DNA of 29,537 nt from a virus (taxonomy: Duplodnaviria; Caudoviricetes). This document shows, one piece after another, positions 1 through 29,537 of this stretch (position 1 is its first letter; every line of letters begins with the position of its first letter). The notes beneath the pieces are model-generated. The model saw only the letters and a list, made by a program, of their open reading frames with translations. It did no database searches and was not told the origin of the DNA. The stretch lies in IMG/VR virus record IMGVR_UViG_3300020045_007296, positions 1 through 29,537 of that record. One strand, written 5' to 3'. The position numbers and the translations under genes were made by a program.

Positions 1-317
1 TGGTCGCAATCAAGTGTATCCGTCTCATGGATAATCTCAGGCTCTATATTAGCCAGCAATTCGCCATAAAACGCATTTACCTTGTCAACACTATCCTTCC
101 ATATTTTATAATCCGTGCTATCTATTATCCGGATGGTCCCGGTTGTAACACATGGAAACTCTCCCCTAAATATTGGAAGCGCAATCAACGGCTTTTTATC
201 AATCGCCTTGTGTACCTGTTTGGTTGCCTTGCTGTCTGTGTAGCATCCGGAAAAAACGAACACTAACAGTGCCCCAAGTAAGACAGCTATTAGCATCGCA
301 AAATTTTTGTTTTTCAT
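1..317 (-). CDS. Lipoprotein, putative spanin-like lysis protein (3' end outside window)
   Basis: Not in the ORF track. Hand-translated from ATG at 317: MKNKNFAMLIAVLLGALLVFVFSG-CYTDSKATKQ..., open to the window edge. It has a lipobox-like FSG|C and lies directly after the holin-like gene. Confidence 0.65.
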   Translation of the reverse strand, partial: MKNKNFAMLIAVLLGALLVFVFSGCYTDSKATKQVHKAIDKKPLIALPIFRGEFPCVTTGTIRIIDSTDYKIWKDSVDKVNAFYGELLANIEPEIIHETDTLDCD

Positions 318-320
318 AAA

Positions 321-692
321 TTACTTTTTAGCAGGAAATTTATCTTTAACCATGTCCGAAACAAATTCCTGAATGATAATAAATATTGAAGCCAGCTTTT
401 TACTGATAAGGCCAATTAAGAACCCGGCCAATGCATTGTTTTCCGGATCAATCCATTTTTGAGAAAACCTGATTGACAGAATGATTAATAAAAAGCTACT
501 GACTAAGCCTTTTATCTCATCACTCAGGAAGTACGACCAACTAAATTTAATCGGGCTGCTTATGCTGTTTGGGTCCCGTTTGGTAGTACCTATGAGAAAC
601 ATTGTAAACGCCGTTAGGCAGGCAATAAAAAGTATTGCTGAAAACTGTACACCCGAAAGTGTACCGAGTAATATTGACCAAAATTCTTTCAT
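321..692 (-). CDS. Holin-like small membrane protein (~3 TM)
   Basis: Track ORF 321..749; the likely start is ATG 692 (MKEFWSILLG...), which avoids overlap with the upstream gene. Hydrophobic segments, charged C-terminus (KDKFPAKK), position before the lipoprotein. Confidence 0.6.
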   Translation of the reverse strand: MKEFWSILLGTLSGVQFSAILFIACLTAFTMFLIGTTKRDPNSISSPIKFSWSYFLSDEIKGLVSSFLLIILSIRFSQKWIDPENNALAGFLIGLISKKLASIFIIIQEFVSDMVKDKFPAKK

Positions 693-703
693 AATTTTAT
701 ATT

Positions 704-1132
704 TTAAACTGCTTTTAAATTGCTTTCTTTTTTGCCGTATATGAACCAAATGATTATCACTGCATCGGCAACTGCATTGAAAAAATATGTTTCTATTGTT
801 GCGGTATAGTTACAGATGAACGAAAGGAAATCCATAATATGATATTCAACTCCCAGCGCACAAATGAAAAACCAAAACCGGGAATACCTTTTTAAAACCA
901 TTGCCAGCACAAGCCAAACAATTATCCATAAATTCAGGTCAAATAAATTCTTAAACCACCAGGCAATCGTTATTTTTTCGTGACAAGAAGGAAACAGGAA
1001 AAGGTTAACGTAAGTGGTTAAGGCCGGTGGCCATAAAGTCCACATGATGGACGGCACTAATGTAAGTGCATAAGCTAACGCAATTACGCCAGCCAGTATC
1101 CTGTCTCTTCTATCAAATTTTATTTCCCACAT
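704..1132 (-). CDS. Multi-pass (4-5 TM) membrane protein of unknown function
   Basis: 142 aa, Trp/Phe-rich hydrophobic helices. Its ATG immediately follows the TAA of the polyproline peptide ORF (TAAATG). Confidence 0.75.
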   Translation of the reverse strand: MWEIKFDRRDRILAGVIALAYALTLVPSIMWTLWPPALTTYVNLFLFPSCHEKITIAWWFKNLFDLNLWIIVWLVLAMVLKRYSRFWFFICALGVEYHIMDFLSFICNYTATIETYFFNAVADAVIIIWFIYGKKESNLKAV

Positions 1133-1252
1133 TTAAACACCTCTTGGTTTAATAGGAGGGTTTACCGGCGGAATTGGTGATTCTTCCTCCGGTGATGTTG
1201 TTGGAGGTGGTGGTGGATCATCAACCAGTTTTACTTTTTTTTCTTTTGCCAT
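1133..1252 (-). CDS. 39-aa proline-rich peptide MAKEKKVKLVDDPPPPPTTSPEEESPIPPVNPPIKPRGV
   Basis: Hand-translated, below the track cutoff. A-rich context (TTTAAAT-ATG), ATG GCA AAA GAA start, and the stop abuts the next ATG. Confidence 0.65.
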   Translation of the reverse strand: MAKEKKVKLVDDPPPPPTTSPEEESPIPPVNPPIKPRGV

Positions 1253-1394
1253 ATTTAAATTTTAATATTTTACAGCGTTTAAAAACCGTTTTATAATTCT
1301 GGGCAATCTTAAAAAGCGCATATAGTGATAGCCCGAAAATTAGCGACCGTAAAGCCTTTATTGCTACGGTCATTGCATAGGTAATAAGATCCAT
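1221..1394 (-). CDS. 57-aa single-TM protein with basic tail
   Basis: Hand-translated: MDLITYAMTVAIKALRSLIFGLSLYALFKIAQNYKTVFKRCKILKFKYGKRKKSKTG. The ATG directly follows the TGA of the PAS gene, and the ORF fills the gap. Confidence 0.5.
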   Translation of the reverse strand: MDLITYAMTVAIKALRSLIFGLSLYALFKIAQNYKTVFKRCKILKFKYGKRKKSKTG

Positions 1395-1931
1395 TCATAA
1401 TTTCTTTTTGTCGAATATTTGCCCTATAATTTCAATCACTTCGCCCTTTTCATTTCTTATTGGCTCCATCCTGCACACTGCGTCTACTATTACCCCGGTT
1501 ATAATATGCTTAATCCTAATGTCTTTATTGTAGCTGGCAGGATGCTTAATCGCTTCTTCTACAATCTTTTCTATCCGTACCGCATCCTCATCCGGGATAG
1601 CCACCATGAACCGCATTCCCAATACACTTTGCAGATCGTTAAAGCCTGTCATTTCAAAGAAAGCCGGGTTTACAATATTGAATTCCATCTTTTCATTAAG
1701 CCTGAAAATAGGGTTCTTGTAAACTCTCAATACCGCATGTTGTACATTTTCAGATATTACAGCCTTAGATTTAAGCTCATCAATTTCTTTTTTTTGCTTT
1801 TCGTATTCCGCTGGCATATTGTACATTTTCTTTGCCCATTCAAAAGCTGGTTTTCTGTACTTTACTACAATCCACCCAACAACACCGGAAATTGCCCCCT
1901 TTGGTATAATGGTAGACCAATCAATAGCCAT
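1395..1931 (-). CDS. Membrane-anchored PAS-domain protein without output domain
   Basis: N-terminal hydrophobic segment (IIPKGAISGVVGWIVV), short coiled coil, then PAS core IFRLNEKMEFNIVNPAFFEMTGF...VLG...IPDED and PAC-like end PIRNEKGEVIEIIGQIFD. Confidence 0.85.
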   Translation of the reverse strand: MAIDWSTIIPKGAISGVVGWIVVKYRKPAFEWAKKMYNMPAEYEKQKKEIDELKSKAVISENVQHAVLRVYKNPIFRLNEKMEFNIVNPAFFEMTGFNDLQSVLGMRFMVAIPDEDAVRIEKIVEEAIKHPASYNKDIRIKHIITGVIVDAVCRMEPIRNEKGEVIEIIGQIFDKKKL

Positions 1932-2130
1932 ATATTAACTCTTTAAGCCATGATTGGAAAGCCTTTGTCCACTCTGCCACCTTGTTTGATAATAACCCGG
2001 CTATTACTGTTGTGATTATTGCCACAAAAGGAAACGCCCACGGGTTAAACATCCAGTCAGGAACGTTAAAAAAAACGGTACTGATAAATGAGACGGCTGC
2101 TGTTCCTGCGCTTATATCCGAAAAACTCAT
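1921..2130 (-). CDS. Small 2-TM membrane protein (holin/antiholin-like)
   Basis: 69 aa, two hydrophobic stretches, overlaps both neighbours, lysis-region position. Confidence 0.55.
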   Translation of the reverse strand: MSFSDISAGTAAVSFISTVFFNVPDWMFNPWAFPFVAIITTVIAGLLSNKVAEWTKAFQSWLKELIYGY

Positions 2131-2353
2131 CTTTCTTTTTTTTTAAATCTTTAATAAATTGGTTTATAAAATCTACCACCCCGTTACCAATACCGAAAAA
2201 TACCCCATTTGAAAAGTAGGCCATGTTATAAAGTAGCATTGCTTTCACAATATCAATCGGCTCCATGTCTTTGAAATCAACTTTAAAAGCAGACATGAAT
2301 ATTCCAAGCGCCAGGCAAATGAAAAATTTCCGTATGGTTTTATCTTTTGTCAA
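2066..2353 (-). CDS. Small membrane protein (holin-like)
   Basis: 95 aa, TTG start directly after the upstream TAA, ~2 hydrophobic segments and a Lys-rich C-terminal part. Confidence 0.55.
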   Translation of the reverse strand: MTKDKTIRKFFICLALGIFMSAFKVDFKDMEPIDIVKAMLLYNMAYFSNGVFFGIGNGVVDFINQFIKDLKKKKDEFFGYKRRNSSRLIYQYRFF

Positions 2354-4384
2354 TTAAGGAATTATTTTATACCCAAATATTTTATGTGTTTGGCCTACAC
2401 TAATAGTTCCATTTGCATAAAAAAGCATTGATGAAAAAGCGGGTATGTAGGTGCTGTTATTTCTAACGTTCCCGAGTGCATCTTTTTTACTGTACCCGCT
2501 AAAACTATACAATGCCGGCGCTGCTGTTGTATTACTCTGGAATGTGTGCGCCTCAGTACTCAGGTTAACACTGATTGCTTCCTTCGCACTGAATGCCTTA
2601 AAGGTTGTAAGGTCCATCGGTACGCCGTCAATAAATGTTCCACCGGCTGTTGCGTGATACCAATAATGAAATGGTTTTGTTGCATCTGTTCGGTAATAAT
2701 TAGAATCCAGATGGTTAAATATTGCCCGGAAATCAGTTTGGATATCCACCGTTACAGGGTCATTCAGTGAGCCGTTCCAGTAAAATATATTGTTGATTGT
2801 GCCGTAAACGATATTGTGCGTGATCGTATCATTTCGCATTAAAGGAGCACCGGGGAAACGCTGTAATTTAAACCCGCTGGCTGCATTATATATAACGTTT
2901 CCGCTAAACCTGCAGTTTGATATTTCATTTGCGAAAACCCCGCCGCCGGGAATGTTTACGATTGTATTATTTATTGCCTTTATATACTTACTTGCCCCAT
3001 CCCAATACAGCCCATGACAACTACCTTCATCTGCTGCATGGGCTGGCACACCGTAACCGGTGTTTATTCCGTCCGTTACTATATTACCGTCAACAAGGCG
3101 GTTTGTTTTTGTCACGTCTGCATAAGAATAAATACCCCCGCAATCCCCTTTTATCATCCCAAACTTTGTAACCCAATTATTTTTTATCAGTATATCATTC
3201 CCGTTGAATTTGATCCCATTGAAAGCTACTGAATCCACCCGGTTACCCTGAACTGTTGCCCCGTAATCGCTTCCTACTGAAATAGCATTATCCATATCAT
3301 CTGATGACCGTCCCATGCCTGCAAATAAGCCGATTTTGCTGACTGTGTTATTGAGTATAGTAGTGGTGCCGGTATTCATGTTTAACGCACTGATTCCGTC
3401 TGAAAGTGAGTTTGTGACTAAATTATTTTCAACCAAAAGGTTTGATATGAACCAAAAAAAGGAAGTTCGTTTATTATTATTCAGTTCGCAATTCTTCAGT
3501 GTTATATTGCTCCCGTCCTGGCTCCAAATTGCTACCTGGTTAGCGCCTTCAATCTTTACATTTTGGATGGTAATCCCACTTCGCGCTGTGTAACCGGTTC
3601 CGCCGCCTCCCAGCATGACCGGGTAATTAAGATTTGAATACTGGATAACTTTCGTGTTTGGATTTACTGCTCCAAAGTAAATAGATAGTCTTTTTGTAGC
3701 CTTATCAATAAACCATTCCCCGTATTGATCGAGTGTGCGAATGTCATCCTGAATAAAGTAACCATAATTTACGTTCCCAAGGTGGGGGGATGGGTTATCG
3801 TAAATGATTGTATTACCTGAGTGTGAAGTAATGCGGCCTGTATCAATTACCCAATCCCATTTGCGAATTACAACCTGGGCCCCGGTCCAGTTTGGGGTTC
3901 CTGAAAGCTGATTGTCTGTTATGGAAGGAGTTGCGGCGGTTGATTCATAAGTCCGATAACCGCCGTTTGCGCTGTCTACGTTTGGCGTCCGGCCAATTCT
4001 TTGCAATTCACCGTCGATCGTTACAATTTGCAACTGGCCAACGGCTTCTGCTGCATCTGCATACCATATTCCACCCCCGGCATTTGTCCATCCTGTTAGT
4101 GTTTTTAACCCTGAAATTGTTGGCAGATTTCCGGTGCTATAAGCATCAATGCCTATGTCGTTCCTGTTAGGGATAAACGCCTCATTCCACACCTCCCCAC
4201 GTTTTAAATAAATGGTATGGGTGCCTACCGGATAGCTAAAAGTATTCGCTTTATTGATTGTTTTCCATGCTGCACCGGTTGAAGTGCCTGCGTTGCCATC
4301 ATTGCCACCGGTAAAGTCCACGTAGTAGTCTGTCGCCCCGGATGTGGATGAAATCAAAAGTAATATGGTGAGTAGCTTTATCAT
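2354..4384 (-). CDS. Secreted right-handed parallel beta-helix (pectin-lyase-like) protein, putative depolymerase/tailspike
   Basis: Signal peptide MIKLLTILLLISSTSGA|T, N-terminal YYVD..GNDGNAGTS..AWKTI motif, repeated Asn-ladder strands (ITIQNVKI, LVENNLV, TVQGNRV, IKNNWV, VDGNIV). Confidence 0.8.
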   Translation of the reverse strand: MIKLLTILLLISSTSGATDYYVDFTGGNDGNAGTSTGAAWKTINKANTFSYPVGTHTIYLKRGEVWNEAFIPNRNDIGIDAYSTGNLPTISGLKTLTGWTNAGGGIWYADAAEAVGQLQIVTIDGELQRIGRTPNVDSANGGYRTYESTAATPSITDNQLSGTPNWTGAQVVIRKWDWVIDTGRITSHSGNTIIYDNPSPHLGNVNYGYFIQDDIRTLDQYGEWFIDKATKRLSIYFGAVNPNTKVIQYSNLNYPVMLGGGGTGYTARSGITIQNVKIEGANQVAIWSQDGSNITLKNCELNNNKRTSFFWFISNLLVENNLVTNSLSDGISALNMNTGTTTILNNTVSKIGLFAGMGRSSDDMDNAISVGSDYGATVQGNRVDSVAFNGIKFNGNDILIKNNWVTKFGMIKGDCGGIYSYADVTKTNRLVDGNIVTDGINTGYGVPAHAADEGSCHGLYWDGASKYIKAINNTIVNIPGGGVFANEISNCRFSGNVIYNAASGFKLQRFPGAPLMRNDTITHNIVYGTINNIFYWNGSLNDPVTVDIQTDFRAIFNHLDSNYYRTDATKPFHYWYHATAGGTFIDGVPMDLTTFKAFSAKEAISVNLSTEAHTFQSNTTAAPALYSFSGYSKKDALGNVRNNSTYIPAFSSMLFYANGTISVGQTHKIFGYKIIP

Positions 4385-4689
4385 TTGATTAAAAAAGTTG
4401 AATCATTTACTTTAGTTATGTTTCCTTGCAGGTAAGAAACTTTCTGATTGCTCTTTACAAGAGACGGGATGCTTTCTCTTAATACCCGGATCGAATCACT
4501 TAATTGCTCAATCTTTTTATCCTTCTCTGCGTACAATACAACCAGCGTCACCATGGCCGTATTTATCTGAGAAATACTTGTCTGCATTGCGGTGTTCTTT
4601 GCCTTTAAATCTGCAATTTGTTGGGCGGTTGTTTGAGCTCCGCAATTGAATACAGCCAGTAAAAAAATGATAATTAAAATGTTTTTCAT
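4381..4689 (-). CDS. Small secreted coiled-coil protein
   Basis: Signal peptide MKNILIIIFLLAVFNCGA|Q, heptad-like QQIADLKAKNTAMQTSISQIN, ATGA overlaps with neighbours. Confidence 0.7.
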   Translation of the reverse strand: MKNILIIIFLLAVFNCGAQTTAQQIADLKAKNTAMQTSISQINTAMVTLVVLYAEKDKKIEQLSDSIRVLRESIPSLVKSNQKVSYLQGNITKVNDSTFLIK

Positions 4690-5105
4690 TGTATGTAAGT
4701 TTTAAACCCAAATGAGGCCCATGATATTTTGCAAAAATTAGCCGCAATAAATAACCTTCCATCGTTCAACCTGGTTCCGGCCTCAATCCGAAAAGCCGGG
4801 TGCCATTCTGTTATTTTTGCGATCTTATAATTATTTGCTTCATTGTAATCTGCTAAACTTTCAACCCGGTAATAGCCTACACCGATACTCGCTGTTAAAT
4901 GCTCATTGAGCGAATACCCGATTAATAAAGAACTTGTATTCGGCACGGTGGCACTCATTAAGGGCAAGCGATAATTAAACGTTACTTCGGCTTGTTTGGC
5001 CTTGTATCCAATTGCCCACCCGGCACCTTTTGTTGTGGCCTCCATTCCTAAGAATGCCTGGCCAAATGATGCGAACGGGAATAATATGAATACTAATAAT
5101 TTCAA
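4686..5105 (-). CDS. Small secreted beta-rich protein, possible outer-membrane beta-barrel
   Basis: Signal peptide MKLLVFILFPFASFG|Q, alternating amphipathic strands (LTASIGVGYY, FRIEAGTRL, LFIAANF), aromatic C-terminal strand SFGFKTYIQ. Confidence 0.6.
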   Translation of the reverse strand: MKLLVFILFPFASFGQAFLGMEATTKGAGWAIGYKAKQAEVTFNYRLPLMSATVPNTSSLLIGYSLNEHLTASIGVGYYRVESLADYNEANNYKIAKITEWHPAFRIEAGTRLNDGRLFIAANFCKISWASFGFKTYIQ

Positions 5106-5506
5106 TTCAATATTTTAAAGTAAATGAACAATGAAAGCGCAAAACAAAGCGCCTTAACTCCTACATGCTGCCAAAGTTTTAACCTTTGCAAAAAGTTATC
5201 AAACTTTGCATCGTCCTTGCCGTCCTCTGACCCGGTAAAGAACGGTTTTTCACGCCTGAGTAAGTTGTAAGCAATATCGAATACCGGCCACCAAAAACAA
5301 GCCATTGCAATAACTGACAACGGTAAAGCAAACACGAAATTGGCGGCTGAATTTTGAGCCGCCAAAATTGCAACAGGTACGCATACTATTCCCACAATAA
5401 TTATTTCAATCTTGTGATTTATTGCCACTTTCTTTTTCCATTGCCTTAAATCATACCACAACTTTGCAGCGAGTATGAGAAGAAATAAAATTGTTGCTAT
5501 TATCAT
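5102..5506 (-). CDS. Multi-TM membrane protein of unknown function
   Basis: 134 aa, about 4 hydrophobic segments, ATGA-coupled to the next gene. Confidence 0.7.
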   Translation of the reverse strand: MIIATILFLLILAAKLWYDLRQWKKKVAINHKIEIIIVGIVCVPVAILAAQNSAANFVFALPLSVIAMACFWWPVFDIAYNLLRREKPFFTGSEDGKDDAKFDNFLQRLKLWQHVGVKALCFALSLFIYFKILN

Positions 5507-5513
5507 ATTGTAA

Positions 5514-6980
5514 TTATTGCCAGTTTATTAAAAGTTGTACATCTCCTGCTACTACTGCTGTTGCATCTGTTACACCTGCTGCATTTGTGATTGCATAAGC
5601 TATACCAGTACCGAATGTTAACCCTACACCAAACGATAGCTCTTTACTTGAAGTTGCTGGTATAGCGATTACCAAAACCGGCACATCGGTTCCTACTGTT
5701 GGGGCACTTGCTTTGTTATAAATCCTAACATACTTTGTTGCTGCCGATGTATTCATTGCGCTTATTGAATATATCGTTCCGGCAGATGCCTTTGCAAATG
5801 CAGCATTGGTTGTTGCTGCACTGTTTACTGCGGTTGAGGTATTTCCATTAATATTTTTACCGGATAAATACGTAGGCCATGCACTGCCAATTGCTGCTGC
5901 TGTTCCCTGGTTAATAGTACCAGTTACTGTTGTAGCAGGAGTATTTAATACATTCACTCCTACTCCGTAATTTGCCCCGCTTTGTTCGCCACCTGCAATT
6001 AAAACTTTATTATTTGTAAATTCCTCTACAGAAAGAAACCCAATGGTAAAAGTTGTAGTGGTGGCCGGATTTGTTGTGCCGTTTAACACTCGTATAAAAA
6101 GGAATAAATTTTCATCTGCATCTGGTATGTTCTCTATTCTACTTCCTCTTGCAGTGAACTGCACTGCTGCGTTTGTTGCAACAAGAGCATCTGAATAACC
6201 AACCATGCTACCATCTGAAACAGTTTGCACCACATGGCCGGGTGATGCAGACGTGACAGTTGTTATTGTGGCGTCACCTGATGCCCATCCTTTCCTTTGT
6301 GCATCCACTAAAGCAGATGTAGCGGTTGTTCCTGTGTAAAGAACTCTGTGATAATTCCACCCCCAAATTGTTAAAGTTCCCGACCCTGACGCTGGCCATC
6401 CTGCTACGGTATAAGTAACTGTTTGTCCTGCTACACTTGCTATAGCAAATCTTCCGGGAATGCCTGATGCTCCTGCTATTACAGATAGGTACATAAACTG
6501 CCCAACGTTGGCAGATGTAAACGGATTGTTGGTAAAAGTAACGGTTACACTTGTTGCAGAGTTTATTGTATAAGATAACCCTTCCCCAATTAAATCAGCC
6601 AATTCATAACTAAAATTATTATTAGCTATACGCTGTGATAAAGTTGTTTTAAATCTTGCCGTAAATGCTCCGCTAAATGATTTTACACTTTTAAAAATAG
6701 TCTCACTATTTGCAGACGCCCCGGTTGTAACTATTAAATTACCTGATGCTTGTGATACTGCCATTCCACTACCTGTTTGCAAGGTGGTCATGAGCGGTGC
6801 AATTAACCCTGAACCTACCTCGCTAAAGCTACAACGCCATAGTGTTGCTGGGGCTTGCCTTACAATTTGCCCTTTAGCATTTACAGAAGGGTTTGTTGTA
6901 GATAAATTTGTACCATTATAAACTTGCGCTTGTGTTAAAAACGAAAGGCTAATTAGTATTACTGTTATTACTGTTTTCAT
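5514..6980 (-). CDS. Secreted Thr/Ala/Gly-rich beta-sandwich protein, putative virion appendage
   Basis: Likely start ATG 6980, 2 nt after the upstream stop: MKTVITVILISLSFLTQA|Q. Beta-strand-rich; the C-terminal module (..KASAGTIYSISAMNTSAATKYVRIYNKASAPTVG..) resembles modules of phage structural proteins. Confidence 0.7.
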   Translation of the reverse strand: MKTVITVILISLSFLTQAQVYNGTNLSTTNPSVNAKGQIVRQAPATLWRCSFSEVGSGLIAPLMTTLQTGSGMAVSQASGNLIVTTGASANSETIFKSVKSFSGAFTARFKTTLSQRIANNNFSYELADLIGEGLSYTINSATSVTVTFTNNPFTSANVGQFMYLSVIAGASGIPGRFAIASVAGQTVTYTVAGWPASGSGTLTIWGWNYHRVLYTGTTATSALVDAQRKGWASGDATITTVTSASPGHVVQTVSDGSMVGYSDALVATNAAVQFTARGSRIENIPDADENLFLFIRVLNGTTNPATTTTFTIGFLSVEEFTNNKVLIAGGEQSGANYGVGVNVLNTPATTVTGTINQGTAAAIGSAWPTYLSGKNINGNTSTAVNSAATTNAAFAKASAGTIYSISAMNTSAATKYVRIYNKASAPTVGTDVPVLVIAIPATSSKELSFGVGLTFGTGIAYAITNAAGVTDATAVVAGDVQLLINWQ

Positions 6981-6982
6981 AT

Positions 6983-9562
6983 TTAATTTATTACTGTCCA
7001 TTTGTTATTTAATCTAATTATCTGAGTAGAAACATTTGATAAGATTGTTGTAACGGTCGTTGTTTGATCGGCCAGGTAAACCGTTTCCCCGGAGAATGTC
7101 CACGCAAACCCTGTTTCGTTGTTAACGATTGTGATATAATTCCCGTTGGATGCCGTTGGCATTATAAAGTTTCTGCCTGTACTTAGTGTGGCCGCTGGCA
7201 AATAATTAACTGAGTTTGCAACTGCTGTCAAGTTTGCATTTGTGCCGGTTACATACGTTACCTTCTGATATAAATTACCCGATACATCCGTTAAGTCTCC
7301 ATTATTGGTTACGATCAATCGCTTGCTGCCATTTGTCCATATACTTGCCTCAGTACTACTTAGCTGAAAGGATTGTAGGTTTGTTGAAGGATCGGCAAAG
7401 TTTGATGCATATACATTGCCACTAAGCACGCCCAGGCCTCCCTGTATATTAATATTGCTTGCGGCACCTACTGAATTTAAAGACGAAATTGTTAAGCCAT
7501 CTGCACCGCCAAATTTTAATGTACCTTGGCCTGGGGTTTTTACTTCAAGTGCGTCTGTGGATGGGGTTACGTTTATGCCTACTTTATTTGCCGCATATTG
7601 AATTATACCATTACCAGTTGCGGTACCAACAAAAGCAGTTGTTGCAAGCTGAGTGCTATTGTCGCCCGCTATAGCTGTTGGCCCATAAACTTCCTCTTTA
7701 AAAATTGCATTGAATGCATTTGGGCTTGTAGAAATTAATCCTTTTGGTTTTAATTTGAAAGGCTGGTAATTGCCAATTGTATTGGCAACTATGCCTGTAA
7801 ATTTTGCAATACCAGTTGCATTCAGGTGTGTAGCATCTAAAAACACAGAAGCATCGATTCTTGGATCAAACTGTATGTCCTGGTCAACTACAAAATCATA
7901 TAATTCAGGATGATTTCTGATAGAATCATTGAGCGCTAACCTATAAGTTTCTTTTGGAGAGGTAAGTGTTGTAGAATGTATAATTGTAAAGGCGACAACC
8001 TTATACCCATCATTTCTGGACTGTCCCCATAAGTATTTTAAATTGGTAAAAACGCTGTCGGCTGTAATACCAGCCATAATATCATTGATACCAGCATAAA
8101 GGAAAAACCAGTAATCCTGCCCCTTTGCAGTAGGTTTTGCTGTGTGTGCCTCTGTGGCGTACTCTGTTTTCATTTGGGCGGTGGTTTCGCCCCCGACAGC
8201 GTAATTTTTTTGACTTGCCTTTGCAAAATAAGACAGCGAATCCGGTAGCAAATAAGGCCAATCATCCCCATCATTTGAATAGCTGTCACCCTCAACGATA
8301 TACCTTCTGTATTGAAAACTATCAACACTAAGCGCACCAACTACCCTTACCTCTGTATTGCCAATGCTGCCTATTTTTATTTGATTTGGTTTGTCATTAT
8401 CCTGGTTATTGCCTATAACAATGCTGTTGCTTCTATCTACATCTTTTGAAAGCGTAAATGAACCACTTCCGGCACCCGCTATTGTTGAAAGCGTTAAAGT
8501 GTTTGCAGATGCAATCGTAAACTGGTATATGGTTGCTGTTGTAAGCCCGGACAATGTTGTTCCTGAAATAACATCGTATTTTAAATTTACTTTTTGGCCT
8601 ATAGTTCCAAATCCGTGCGAAGTGATTGTAATTGTAGTACCGCTAACATCTGCCGATACAAATGATTTGACTGATCCAATTGTAAAAATATTACCGGCAT
8701 TGTTACCATAAGCTGAGCGATCTGTCCAGTTGTTGTTTTGCAAAACCAGGTAACCCAATCCGGATGAGTAAGGGCCAACATTGTTTTGAAGCACATAAGA
8801 TCCAAAACCATGACAGTTAATTCCGGTATTGTTTTGAAGTGCGTAATTGCCAAATCCGTTTGCAAAATTACCGGTGTTATTAAGCATTGTAAGGTAACCA
8901 AACCCATTTGAGTGCGACGCTGTATTATTAGCCAATACGCCATAACCGAGACCGGATGAAAAAGCCCCACTATTGTTTTGAAGTGCATAAGAGCCATACC
9001 CGTTTGCATAGGTAGCGGTATTGTTTTCTAAAGCGGATATTCCAAACCCGTTTGCATCACGGCCAGAGTTATTCCGTAAAGCATTTTCCCCGGCACCAAA
9101 ATTTGTTGCTGCTGAAAATGCACTTCCTGTCCAGTAGAACGGCTGGTCAGTTATCATATTCCTGCCTGCGATCTTTACAAACTTGCTTTGATTTTTTGCG
9201 GTGGTGGTTATCAGGTCAGGTGTAAAACTTGCCGCTGTTTGTAAGCTATCCCTTGTTTTTGTAAGCCCCCCTCTGCTTGCAAAACCGGTTGCATCAATTG
9301 AATCCGCTATGCCTAATTTAAGTGCCAATGCTGATAATCTTGCACGGTCATTTATTTCAGTTTGATAATTAGCTAACATAGTTGCTGTGTCTGACTTATT
9401 TAATTTACCTGAAATACTCGCTGTATTTGCGTTGATATCTGCCCGTAATGCTGTTGTGTCAACAGTAGTGCCGCCCCCGGCAAGTTTTACCAGCTTTACA
9501 ACCGGCTGAGCAGTTGCAGTTAATGAAAGAAAGATTGTAAGTATTGTTATGAGTTGTTTCAT
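6983..9562 (-). CDS. Tail-fibre-like protein with signal peptide, beta-solenoid repeats and SGNH/GDSL hydrolase domain
   Basis: Signal peptide ...LSLTATA|Q, 13-aa repeats (NGFGxxALxNNTG), SGNH blocks VEGDSY / AVGGET / AGIND / DATH, phage fibre motif PTAIAGDNSTQLATTAFV. Confidence 0.8.
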   Translation of the reverse strand: MKQLITILTIFLSLTATAQPVVKLVKLAGGGTTVDTTALRADINANTASISGKLNKSDTATMLANYQTEINDRARLSALALKLGIADSIDATGFASRGGLTKTRDSLQTAASFTPDLITTTAKNQSKFVKIAGRNMITDQPFYWTGSAFSAATNFGAGENALRNNSGRDANGFGISALENNTATYANGYGSYALQNNSGAFSSGLGYGVLANNTASHSNGFGYLTMLNNTGNFANGFGNYALQNNTGINCHGFGSYVLQNNVGPYSSGLGYLVLQNNNWTDRSAYGNNAGNIFTIGSVKSFVSADVSGTTITITSHGFGTIGQKVNLKYDVISGTTLSGLTTATIYQFTIASANTLTLSTIAGAGSGSFTLSKDVDRSNSIVIGNNQDNDKPNQIKIGSIGNTEVRVVGALSVDSFQYRRYIVEGDSYSNDGDDWPYLLPDSLSYFAKASQKNYAVGGETTAQMKTEYATEAHTAKPTAKGQDYWFFLYAGINDIMAGITADSVFTNLKYLWGQSRNDGYKVVAFTIIHSTTLTSPKETYRLALNDSIRNHPELYDFVVDQDIQFDPRIDASVFLDATHLNATGIAKFTGIVANTIGNYQPFKLKPKGLISTSPNAFNAIFKEEVYGPTAIAGDNSTQLATTAFVGTATGNGIIQYAANKVGINVTPSTDALEVKTPGQGTLKFGGADGLTISSLNSVGAASNINIQGGLGVLSGNVYASNFADPSTNLQSFQLSSTEASIWTNGSKRLIVTNNGDLTDVSGNLYQKVTYVTGTNANLTAVANSVNYLPAATLSTGRNFIMPTASNGNYITIVNNETGFAWTFSGETVYLADQTTTVTTILSNVSTQIIRLNNKWTVIN
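8690..9105 (-). repeat. Degenerate coding tandem repeat (~39-nt unit, 13 aa) in the fibre gene
   Basis: About 10 units of (N/S)G(F/Y/L)GxxxLxNNxx in the translation; boundaries approximate. Confidence 0.7.
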
Positions 9563-9564
9563 GC

Positions 9565-11376
9565 TTAGTTGATTGATCTTGAAAGTTCATAGAAATTAGT
9601 TCCGTCAAACTTTAGCGTTAAGGTTGTGCCGGTTGTTGTTGTAAGGTTACCAGCCAGTATTAAATTGCTGCCATCGGTTACAGTTAACGCCCCGTCAAAA
9701 ATTAAAGTAATTGTTGCCCCGGCAGTTAACACGCTCCCTGAAATGCTTGTAATGCCTGTTGTGCCTGTTACATGAAAGCTGTTGCCCGTTGCGGTTATGG
9801 TGGATGCACTGGCTACGTTTGTACCGTGATAAAGAGATGTTACGCCGTCTGATGTGGTTCGTATTTTAACTACTCCGTCACCTGAAGCTATTGCTATGTT
9901 ATTTGAAACATTTCCGATACTTATATTTGAGCCTAAAATGGTATTGCCTGAACCGCTTGTTATGCCATTACCAGAGGCAATGCCAATAACTGTATTGTAT
10001 GTTGTTGCTGAAGATGTTATATTAACTAATGATGAATCACCAATAGCAATGTTATAAGATGAATTTACAGCTTGCCATAATGCTTTTGAACCAATTGCAA
10101 CATTATTATGGCCAATGGTATTAAAGCTAAGCGATGCTGCCCCAAAGGAGTTATTATTATAACCTGTTGTATTCGATTTTAATGACTGAAATCCTGATGA
10201 AGTATTATAATACCCAGATAAATTATTATATAATGCTTCCTTCCCTAAGGCAGCATTTTCTTTCCCAATCGTATTTCTAAATAAAGAGAAAGCGCCAAAT
10301 GCCGAATTTCCTTCGCCTGTTGTATTGTATCTTAATGATGAAGTTCCAGCTCCTACATTTGCACTTCCTGTAGTATTAGAATACATACTTTCTCCGCCAA
10401 GTGCTACATTGCTTGCGCCAGTTGTGTTTGAATTAAGCGATATATACCCAAGTGCCATGTTATAGACCCCAGTCATAGTAGAGTTTCCGGAATTACCAAA
10501 AAAGTAATTAAAAGAAGATGGGTTAGCAGTAATTACATTTACTCCGTTGTATTTATAAGCTGAATCCTGTGATACATTTATATTCCCAACCACGTCAATT
10601 TTTTCAGTAGGTAATGATTTATTGAATCCTACATTATTTGCATAGTTTAATCCTCCGGTAACATTTACCCATTGCGAAAATTTATTAACACTACCCGGCC
10701 CAATTGAATCTGTATTTAATGCGGGGAAATTGCCGTATCCATTAAGATACTTTGCTGTCGTATTTGGGTATGTAATGCCTGATCCGCCACTACCGCCACC
10801 GCCAATAAGCGAAACCCGCCAAATGGTTTTAAGGCTTATATAGTCTACATAAGAATTATCAACTGCTGTATCTATGCGATAGATGGCGTTGGAATCTACG
10901 CCACCGGTAGAATTAATTACCGTGGTGTCTCCATCATAAGAAAAAACTGTATTATCCCCGGCCTTTAAATAAGCAAGTGCAACTGGAAAAGAATCAACCC
11001 CAATACCTCCGGCATAATTAATATATCTTGTTGAATCGAAGTTGTAGCGGGTTGAATCGTATCCTGAGCCTCCGCCAGACGGGGCAACCCAATTATACCC
11101 GTTCCATGTATATATTTTACCTGAACTATAAGCTATAGCACCTGAATCTTTTACTGCTAATTGCGGCTTTGTTAATGGTATTGTAAAAGCATTTTTTACG
11201 CCAAATACACCATATTCTATGCGTCCTGATAGTGAAGTTTTAGTCCTTGTAGAATCATAAGGAGTTTGCGCACCTGCGCCAAGTGAAAGAAAGAAAAGAG
11301 CCGTTAAGATTGCGAGTGACAAATTTCTATTTTGTAAACTCTTAATCGAAAACAGCCCGTGAAAGGCTTTTTTCAT
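9565..11376 (-). CDS. Tail-fibre/adhesin-like protein with signal peptide and 14-aa NxAxG repeats
   Basis: Signal peptide ...LTALFFLSLGAGA|Q, repeats such as NVALGGESMYSNTTG / NSAFGAFSLFRNTIG / NVAIGSKAL, Gly linkers, fibre-like NVGFNKSLPTEKIDVVGNI. Confidence 0.75.
   Translation of the reverse strand: MKKAFHGLFSIKSLQNRNLSLAILTALFFLSLGAGAQTPYDSTRTKTSLSGRIEYGVFGVKNAFTIPLTKPQLAVKDSGAIAYSSGKIYTWNGYNWVAPSGGGSGYDSTRYNFDSTRYINYAGGIGVDSFPVALAYLKAGDNTVFSYDGDTTVINSTGGVDSNAIYRIDTAVDNSYVDYISLKTIWRVSLIGGGGSGGSGITYPNTTAKYLNGYGNFPALNTDSIGPGSVNKFSQWVNVTGGLNYANNVGFNKSLPTEKIDVVGNINVSQDSAYKYNGVNVITANPSSFNYFFGNSGNSTMTGVYNMALGYISLNSNTTGASNVALGGESMYSNTTGSANVGAGTSSLRYNTTGEGNSAFGAFSLFRNTIGKENAALGKEALYNNLSGYYNTSSGFQSLKSNTTGYNNNSFGAASLSFNTIGHNNVAIGSKALWQAVNSSYNIAIGDSSLVNITSSATTYNTVIGIASGNGITSGSGNTILGSNISIGNVSNNIAIASGDGVVKIRTTSDGVTSLYHGTNVASASTITATGNSFHVTGTTGITSISGSVLTAGATITLIFDGALTVTDGSNLILAGNLTTTTGTTLTLKFDGTNFYELSRSIN
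9930..10500 (-). repeat. Degenerate coding tandem repeat (~42-nt unit, 14 aa) in the fibre gene
   Basis: About 12 units of NxxxGxxxLxxNTxG in the translation; boundaries approximate. Confidence 0.7.
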
Positions 11377-11380
11377 GAAT

Positions 11381-11411
11381 CAAATTTATTTAATTATTTT
11401 AAAGGCACAAT
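11381..11411 (-). promoter_or_regulatory. Possible Bacteroidota sigma70-type promoter in front of the secreted-protein block
   Basis: Minus strand ATTG-N19-TAAATTTG against consensus TTTG-N19-21-TAnnTTTG, in the only notable gap of the tail region. The DNA is AT-rich, so a chance match is possible. Confidence 0.45.
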
Positions 11412-11422
11412 ATTTATTTTAA

Positions 11423-12574
11423 TTATACTTTTATTAGTACATAATCTAAAGTAATATCTTGTACACCTGTCGAAAATTCCTGCCCTGCGAACTTAAACGA
11501 GTTGGGTTGGTAGTCGTAAAGCGACCACCCGCAGTTATTATCATTGTATTTACTCGCATTTGTTCCCTTAAAGGTTGCTAATACTATATATGCATAAGCA
11601 AGACCAAATCCATGCGTAATTGTTACAAAGGTATCTGCACCCGCTGCGCTTATATCCCCGATATGAAAAGAGCCATTGCCAACGATATCCCCGGCAACCG
11701 GTGCGGAAATGCCTGCTTTAATTCCATTTATTGTTAAATTCCAGTGAACGCCATCCCAGGTCAAGCAAACAGTTGACCCAAAAGGAATATCTAATTCACT
11801 TTTTGGAGTTGCCCCGTAAAGTAAAGTCCCATTAAGGAATTTAATTTTTGGTGCAGTAGCCTCATTGCCAAGCTGCGTAAAATGATGGTTGTAGCCAATT
11901 GGAACAGGGGTTGCAAGCGGAAAGGTATAATGTCCGGTTCCTGATAATCTGATTAACTTTCTAAGGTGGCCGGGAATGTAATCTATGTCGGCTACAACGT
12001 CAATAAACCCGCCAAAACCTTTGCCCACTACAGAATCATTCACATAAGTAGTAATAACAGACGGCTTTTTAAATATTCTCCATCGTTGATTCGCCTCGAA
12101 TACTTGTCCTGAAATGAATAATGAAGTGTAAGAAACTGAGTAATCAACATTAGGGTGCAAAAATCCCTGTCCCTCAACAAAAACTGAAAGATCAAAAGCA
12201 GTTGAACCAATAAAAGCCGGGTTAGTAATTGTATTCGTTCCTTCCAACGGTGTTAAACTTTCGCCATCGCCTATTTTAAAATAAATCGGATCAAATACGG
12301 TAACCACATCAATAGTAGGCTGTACATCATACCAATGCAAAAGGCTTCCGGATGCTGTGAATAACCTCACAACATGAACCACCATATCGCAACCGGTAAA
12401 AGATATACTGTTTGGGACCTGATGGCCTGCTCCTACCGTTGGCGTTCCTGACCCATCTTTTTCTAATATGGTAAAGCTCTGAACCTCGGCATTTGGTGAA
12501 CTTGCTTCGTAAATTTTGGCCACCATGTTTTCATGGAGCGAAGGGTAAGGGCTTATGTGATAATTAATAACCAT
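11423..12574 (-). CDS. Minor tail / baseplate-associated protein
   Basis: 383 aa, beta-rich, no signal peptide, C-terminal fibre-like module (VTITHGFGLAYAYIVLAT); third gene after the tape measure. Confidence 0.65.
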   Translation of the reverse strand: MVINYHISPYPSLHENMVAKIYEASSPNAEVQSFTILEKDGSGTPTVGAGHQVPNSISFTGCDMVVHVVRLFTASGSLLHWYDVQPTIDVVTVFDPIYFKIGDGESLTPLEGTNTITNPAFIGSTAFDLSVFVEGQGFLHPNVDYSVSYTSLFISGQVFEANQRWRIFKKPSVITTYVNDSVVGKGFGGFIDVVADIDYIPGHLRKLIRLSGTGHYTFPLATPVPIGYNHHFTQLGNEATAPKIKFLNGTLLYGATPKSELDIPFGSTVCLTWDGVHWNLTINGIKAGISAPVAGDIVGNGSFHIGDISAAGADTFVTITHGFGLAYAYIVLATFKGTNASKYNDNNCGWSLYDYQPNSFKFAGQEFSTGVQDITLDYVLIKV

Positions 12575-13522
12575 TTAAATAAGTGTTTTATCTGTGATAT
12601 GTACGATTTCGACTGGCTCCAAACTGAATAAATCTGTACCGATATTATAAGCGGTAACAATTCCAGGTGTTAACGGATTACCATCGTCGTTAAACTGAAT
12701 ACCGCTTTGATTAACTGCAGGCTGAACAGTTGTTGCCCATCCAAATTGCGGGAATCCTTTAACCCGGGTTGCTTCCCATTTTTCGCCAACCGGTTTTACA
12801 TAGGCTAAACCCGGATCGTTTAGGTCACGCCTGATGTTTACATAGTCACATGAAAAAATATGATTCAGGATTTTTACTATGTAATTTGGTACGCCGGGAG
12901 CTTCTCCAACAAATAATTTAAATGTATCGTAAGGTGTAGCACTTAAAATAGTGGTGTTAAAAATTTGGTCAACGTAGTCCTTACCTTCCATTTCAGGCTG
13001 ATAGTCAAGTAATGCGGACTCACAACGAAAATTAAACGTTACGCCCGTATTAAAATAAACGCCCAATATGTTTTTTGAATTCCGATAAGAAAATAGCATT
13101 GTGTTCTTGTGAAAAGCGGATACATGGATTTTTTCACTTACAAATTTTGCTGAGTAGCTTAATAGATTTGCTTCAAAATACAGGTGGTAAAATCCGGCTG
13201 TTATTGCGTCGAAATTTATATTGCACTCAAATAAATTTACTCCCAATGTTCCGCTGGTTCCTACTAATGTCCATGGGAAAGTTGCACCGATTACTTCTTT
13301 TCCTGCGCTGGTATAAATCTTTATTGGAGAAGGTGCCACAGTTGAAACTACCTGCAATGGTGTAGCGTCGCCGTATTGCCATTTTTGGGCATAACAAACT
13401 TTATACTGAAATACTTTTATCTGATTCACTGCAAAGTCATCATCTAAGTGAATTCCGGGTGTAGCGGTGTTCTTATACCACTTAATCGGGTTCATGAAAG
13501 CTATATCTGTAAAGTTTGCCAT
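12575..13522 (-). CDS. Minor tail protein
   Basis: 315 aa, second gene after the tape measure, TAATG-coupled. Confidence 0.65.
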   Translation of the reverse strand: MANFTDIAFMNPIKWYKNTATPGIHLDDDFAVNQIKVFQYKVCYAQKWQYGDATPLQVVSTVAPSPIKIYTSAGKEVIGATFPWTLVGTSGTLGVNLFECNINFDAITAGFYHLYFEANLLSYSAKFVSEKIHVSAFHKNTMLFSYRNSKNILGVYFNTGVTFNFRCESALLDYQPEMEGKDYVDQIFNTTILSATPYDTFKLFVGEAPGVPNYIVKILNHIFSCDYVNIRRDLNDPGLAYVKPVGEKWEATRVKGFPQFGWATTVQPAVNQSGIQFNDDGNPLTPGIVTAYNIGTDLFSLEPVEIVHITDKTLI

Positions 13523-15798
13523 TATATTAATTTGGTTAAATCGTTATCGGGTGCCAGTAATACCTTCCACCCCTGGCTGTCATCTGTTGCAGGGGCAAAT
13601 CCGCCATCCCATAGGTAAGCCGTTATTCTTAACCCCAGCCAGTAAAAAGCGATCTTGCTGTATGGGTTCGTTCTCATTATTGCAGGCAAGTCGATATCGA
13701 CTTTCGTTTTAAAAGATGCGTAGTAAGGAAGAAATAATTTTGCCGGCAAATTAAAAATTGGAATATCAGAATTTTCGGTTGTTGTTACTCCTCCCAGCGT
13801 CCGGGATAGTACACTATTCTTTTCGCCTGTCTGAAAAACTATTTTACCAATCCCTTTTGTATCTAAAACTGAATTGATATAAGCCCCGTTACCATCAAAA
13901 AAATGTGTAGGTGATAATTCTACATTAAAAGCCTGGTCCGGGAAAATAAGCCCTGTTATGCTTGAATAAGCAGGCCTATTTAGCTTGTAGTACTCTGCAT
14001 TGTAAACCGTGATACTTGTATTGTAAGAACCTGGCGTAATAACTCCGGTTATTCCTACATAAGAATAACCAACAATCAGAAAAGATATTGATAAAACGGT
14101 ATGCGTAACGCCTGAAATTGTTATTACCTGTCCGATATTCAGCAAAGTTTCTGTTGTCGGTATCTTCAAGAAGTAATTACCGGTATTTAATTCAGCAGTA
14201 AACCCCCCATTGTAAACACTGTATAAGGCACCTTTTGAAACATTTGCCTGAAAAGTATCATTATCAGACGAGCTATCTGTCGTATCCTTTCCGAATAATT
14301 TCAACCGGGTTAACTCAATCCCAAACATATCTGCTCTGTAAGGGCATATAAGGTCCAATTCTTTAACTACACGGGTTATTGGTGTGCTATATTGTTGAGT
14401 TACATTAAATTCATCCTTTCCGTTTACATTGTCATAGGTTTGATTCTGATAGCCGACCTTGATAGTGTTAATTACCAAGTCTTCAGCTAAAAATATTTCA
14501 CACTCGCTTACTTCGCCCAATTCAAAAGCAATATCATTCCTGAAAAAATATTCATGCTTTTCTATTATCAATTGATCGTTCTCAATTCCCATCCCTACAC
14601 CCCATCGCTGGCAGGCTTTAAAGAAATCTGAAAGGCTTGTTTTAAAAACTGACGGAGCACCATATTTTCGGATGGCCTGGCCTGATGTTAATAGCTGTGT
14701 TTCATCGAGCGAATCTAAAAAAGATGATTTAAACCCATATTTTCCGCCGGTTAATTTTTCGGTTATCTTTTCGCCTAATCTTTTCCATGTGAGGCATTCG
14801 CAAAGAGTTGTGTCAAAAGTTACATCATATTCCAGTTTAATAGACCCTGATTCAATTGTGTACCAAGTTGACCCGGTGCTTAAAAAAGGCGTCTCTGCCC
14901 TTACGTAAAGTTTATCTCCGTCGGTCATTGGAACAGTTATCGTTATATTTTGATCAATTAACTGTCCAGCTAAATAGCTTCCACTTATTATATTGTAGTT
15001 TGTAGTTGTTCCTGATAGTGACCTTTTTTGCATCCTGACCGTAACAAAACAGTCCAACTTAACAGCAACACGAATATTTATAACGAATGTTTGAGGTATA
15101 GTTTTGCTTATTACATTTGAAATCCATTTTTCATTTGGGAATGTATCAATAAAGTCAAAAGGCGAATCCTGCACAGCTACACCCTGGCTTGTGCCTTCCT
15201 GTGAAATAATTCCTAATCCGACATACTGATTTGACCCCTGTATGTTTTGATCCTCAAATACATTCCATTCCACTTTATTCCTAAAAGGCAACCCGTCCAA
15301 TGCTAAAATCTTTTTTTCTGCATCGTTATGGATATCAATTTCGTAGGTAGTAGCTTCATTTGATTTTAGGAGCTTGGTTAATCCGCCTTCCACCAACTGA
15401 ATATCAACACCATCAAGCGTTTGCTTGAACTTGCTAAAATCAAACTCCCCGGTGTACCAATTATAATAACGGTCAGGAAAATTGTTTTGATCGAGTTTTT
15501 GAATGGCTAAATAATAAACCGCTTCAATTCCTTTTTTCCACATGGCATCCCTTAAAATCAATGCTCCGTCTTTCACAAAATTTAACGGTATAGAGAAATC
15601 ACGAAACACCCCTAACCATTTATTATTTCGGGCATACTTAACCAGCGTTTCGTTCCATCCGTCGGGCGAATGCTTGAGGCTGGCACTTGATCCGTCCGTC
15701 TTTGTAGCACCTTCACCCGCTTCGACATGCCCCGAAACATTTTCGAATAGCGGCTTTTTATCGCTGTTTAATATAAAATATTTAAGAATCGGGTTCAT
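13522..15798 (-). CDS. Tail tip / hub-like protein
   Basis: 758 aa, directly downstream of the tape measure with a 1-nt overlap. Position and size are typical of a tail hub. Confidence 0.7.
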   Translation of the reverse strand: MNPILKYFILNSDKKPLFENVSGHVEAGEGATKTDGSSASLKHSPDGWNETLVKYARNNKWLGVFRDFSIPLNFVKDGALILRDAMWKKGIEAVYYLAIQKLDQNNFPDRYYNWYTGEFDFSKFKQTLDGVDIQLVEGGLTKLLKSNEATTYEIDIHNDAEKKILALDGLPFRNKVEWNVFEDQNIQGSNQYVGLGIISQEGTSQGVAVQDSPFDFIDTFPNEKWISNVISKTIPQTFVINIRVAVKLDCFVTVRMQKRSLSGTTTNYNIISGSYLAGQLIDQNITITVPMTDGDKLYVRAETPFLSTGSTWYTIESGSIKLEYDVTFDTTLCECLTWKRLGEKITEKLTGGKYGFKSSFLDSLDETQLLTSGQAIRKYGAPSVFKTSLSDFFKACQRWGVGMGIENDQLIIEKHEYFFRNDIAFELGEVSECEIFLAEDLVINTIKVGYQNQTYDNVNGKDEFNVTQQYSTPITRVVKELDLICPYRADMFGIELTRLKLFGKDTTDSSSDNDTFQANVSKGALYSVYNGGFTAELNTGNYFLKIPTTETLLNIGQVITISGVTHTVLSISFLIVGYSYVGITGVITPGSYNTSITVYNAEYYKLNRPAYSSITGLIFPDQAFNVELSPTHFFDGNGAYINSVLDTKGIGKIVFQTGEKNSVLSRTLGGVTTTENSDIPIFNLPAKLFLPYYASFKTKVDIDLPAIMRTNPYSKIAFYWLGLRITAYLWDGGFAPATDDSQGWKVLLAPDNDLTKLI

Positions 15799-18700
15799 TA
15801 ATTTTTAAAGTGTTGTTGATACCAGGCTGTTGTTTCTATTGCCCCGGTATTTTTAATTACAATTCTGCTTTTACGGTTTAAATCTTTCAACTCACCAAGC
15901 ATCTTACCCATTAAATGAGCATTTACGCCGTCAACTGTAATTGGCTGGTTGACATTCATTCCTGATAACCGCTGAAATCCTGTAGCCGCTAAAATATTGG
16001 CTGTTATGTCGGCAGGAAGAATCGTTTCTCCACCCATCAGATTTAAGAGCGACGGAACGCCTGGGGTTAAATATGGAGCCCCCTGTTTTGGAATTACTAG
16101 CTCACGCCCAATTTCACCACCAATGGCCGGGCCTTTTTTAGCGTCATTTGTACCGAGTGCGTATTTAGGCAAAGGTGTACTGATTGCCTTTGCCAGTTGT
16201 AAGGCCCCAATTGCCCCGGTAAGCGCAGCCAATCCGATGTTGGCAGGTGTATAAGGCTTCATACCCAATGCGGCCACAACGGCCTGCGCTGTGCTTGCTA
16301 TGATGCTTGCTATACTTGCCGCCTTTTCGAACTTTGCCCGTTCAACTGCAATGGCCCGTTTCCTTTTTTCAATCTGTTCAGTGTCAAATGCCGCCTGTTT
16401 TTCTACTAAGGCAACCGCTTTAACCCGTTCAACCTCGCTCAATCCGAGTTGGTTGATGTTGTTTATTTTACGTTTTGCTTCTTCATCGAGTACCCTTTGT
16501 TTTTCACCCAAGTCTTGCTCCTCACGTTTTAAATTATCGTCTAAAAACTGGAAAATCGTTGATTGCAATTCGGAATAAAGCTGCTTATAAAGCTCTTTTC
16601 TTTTTGCAGCCAGTGCTGCCTCTCTTGCCAGTTCATCAGCAAACTTTTTCTTTGAAATTTCTTCCTGCTCTTTTACATTTTTCTTTATTATTTCAAGTTG
16701 CAGATCGCCTAAAATCTTTGCTTGTGCCGCAGCTTTTGGCCCTGCTTCTTCTGTTAATTTAATCAGCCGGTCGTTTACCTCTTTTGCCAGGCGGATACGT
16801 TCATCATTAAATTTTGCTTCGACAACTAACCTTTCTTTTTCAGATTTACCCTTTTTCTCTTTTTCCTCACTACGATTAATTAGTGATAACCTTGCATTAT
16901 AAAAGTCAGATAATAGAATTAATCTGTTTGTAAACGAATCTTTATCATTTGCAAAATCTTCATTCAGTAAATCAATTTTTCTTTGCTGGTTAATTTTATA
17001 GATTTCAAATTCGGCATCAACATCTTCTTTTGCATATTTTGCCCGTGGTGATTTTGCGCCCCGTTCTTTACCGAGTAATAGATCAATCTCATCCTGTAAT
17101 TTTTTAATTTGAGCAACATTGGTTTTAATGTCTGCTTTACTCAATAAAGTTGGCTGTATCTTAGTTAGCTTTTCAATTTCATTTCTCAATTTCTGTATAA
17201 TGCCTAATTGTCCAGCGGCCCCAGCTCCATCAAAATTCGCTTTAAACTTATCTTTAAAAACAGATATAGAAGCATTGACTTTTAAACCAGCCTTTTTCAA
17301 TTCAGTATCAATGTTTTTTAAGGCCTGATCTATATCACTTTTAGGTATATCAAGATTAAACAAATCTGCTGTAAAATTTATCCTACCCAAAGAGGTTGAG
17401 TTGTCAAAAAATTTCCTTTGCTCCTCGCTAAGGTCGCCATAAGATGCTTTCCCGGTCTTTCCAAGTTCGACTAATGCTTGTCTTTGCGCTTGCAAGTTTG
17501 CCACGGCTTTGTTTGATTCTGCATTAACTGTTCCCGCTGCCTCTAGCTCTGCTTTCCTTTGCAGTGATCCAATATACGCATCCAGTATTTTGGTTCCCTC
17601 CGCTGTAGCTATATTTTCAAGCGTTAGTCCTTTTAGGTAGTTTGGGCTTATAGCAATAAGCTCTTTTAATGCCTCTTGTCTTGTAGACAAAGAGATATTG
17701 TTATCTCTTGCAACAGATGTCAAAGCCTCTACATTTGCCTTTTCTTTGCCATAAATTTCAACTGCTTTTTCATTCACCTCATTTAGCGCCCTTACCTTTT
17801 CCTTGCCATCACTTATAGACCTAAATAAATCAATAAAGCTTGATGCCAATGCAGATAATGGAGTTAACAATAATAATACTAATCCACCGAGCCCCATACC
17901 AGGAACAATATTGGCAATGTTCCTCATTACTGAAAATACGCTCTGAAACCCCCTTGTTAATTTCCCTGTTCCGCCTGCTGCAGATGACACCTCTTTTGAA
18001 ATATCATTAAGCGCCTTGGAGCCTGTTCCTACCTCTTTATTAAATGACTTAAATAAAGTGCTATTTGTTCCATATACTACCCCAATCTGTTTTGCGGCTT
18101 CTTTAAATGCAGACTGCTGTGTAGATGTAGATGTGAACTCTTTTCCTGTAGATGAAATTGCATTTTTCAGTGCCGTCTGCTTCATTGTTAATTCATCCAA
18201 TGTTTTACCAGAAGCACCGTTTGCTATTTTTGCATTTACGGAATCAAGTTCTTTATTTAGTGTTTTAAATGCCCCTGAAAATGCAGTTGGGTAATTACCA
18301 ATATTTATTTTTTGCTTTGATAGCTTATCGCTATTACTGTCTATTAATTCATTATTTCTATCAATTAGTGCATTCAGTTCGGCTATTTTTTCATTATCAT
18401 CTACATTCACCCTGCTAACCTGCCGCTTTAAAACAACATTTTGAGCTTGCGCCTCCCCGGTAGAATTAGGGGCATTTTTTGAAAACTCACTTAGTTTTGT
18501 TTGTTCTTTTATTTGTTTTGAAGTCTCAGAAATGCGGACTTTTAGTTTTTCTTGCTGCACCGCTGTTTCAAGTAACCTGTCTTTATATTCTTTTTGGTTT
18601 ATTATACCTTTCTTTAGCAATTCGGCATTATCCTTTTCCTCTGCTTTTACACTTGCCAAAGTATTTTGGTAACGGATTCGTGCCTGAATATTTTCTTCAA

Positions 18701-18989
18701 GTGATTTGTTTTGTTCTTTAGATGCGGCAATCCCTTGCTGACGAACAGCATTTAATTGTTTTTCAGCAGCAGATACAGTACTTGTTGATGAGACAATATT
18801 GTTTTGAGCTACAACAAATTCCTTTGCTTTATCGGTGTATTCTTTTAAGGAACTAATATCACCACCAATGGTTATTTTAGGAAAGTTCTTTACAGTGAGT
18901 GCCAGGCTAGAAAGTTCTTTGTTGACTATCCCAAATTGCTTTTCAAGAGCAGCTATATCTATTATCGAGCTTATTAAATCTTCTGCCAT
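15798..18989 (-). CDS. Tail tape measure protein
   Basis: 1063 aa, Ala/Lys/Glu-rich coiled coil, central hydrophobic segment (GMGLGGLVLLLLTPL), C-terminal GAIGALQLAKAISTPLPKYALG...GEIGRELV motif. Confidence 0.9.
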   Translation of the reverse strand: MAEDLISSIIDIAALEKQFGIVNKELSSLALTVKNFPKITIGGDISSLKEYTDKAKEFVVAQNNIVSSTSTVSAAEKQLNAVRQQGIAASKEQNKSLEENIQARIRYQNTLASVKAEEKDNAELLKKGIINQKEYKDRLLETAVQQEKLKVRISETSKQIKEQTKLSEFSKNAPNSTGEAQAQNVVLKRQVSRVNVDDNEKIAELNALIDRNNELIDSNSDKLSKQKINIGNYPTAFSGAFKTLNKELDSVNAKIANGASGKTLDELTMKQTALKNAISSTGKEFTSTSTQQSAFKEAAKQIGVVYGTNSTLFKSFNKEVGTGSKALNDISKEVSSAAGGTGKLTRGFQSVFSVMRNIANIVPGMGLGGLVLLLLTPLSALASSFIDLFRSISDGKEKVRALNEVNEKAVEIYGKEKANVEALTSVARDNNISLSTRQEALKELIAISPNYLKGLTLENIATAEGTKILDAYIGSLQRKAELEAAGTVNAESNKAVANLQAQRQALVELGKTGKASYGDLSEEQRKFFDNSTSLGRINFTADLFNLDIPKSDIDQALKNIDTELKKAGLKVNASISVFKDKFKANFDGAGAAGQLGIIQKLRNEIEKLTKIQPTLLSKADIKTNVAQIKKLQDEIDLLLGKERGAKSPRAKYAKEDVDAEFEIYKINQQRKIDLLNEDFANDKDSFTNRLILLSDFYNARLSLINRSEEKEKKGKSEKERLVVEAKFNDERIRLAKEVNDRLIKLTEEAGPKAAAQAKILGDLQLEIIKKNVKEQEEISKKKFADELAREAALAAKRKELYKQLYSELQSTIFQFLDDNLKREEQDLGEKQRVLDEEAKRKINNINQLGLSEVERVKAVALVEKQAAFDTEQIEKRKRAIAVERAKFEKAASIASIIASTAQAVVAALGMKPYTPANIGLAALTGAIGALQLAKAISTPLPKYALGTNDAKKGPAIGGEIGRELVIPKQGAPYLTPGVPSLLNLMGGETILPADITANILAATGFQRLSGMNVNQPITVDGVNAHLMGKMLGELKDLNRKSRIVIKNTGAIETTAWYQQHFKN

Positions 18990-19003
18990 TTGATATTTGC
19001 TTT

Positions 19004-19738
19004 TTAACTTTCCGGCGGTCTTGAGCTGCTTGTCATATCCGCTATGTAATTGTTGTGTATCTGCGTTAAGTCATAAATACTTGTCTTGTCCTGGTCTATT
19101 GGATAGCCCTGATACTTGCCAAGCCGATGAACTCCTCTGTCAAAATCTCCCTCACTATCCTTTTCGCCTAAACTTGCTTTATTTAATCGATCATACTCAT
19201 CTGTCAATTCCCATAACTCGTACACTTTCGATTTACACATTGAATTAACTCGGTATAGTTGCTTTAAAAGAGCTTCTTTATCATCATCCGGATAGTTGCC
19301 ATTGTATCCGCACTCGTTTATGAGCCGATCAATTATTTCCTTGTCATAATATTTTTGTAAAACTGCAATGGCGCTTTCTACAAAAAAAACATGCTTCTGT
19401 AGTTCAAGAATATTATTAGCCATGGATAGCTTGTATTCGCTATCATCGTTTTTCATTAATCCGCTCCATTCGCTTACAATGGCTTCCCATGCCTCAGCAA
19501 TTTGTTCAGGTGTTCCATTACCGAGCCCTGAATAATTGCCCCGGTAAAAGCACTGTTTAAATATCTTTACACTTACTTCCTCACATGAACGGTGTAATAT
19601 AACGCTGCACTGGTTCACCTCCGGTTGCGATACATAATCGTCCTTCGTGGTCTCTAAAAAGTCCGACGCTTTGGCCTGTTTCTTTTGCCTTAGCCTTTGC
19701 CAACTGGATAACGATTTGGTCATTTGCTTTTTGTTCAT
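19004..19738 (-). CDS. Putative tail assembly chaperone (start uncertain)
   Basis: Helical protein immediately upstream of the tape measure. Its 5' part overlaps the 62-aa ORF by 158 nt, so the real start may be later (an in-frame GTG near 19618). Confidence 0.6.
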   Translation of the reverse strand: MNKKQMTKSLSSWQRLRQKKQAKASDFLETTKDDYVSQPEVNQCSVILHRSCEEVSVKIFKQCFYRGNYSGLGNGTPEQIAEAWEAIVSEWSGLMKNDDSEYKLSMANNILELQKHVFFVESAIAVLQKYYDKEIIDRLINECGYNGNYPDDDKEALLKQLYRVNSMCKSKVYELWELTDEYDRLNKASLGEKDSEGDFDRGVHRLGKYQGYPIDQDKTSIYDLTQIHNNYIADMTSSSRPPES

Positions 19739-19769
19739 TTATTGCCTGGTTGCATCCGATGCAGCTCAT
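19581..19769 (-). CDS. Small Cys-containing tail-region protein
   Basis: 62 aa, MSCIGCN..., ATGA-coupled to the upstream gene. Confidence 0.65.
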   Translation of the reverse strand: MSCIGCNQAINEQKANDQIVIQLAKAKAKETGQSVGLFRDHEGRLCIATGGEPVQRYITPFM

Positions 19770-20200
19770 AACGATAATTTATTGCGTACCTGCTTTACAA
19801 ATACCGGCCTTAAATCATTCACGTATTCCTTTTTACCCTCTTTGTCCAGTCCAAAAATTGCTTCTCCATCCAAACCTTTATCGTTTACTTTTTTTATCAG
19901 CATGGCCGTTTTATCATCCGTTGAGGTAGAAATAAAAGAAACGCTATTAACATTCACTTTTATTTTTTCCTGAAACGAACCGGTGTTTTTTAATCGCCAT
20001 GGACCGGGTGGATATCCGTAAACTGAAACTGATATTTTAGAATAAGGCGGCATTGCTGATCCGTCTGAAAGTTTACCTGATAACATTCTTTCCCGATTGA
20101 GAGCTACTATCTCGTCTTTTGTTGCCTCGATAGCAGTTACAGCCTCATTGTTTATATTTATGGCCTGCAATCTGGATAGTATGGTATTTATAGTTGTCAA
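19766..20200 (-). CDS. Tail completion / neck protein (HK97 gp10-like by position and motif)
   Basis: 144 aa, TTG start, WRLKNTGSFQEKI resembles the DTGxL motif of gp10-like proteins. Confidence 0.55.
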   Translation of the reverse strand: MTTINTILSRLQAININNEAVTAIEATKDEIVALNRERMLSGKLSDGSAMPPYSKISVSVYGYPPGPWRLKNTGSFQEKIKVNVNSVSFISTSTDDKTAMLIKKVNDKGLDGEAIFGLDKEGKKEYVNDLRPVFVKQVRNKLSL

Positions 20201-20389
20201 TTACTTTACTTCTTTTGCAGCTTTTTCAGTAACCGGGTTTATTTTTTTAAAGGCTTCTTTCAGGAATGCGATTTTGTTTTCTTTGCTTCCGTAGCTATCC
20301 TGCACACTTTGCAATTGGTCTTTAATAAAATCTTCTTCTTTCCAGCCTTTGTAGTGCGTTTCGTTGAAATAATGATTGTCTATTTTCAT
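20201..20389 (-). CDS. Small charged protein after tail tube
   Basis: 62 aa, A-rich start context, stop abuts the next start. Confidence 0.65.
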   Translation of the reverse strand: MKIDNHYFNETHYKGWKEEDFIKDQLQSVQDSYGSKENKIAFLKEAFKKINPVTEKAAKEVK

Positions 20390-20399
20390 AAAAATGTTT

Positions 20400-20432
20400 T
20401 AAAATAGGAGCCCTGACTTTTCAGGACTCCTA
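20400..20432 (-). terminator. Intrinsic terminator after major tail protein
   Basis: Minus strand TAGGAGTCCTGA-AAAG-TCAGGGCTCCTA-TTTT: a 12-bp stem with one G-U pair, then a U tract. Confidence 0.8.
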
Positions 20433-20445
20433 ATAGGTATCTCAA

Positions 20446-21405
20446 TTAAGGTTTCGTAATGTAAACAGGCCCCAGGCTTTCATAACCATCAACTCCAAGC
20501 AAACTTAATGCTGCCGGTGTAGGTAAATCAACCCTGAATTTCTGTGTGCTGGTTAAAGCTGCATAGGCTGTAGAATCAGATGTCACTACAAAATAACCTC
20601 CCGCTGTGTTATAGGTAACAGATGTAGTTGTTACCCCGGCATTGGTTTGGTTATTGTAGATAGGCCATGCTGCAGCGTCTGCCAGTTCAGTTGCGTACAA
20701 GTCTCCCAGGTTCTTTCCGCCACGCCCTGTTACTTTTACATTAAGCACGTTTGTTGACTGGCTCACAATTGATAATGTAACGTCTACGTTACCGGATATG
20801 CCCAAAATGGTTGAATCCAACTGTACAAAAAGCAAGTTTTCTTTGTACTCACTCAATGAATCCAGCGTAACAGAGAAAGGGTATTTGCTTGGCTCCGATG
20901 CAGTGGCGAATTTTGCAAGCTCTGCGTAAAACTCACTCAGAGAGTAACCGGTAAGATTACCGCCTGCTGTTTTAGTTCCATACAAAACATAAGCTGAATC
21001 CAGTATCATTAATTTCAGGTTTGCATTTTGTGCAGCCGCTAATTGATTGTGAAATAGATCGCCTTTTCTGTGTTGGAATTTAAACGCCGGGATTGCATCG
21101 GTAATGATGATATCTGTCTGAGATAAATTACCAACTGTTCCCCGTGTAGGTTCTTTTGTTGCATCTTCATAGTTGGTCAAATCCTTTATAGGATAAGCCC
21201 TTGCGCCCCTTGCTGCACGTGTAGCGGTTTTAATCGCTGCAACTGCACTGGCAATAGAGGCAAAATCAGCAGGCGTAAATTCTACGCCGTTATCCAATAA
21301 GATAAGCGCCTTTGGCTGCTTCCTTATCACATCGCAAATGGGAACACCACTGTTAAAAGTGGAAGTAGAACCCCCGCAATTTGGTAAATTAAAAATATCT
21401 GCCAT
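20446..21405 (-). CDS. Major tail (tube) protein
   Basis: 319 aa, between the tail terminator-like gene and the tape measure region, followed by a terminator; beta-rich C-terminal extension. Confidence 0.75.
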   Translation of the reverse strand: MADIFNLPNCGGSTSTFNSGVPICDVIRKQPKALILLDNGVEFTPADFASIASAVAAIKTATRAARGARAYPIKDLTNYEDATKEPTRGTVGNLSQTDIIITDAIPAFKFQHRKGDLFHNQLAAAQNANLKLMILDSAYVLYGTKTAGGNLTGYSLSEFYAELAKFATASEPSKYPFSVTLDSLSEYKENLLFVQLDSTILGISGNVDVTLSIVSQSTNVLNVKVTGRGGKNLGDLYATELADAAAWPIYNNQTNAGVTTTSVTYNTAGGYFVVTSDSTAYAALTSTQKFRVDLPTPAALSLLGVDGYESLGPVYITKP

Positions 21406-21418
21406 GAGTTAATTTGTT

Positions 21419-21979
21419 TTAAAAATTTTTGAAAATACAATGCTCATTGTTGACGTTTAGCGAAATAGATTTTATCTCTACTGCATCAATATGATCATTG
21501 AAAATGTTTTTATTTTCGTCATTCACCCCCCAATAGTAGCGGTCTGTCCATTTTAATTTCATGTCCTCAATAGTCGGCATGTTGAACAAATCGCTGTTTG
21601 AAATCTGATTTAATAGTTCCCAAAATATCGGGTGTAGAACTGGTTTAAATGTTGCGGCCTCCCTGGCATCTCCCCTTAGTGATGGCTCTGTACGCATACA
21701 GATTATTATCCGGGCGTTAAACTGTGTATTGATCCCATTTTGCCCGGTTGTTGCTGTTTGGTCCTCTACATCCCTCACCAAAATAACCAAAGGGTACTTT
21801 GGTAAACTTGCCTTGGTAAAACTTTGAAGTATTCCGGCAAGCTCCATCGGGTGCCCCTGCATGTAGTAAACCCGCTTGTTAAGATTTCCCCAGTCAAGCG
21901 AAGTGTTTGCTATAATAGCGGCATCCACCTTTGCAACTGTTGCTTTTAATGCGTCTGATATGGATGGTATCTGGTTCAA
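21419..21979 (-). CDS. Tail terminator / completion-like protein
   Basis: 186 aa, KYPLVILV motif, immediately upstream of the tail tube, TTGA overlap with the upstream gene. Confidence 0.6.
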   Translation of the reverse strand: MNQIPSISDALKATVAKVDAAIIANTSLDWGNLNKRVYYMQGHPMELAGILQSFTKASLPKYPLVILVRDVEDQTATTGQNGINTQFNARIIICMRTEPSLRGDAREAATFKPVLHPIFWELLNQISNSDLFNMPTIEDMKLKWTDRYYWGVNDENKNIFNDHIDAVEIKSISLNVNNEHCIFKNF

Positions 21980-22539
21980 TTGAATCCAGGGATTAAGCGG
22001 GTTAACAATATCTCCAATTCTTCGCTGCCTGCATACGTCCTGAATTCAGGATATACGCCCATGTTAGCGTTCAAAAACGCAACAAGCGTCTTCGTTTTCC
22101 TTACCATTTCATTCCATGCAAAGCACATTTTGTCTGCCGGGGAAACGATGACAGCGTTTTTTGCCGCTGGCTTAGCCGTTCCTATTCCGGTATTTTCAAT
22201 TGCATCTTTATTCAGAATAAAATAAAACACATAGTCAGCGATCGGAGTGTTAATATCCGGTACGCCTGCTGAAATTTCAGGTGCAAACCCGCCCCATTTT
22301 TGAACCATGCCTCTTGAATCAGTGAATACCTTTCCCATCTTTAAATCAATGAACCTTTGATCCGGGGTAACCTCTGCGATGCCAGTAATGAACAGTTCAG
22401 ACAACTCATATCCTAAAGCCTTCTGTAAATAATCCGGCTCGTACTTTTGGGTCATGCTGTTTATTATTGCAGTCACATCCGCTTCGATTGCGTTCGGAAT
22501 TAAATTTTCGCCTTTAAAATATGAGTTGTTGATTAGCAT
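21976..22539 (-). CDS. Head-tail connector/adaptor protein
   Basis: 187 aa, helical, starts MLINNSYF; position after the capsid accessory genes. Confidence 0.6.
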   Translation of the reverse strand: MLINNSYFKGENLIPNAIEADVTAIINSMTQKYEPDYLQKALGYELSELFITGIAEVTPDQRFIDLKMGKVFTDSRGMVQKWGGFAPEISAGVPDINTPIADYVFYFILNKDAIENTGIGTAKPAAKNAVIVSPADKMCFAWNEMVRKTKTLVAFLNANMGVYPEFRTYAGSEELEILLTRLIPGFN

Positions 22540-22943
22540 TAATAGGGGAGTAAGTAAGTTTTAAAAGATGCTGATTGCCCACTTGCCCCGGTATATTTCA
22601 CCTGGAAATACTTCCACGCTACAGTCGTATTAAACGAATATGAGTTAGTGGCATCCGTTGCAGTTGCTGCAGAACCTATTAAGGTAAATACAGTCCCACC
22701 CATTGAACCATAAAGGCCAATGGAACCGCCAACTGTTCCAGATATCTTTGTAACCTCAACCTGTGCAGTTAAACCGGCTTTCCATTGCCCTATGGCAAAA
22801 GGGGTTGTTGATTTTGTCGCCGTGCTAAGAACGGTATCAAGTACTTTCGAATAGCTGGTAGTTGTAACCAGTATCGGCTTTGTTTGCGCAGTGGCAAATA
22901 AGGTTGCCGATATTAAAAAAACGATAAACAATATTTTTTTCAT
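22539..22943 (-). CDS. Small beta-sandwich decoration-like protein with Sec signal peptide
   Basis: Likely start ATG 22943: MKKILFIVFLISATLFATA|QTK. The mature part (AQVEVTKISGTVGGSIGLYGSMGGTVFT...WKYFQVKYTG) is all-beta and lies between the capsid and connector genes. Confidence 0.75.
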   Translation of the reverse strand: MKKILFIVFLISATLFATAQTKPILVTTTSYSKVLDTVLSTATKSTTPFAIGQWKAGLTAQVEVTKISGTVGGSIGLYGSMGGTVFTLIGSAATATDATNSYSFNTTVAWKYFQVKYTGASGQSASFKTYLLPY

Positions 22944-22944
22944 G

Positions 22945-23250
22945 TTATTTATTTTTTTTGTGAGTATTTTTTTTAACCACATTTAACACGTCACTTTTTG
23001 GAAGTTCAGCAACTTCTTTTGGCTCCTCTATTGGCTCTGTCGCCTGTTCAGTGATCTCCGTTTTTATTTCGGCCTGTTCGGATTCTGCAATCTGTTGTTC
23101 AGGTATTTCAGCCTGTTCAGCGATCTCTTCACCTTCAACAAATTGCGCTATGCCTCTATCAACTAAGACCCTTGCAACCTGCGAACGAGCCATAGATTTT
23201 TCGCCTTTAAGTTTGTTTGCGAAATCTTCCAAAAAAATGACGTGTTTCAT
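22945..23250 (-). CDS. Small head-region protein with acidic low-complexity tail
   Basis: 101 aa, directly after the capsid gene; compact N-terminal domain plus EQAEI-type repeats. Confidence 0.7.
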   Translation of the reverse strand: MKHVIFLEDFANKLKGEKSMARSQVARVLVDRGIAQFVEGEEIAEQAEIPEQQIAESEQAEIKTEITEQATEPIEEPKEVAELPKSDVLNVVKKNTHKKNK

Positions 23251-23261
23251 AATGATTTAAT

Positions 23262-24524
23262 TTAGCTGGCAATGGTTAATAAAGCGGCTGCGATATCAGT
23301 CACCTTCAACCATCCTAATTTTTCAGAATTTTTGATTAACAGGTTCATTCTTTGACGAGCTTTCAAAGTAACCATGTCGCTTTCAAAGTCACCTGTTGCC
23401 AATCCGGTTGTAACGGTAATATCTCCTTCCTGGTAAATTGCACCAAAACGGCTATCACCTAACACCATTGTGCCGGCTGAAAGGCTGTTGCACTCAACAA
23501 CAGCCATACCATCAACCCTCATGCCTGCACGGTCATAAAAAGGAGGTAGTATGTAGTTATTGTTTCCGTCTTTCTCCAACTGCATGTTGTTGATGTCTGT
23601 AATGTTCATCAACACTGTGTCAGGGCTGAATTTTCCGCCGTATGGCTTGGAAATTGATTCTTTAGCCTTTACAAGCAGGTCGTACATATTAGCATCAACG
23701 ATACCAGCGGCAACCGGAACATAAGCGGTTAACTGGTTAAGCAAGCCATTTACATTAGGACTTGCACCATCTCCGTCGGTCAGGTCAGTATCTCTTTTAA
23801 TAGCCATGTTCACACGCAGGAAATTGTCAACCTCTGCAGCAAACATTGCACTATCATACAGGAATTCTTCTGACATAGGAATTGAATCACCAATTTTTTC
23901 CAGGTTCATGCTGTACATCTGCCATTTGGCAGTAGATGAAGGGAATGTTCCGCCCTCTGCAACAGCGGCAGCGGCACGCACTGATGTTGCTGCATCCCAG
24001 TCCGCATACCTTACTACTCCATTGCGATCCGTTGCTACCGGTACTTTACGGAAAACATCGTATATGCTCAATTTTCTTGAAGCAAGAGATCCGATGCCAG
24101 GTATAATTTCGCCGTGTGCGTTATTCGTAACTGACGCCCTTACGGTATCCGCTTTAATAACACCTTCGAATTCGTGTCCTTTTTTGGCAGAAGCCTTAAT
24201 AGCTTCTTTGTTTTTTTCAGCAAAAGCCTTTATTGATTCGCCTTTTGCCGGATCAATGGTTGTTTGTTCTTTTAACTGGTTAACAGTTTCCTTAATCTCA
24301 TCCAACTGCCTTTTATTATTTTCCTTTTCGGTTTTTTCTGCTTCAATAGCATCCGATTCAGCTTTAATTTGCTCGGGTGTTTTGGCAGGAAATGCAGCTT
24401 TTAATTCAGCCTGGATCATTTCTTTGGTTCCTTTGGCTTCGAATTCTCTTTTCTGCTCGGAGTAAATATCCCTTTGCTCCGGTGTCATTGCGGTTAGTTC
24501 CGCTTCTGTTTTGTATTTAAACAT
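23262..24524 (-). CDS. Major capsid protein (HK97-like, with N-terminal delta/scaffold domain)
   Basis: 420 aa, coiled-coil N-terminus, VAEGGTFP, LEKIGDSIPMSEEFLYD, LEKDGNNNYIL, VLGDSR, F..DMVTLKA motifs. Confidence 0.92.
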   Translation of the reverse strand: MFKYKTEAELTAMTPEQRDIYSEQKREFEAKGTKEMIQAELKAAFPAKTPEQIKAESDAIEAEKTEKENNKRQLDEIKETVNQLKEQTTIDPAKGESIKAFAEKNKEAIKASAKKGHEFEGVIKADTVRASVTNNAHGEIIPGIGSLASRKLSIYDVFRKVPVATDRNGVVRYADWDAATSVRAAAAVAEGGTFPSSTAKWQMYSMNLEKIGDSIPMSEEFLYDSAMFAAEVDNFLRVNMAIKRDTDLTDGDGASPNVNGLLNQLTAYVPVAAGIVDANMYDLLVKAKESISKPYGGKFSPDTVLMNITDINNMQLEKDGNNNYILPPFYDRAGMRVDGMAVVECNSLSAGTMVLGDSRFGAIYQEGDITVTTGLATGDFESDMVTLKARQRMNLLIKNSEKLGWLKVTDIAAALLTIAS

Positions 24525-24525
24525 T

Positions 24526-25368
24526 TTAAAATAAATTTGGGTTAATAAAAATTGTTGCTTTTGGGTTGCTTGCTGCGGACCCTATTTCTTCAGAGCTGCT
24601 TGCTGCGGGCTCCTCATTTTTTTGCCTTACTGGTGTAGCTCTGTTTGAGCCACGGATAACCATGCTACCCTCTGTAATAATCTTAGCCTCTTCAACTCCA
24701 AAGAAAACTTCACCACCGTCTATTACTTCTTGTTTGTTCACAATTAAATCTATATGGTCATCATAATATTTCTTGTACTCGGAATCCTCCTTTCGTGTAC
24801 TATTCATTCCAAGCTTAATAGTCACATATTGCATTCGGACACTATTTTGTATCGGGCGCTTGTTGTCTACGATTTCCTTAGCAACCGGGCTAACTATTTT
24901 TGTTTTGTCTATCTCATAGATCAACGCATCAGTATTACCATCGTAAGGCTGGTTTAAAAAAGACCATGGAACATTCTTTACCATTACGTTCACATCTTCC
25001 GGCCATGCTATTATTGTTCCAGTCTTTACTTCGTGATCCAGAACATAGAATAACTTACCGTTCTGCTCCTTTGCCGACCTGGTCCAGATACCATCAAAAT
25101 GCACATCCATGTGGCTATCGAAAAAGTTACAGCTATTAATTACCGGGTAAATGAAACCATCTTTCATTTGTGGGCCAACCTTAATCTGCTCTTCTGTTTT
25201 GCCTACGTAATCAATGAAAGAGGAAAGGAGTGCATTTTTACCAATAGATTCATATACAGACGCTTTTTTTGTCCGTATAATTTCATCAATGTTTTTAATG
25301 ACATGGCTATGAAACTCTTCTTTAGTTTCAAATTTTTTATCATCAAAAATGGCTTTACACTGTATCAT
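24526..25368 (-). CDS. Prohead maturation protease
   Basis: 280 aa, between portal and capsid; DSHMDV, VLDH and EGSMVIRGSNRAT resemble HK97-type (S78) protease motifs. Confidence 0.75.
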   Translation of the reverse strand: MIQCKAIFDDKKFETKEEFHSHVIKNIDEIIRTKKASVYESIGKNALLSSFIDYVGKTEEQIKVGPQMKDGFIYPVINSCNFFDSHMDVHFDGIWTRSAKEQNGKLFYVLDHEVKTGTIIAWPEDVNVMVKNVPWSFLNQPYDGNTDALIYEIDKTKIVSPVAKEIVDNKRPIQNSVRMQYVTIKLGMNSTRKEDSEYKKYYDDHIDLIVNKQEVIDGGEVFFGVEEAKIITEGSMVIRGSNRATPVRQKNEEPAASSSEEIGSAASNPKATIFINPNLF

Positions 25369-25481
25369 TTTTTTATCTGTTTACCTGATTTTATCAATGC
25401 CTCTTTCTTATCCAATATCTTTTTAGCCTCTTCCTTTGTAACCTGTTTAGGATGCTGAAGCCGGTTGTTTTCCTTGCTCAT
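25365..25481 (-). CDS. 38-aa basic peptide between portal and protease
   Basis: Hand-translated MSKENNRLQHPKQVTKEEAKKILDKKEALIKSGKQIKK. It overlaps the portal end and is ATGA-coupled to the protease. Confidence 0.55.
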   Translation of the reverse strand: MSKENNRLQHPKQVTKEEAKKILDKKEALIKSGKQIKK

Positions 25482-26712
25482 ATTTTGCACTTTTAAAATT
25501 TGTACCTAAAAATTCATTCACTTCTTTTATATCAATACCCAATTTTAACAGCCCGGTCAATGCCTGTACCTGGGTATTACGGGTAATCGCTTTATCCTTT
25601 TCAAATACCTGCATGAATGGAAGATAATTCCAGCTTATATGCAGTTTCTTACCCTGTAGTTGATATCCGAATTTTTCGGCGAACGCTTCCATTAGGTCAT
25701 CACCTTTTGGCTGTAATGTGTAGCTTACGTGGCTAGCCCTGGCCTTTTCCTGGTTCTCGTAGGTGGATGAAACGTAAGCCTCCAATACATCACGAGGGAT
25801 ATTATACATTGAGCCAATTATAAAATAGGCTTCCAAATACTGTTTACCTAGTTCAAGTCTTCGCATATCCTCAACAAATCGCTTTATATCCAGCATAGAT
25901 TTAAACGCATGCACTTGCTTACGTCCGTTTATCCTTGTTTCTATGTCCAGCGCTTCAGCAGTACCTAACGGCACTTTTGTAGTATCTTTTGGATCCGCCT
26001 GTCCTGAAATGGTGAACTTCCCGGAATACCTGATATTGATATTACTTGCATCTAGTGCAGCCTCACTGTTTGAAATTACTTTGTGCAATGCGTCTATACG
26101 AGACGAGCCCTTAAACCAGTTACCGGTTCCGTTGGTAAGGTCTGTTGTGATTAATATTTGCGAAAGGGGGAATTCAGTAGTTGTGCCATCCAGGTAACGG
26201 TACTTTATTTTTGCCTTCAGTATGTCTCCGTATGTCTTTTTTGAGAAAACAAATTTATCCTGAGCCTTTTTAATGATATCCGGCCATTCTATTTTTGTAG
26301 GGTCAAGGTAATACATGCTGTTATCTTCATTCTCTGCTATACTGCTTGAAATGTTGCAATAAGAAGTATCCAGCATGGTCCAAAACATAAAATCCCAAAG
26401 AAACTGCGATCTGCTTTGGTATTTATTTGGCCGGTTGAAAAGTTTAATTAAAGGGTCGTTCGGGTCTTCTATGCCATTCTTTGATACAGTGATCTTGCCA
26501 AGAGAAAACATATCGCATTGCAGACAGAATACTTTAAGTAAAGCGGGATTTGAAAGAATGGCCTTTAACTTTTGCTCAGTTTCTCCGTAGTTGTTGAAAA
26601 CTGGCGCAACTCCCACTATTGAGGAGAAAGGCATAAAGCCATCGTCCTCACGGGATGGTTTAAACGTGCTGCTAAATAGCCCTGTAAAGAGAGATTTAAA
26701 GGTATTTGCCAA
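25447..26712 (-). CDS. Portal protein
   Basis: 421 aa, TTG start; LFNRPNKYQSRSQF, GSSRIDAL, IGSMYNIPRDVL, STYENQEKA are HK97-family portal-like motifs. Confidence 0.9.
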   Translation of the reverse strand: MANTFKSLFTGLFSSTFKPSREDDGFMPFSSIVGVAPVFNNYGETEQKLKAILSNPALLKVFCLQCDMFSLGKITVSKNGIEDPNDPLIKLFNRPNKYQSRSQFLWDFMFWTMLDTSYCNISSSIAENEDNSMYYLDPTKIEWPDIIKKAQDKFVFSKKTYGDILKAKIKYRYLDGTTTEFPLSQILITTDLTNGTGNWFKGSSRIDALHKVISNSEAALDASNINIRYSGKFTISGQADPKDTTKVPLGTAEALDIETRINGRKQVHAFKSMLDIKRFVEDMRRLELGKQYLEAYFIIGSMYNIPRDVLEAYVSSTYENQEKARASHVSYTLQPKGDDLMEAFAEKFGYQLQGKKLHISWNYLPFMQVFEKDKAITRNTQVQALTGLLKLGIDIKEVNEFLGTNFKSAKYEQGKQPASAS

Positions 26713-26754
26713 TTATTTTACCGTATGCTGCCTATTTATGGCAGAAATACGATT

Positions 26755-26787
26755 CAAATTTAACGAAATAATTAATTTAAATACAAA
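26755..26787 (-). promoter_or_regulatory. Bacteroidota sigma70-type promoter for the portal-head-tail operon
   Basis: Minus strand TTTG(26787-26784)-N21-TAAATTTG(26762-26755), a full consensus match 42 nt before the portal start and downstream of a terminator. Confidence 0.7.
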
Positions 26788-26859
26788 ATATTTATTTTAA
26801 TAGTTTATTTTGTGGAAATATTTACCTTTATGCTTTGCAGTACTACTCATGATTAAAAT

Positions 26860-26891
26860 GAAAAACCCCGGCTTTTTTAGGCAGGGGTTTT
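26860..26891 (-). terminator. Intrinsic terminator (possibly bidirectional) closing the accessory gene block
   Basis: AAAACCCC...GGGGTTTT inverted repeat with T tracts on both strands, just after the stop at 26901. Confidence 0.7.
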
Positions 26892-26900
26892 AAATTTAAA

Positions 26901-27062
26901 TTACAAATTCACAATTACGATTACAGGTATATTATTATTTGATGTAAAAATAATTTTACCTGGTAAATCCTTTCTTTCAAACAGTTCTGTTAAATCGGTA
27001 TTTGAATCACCAATCAGCCTATTATTAACGAATTTTGGCGGGCTCTTTTGCGGTGTGAACAT
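26901..27062 (-). CDS. 53-aa hypothetical protein
   Basis: Hand-translated MFTPQKSPPKFVNNRLIGDSNTDLTELFERKDLPGKIIFTSNNNIPVIVIVNL. It starts 2 nt after the upstream stop and ends just before the terminator. Confidence 0.5.
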   Translation of the reverse strand: MFTPQKSPPKFVNNRLIGDSNTDLTELFERKDLPGKIIFTSNNNIPVIVIVNL

Positions 27063-27064
27063 GG

Positions 27065-27442
27065 TTATAAATTTACGGTTAATTCCTCTTTTGAAAGCCA
27101 GTAAACGATGTTTTGGAGTTCGTGAAGATATACAGGATGTATTAAAATCACCCCGCTATAGTCATGCTCAAAACCATATAATATAAAATCGTTTTGCTGC
27201 TTCCTAAAAACAAAATTATCTTTTACATACTCATTGTTAGGCTCTCGAACAAACCCACATTTTTCATAAATATCAGGGGTTAACGGTACTGGCTCCCAAA
27301 AATCAGCAACATCACTTTGGTTTTCATCAATCCAGAGTATTTGGTGAACTGATAGCGCTCTTGGTATCCTGGCTATCAGTTCACCATTTTTAGCCAAAAA
27401 ATTAAGTATATTTCCTTTCCTTAAATCACTTGCTGGTATCAT
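27065..27442 (-). CDS. Phage hypothetical protein (YopX-like small beta/alpha family)
   Basis: SDLRKGN...EPVPLTPDIYEKCGF...YLHELQN pattern, recalled from Bacteroidota phage accessory proteins; not verified by search. Confidence 0.65.
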   Translation of the reverse strand: MIPASDLRKGNILNFLAKNGELIARIPRALSVHQILWIDENQSDVADFWEPVPLTPDIYEKCGFVREPNNEYVKDNFVFRKQQNDFILYGFEHDYSGVILIHPVYLHELQNIVYWLSKEELTVNL

Positions 27443-27915
27443 TGCTCATCTTTTTTAAAATTTTCACTACAGGTTTCTGATTTATCTGAATTAAATATAA
27501 ACGGACTGTTATCCGTCATAGGGTCTTTAACCAACAAGGCAGCGAGTTTTTCAGGTGTCATGCGGTGCTCGAATTTGAATGACGGCAAATTACTTAACCC
27601 ATCAAACTGTTCCTTCCTAGTAACTTCATACATGCCATCAGGTCCGCAATTCGAACCTTTTATATAACTTGGGATAGGCTGCGACAGGATAACCCTGTTT
27701 TGAATTGAACAAATTGCTGCAGTAATTGCGGCCTGTCTAATCAATGATGCTCTTTTAGCCTTATTCCTTGGCCTCCTGTTGTATTCTTTTATAAATACGT
27801 TCTTTCTATGCTTGCCTTTGGGAAACTGCTTTGCAATGGCAGCAATAGCCTTACCTATGTTTATTGTATTGACTACAATTTCAAGCGCCTTTGATACCAT
27901 GCTGATGTGATTCAT
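27439..27915 (-). CDS. Accessory protein resembling the tape measure C-terminal motif
   Basis: Residues 62-94 align without gaps to this phage's tape measure C-terminal motif at 13/33 identities. Confidence 0.7.
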   Translation of the reverse strand: MNHISMVSKALEIVVNTINIGKAIAAIAKQFPKGKHRKNVFIKEYNRRPRNKAKRASLIRQAAITAAICSIQNRVILSQPIPSYIKGSNCGPDGMYEVTRKEQFDGLSNLPSFKFEHRMTPEKLAALLVKDPMTDNSPFIFNSDKSETCSENFKKDEQ

Positions 27916-27938
27916 TTTTGATTTTTAATCTGTAAAAG

Positions 27939-28127
27939 TTACACAATATTTTCAGTCGACAAAACAGCCTTAATTTTTTGGCCATTTTTTTTGATCGTAA
28001 TAAACCCCTTTGCCTTTAATCTTTTAGCCTGGTTCCCGGTTAAAGTTAATTGCTTGACCTTTGGGATATACGTTTCATCGCACTTTACGCCTAAGTTGGG
28101 TGATGTGTTTGAGCAGGTGTGTATCAT
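27939..28127 (-). CDS. Small basic hypothetical protein
   Basis: 62 aa, co-oriented and tightly spaced. Confidence 0.55.
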   Translation of the reverse strand: MIHTCSNTSPNLGVKCDETYIPKVKQLTLTGNQAKRLKAKGFITIKKNGQKIKAVLSTENIV

Positions 28128-28130
28128 AAA

Positions 28131-28313
28131 TTATTTCTTTAGTTTATTAATTGCAGGAAGCAATAGGAATAAAAAGGAACATAACCCAAACGTACTGCAG
28201 AATGTTATGAATATGCTTCCCTTATTTATTGGCTCCCAGTAAAACATGGAAACTAGCGCAACTAAATCAAGTATTAGTATAGATATCACAATTACCCATA
28301 ATACCTTGTTCAT
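28131..28313 (-). CDS. Small 2-TM membrane protein
   Basis: 60 aa, two hydrophobic helices, basic C-terminus, A-rich start context. Confidence 0.65.
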   Translation of the reverse strand: MNKVLWVIVISILILDLVALVSMFYWEPINKGSIFITFCSTFGLCSFLFLLLPAINKLKK

Positions 28314-28333
28314 AATTTTTCTTTTAAATAAAA

Positions 28334-28410
28334 TTGCCCAACAAAAAATAAACCTTTTGGGGAGGTTTAAATTAAGTTGAGCAAAAAAGTTTTAAACGCC
28401 CCAAACGTTT
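28334..28410 (-). promoter_or_regulatory. Structured RNA element: two hairpins with complementary loops, one terminator-like
   Basis: Minus strand AAACG-TTTGGGG-CGTTT, then TTGCTCAAC..TAAACCT-CCCCAAA-AGGTTTA-TTTTTT-GTTGGGCAA. Confidence 0.6.
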
Positions 28411-28453
28411 CATCTAAGGTACAATTATCTTAAATACAGTGTATGTTTTTTGA

Positions 28454-29537
28454 TTAAATTGTATTAATAATTCCTTCGTTTTGCAAGAATTGAGCAATGT
28501 ATCGGGCAAGGTCAATCAGGTGGTTATTTAAATCCTCCGGCACTTCTAAGACAACCCCGTTACTATCTACCTTACGGGAGTAGTTTTCCTGCTCATTGCG
28601 GATGTTTTCGGAGGATGCGGTGAAATAAACTTTAATATTATCCAGTAGGTCAATACCGTCTATTATAGAACCTGGCCCTTTTACTGCCCCTTGTGCGTAT
28701 TCCCATCCGGCCTCACGCAATGCAAGTATCTTTAATGGCCGGTTGCTGTCACAAATTATATTTCTTTCGTAAGGAATCTGCAATTTTTTAAACATCCAAG
28801 TTACAATACCCTCGTCTGAAGCGTCTATTTCAGCACGCTCCGTGGTGGTAAGGTTCTTTCTTATTTCATTCTCACTGGTATAGTTGAGCTCATGAAGATA
28901 AAGCCCACCATCGTAATATTTAGCGTCCAAGATACCCCAAGGATGTTCTTTACCCCAGTCAGATCCTGAGTAAACCGGCACTTTGAGATCAAAATAAACG
29001 CTGTCCGGTATTTCTTCCCAATTAAATATCCTGTTTGGTCGTTCTGCTTTTAACCCAAGCCCGTAAACATTCCAGTTAAAATCGTTCGCTGAATTTTTAA
29101 ATTCGTTCTCCCGGCACCTGGCAAGCTCTGCTATTTCATTTGCATCAAAATTATCAGGATTGGCAACTAAATCGTATTGCCTTGCGTCTTGCTCTGTTAA
29201 TCTTTTATCCAGCACGATGGAGCAGAGCTTTACCGGCTGGTAAGAAAGTATTTTATTTTTTGATTCCTCCGGACAAAGGGGATTATCTAAAAAGGTGGAA
29301 TGAATTACTAAAGTTCGTGGGTCTTTTTCAAGATCGTCCGACCAATGCCCCTGTTTTGGGTTTAGGTCAATAAACAAAAAGTCTGCAGTTCTTTGGTCAA
29401 TCTGATTGAAAACCTCACGGGAGATATCATAAGGCTCGTTTAAGTGCGCTACATCCTGAGTAAGACCGTGAACGGTATTTTCATCGTCCGTACCATGAAT
29501 TTCGTATGTGCTGCCATTGGTATAGCTTAGGATTGAT
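28454..29537 (-). CDS. terL: Terminase large subunit, PBSX-like (5' end outside window)
   Basis: The frame stays open upstream of the track start: ...HGLTQDVAHLNEPY (Walker B-like)...FIDLNP (motif C), HSTFLDNP, VYGLG, nuclease GSDWG, CDS and NHLIDLARY. Confidence 0.92.
   Translation of the reverse strand, partial: SILSYTNGSTYEIHGTDDENTVHGLTQDVAHLNEPYDISREVFNQIDQRTADFLFIDLNPKQGHWSDDLEKDPRTLVIHSTFLDNPLCPEESKNKILSYQPVKLCSIVLDKRLTEQDARQYDLVANPDNFDANEIAELARCRENEFKNSANDFNWNVYGLGLKAERPNRIFNWEEIPDSVYFDLKVPVYSGSDWGKEHPWGILDAKYYDGGLYLHELNYTSENEIRKNLTTTERAEIDASDEGIVTWMFKKLQIPYERNIICDSNRPLKILALREAGWEYAQGAVKGPGSIIDGIDLLDNIKVYFTASSENIRNEQENYSRKVDSNGVVLEVPEDLNNHLIDLARYIAQFLQNEGIINTI

Follow-up and report, generated by a model that had tools for sequence, protein, structure and literature searches.

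Two separate add-ons with a possible role in lysis timing, a PAS protein and a polyproline peptide/four-helix pair, at the likely start of a phage lysis gene cluster

The window analysed in this study is the whole stretch of 29,537 nucleotides, and its positions 1-2353 probably contain the first part of the lysis genes of this phage. The extra genes found there are tentatively read as two optional lysis regulators. One would be a sensor in the cytoplasm, the other a polyproline leader to which a regulator in the membrane is coupled. The two add-ons were likely inherited separately, and their likely effect is on the timing of host lysis, not on communication between phages. The effect on lysis timing is one that we infer purely from position. 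The original prediction had joined the sensor and the peptide in one system; the PAS domain was real, and the peptide and the four-helix protein travelled together, but the integration of sensor, peptide and receptor in one system was not borne out.

The 29,537-base record is a whole assembly, and its end falls inside the lipoprotein gene. For this reason the endolysin was missing, which agreed with the earlier remark that none was visible. All seven small genes that had been listed between the last fibre gene and the lipoprotein were present in the given order, as minus-strand ORFs flanked by the gene for the 676-aa beta-helix protein (4384-2354) and that for the lipoprotein (317 to the record end). 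The features were as follows:

2354..4384, minus strand: 676-aa beta-helix protein with an N-terminal hydrophobic leader (PF13229, E 5.9e-13); the last fibre-like gene, taken as the boundary and outside the module
2066..2353, minus strand: 95-aa ORF with a TTG start and one clear hydrophobic segment (hydropathy)
1921..2130, minus strand: 69-aa protein with two hydrophobic segments (hydropathy)
1395..1931, minus strand: 178-aa PAS protein (Pfam PAS and PAS_3 above the cut-off)
1221..1394, minus strand: 57-aa protein with one hydrophobic segment and a basic tail (hydropathy)
1133..1252, minus strand: 39-aa proline-rich micro-ORF with 12 Pro (ORF, composition and position)
704..1132, minus strand: 142-aa four-helix membrane protein of an unnamed family (profile search, conservation and model)
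321..692, minus strand: 123-aa membrane protein with three segments, likely a holin (PHROG match, hydropathy and position)
3..317, minus strand: lipoprotein truncated where the record stops, probably a unimolecular spanin (hydrophobic leader ending in Cys)

Conservation supported the reality of the PAS, 142-aa and 123-aa proteins, and the Pro peptide was real by its position and composition. The 95-, 69- and 57-aa ORFs are candidates, as conservation support was confined to the other four. The promoter scan stayed at chance level (7 vs 8.5) with models that do not cover Bacteroidota-type promoters, and so did the terminator scan (1 vs 2.0). One sequencing run shared 5% of words with the record, and only short chance pieces came from it.

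The predicted location in a lysis cassette held, since the slot corresponds to the lysis-gene cluster in related phages. In G001, a homolog of the beta-helix protein (33% identical) lies at the equivalent place, and the lysis region contains a helix-coiled coil protein, a homolog of the 123-aa protein in the same slot (21% identity, z 7.0), a lipoprotein that carries a helix at its C-terminus, and a candidate enzyme of 192 aa. The 123-aa protein had been described as holin-like; its three hydrophobic segments and position bore this out, while the family match was weak (phrog_6384, E 0.0048) and Pfam gave no match. By sequence and place, it is likely the holin. The leader of the lipoprotein, read by eye, ends in Ser-Gly-Cys at residues 23-25. 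A unimolecular spanin combines an N-terminal lipoprotein signal with a C-terminal membrane helix (PMC6139136), and the lysis regions of G001, G004, G009 and G010 each encode a protein that has a Cys leader and, at the C-terminus, a hydrophobic segment. The window copy, cut by the record end, is likely such a spanin. The window lipoprotein was compared with the lipoproteins of G001 and G334, and a likeness to either was rejected (z 1.4 and -0.1, respectively). Both the PAS module and the peptide/four-helix module were absent from all six capsid-related records whose lysis regions were read, which indicates that the two modules are dispensable and does not speak to their function.

The PAS part of the proposed membrane helix-coiled coil-PAS protein was confirmed by PF00989 with an E value of 1.5e-7, above the curated cut-off (31.8 bits vs 22.6), and PF08447 also passed (31.3 vs 25.6). 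The 178-aa protein consists of an N-terminal membrane helix (about residues 5-23) that is weakly hydrophobic (1.36), a helical linker and a C-terminal PAS domain (72-172). It is predicted to be membrane-anchored and N-out, with the PAS domain in the cytoplasm, and it carries neither an enzymatic nor a DNA-binding output domain. Two close full-length relatives (66 and 75%) were found, and the look-alikes form many viral clusters. Our own structure model was too poor for use (pLDDT 41), and an Atlas model (pLDDT 0.74) aligned with PAS-bearing proteins at TM 0.65-0.73. The best PDB match was phototropin-2 (E 0.0017). LOV photosensors, a PAS subtype, have a flavin-binding Cys motif after the first helices. 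A LOV photosensor was rejected here, since the sole Cys of the protein is residue 153, far from that position. The PAS alignment found nothing in the 401 genomes of the GTDB sample, and tblastn against annotated phages gave no useful match.

Neighbourhoods with DNA were available for four loci (the window, L113, L127 and L130) of a four-helix family of 50. Among 11 motif-matched viral loci, 10 were chance and one was real. A suggested check was whether the PAS, peptide and membrane genes co-occur. The peptide and the four-helix gene did so in all four loci, whereas no PAS gene was present in L113, L127 or L130. L127 has the order holin-like protein, 222-aa helix/coiled-coil protein, 2-TM protein, peptide, four-helix protein, 60-aa membrane protein and GH108 endolysin. 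L113 encodes a membrane protein, a 2-TM protein, the peptide, the four-helix protein and a lipoprotein. In L130, two small membrane proteins precede the triad of 2-TM protein, peptide and four-helix protein, and the locus shows neither spanin nor endolysin. The pair always lay among holin-like genes, once with an endolysin two genes later.

In every locus the four-helix gene directly follows a proline-rich micro-ORF that lacks a signal sequence. The distance from the peptide stop to the four-helix start is 0 or -4 nt throughout; in the window the stop of the 39-aa micro-ORF abuts the start of the 142-aa gene. At the other end, the upstream membrane gene runs past the start chosen for the peptide, with overlaps of 32, 41, 50 and 32 nt in the four loci, and earlier start codons in L113 and L127 would give overlaps of 122 and 89 nt. 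The counterparts by position are 63, 76 and 55 aa long in L113, L127 and L130, respectively. Consecutive proline codons occur in all four ORFs; what is conserved is the proline runs in mixed codons and the position, not the length or the sequence. The proline filter was passed by 24 of the 4949 short ORFs across all fetched loci, three of which were module peptides. In each of the four peptides the final proline run is preceded by an Asn-Pro dipeptide, and the longest run of the window peptide is at residues 13-17, not at its end. The net charge ranges from 0 to -7. None of the four peptides has an export signal (highest 19-residue hydropathy below 0). No shared hairpin was found at the peptide/four-helix junction when 91 bases were folded for each of the four loci, with z values against base shuffles of -1.85, -0.31, -0.5 and +0.46. 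The peptides, charged and of 39-76 aa, are long for leaders; this, the place of the longest proline run in the window peptide and the lack of a shared hairpin count against a leader model.

The first two genes had both been described as 2-TM proteins; the 69-aa protein has two segments, while the 95-aa ORF has only one hydropathy peak above 1.3. The 3' end of the 95-aa ORF is uncertain because the ORF shares 65 nt with the next gene and passes through an A9 tract (2144-2136), and family searches gave no match for it. The 69-aa protein may be distantly related to the 2-TM proteins encoded before the peptide in other loci and belong to their family, as it scored best among the 218 window ORFs against that profile, but with an E value of 0.26; against three family members it reached z 2.9 for one and 0.5 and -0.1 for the others. 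The 57-aa gene overlaps the peptide start by 32 nt. This type of overlap recurs in L113, L127 and L130, and the 57-aa protein has no sequence likeness to the overlapping genes there.

The 142-aa protein had been given four or five membrane segments. It was indeed a membrane protein, and both hydropathy and the structure model (pLDDT 90) put the number of helices at four. A profile search collected 50 representatives at E ≤ 0.001. The conserved polar residues of the family are W58, K61, D65, Y97, D101 and N108, of which the charged K61 (44/45) and D101 (42/45) are kept inside helices; these polar residues are predicted to lie in the periplasmic half. The window clade has lost the helix 1 family residues E25 (38/45) and H27 (29/45). 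The four-helix proteins of the four loci are 23-29% identical and fall on different branches of a tree built as a quick version only. Four Pfam families matched one member each among 45. Foldseek gave no match at E ≤ 0.001, and the best VIA match (Z 7.7, rmsd 3.8, 94 aligned) was typical of helical bundles; this lack of a known-fold match does not show a new fold. The profile matched one of 401 genomes in the family-level GTDB sample, none of 401 at order or class level and one of 11 at genus level, the last being the same genome as the family-level match. No useful match was obtained by tblastn against annotated phages, the subgroup alignment found nothing in the viral contigs or genomes searched, and single window proteins used as queries for loci found nothing in the viral contigs, genomes and metagenomes searched. 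A weak match in G004 (E 0.001, internal stop) was not confirmed by a larger profile.

In the tentatively preferred reading of two separate regulators, the PAS protein would occupy the slot held by a plain helix-plus-coiled-coil protein in related phages. Lacking an output domain of the enzymatic or DNA-binding kind, it would work through contacts within the membrane, with a cytoplasmic cue shifting holin triggering. The micro-ORF would work mainly in cis, as a polyproline pause leader. Since it is entered from the overlapping upstream gene and ends on the four-helix start, slow translation of the prolines would throttle the four-helix gene and the genes coupled behind it. The four-helix protein would be a membrane lysis regulator, with its conserved polar residues in the predicted periplasmic half.

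On the unlikely side, the extras may be accessory membrane genes without signal input, with holin-like, assembly or cargo roles (such as superinfection exclusion) in a late operon, and PAS may serve only for dimerisation or as a scaffold. Cassettes for lysis can contain as many as four membrane genes (PMC9671378, accessible part), the lysis region of G004 contains several small membrane genes, and both modules are missing from the six related records. PAS also drives dimerisation in VqmA (PMC8284805, accessible part). However, this account leaves unexplained why a proline micro-ORF with a 32-50 nt overlap is kept across proteins of 23-29% identity and why K61 and D101 are retained inside helices. 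It is less probable still that the peptide acts in trans, either by binding the four-helix protein or the holin from the cytoplasm, or by being released at lysis and read at a periplasm-facing pocket in neighbouring infected cells, in a manner like lysis inhibition. The strict pairing in four of four loci, the shared Asn-Pro and the predicted orientation of the polar residues towards the periplasm are consistent with this, and release by lysis needs no signal peptide. Nevertheless, the peptides vary widely in length, charge and sequence, a cytoplasmic peptide and a periplasm-facing pocket are on opposite sides, and a released peptide this large would have to cross the outer membrane.

Arbitrium (aimP/aimR/aimX) uses an exported pre-peptide with a signal sequence and an adjacent cytoplasmic peptide receptor or transcription regulator. 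The window resembles it in having a small peptide gene beside candidate sensing genes in a phage genome; it differs in the missing signal peptide, the missing cytoplasmic TPR receptor or regulator and the late-operon position. It is very improbable that the PAS protein, the peptide and the membrane proteins work together as an arbitrium-like system whose signal is an exported peptide. In favour, the window has these genes side by side and coupled, and a relative of the four-helix protein and a relative of the PAS protein each come from a single 4700-base JGI contig, probably the same one. Against this, the three other peptide/four-helix loci have no PAS gene, the cluster lies in the late operon behind tail genes, and neither ORFs nor family matches in 1-2353 revealed a gene for a regulator or a cytoplasmic peptide receptor. 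The missing export signal, together with the missing adjacent transcription regulator, makes such communication unlikely, and exported-peptide signalling was rejected on the lack of a hydrophobic export signal in all four loci.

The two-regulator reading can also be compared with known systems. The soluble domain of T4 holin T has a GAF-like fold. As described in the accessible part of PMC11413866, T and the antiholins RI and RIII bring about lysis inhibition, and the domain of T is periplasmic and binds RI. Like the PAS protein, T combines one membrane helix with a soluble, folded domain, and its role is signal-dependent lysis timing; the domain here is PAS and predicted cytoplasmic, and the sequences showed no likeness. 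In F1 mycobacteriophages, LysF1b has one N-terminal helix with a predicted N-out/C-in topology and works with a second holin-like protein, but its host is Gram-positive, and the accessible part of the source mentions no PAS and no micro-ORF (PMC13056207). In phiKZ, gp143 is an extra, non-essential gene of the lysis cassette that shifts holin timing; it is soluble, with no sensor domain described in the accessible part of PMC12894885, whereas the extras here are membrane proteins. The VqmA-phage protein of vibriophage VP882, a PAS-HTH transcription factor on the lysis-lysogeny switch, is likewise a phage-encoded PAS protein and influences host killing, but the window protein has no DNA-binding domain and lies among lysis genes (PMC8284805, accessible part). 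For the micro-ORF, consecutive prolines stall ribosomes, and the mgtP ORF of the mgtCBR operon, a short ORF with consecutive proline codons before membrane-protein genes, controls mgtC in this way. In contrast, mgtP acts on transcription through a leader RNA stem-loop, while the window ORF is longer, lies internally with overlaps at both ends and has no conserved hairpin (PMC5021804, accessible part).

Literature searches returned no paper on a PAS lysis-gene module or a peptide/four-helix module, although supplements could hold unnamed mentions. How signals control lysis timing is understood for few phages. If the reading is true, a PAS domain wired to lysis genes, together with a conserved micro-ORF/four-helix module without a known family or fold, would add intracellular inputs to this small set. 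A bolder and rather doubtful extension is that Bacteroidota phages time lysis with plug-in sensors, PAS for a host metabolite and the polyproline/four-helix module for translation capacity or peptide from lysed neighbours, and that this phage stacks both before the holin as a two-input timer unlike T4 lysis inhibition or arbitrium. Their small size makes the genes amenable to one-by-one lysis-curve and reporter tests. Distant counterparts may exist in phi10:1, a cultured Cellulophaga phage, with gp099 as candidate for the PAS protein and gp097 for the four-helix protein, and these would make the two-input timer testable.

The seven small minus-strand ORFs reported for window 1..2353 (95, 69, 178, 57, 39, 142 and 123 aa) were present in the stated order. 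The cluster is probably a variant of lysis-cassette regulation made of undescribed parts, its function being read from position. The gene observations of the original prediction were confirmed, and its interpretation as a signal-responsive timing or communication system was supported in part only. The window was a complete virus record of 29,537 bases. Its layout and those of the other loci were as follows.

Window, minus strand: terminase, portal, capsid, tail and tape-measure genes (PHROG matches), followed by fibre-like genes and finally the small cluster genes
G001, closest phage by capsid (70%): beta-helix gene (33% identical), 91-aa helix-plus-coiled-coil protein, 124-aa protein homologous to the 123-aa protein of the window, 215-aa lipoprotein carrying a C-terminal helix, 192-aa protein (L021 1371-1949)
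L113, MAG contig: upstream membrane gene, proline-rich micro-ORF and 4-TM gene (the triad), then a lipoprotein
L127, 64-kb viral contig: triad, and two genes further on a GH108 endolysin (E 6e-13)
L130, metagenome contig: triad, with no further lysis gene downstream
L135 385-2143, Cellulophaga phage phi10:1: the four genes gp096-gp099, lying between pectate lyase and GH108 endolysin

The 123-aa holin-like protein shared 21% identity with the 124-aa protein of G001 (z 7.0, 0/500 shuffles). Unimolecular spanins are defined by a lipoprotein signal plus a C-terminal helix (available text of PMC6139136). The 192-aa protein of G001 was, by position alone, a candidate unnamed endolysin; it had no Pfam or NCBIfam match, and its sole family match was phrog_3000, of unknown function (E 3.4e-6). 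No endolysin was visible in the window, as had been noted, because the record ends inside the lipoprotein gene. The lysis-like regions of six capsid-related records (G001, G004, G006 contig 499, G008, G009 and G010) were read by eye. None of the six was matched by the PAS alignment or by the 4-TM profile, so the extra genes (PAS and 4-TM modules) are optional. A Segetibacter MAG and a contig of an Opitutaceae MAG each contained a capsid relative, and one 4-TM relative was labelled Chitinophagaceae; from these locations and this label, the host was likely a member of the Bacteroidota.

The first ORF (95 aa), described as a 2-TM protein, showed one hydropathy peak. Its overlap with the next gene was 65 nt. 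The ORF contained an A9 tract (2144-2136) that reads in frame as a slippery heptamer; slippage by one base at this tract would make the ORF stop where the next gene starts, so that its 3' end is uncertain. Sequencing error, phase variation and programmed frameshift are indistinguishable from sequence at this tract.

The triad was compared in the four 4-TM members with DNA (the window, L113, L127 and L130), whose 4-TM proteins were 23-29% identical and occupied separate branches in a quick tree. In all four, a proline-rich ORF abutted the 4-TM start (0 nt) or ran 4 nt into it. The start of this ORF was in turn overlapped by a basic-tailed membrane gene, by 32, 41, 50 and 32 nt, respectively; L113 and L127 also allow earlier starts. 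Peptide lengths were 39, 63, 76 and 55 aa. The peptides were rich in proline, with 12, 10, 19 and 10 prolines of mixed codons, carried a net charge of 0 to -7, and had no hydrophobic stretch. The proline filter was passed by 24 of 4949 short ORFs across all fetched loci, three of them module peptides (including one duplicate); the L113 peptide fell outside because the longest frame was scored. Small holin-like or membrane genes preceded the triad in 4/4 loci. The upstream 2-TM proteins of L113, L127 and L130 were mutually homologous (z 12.3, 5.8 and 4.4). The window 57-aa protein showed no likeness to them, and the 69-aa protein was weakly similar. On one reading, the PAS and 57-aa genes would be an insertion separating the 2-TM gene from the peptide gene.

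The PAS domain of the 178-aa protein was real, with both Pfam scores above the cut-off over residues 72-172 (PF00989, 31.8 bits against 22.6; PF08447, 31.3 against 25.6). Two full-length relatives were found (66 and 75%), to which a profile search added none. The top ESM Atlas rows, at 0.96-0.98, were PAS-protein clusters (lengths 187-228 aa), of which one comprised 1142 members; judged from few recorded members they were viral, and they serve as leads without neighbourhoods. A weakly hydrophobic N-terminal stretch (1.36) followed by basic residues suggests an N-out topology with a cytoplasmic PAS domain. The linker had hydrophobic a/d positions at 8/12 in the best register, and no output domain was found in the protein. 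The only PDB match was phototropin-2 (E 0.0017); a LOV photosensor identity was ruled out by comparison with the LOV motif, the LOV cysteine being missing. The T4 holin T has a GAF-like fold. In L130 (188-454), an 88-aa helix-plus-coiled-coil protein weakly resembled residues 1-70 of the PAS protein (z 3.5, 5/500 shuffles), as if PAS had been appended to a common lysis-slot protein.

The proposed co-occurrence held for the peptide with the 4-TM gene (4/4 loci) and did not hold generally for PAS. The PAS alignment matched 0 of 5867 ORFs in 133 loci, and PF08447 had no match in the L127 record. L113 and L130 are short, yet they span the interval that holds PAS in the window. One 4-TM relative and one PAS relative each came from a single 4700-base contig; taking these contigs as identical, PAS and triad are probably associated inside the window's clade.

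The 142-aa protein, given earlier as 4-5-TM, was 4-TM, and its predicted structure had four long helices with confident scores (pLDDT 90, pTM 0.79). A profile seeded with its three close relatives (59-74%) gave a family of 50 representatives, query included, at E<=0.001. The alignment of 45 comprised four seeds and 41 of the 49 other representatives, eight length outliers being excluded. Conserved residues were W58 (45/45), K61 (44/45), Y97 (44/45), D101 (42/45), D65 (40/45), Y116 (40/45) and N108 (34/45), while E25 (38/45) and H27 (29/45) were replaced in the window's clade. Basic residues favoured N-in/C-in, and with this topology the polar cluster would lie in the half towards the periplasm. 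No Pfam family was common to the members, and no match stood out in fold searches.

The viral fold search gave no match at E<=0.001, with high ranks for several proteins of Bacteroidota phages. One of these, a phi10:1 protein of 141 aa assigned by length to gp097, resembled the 4-TM fold weakly (TM 0.51, E 0.39). Its gene directly follows the pectate-lyase gene in a stretch of membrane genes, with the GH108 endolysin five genes further on. The 4-TM profile did not match gp097, and no proline micro-ORF was found upstream of it. The neighbour gp099 was helix-coiled coil-PAS-like by eye, with no Pfam match at E<=1 and none with the PAS alignment. As a lead, phi10:1 is a possible cultured counterpart of the window modules. 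In addition, the end of gp096, a short tail with proline, overlapped gp097.

The position of the extra genes points to a lysis-regulating function, and the PAS protein and the micro-ORF/4-TM pair are tentatively read as two independent, optional regulators. For the PAS protein, the proposed mode of action is contact with the holin; phiKZ gp143 is likewise an extra cassette gene acting on the holin (available text of PMC12894885), and the one-helix N-out protein LysF1b acts with a partner (available text of PMC13056207). The micro-ORF may act in cis, since its conserved features are proline runs and overlaps and prolines in a row stall ribosomes, as where mgtC is gated through mgtP (available text of PMC5021804). 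The length and charge of the peptides and the lack of a conserved hairpin in the 91 bases round the peptide/4-TM junction count against this leader model. Action of the peptide in trans is improbable. That the extra genes should be passive accessory genes is somewhat unlikely, given a micro-ORF and an overlap kept among such divergent 4-TM proteins. Set against the features of arbitrium, a system of that kind appears very improbable.

The matches listed by the literature search, which covered subscription journals thinly, included no paper on a PAS protein or proline micro-ORF in a lysis cassette, and a search combining PAS domain, holin, endolysin and bacteriophage genome gave no match. T4 lysis inhibition (PMC11413866), VqmA-phage (PMC8284805) and Gordonia lysis cassettes (PMC9671378), each in the text available, were further comparison systems.

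Among the fibre genes, window 4381-5506 held three further small genes (102, 139 and 134 aa), the last encoding a multi-helix membrane protein without family. The fibre-like genes at 2354-11376 (676, 495, 859 and 603 aa) and several small neighbours had N-terminal hydrophobic leaders resembling Sec signal peptides, as did those of G001 and G004; exported fibre-like proteins are unexpected in a tailed phage. The 859-aa protein (window 6983-9562) contained a GDSL esterase domain (PF13472, E 1.4e-9).

Follow-up and report, generated by a model that had tools for sequence, protein, structure and literature searches.

In the textbook view, tailed phages assemble entirely in the cytoplasm, and a search of the tailed-phage literature turned up no description of a two-compartment export route. 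Filamentous phages hold their coat proteins in the inner membrane, are extruded without lysis, and have neither a tail nor an HK97 head. Their virion proteins pass via the host secretion machinery, as is proposed below for outer parts of a tailed phage (see also PMC4823517). The cultured Pseudanabaena siphophage Pan5 (ON968456, PMC9837993) has the same gene order as the DNA analysed here, a stretch of 29,537 nt called the window. The hub (27%), the cement protein gp7 and the N-terminal region of gp18 are homologous to window proteins, and Pan5 gp7, gp18 and gp19 carry leaders with Gln at +1 as the window proteins do. Pan5 differs from the window by another capsid type and by other fibre cargo, its fibre slot including a polysaccharide lyase. 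In the consulted passages of the Pan5 paper and its supplement, the label "cement" stands for "cryo-EM or AlphaFold2" and the leaders go unmentioned (PMC9837993).

A further case is Cellulophaga phage phi18:3 (KC821620), a cultured member of the Pachyviridae, whose gp85-87 are three consecutive proteins with a leader and Gln at +1, as in the window. This phage belongs to another family and the three proteins have no detectable homology to window proteins. They are annotated as structural from MS/MS; MS/MS of phage preparations can also pick up co-purifying proteins. XepA of PBSX (PDB 6i56) is an exported jelly-roll phage protein that is missing from mature particles; it differs from the jelly-roll protein of the window by its Gram-positive host, its two-domain pentamer and its lysis cassette (PMC6834076). 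The MAT fibres of Bdellovibrio are built from a signal peptide, a conserved N-terminal domain of about 130 aa and then phage-fibre-like modules, but they are cellular adhesins and 13/21 have S74 chaperones (PMC10769870), for which a Pfam search gave no match in the window proteins. The head fibres of crAss001 were rejected as a precedent: they bind the capsid via residues 1-38 and 1-58, and the paper describing them never uses the word "signal".

Leader-bearing genes and leaderless core

The window comes from an uncultured siphophage (long tail), with a host probably in the Bacteroidota. All seven genes at 2354-11376 lie on the minus strand, packed closely or overlapping. Leaders were called with a rule-based script of our own and by eye. 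Six of the seven genes have signal-peptide-like leaders at their N-termini, with the n-h-c pattern (basic n-region, hydrophobic h-region, small residues at -3/-1) at the very sites named by the initial annotation: GAGA/Q, TATA/Q, LTQA/Q, ASFG/Q, NCGA/Q and TSGA/T (the slash marks predicted cleavage). The seventh had been described as a membrane protein, and it does have four hydrophobic segments (5102-5506, minus strand, 134 aa; by hydrophobicity); it is not an appendage. A leader-bearing gene of the head module, 22539-22943, had been missed; when it is counted in, Gln is found at +1 in six of the seven leader-bearing window genes. Bacteroidota SPI substrates tend to expose Gln at this position (the Q-rule). 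The leaders at 2354-11376 exceed chance, since as a control the heuristic flagged 1 of 248 homologues of ten non-capsid core genes.

The core is leaderless. It had been noted that capsid, tube, tape measure and hub have no signal peptide; this holds, and the same is true of portal, protease, adaptor, terminator and two tip genes. The HK97-type major capsid protein is encoded at 23262-24524 (minus strand). The 315-aa tip, 758-aa hub-like and 1063-aa tape measure proteins are encoded at 12575-18989 (minus strand); a single-protein viral scan with the hub gave no match. A 383-aa tail-tip protein (11423-12574, minus strand), from the last gene ahead of the leader-bearing block, is a candidate cytoplasmic receptor-binding or docking part.

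Pfam and NCBIfam searches of the window proteins gave no match to a T9SS sorting domain (Por_Secre_tail or type B), to an autotransporter family or to a C-terminal membrane-anchor barrel, in agreement with the initial annotation. As leaders are present and an outer-membrane exit tag is absent, Sec export with periplasmic retention is likely. Periplasmic export without an exit tag, as predicted from sequence and conservation, is well supported, so this part of the earlier proposal stands, whereas its extension to the small genes of the block as fibres went too far.

The cement-like gene

The gene at 22539-22943 (minus strand) encodes a cement- or decoration-like jelly-roll protein of 134 aa with a leader (predicted cleavage FATA/Q). 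It is flanked by the head-tail adaptor gene on one side and, beyond one small gene, by the capsid gene on the other, and is the strongest case for an exported virion part. Its leader-bearing Pan5 homologue is gp7, labelled cement (profile E 1.2e-20). Gln at +1 is invariant in the 41 aligned homologues, while mean pairwise identity is 0.33 in the leader and 0.60 in the mature part; leader and Gln are kept among relatives over about 35-70% identity, including 40/40 dereplicated IMG/VR relatives. In 32 of these, a recognised capsid gene precedes the cement-like gene by no more than 900 nt, a second capsid type included. By its sequence relatives the family is viral: the nearest Atlas clusters contain 91-100% viruses, and among 401 Bacteroidota genomes 4 have a match, one of them in the N-terminal part, with a leader, at a prophage-like locus. 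In a single-protein scan of genome contigs the leader pattern swamped the result, and a profile search did not confirm the single weak locus obtained. When cultured phages were searched by tblastn with cement proteins, Pan5 alone was found (matching itself), and PDB sequence searches gave nothing informative.

The predicted structure is a single eight-stranded jelly roll. The BPP-1 cement gene adjoins the capsid gene. The cement protein of this Bordetella phage (PDB 3j4u chain H) and the Carin1 capsid chain (8cjz_B) are likewise eight-stranded jelly rolls of similar size, with at most 17% identity to the window protein; both appear leaderless, because their residue 3-4 aligns with window residue 22. 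The model matches BPP-1 cement with Z 10.2 (rmsd 2.6, 106 aligned) and Carin1 with Z 8.5, but its best match is XepA (Z 11.8), and the fold is not diagnostic since unrelated jelly rolls also reach Z 8-10. Against a viral structure library, matches were largely to uncharacterised proteins. Two marks of a jelly-roll cement are present: the window protein is modelled as a single jelly roll in the size range of about 110-140 aa, and the gene adjoins that of the major capsid protein in the window, in Pan5 and in the 32 relatives. A complex prediction with two copies each of capsid (residues 124-420) and cement (20-134) scored 0.00, which weighs neither way.

Proteins of the fibre slot

The four large proteins of the block are fibre- or enzyme-like. 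The 603-aa protein (9565-11376, minus strand; long leader, GAGA/Q) has N-x-A-x-G repeats and matches PHROG families annotated as virion structural protein and as tail spike. Its N-terminal region is common to three loci, being found in the first slot gene of the related locus G001 and in Pan5 gp18. The 859-aa mosaic protein (6983-9562, minus strand; TATA/Q) combines repeats, an SGNH/GDSL esterase domain (425-584) and a fibre-type PTA...QLATTAFV motif at residue 628. Both proteins follow hub and tip genes and carry fibre-type modules, as expected of fibres. The former contains 8 matches to N-x-[AG]-x-G and the latter 3; the N-x-A-x-G repeats occur in 30/301 Bacteroidota genomes and are not phage-specific. 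Among the phage-fibre motifs reported earlier, the PTA motif is confirmed and the repeats are shared with hosts.

The 488-aa protein (5514-6980, minus strand; LTQA/Q; the ORF reaches 7001) is, by its predicted structure, not a beta-helical tailspike: the model shows a pair of beta-sandwich regions with a flexible linker between them. It belongs to a large family with a real leader in 5 of the best 120 homologues; a leaderless homologue comes after the tail genes in the cultured Mae-JY24. As the family is mostly leaderless, the leader was likely gained rather than inherited. The 676-aa protein (2354-4384, minus strand; TSGA/T) is a right-handed beta-helix related to host secreted proteins, minus their T9SS tail. 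Such tails match in 0/23 phage leader-bearing proteins against 3/7 genome-borne beta-helix homologues, the other four of which likewise have no T9SS match. Repeats and beta-helix are common to window and host secreted proteins, a point against the reading proposed below. Disulfide-driven export was considered and rejected, the mature cement, 603-, 859- and 488-aa proteins having 0-1 Cys.

Two leader-bearing small genes depart from the tail-fibre/tailspike label given to the whole block. A 139-aa protein (4686-5105, minus strand) had no Pfam match; in the Atlas it scored 0.95 against the clusters OMP_b-brl (59% of members) and Opacity (41%), with 148-154 shared features. From this lead it likely resembles small Bacteroidota outer-membrane barrels, a Lom/Ail-like eight-stranded one being a candidate, and is probably not an appendage. 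A 102-aa protein (4381-4689, minus strand) with weak coiled-coil matches is likely a coiled-coil SPI substrate or lipoprotein; Cys16 could be the lipoprotein site, and a spanin-like role would be a guess. These two genes and the four-helix gene at 5102 had no homologue among the related loci compared, and all three likely encode envelope proteins, not virion parts.

Survey of related loci

The slot was surveyed in 21 related loci, a biased sample because it was chosen mostly through the cement family. Among slot ORFs of at least 250 aa, 31/43 have a leader; 16 loci have at least one leader-bearing slot protein, and in 13 every large slot protein bears one. The slot is leaderless in the other 5, and also in the cultured Arctus_1 and JQ. 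One related locus, G024, is classed as a provirus, and recombinase-like ORFs were seen by eye in G006 and G022. Sequons number 158 against 94.2 expected in leader-bearing slot proteins and 25 against 20.7 in leaderless ones; tube and capsid also exceed expectation (4 against 1.5 each) and phi18:3 gp85-87 fall below it, so that the sequon evidence for glycosylation is mixed.

Proposed assembly route and alternatives

We propose, with a probability of roughly 0.6, that the cement-like and the four large slot proteins are exported by Sec, retained in the periplasm and attached to particles at lysis. Signal peptidase I would cleave the leaders and, following the Q-rule, the new N-terminus would become pyroglutamate. 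Folding would take place in the periplasm, where host O-glycosylation is possible and disulfides would not be the driver. Finished particles would gain the exported parts only once the inner membrane fails; cement would bind the capsid after its expansion, and the shared N-terminal region of the first fibre would dock it on the leaderless tail tip. The leaderless tip protein could alone serve receptor binding, which counts against this reading. Virion membership of the leader proteins is indirectly supported by gene position, by the Pan5 "cement" homologue and by the unrelated phi18:3 proteins.

In the main alternative, the exported late proteins would never join the particle, but act, once freed from the periplasm at lysis, as depolymerases, esterases, lectins or decoys that ease the escape of progeny from capsule or biofilm. 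XepA is a published precedent for this as well as the best fold match (PMC6834076), and the slot adjoins membrane/lysis genes and holds host-like enzymes (the beta-helix, the SGNH esterase, the Pan5 lyase). We nevertheless hold it unlikely given the position of the cement-like gene after the capsid gene in 32/40 relatives, the 13/21 loci whose large slot proteins are all leader-bearing, and the structural annotation of phi18:3 gp85-87. That the proteins are made by a prophage for lysogenic conversion or exclusion, as surface adhesins or receptor blockers, seems distinctly unlikely, the barrel-like and four-helix small genes being the best fit. The temperate members speak for it, as do similar leader-plus-repeat proteins common on host chromosomes and the cellular parallel of the Bdellovibrio fibres (PMC10769870). 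Yet the genes overlap and share one orientation in the late block; matches to promoters and terminators stay at chance level (44 against 42.8 in shuffles and 15 against 11.6, with a sigma-70 model ill-suited to Bacteroidota); and a surface exit tag is absent, while the gene after the capsid gene is left unexplained.

It is very improbable that the leaders are relics of captured host genes, or leaky, with an unexported cytoplasmic fraction at work on the particle. Certain modules do have close leader-bearing host relatives, but the cement family is almost without host relatives and still keeps its leader and Gln, the 488-aa family argues for a gained leader, and no in-frame Met that could serve as an internal start lies near the cleavage site of the cement-like or the four large slot proteins.

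Attachment of exported parts at lysis would, if true, mean that secreted cement and fibres provide an extra final assembly step. Virions would gain access to periplasmic modifications (such as pyroglutamate and O-glycans), and phages could turn host secreted enzymes into appendages by loss of the T9SS tail. Annotation rules that file signal-peptide genes as non-virion cargo would then misplace genuine virion parts. The cultured Pan5 homologue, and also phi18:3, put two-compartment assembly within reach of direct testing. The chances appear about even that this describes a widespread group of tailed phages, in which head and tail core are made in the cytoplasm and secreted, pyroglutamate-processed and possibly glycosylated cement and fibres would coat the particle at lysis.

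Gene organization and host

The 29.5-kb virus record carries siphophage late genes on the minus strand, namely terminase, portal, HK97-type capsid, adaptor, terminator, tube, tape measure, hub and two tip genes. These are followed by the seven genes first reported (2354..11376, -) and by several membrane genes. Positions 321-2353 (-) are taken up by several small genes for membrane proteins, among them one that weakly matches a holin PHROG; the window ends there, and no endolysin was found within it. Among these membrane/lysis genes, the product of 1395-1931 (-) has a PAS domain and is hydrophobic near its N-terminus; it is a possible sensor tied to lysis timing. Gln directly follows the predicted cleavage site (Gln+1) in 6 of the 7 window leaders (signal-peptide-like N-termini), in line with the Q-rule for Bacteroidota as described in PMC5837995, and cultured relatives are found among Leeuwenhoekiella and Tenacibaculum phages; from these two features we infer a Bacteroidota host.

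Leaders among the seven genes

Leaders were called with our own rule-based script and by eye. As a control, the script was run on homologues from the related loci. Of 248 that belong to ten non-capsid core genes it picked out 1. For capsid homologues the figure was 8 of 61, and 7 of these 8 come from a subgroup whose N-terminus is extended by a hydrophobic stretch. The initial annotation had claimed six leaders in seven genes, and script and reading recovered all six. It had seen no T9SS C-terminal domain or autotransporter barrel on the large proteins, and Pfam and NCBIfam gave no match to a T9SS tail (an outer-membrane exit tag) or autotransporter family. Its description of the genes as tail-fibre and tailspike-like goes too far for three small ones, which encode a small outer-membrane barrel-like protein of 139 aa (4686-5105, -; a lead only), a coiled-coil-like protein of 102 aa (4381-4689, -; weak matches) and a four-helix membrane protein of 134 aa with hydrophobic segments (5102-5506, -). 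The barrel-like and four-helix genes sit inserted within the fibre slot (the genes after the hub and tip genes), and homologues of these two were absent from the fetched loci.

In several relatives the major capsid ORF is extended at its N-terminus, ahead of the usual start, by 40-75 aa that include one or two hydrophobic segments (related loci L002-L006/L039, e.g. L005 9887-11272; L061 7849-9306; L100 7301-8755). Further capsid-sized ORFs of this kind occur in L036-L038, L049, L057 and L078; the window capsid has no such extension. The extension possibly reflects a membrane-tethered procapsid.

A leader-bearing cement-like gene in the head module

The finding had been placed at 2354..11376, and a leader-bearing gene of the head module was missed (22539-22943, -). 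This cement-like gene lies two genes after the capsid gene, its leader ends in FATA|Q, and it makes the case stronger than first described. Its homologue gp7 of cultured phage Pan5 (ON968456), also leader-bearing, is annotated as cement; the footnote to this label in PMC9837993 gives only "cryo-electron microscopy or AlphaFold2".

Among 101 candidates, 41 database matches were obtained (window protein counted), in which Gln+1 is invariant; the script passes 36 of them, and in the other 5 the start is called inside the hydrophobic stretch. An IMG/VR scan for relatives gave 104 confirmed, of which 80 were kept. Profile matches have a leader in 86 of 88 cases, the two exceptions being a fused 466-aa ORF and a 63-aa fragment. 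Once near-identical copies had been merged and a locus with the fused ORF as best match dropped, 40 relatives remained, all with leader and Gln+1. A recognised capsid gene lies at most 900 nt ahead of the cement-like gene in 32 of these 40. In three of the other 8 (L062 4482-4907, L104 6737-7147, L111 3958-4383) the gene has moved and is flanked by those for tail terminator and tail tube. Some relatives have a tandem two-domain protein under one leader, or two adjacent leader-bearing genes; these arrangements occur in L057, L060, L061, L064, L092 and L094 (about 255-275 aa) and in L081-L085, L089 and L091. Cellular members of the family are very rare: 4 of 401 Bacteroidota genomes match.

The cement-like protein is modelled as a jelly roll (pLDDT 89.5). 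Its fold matches include XepA (Z 11.8, rmsd 5.4), PirA (Z 10.6), BPP-1 cement (Z 10.2, rmsd 2.6) and a Carin1 capsid chain (Z 8.5), among many unrelated jelly rolls.

The fibre slot in related loci

The fibre slot was set by eye in 21 loci, i.e. the window, Pan5 and 19 IMG/VR modules. Leaders are present on 31 of 43 slot ORFs of at least 250 aa, a fraction biased upward because most loci were found via the cement family. For these large ORFs, 16 of the 21 loci have at least one leader, 13 have leaders on all and 5 have none. These five keep a leader-bearing two-domain cement, and the related locus G022 has fibres with leaders and no cement match; cement and fibre leaders are therefore separable. 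Outside the count were G003, G004 and G005, whose examined DNA lacks a large gene in the slot; G011 and G012, where a slot could not be recognised; G018; and the cultured phages Arctus_1 and JQ, whose fibres are leaderless and which have no cement-like gene after the capsid gene. In the 68-kb record G015 (L129, L130) there are two head-tail modules that look complete, and both have a cement and fibres of their own with leaders; the record may be two phages joined. The head-tail genes of Pan5 resemble those of the window group, and Gln+1 is also found at the end of the Pan5 leaders. Pan5 was published as a Pseudanabaena cyanophage (PMC9837993); we suggest that it may really infect a bacterium of the Bacteroidota that accompanied the cyanobacterium in culture.

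Repeats of the 603-aa protein (9565..11376, -) match virion structural and tail-spike PHROGs and the fibres of many cultured phages; its residues 1-140 match the first slot gene of the related locus G001 and Pan5 gp18, and all five database homologues of residues 30-240 have a leader. The repeat region also matches 30 of 301 Bacteroidota genomes, mostly in ordinary host proteins with leaders. The 859-aa protein (6983..9562, -) combines repeats, an SGNH domain and a PTA fibre motif. The 676-aa protein (2354..4384, -) is a beta-helix matching 4 of 301 Bacteroidota genomes, at 10 places that yield 7 complete ORFs; 3 of these 7 have a T9SS tail, compared with 0 of 23 leader-bearing phage proteins. 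For the 488-aa protein (5514..6980, -), 1970 matches were obtained among 8000 candidates scored; the script called a leader in 6 of the top 120, and reading by eye left 5 of these as real, window protein included. A leaderless homologue in cultured phage Mae-JY24 follows genes that we read as tail, all hypothetical in the record. Taken together, these results show a slot made up of both phage modules, which likely gained a leader, and host modules, which likely lost an exit tag.

In the 488-aa model (pLDDT 85), a loose linker connects beta-sandwiches formed by residues 28-303 and 363-469. The last ~110 aa (5514-5840, -) form the separate C-terminal beta-sandwich and also match short stretches of Synechococcus phage S-SRP01 and Caulobacter phage KSC. 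This domain may serve capsid docking, the protein then being a head and not a tail appendage.

Proposed periplasmic maturation of virion parts

Phage phi18:3 offers a comparison for virion membership. Its gp85-87, marked structural from MS/MS in GenBank notes, all have leaders with Gln+1, and none of ten other proteins checked (nine MS/MS-marked, one hypothetical) does. gp85-87 are not homologous to the window proteins, for which virion membership is putative. XepA, the top cement fold match, counts against virion membership: it is exported, yet absent from particles (PMC6834076). Full-text literature searches, in which most subscription journals were not covered, brought up no paper describing export by Sec for the cement or fibres of any tailed phage.

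Under periplasmic maturation, the leader-bearing proteins would likely be expressed late, exported by Sec and cleaved by SPI. Having no exit tag, they would remain in the periplasm and at lysis would meet finished particles. Binding in vitro to particles that are already complete is known for decoration proteins and for P22 tailspikes. A weak hint of host O-glycosylation comes from an invariant D-T then Val in the cement family, the pattern of an O-glycosylation sequon; against it, this site is within a strand of the model, and sequon counts are mixed across the proteins examined. The leader feature of this phage and its relatives is real and conserved, and periplasmic maturation of the proposed virion parts is its best explanation, with a probability of about 0.6.

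What the first reader, a model, noticed from the sequence alone, without database searches (positions are those of the whole stretch)
27439..27915. Accessory gene resembling the C-terminus of the phage's own tape measure protein
Seen: AAITAAICSIQNRVILSQPIPSYIKGSNCGPDG (27732-27634) aligns without gaps to tape measure AALTGAIGALQLAKAISTPLPKYALGTNDAKKG (16229-16131) at 13/33 identities. The preceding helix KALEIVVNTINIGKAIAAI also parallels KAASIASIIASTAQAVVAA, with a very basic ~30-aa insert replacing the short turn. Known: tape measure C-termini engage the tail tip, and tail-assembly-blocking prophage proteins exist. Inference: a free tape-measure mimic could poison tail assembly of competing phages, decoy a host defence sensor or protease, or regulate the phage's own tail initiation.
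Basis: partly seen in the sequence, partly recalled or inferred. Interest (0 to 1): 0.75.

Follow-up and report, generated by a model that had tools for sequence, protein, structure and literature searches.

The report
Free copy of tape-measure membrane junction
A small gene in this uncultured phage carries a real but diverged copy of a conserved piece of tail 'ruler' (tape-measure) proteins, the end of a predicted membrane helix plus the motif after it and not the tip-plugging end; other phages keep similar free copies, which likely act as decoys, but this is untested.

Summary
The 13/33 match is real (10 of 3000 shuffles reach it; a profile of relatives' tape measure proteins (TMPs) gives 20.3 bits against at most 12.6 for shuffles). 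It is not the C-terminus: it ends 110 residues before the TMP stop and covers the second helix of the hydrophobic hairpin plus the Q-x7-PxPxYxxG junction. The hairpin aligns with the T5 pb2 membrane helices; the tip-docked segments of T5 and monocin TMPs lie further downstream. The claimed first-helix parallel is not significant, and the own TMP ranks only 36th of 83, so it is TMP-family-like, not a demonstrable self-copy. The gene is a mosaic: residues 108-148 match an unrelated ORF of a sister phage (dN 0.20, dS 1.45). No full-length homologue was found, but a family of 16 short stand-alone proteins in other phages keeps the same junction behind a basic segment; membership of this gene is inconclusive, and it may be an independent capture. 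Most likely role: late-expressed decoy for a factor that binds this junction (0.3), untested. The scan has already noted free TMP copies on other DNA. New variant of a known kind; interest 0.5.

The parts
27439..27915 (-). 158-aa accessory gene (P0001), mosaic, co-directional with terL and portal
   Evidence: codon usage best in this frame; no Pfam, PHROG, PADLOC or NCBIfam hit
27832..27894 (-). Residues 8-28, hydrophobic helix-like stretch; likeness to TMP hairpin helix 1 not significant
   Evidence: hydropathy 1.48 over residues 10-28
27736..27831 (-). Residues 29-60, basic segment (net +12); Y45, N51, K52 fall in register with the stand-alone family's N-terminal motif, H is missing
   Evidence: 65 of 5000 within-segment shuffles reach the score
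27622..27747 (-). Residues 57-98, TMP-derived module: hairpin helix 2 + Q72-x7-P80-I-P-x-Y84-x-x-G87 junction + degenerate first strand
27472..27594 (-). Residues 108-148, module shared with a different 105-aa ORF (L003:2429-2746) at the same place in a sister phage
   Evidence: 29/41 aa identical, dN 0.20, dS 1.45; 77% DNA identity over 111 bases
15798..18989 (-). [quoted passage not shown]
   Evidence: PHROG 25337 and 18891
16179..16358 (-). TMP residues 878-937, predicted helical hairpin; family profile hits T5 pb2 1008-1071
16017..16178 (-). TMP residues 938-991: PxPxYxxG junction and predicted beta module, homologous to monocin FtbJ 486-560
27065..27442 (-). 125-aa neighbour (phrog_10066), start overlaps the stop of the accessory gene; its last 41 bases survive as a remnant in L003
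27939..28313 (-). Two further small ORFs (62 and 60 aa) of the variable cassette between terL and portal
   Evidence: most relatives have terL next to portal
13522..15798 (-). 758-aa virion protein after the TMP; hub by position only, not confirmed
   Evidence: phrog_15220

Best explanation
The gene is a mosaic accessory gene whose middle is a captured, diverged copy of the conserved hairpin-end junction of Bacteroidota tape measure proteins, and it likely works as a decoy, probably made late with the virion genes, that would soak up a host anti-phage factor recognising this junction. Shown: the homology, its place in the TMP, the mosaic structure, a parallel stand-alone family, intact own TMPs in the carriers checked. 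Inferred: late expression (same strand, between terL and portal, no promoter excess), that the junction is a recognised surface, and that the binder is a host defence protein.
For: Homology. [quoted passage not shown] 16 short stand-alone proteins keep PxPxY (16 of 16) and the glutamate of the beta motif (15 of 16) while the helix has turned polar (mean hydropathy 0.02 against 1.35 in 82 TMPs) and the tails vary freely: the pattern of a soluble mimic. 3 of 3 carrier phages checked have their own TMP, so the copy is extra. A decoy would not harm the carrier, unlike a poison aimed at a motif that its own TMP bears. A defence that binds siphophage TMPs is described (SNIPE; passages, 10.1101/2025.11.03.685801), and phi80 encodes a counter-defence to its own tail-assembly blocker (passages, PMC11364771).
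Against: No binder is identified. SNIPE acts at injection and maps to other TMP regions (residues 100-150 and 300-400 in the passages seen), which a late protein could not shield. This gene has no full-length homologue, lacks the beta-motif glutamate pattern, was not among the 16 hits of the family search, and its helix is still fairly hydrophobic (0.85). Selection was measured only for residues 108-148, not for the TMP-like part. Expression is not shown.
Confidence: 0.3

Rival explanations
1. Transient mosaic: a TMP fragment recombined into a fast-shuffling cassette and fused in frame to another small-gene module; translated, but with no function that depends on the TMP likeness.
For: Orphan as a whole; the cassette swaps short DNA pieces with a sister phage; the beta module is degenerate; an in-frame ATG at codon 95 precedes the shared module.
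Against: Consensus positions Q, I, S, Q, P, I, P, Y, K, G are kept while DNA identity to the own TMP is 45/99; no close donor among 83 TMPs; the same junction is kept in 16 other stand-alone proteins.
Confidence: 0.25
2. Competitive substrate or inhibitor of TMP maturation or tail assembly, aimed at co-infecting phages: the junction would be the TMP cleavage site and the free copy would occupy the processing activity or co-assemble with rival TMP.
For: T5 pb2 is cut after R1127 (PMC10038345); the best local match of the junction/beta profile in all of pb2 starts exactly at 1128, and in lambda gpH at F733, 120 residues from the end, near the ~14-kDa fragment. The gene matches foreign TMPs as well as or better than its own.
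Against: Both matches are below significance (61 and 31 of 1000 shuffles reach the score); T5 was not hit by the beta profile in the PDB search; cleavage of Bacteroidota TMPs is not known from anything I read; a late inhibitor would also meet the phage's own TMP.
Confidence: 0.2
3. Superinfection exclusion at the membrane: the protein sits at the inner membrane through its hydrophobic helices and basic segment and pairs with the hairpin of an incoming TMP, blocking the DNA channel.
For: The copied helix belongs to the hairpin proposed to form the T5 channel; residues 10-28 are hydrophobic; family members in L175-L177 lie in antisense cassettes that must be transcribed apart from the tail genes.
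Against: Family helices are polar; here the gene is in the late-operon direction with 7 promoter-like sites against 8.3 expected; no integrase in the 35%-complete fragment was seen among the ORFs scanned.
Confidence: 0.12
4. One reading: a mimic that plugs the tail-tip hub, or a regulator of the phage's own tail initiation.
For: In T5 the segment just after the hairpin binds the opened hub.
Against: That 1085-1127 anchor has no counterpart here, where the hairpin runs straight into the junction; tip-docked segments are the extreme C-termini; the gene is absent at this place in most relatives, so it is not needed for assembly.
Confidence: 0.1
5. Chance likeness to TMP.
For: Only 33-42 residues; a short motif alone can give about 21 bits on the stand-alone family profile.
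Against: 20.3 bits on the TMP profile against 12.6 (shuffles) and 10.4 (motif-matched frames); hhalign 95%.
Confidence: 0.03

Closest known systems
Hydrophobic hairpin of T5 TMP pb2 (PDB 7ZHJ/7ZQP chains; residues 1008-1071) and DT57C TMP
   Same: The TMP family profile hits it (E 3e-4); the accessory gene copies the second helix.
   Different: Free 42-residue piece in a 158-aa mosaic; no coiled coil, no 1085-1127 hub anchor, no tip-plug helix.
Listeria monocin TMP FtbJ 486-560
   Same: Same junction and beta module as the window's TMP (E 1.7e-8).
   Different: Part of a full TMP; the accessory gene keeps the junction and only a degenerate first strand.
Unnamed stand-alone family (L175, L176/P0023, L177, P0014-P0016, P0018-P0022, P0024-P0028)
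   Same: Short protein, basic segment, helix, QPIPxYxKG; variable tail; sits in cassettes of small genes in the three loci seen.
   Different: Family has YYxIHxNK at the very N-terminus, a polar helix and the beta-motif glutamate; P0001 has an extra N-terminal helix, a more TMP-like helix and no clear beta motif.
Tai / Ati and Tab tail-assembly interference (PMC11364771, passages)
   Same: Small phage-encoded proteins acting in conflicts over tail assembly.
   Different: Tai targets the central tail fibre or needle; nothing seen says it is TMP-derived; no homology found here.
SNIPE (10.1101/2025.11.03.685801, passages)
   Same: Shows that a host defence binds siphophage TMPs, the kind of factor a decoy would need.
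   Different: Acts during injection and maps to other TMP regions; no TMP-mimic counter-defence in the passages read.

Membership tests
TMP C-terminal region (homology) | Hairpin helix 2 with Q(-8) and PxPx[YF]xxG | tested here: met
TMP C-terminal region (homology) | Hairpin helix 1 | tested here: inconclusive
   0.4 and 1.2 bits, not above shuffles; aligned by hhalign
TMP C-terminal region (homology) | Beta module with G-E-x-G-x-E | tested here: not met
   match ends at residue 98
TMP tip-plug mimic | Likeness to the last 20-50 TMP residues | tested here: not met
   match ends at TMP 953 of 1063; plug segments
Tape measure protein (functional member) | Long coiled coil, place in the tail module | tested here: not met
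   158 aa, between terL and portal
Stand-alone basic/PIPxY family (A4) | Helix + QPIPxYxKG in a short complete ORF | tested here: met
   score 21.9 is not above motif-matched unrelated frames (21.6)
Stand-alone basic/PIPxY family (A4) | N-terminal YYxIHxNK motif | tested here: inconclusive
   3 of 4 invariant residues in register; 65 of 5000 and 338 of 5000 shuffles reach the scores
Stand-alone basic/PIPxY family (A4) | Beta-motif glutamate followed by hydrophobic residues (15 of 16 members) | tested here: not met
Stand-alone basic/PIPxY family (A4) | Polar helix before the motif (members -0.77 to 0.70) | tested here: not met
   0.85 in P0001
Known defence or anti-defence proteins | Profile match | tested here: inconclusive
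   0 hits in PADLOC 2023 for 9 proteins and NCBIfam for 11; libraries may not hold Tai, Tab or Ati
Tai / Tab | Blocks tail assembly of other phages when expressed | not testable with these tools
   needs phage challenge

The most novel reading that the evidence does not exclude
Bacteroidota phages have captured the tape-measure maturation junction at least twice as free mini-proteins that act as pseudo-substrates of the still unidentified activity that cuts TMPs, making them a new class of anti-competitor or anti-defence proteins and ready-made bait to catch that protease.
Probability: 0.13. Interest if true: 0.8.

Novelty: new variant of a known kind. Interest (0 to 1): 0.5.

Why it matters
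If a free copy of this junction is kept by selection, something binds that junction outside the virion. That binder is either a host defence that senses tape measure proteins or the activity that cuts them; the Ur-lambda paper states that it is unknown how the cut is catalysed (PMC12617516, passages). The stand-alone proteins are small, likely soluble baits for finding it. The case is tempered because this gene is an orphan mosaic and the scan has noted free TMP pieces several times before.

Tried and rejected
Full-length homologues of P0001: only itself in the word-index protein search (37 and 2 candidates); 0 of 6 pattern hits in viral contigs; 4 weak Ralstonia phage hits at E 0.3; 1 of 99 metagenome pattern hits passed, rejected as a 9-residue coincidence at the end of an unrelated ORF. 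The alignment search gave 9 other short proteins, all reading as TMP C-terminal pieces. P0001 itself was never run as a query against the 1.84-billion library (that one job went to the L080 protein), so 'orphan' is limited to the searches named. Genome searches: 19 of 401 and 32 of 401 family-level genomes hit, all in frames of 306 aa or more; 3 of 401, 5 of 301 and 6 of 401 gave long frames or short chance frames, of which I inspected one and judged the others from length and stops; no stand-alone copy found in those searched. Motif scans: 1 stand-alone of 95, 0 of 120, 1 (the same) of 63. Dropped from the 16 hits: P0017 (repeat protein) and P0013 (51-aa cut-off near-copy of the query). ESM Atlas: no usable hit for either protein. 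Fold searches of the TMP model gave only generic hairpins; the 758-aa model (mean pLDDT 57) gave jelly-roll matches and no hub. The complex prediction with the 758-aa protein was not available; nothing was folded. Sequencing runs: none was listed. Promoter and terminator scans at chance level. No more relatives of the L003 ORF. Literature searches listed no paper on stand-alone TMP mimics; the library lacks most subscription papers. T5 Fig. S5G was seen only as a legend.

Full report
Setting. The window is a linear virus record of 29,537 bases, estimated 35% complete, with terminase, portal, capsid, tail and TMP genes all on the minus strand. The only portal relative found in species genomes is in a Ferruginibacter MAG, so a Bacteroidota (Chitinophagaceae-like) host is likely. 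The gene in question (P0001) is one of four small ORFs between terL and portal; most of the 24 related loci have terL next to portal, two have other small-gene cassettes there.

Observation. The 13/33 ungapped match to TMP 921-953 is as described. It is modest alone (10 of 3000 shuffles; 2 of 500 against all 31 window proteins) and clear with profiles: 20.3 bits against a 25-sequence TMP profile lacking the own TMP, 0 of 5000 shuffles, maximum 12.6; hhalign 95%, E 2.8e-8 against 83 TMPs. Frames picked only for QPIPxYxKG reach at most 10.4 bits (58 of 63 frames), so the helix adds real signal. The first-helix parallel does not pass on its own. The own TMP is not the closest: rank 36 of 83, with the caveat that many of the others were fished with this gene's motif; DNA identity is 45/99.

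Which part of the TMP. The AlphaFold model of TMP 877-1063 (mean pLDDT 82) has helices at 878-909 and 915-937, a small beta module at about 953-991, then helices. The gene copies the second helix and the PxPxYxxG junction. The family profile hits T5 pb2 1008-1071 (E 3e-4), which overlaps the hydrophobic stretch proposed as two transmembrane helices; the tip plug is the last 35 residues (10.1101/2022.09.20.507954, passages). The junction/beta profile hits monocin FtbJ 486-560 (E 1.7e-8), while the tip-resolved part is 573-622 (PMC11830787, passages). So this is not a tip-plug copy. T5 pb2 is cut after R1127 (PMC10038345, passages); the best match of my junction profile in pb2 begins at 1128, and in lambda gpH at 733, but neither score is significant (61 and 31 of 1000 shuffles). 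Lambda gpH loses about 14 kDa and the catalyst is stated to be unknown (PMC12617516, passages). The cleavage-site reading is therefore a lead only.

Mosaic. Residues 108-148 match a 105-aa ORF with different ends, the last gene before portal in the closest sister phage L003: 29/41 identical, dN 0.20, dS 1.45. L003 also keeps 41 bases of the neighbouring gene's end. Codon usage favours the annotated frame over both halves. The gene is probably real and translated, built by shuffling inside the cassette.

A parallel family. A motif scan of viral contigs gave 95 hits, 94 TMP-like and 1 short complete ORF (L080). It lies antisense among tail genes of a provirus and has two relatives in similar antisense cassettes; all three phages have their own TMP. 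Its search of 1.84 billion representatives gave 16 hits, 14 of them intact 73-196-aa proteins. The 16-member alignment has invariant Y, H, N, K near the N-terminus and PxPxY, matches the TMP profile at 97%, E 1e-10, and recovers long frames in Bacteroidota genomes (4 of 5 matches, one confirmed as TMP). The helix is polar (0.02 against 1.35) and the beta-motif glutamate is kept in 15 of 16. P0001 shares the plan (basic segment, helix, junction, private tail) but was not among the hits, its basic motif is only suggestive (65 of 5000), its family score is matched by unrelated motif-bearing terminases, and its helix is more TMP-like (0.85). It is either a distant member or, as I think somewhat more likely, an independent capture.

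Mechanism. Shown: homology, position, mosaicism, the parallel family. Inferred: late co-expression and a binder. Because the carrier's own TMP bears the motif, a harmless decoy fits better than a poison; host defences that bind TMPs exist (SNIPE, passages), though at another stage and region. I put decoy at 0.30, transient mosaic 0.25, processing or assembly inhibitor 0.20, membrane exclusion 0.12, tip-hub mimic or own regulator 0.10, chance 0.03. Whether the protein binds the 758-aa protein stays open, and that protein's hub identity rests on position.

Novelty. Phage proteins that interfere with tail assembly are known (Tai, Ati, Tab; PMC11364771, passages), as are prophage mimics of host parts (PMC12952977, search listing only). 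Five searches listed no paper on free TMP pieces. Earlier notes of this scan report free copies of TMP tips, heads, cores and an internal helix on other DNA, unchecked by me; none was found by sequence for P0001 or P0016. The new element here is the hairpin-end junction and the unnamed family. Other papers: PMC10713586, passages. Verdict: new variant of a known kind, interest 0.5.

Noticed in passing
L175:5001-5387, L176:4995-5333, L177:4995-5300; P0014-P0016, P0018-P0028: Unnamed family of 73-196-aa phage proteins with YYxIHxNK, a polar helix, PxPxY and the TMP beta-motif glutamate; a cleaner case of a TMP-junction mimic than the window's gene.
   Followed up: partly
window 27065-27105 and 27478-27588 vs L003 2110-2150 and 2498-2608: The terL-portal cassettes of two sister phages share short DNA pieces from inside genes, pointing to intragenic shuffling.
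   Followed up: partly
window 28454-29536 vs L003, L004, L005: The loci with the closest portals (76%, 70%) have terminases only 35-36% identical, while loci with more distant portals have terminases up to 70% identical: terL has been swapped next to the cassette.
   Followed up: no
L010:5704-9333: A related phage carries a run of glycosyltransferase-like and methyltransferase-like ORFs between terL and portal (my reading of the translations; labels recalled, not scanned).
   Followed up: no
window 1395-1931 (-): PAS-domain protein (PF00989, PF08447 above cut-off) near the lysis genes.
   Followed up: no
window 6983-9562 (-) and 2354-4384 (-): Tail-region proteins with a GDSL esterase domain and a right-handed beta helix, possible capsule-modifying spikes.
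   Followed up: no
window 13522-15798 (-): The 758-aa protein has a predicted jelly-roll insertion at about residues 170-335 (TNF/C1q-like matches).
   Followed up: partly
L369 (T5 pb2 1128) and L370 (lambda gpH 733): The junction profile's best, non-significant match falls on the T5 cleavage site and suggests a place for the unmapped lambda gpH cut.
   Followed up: partly
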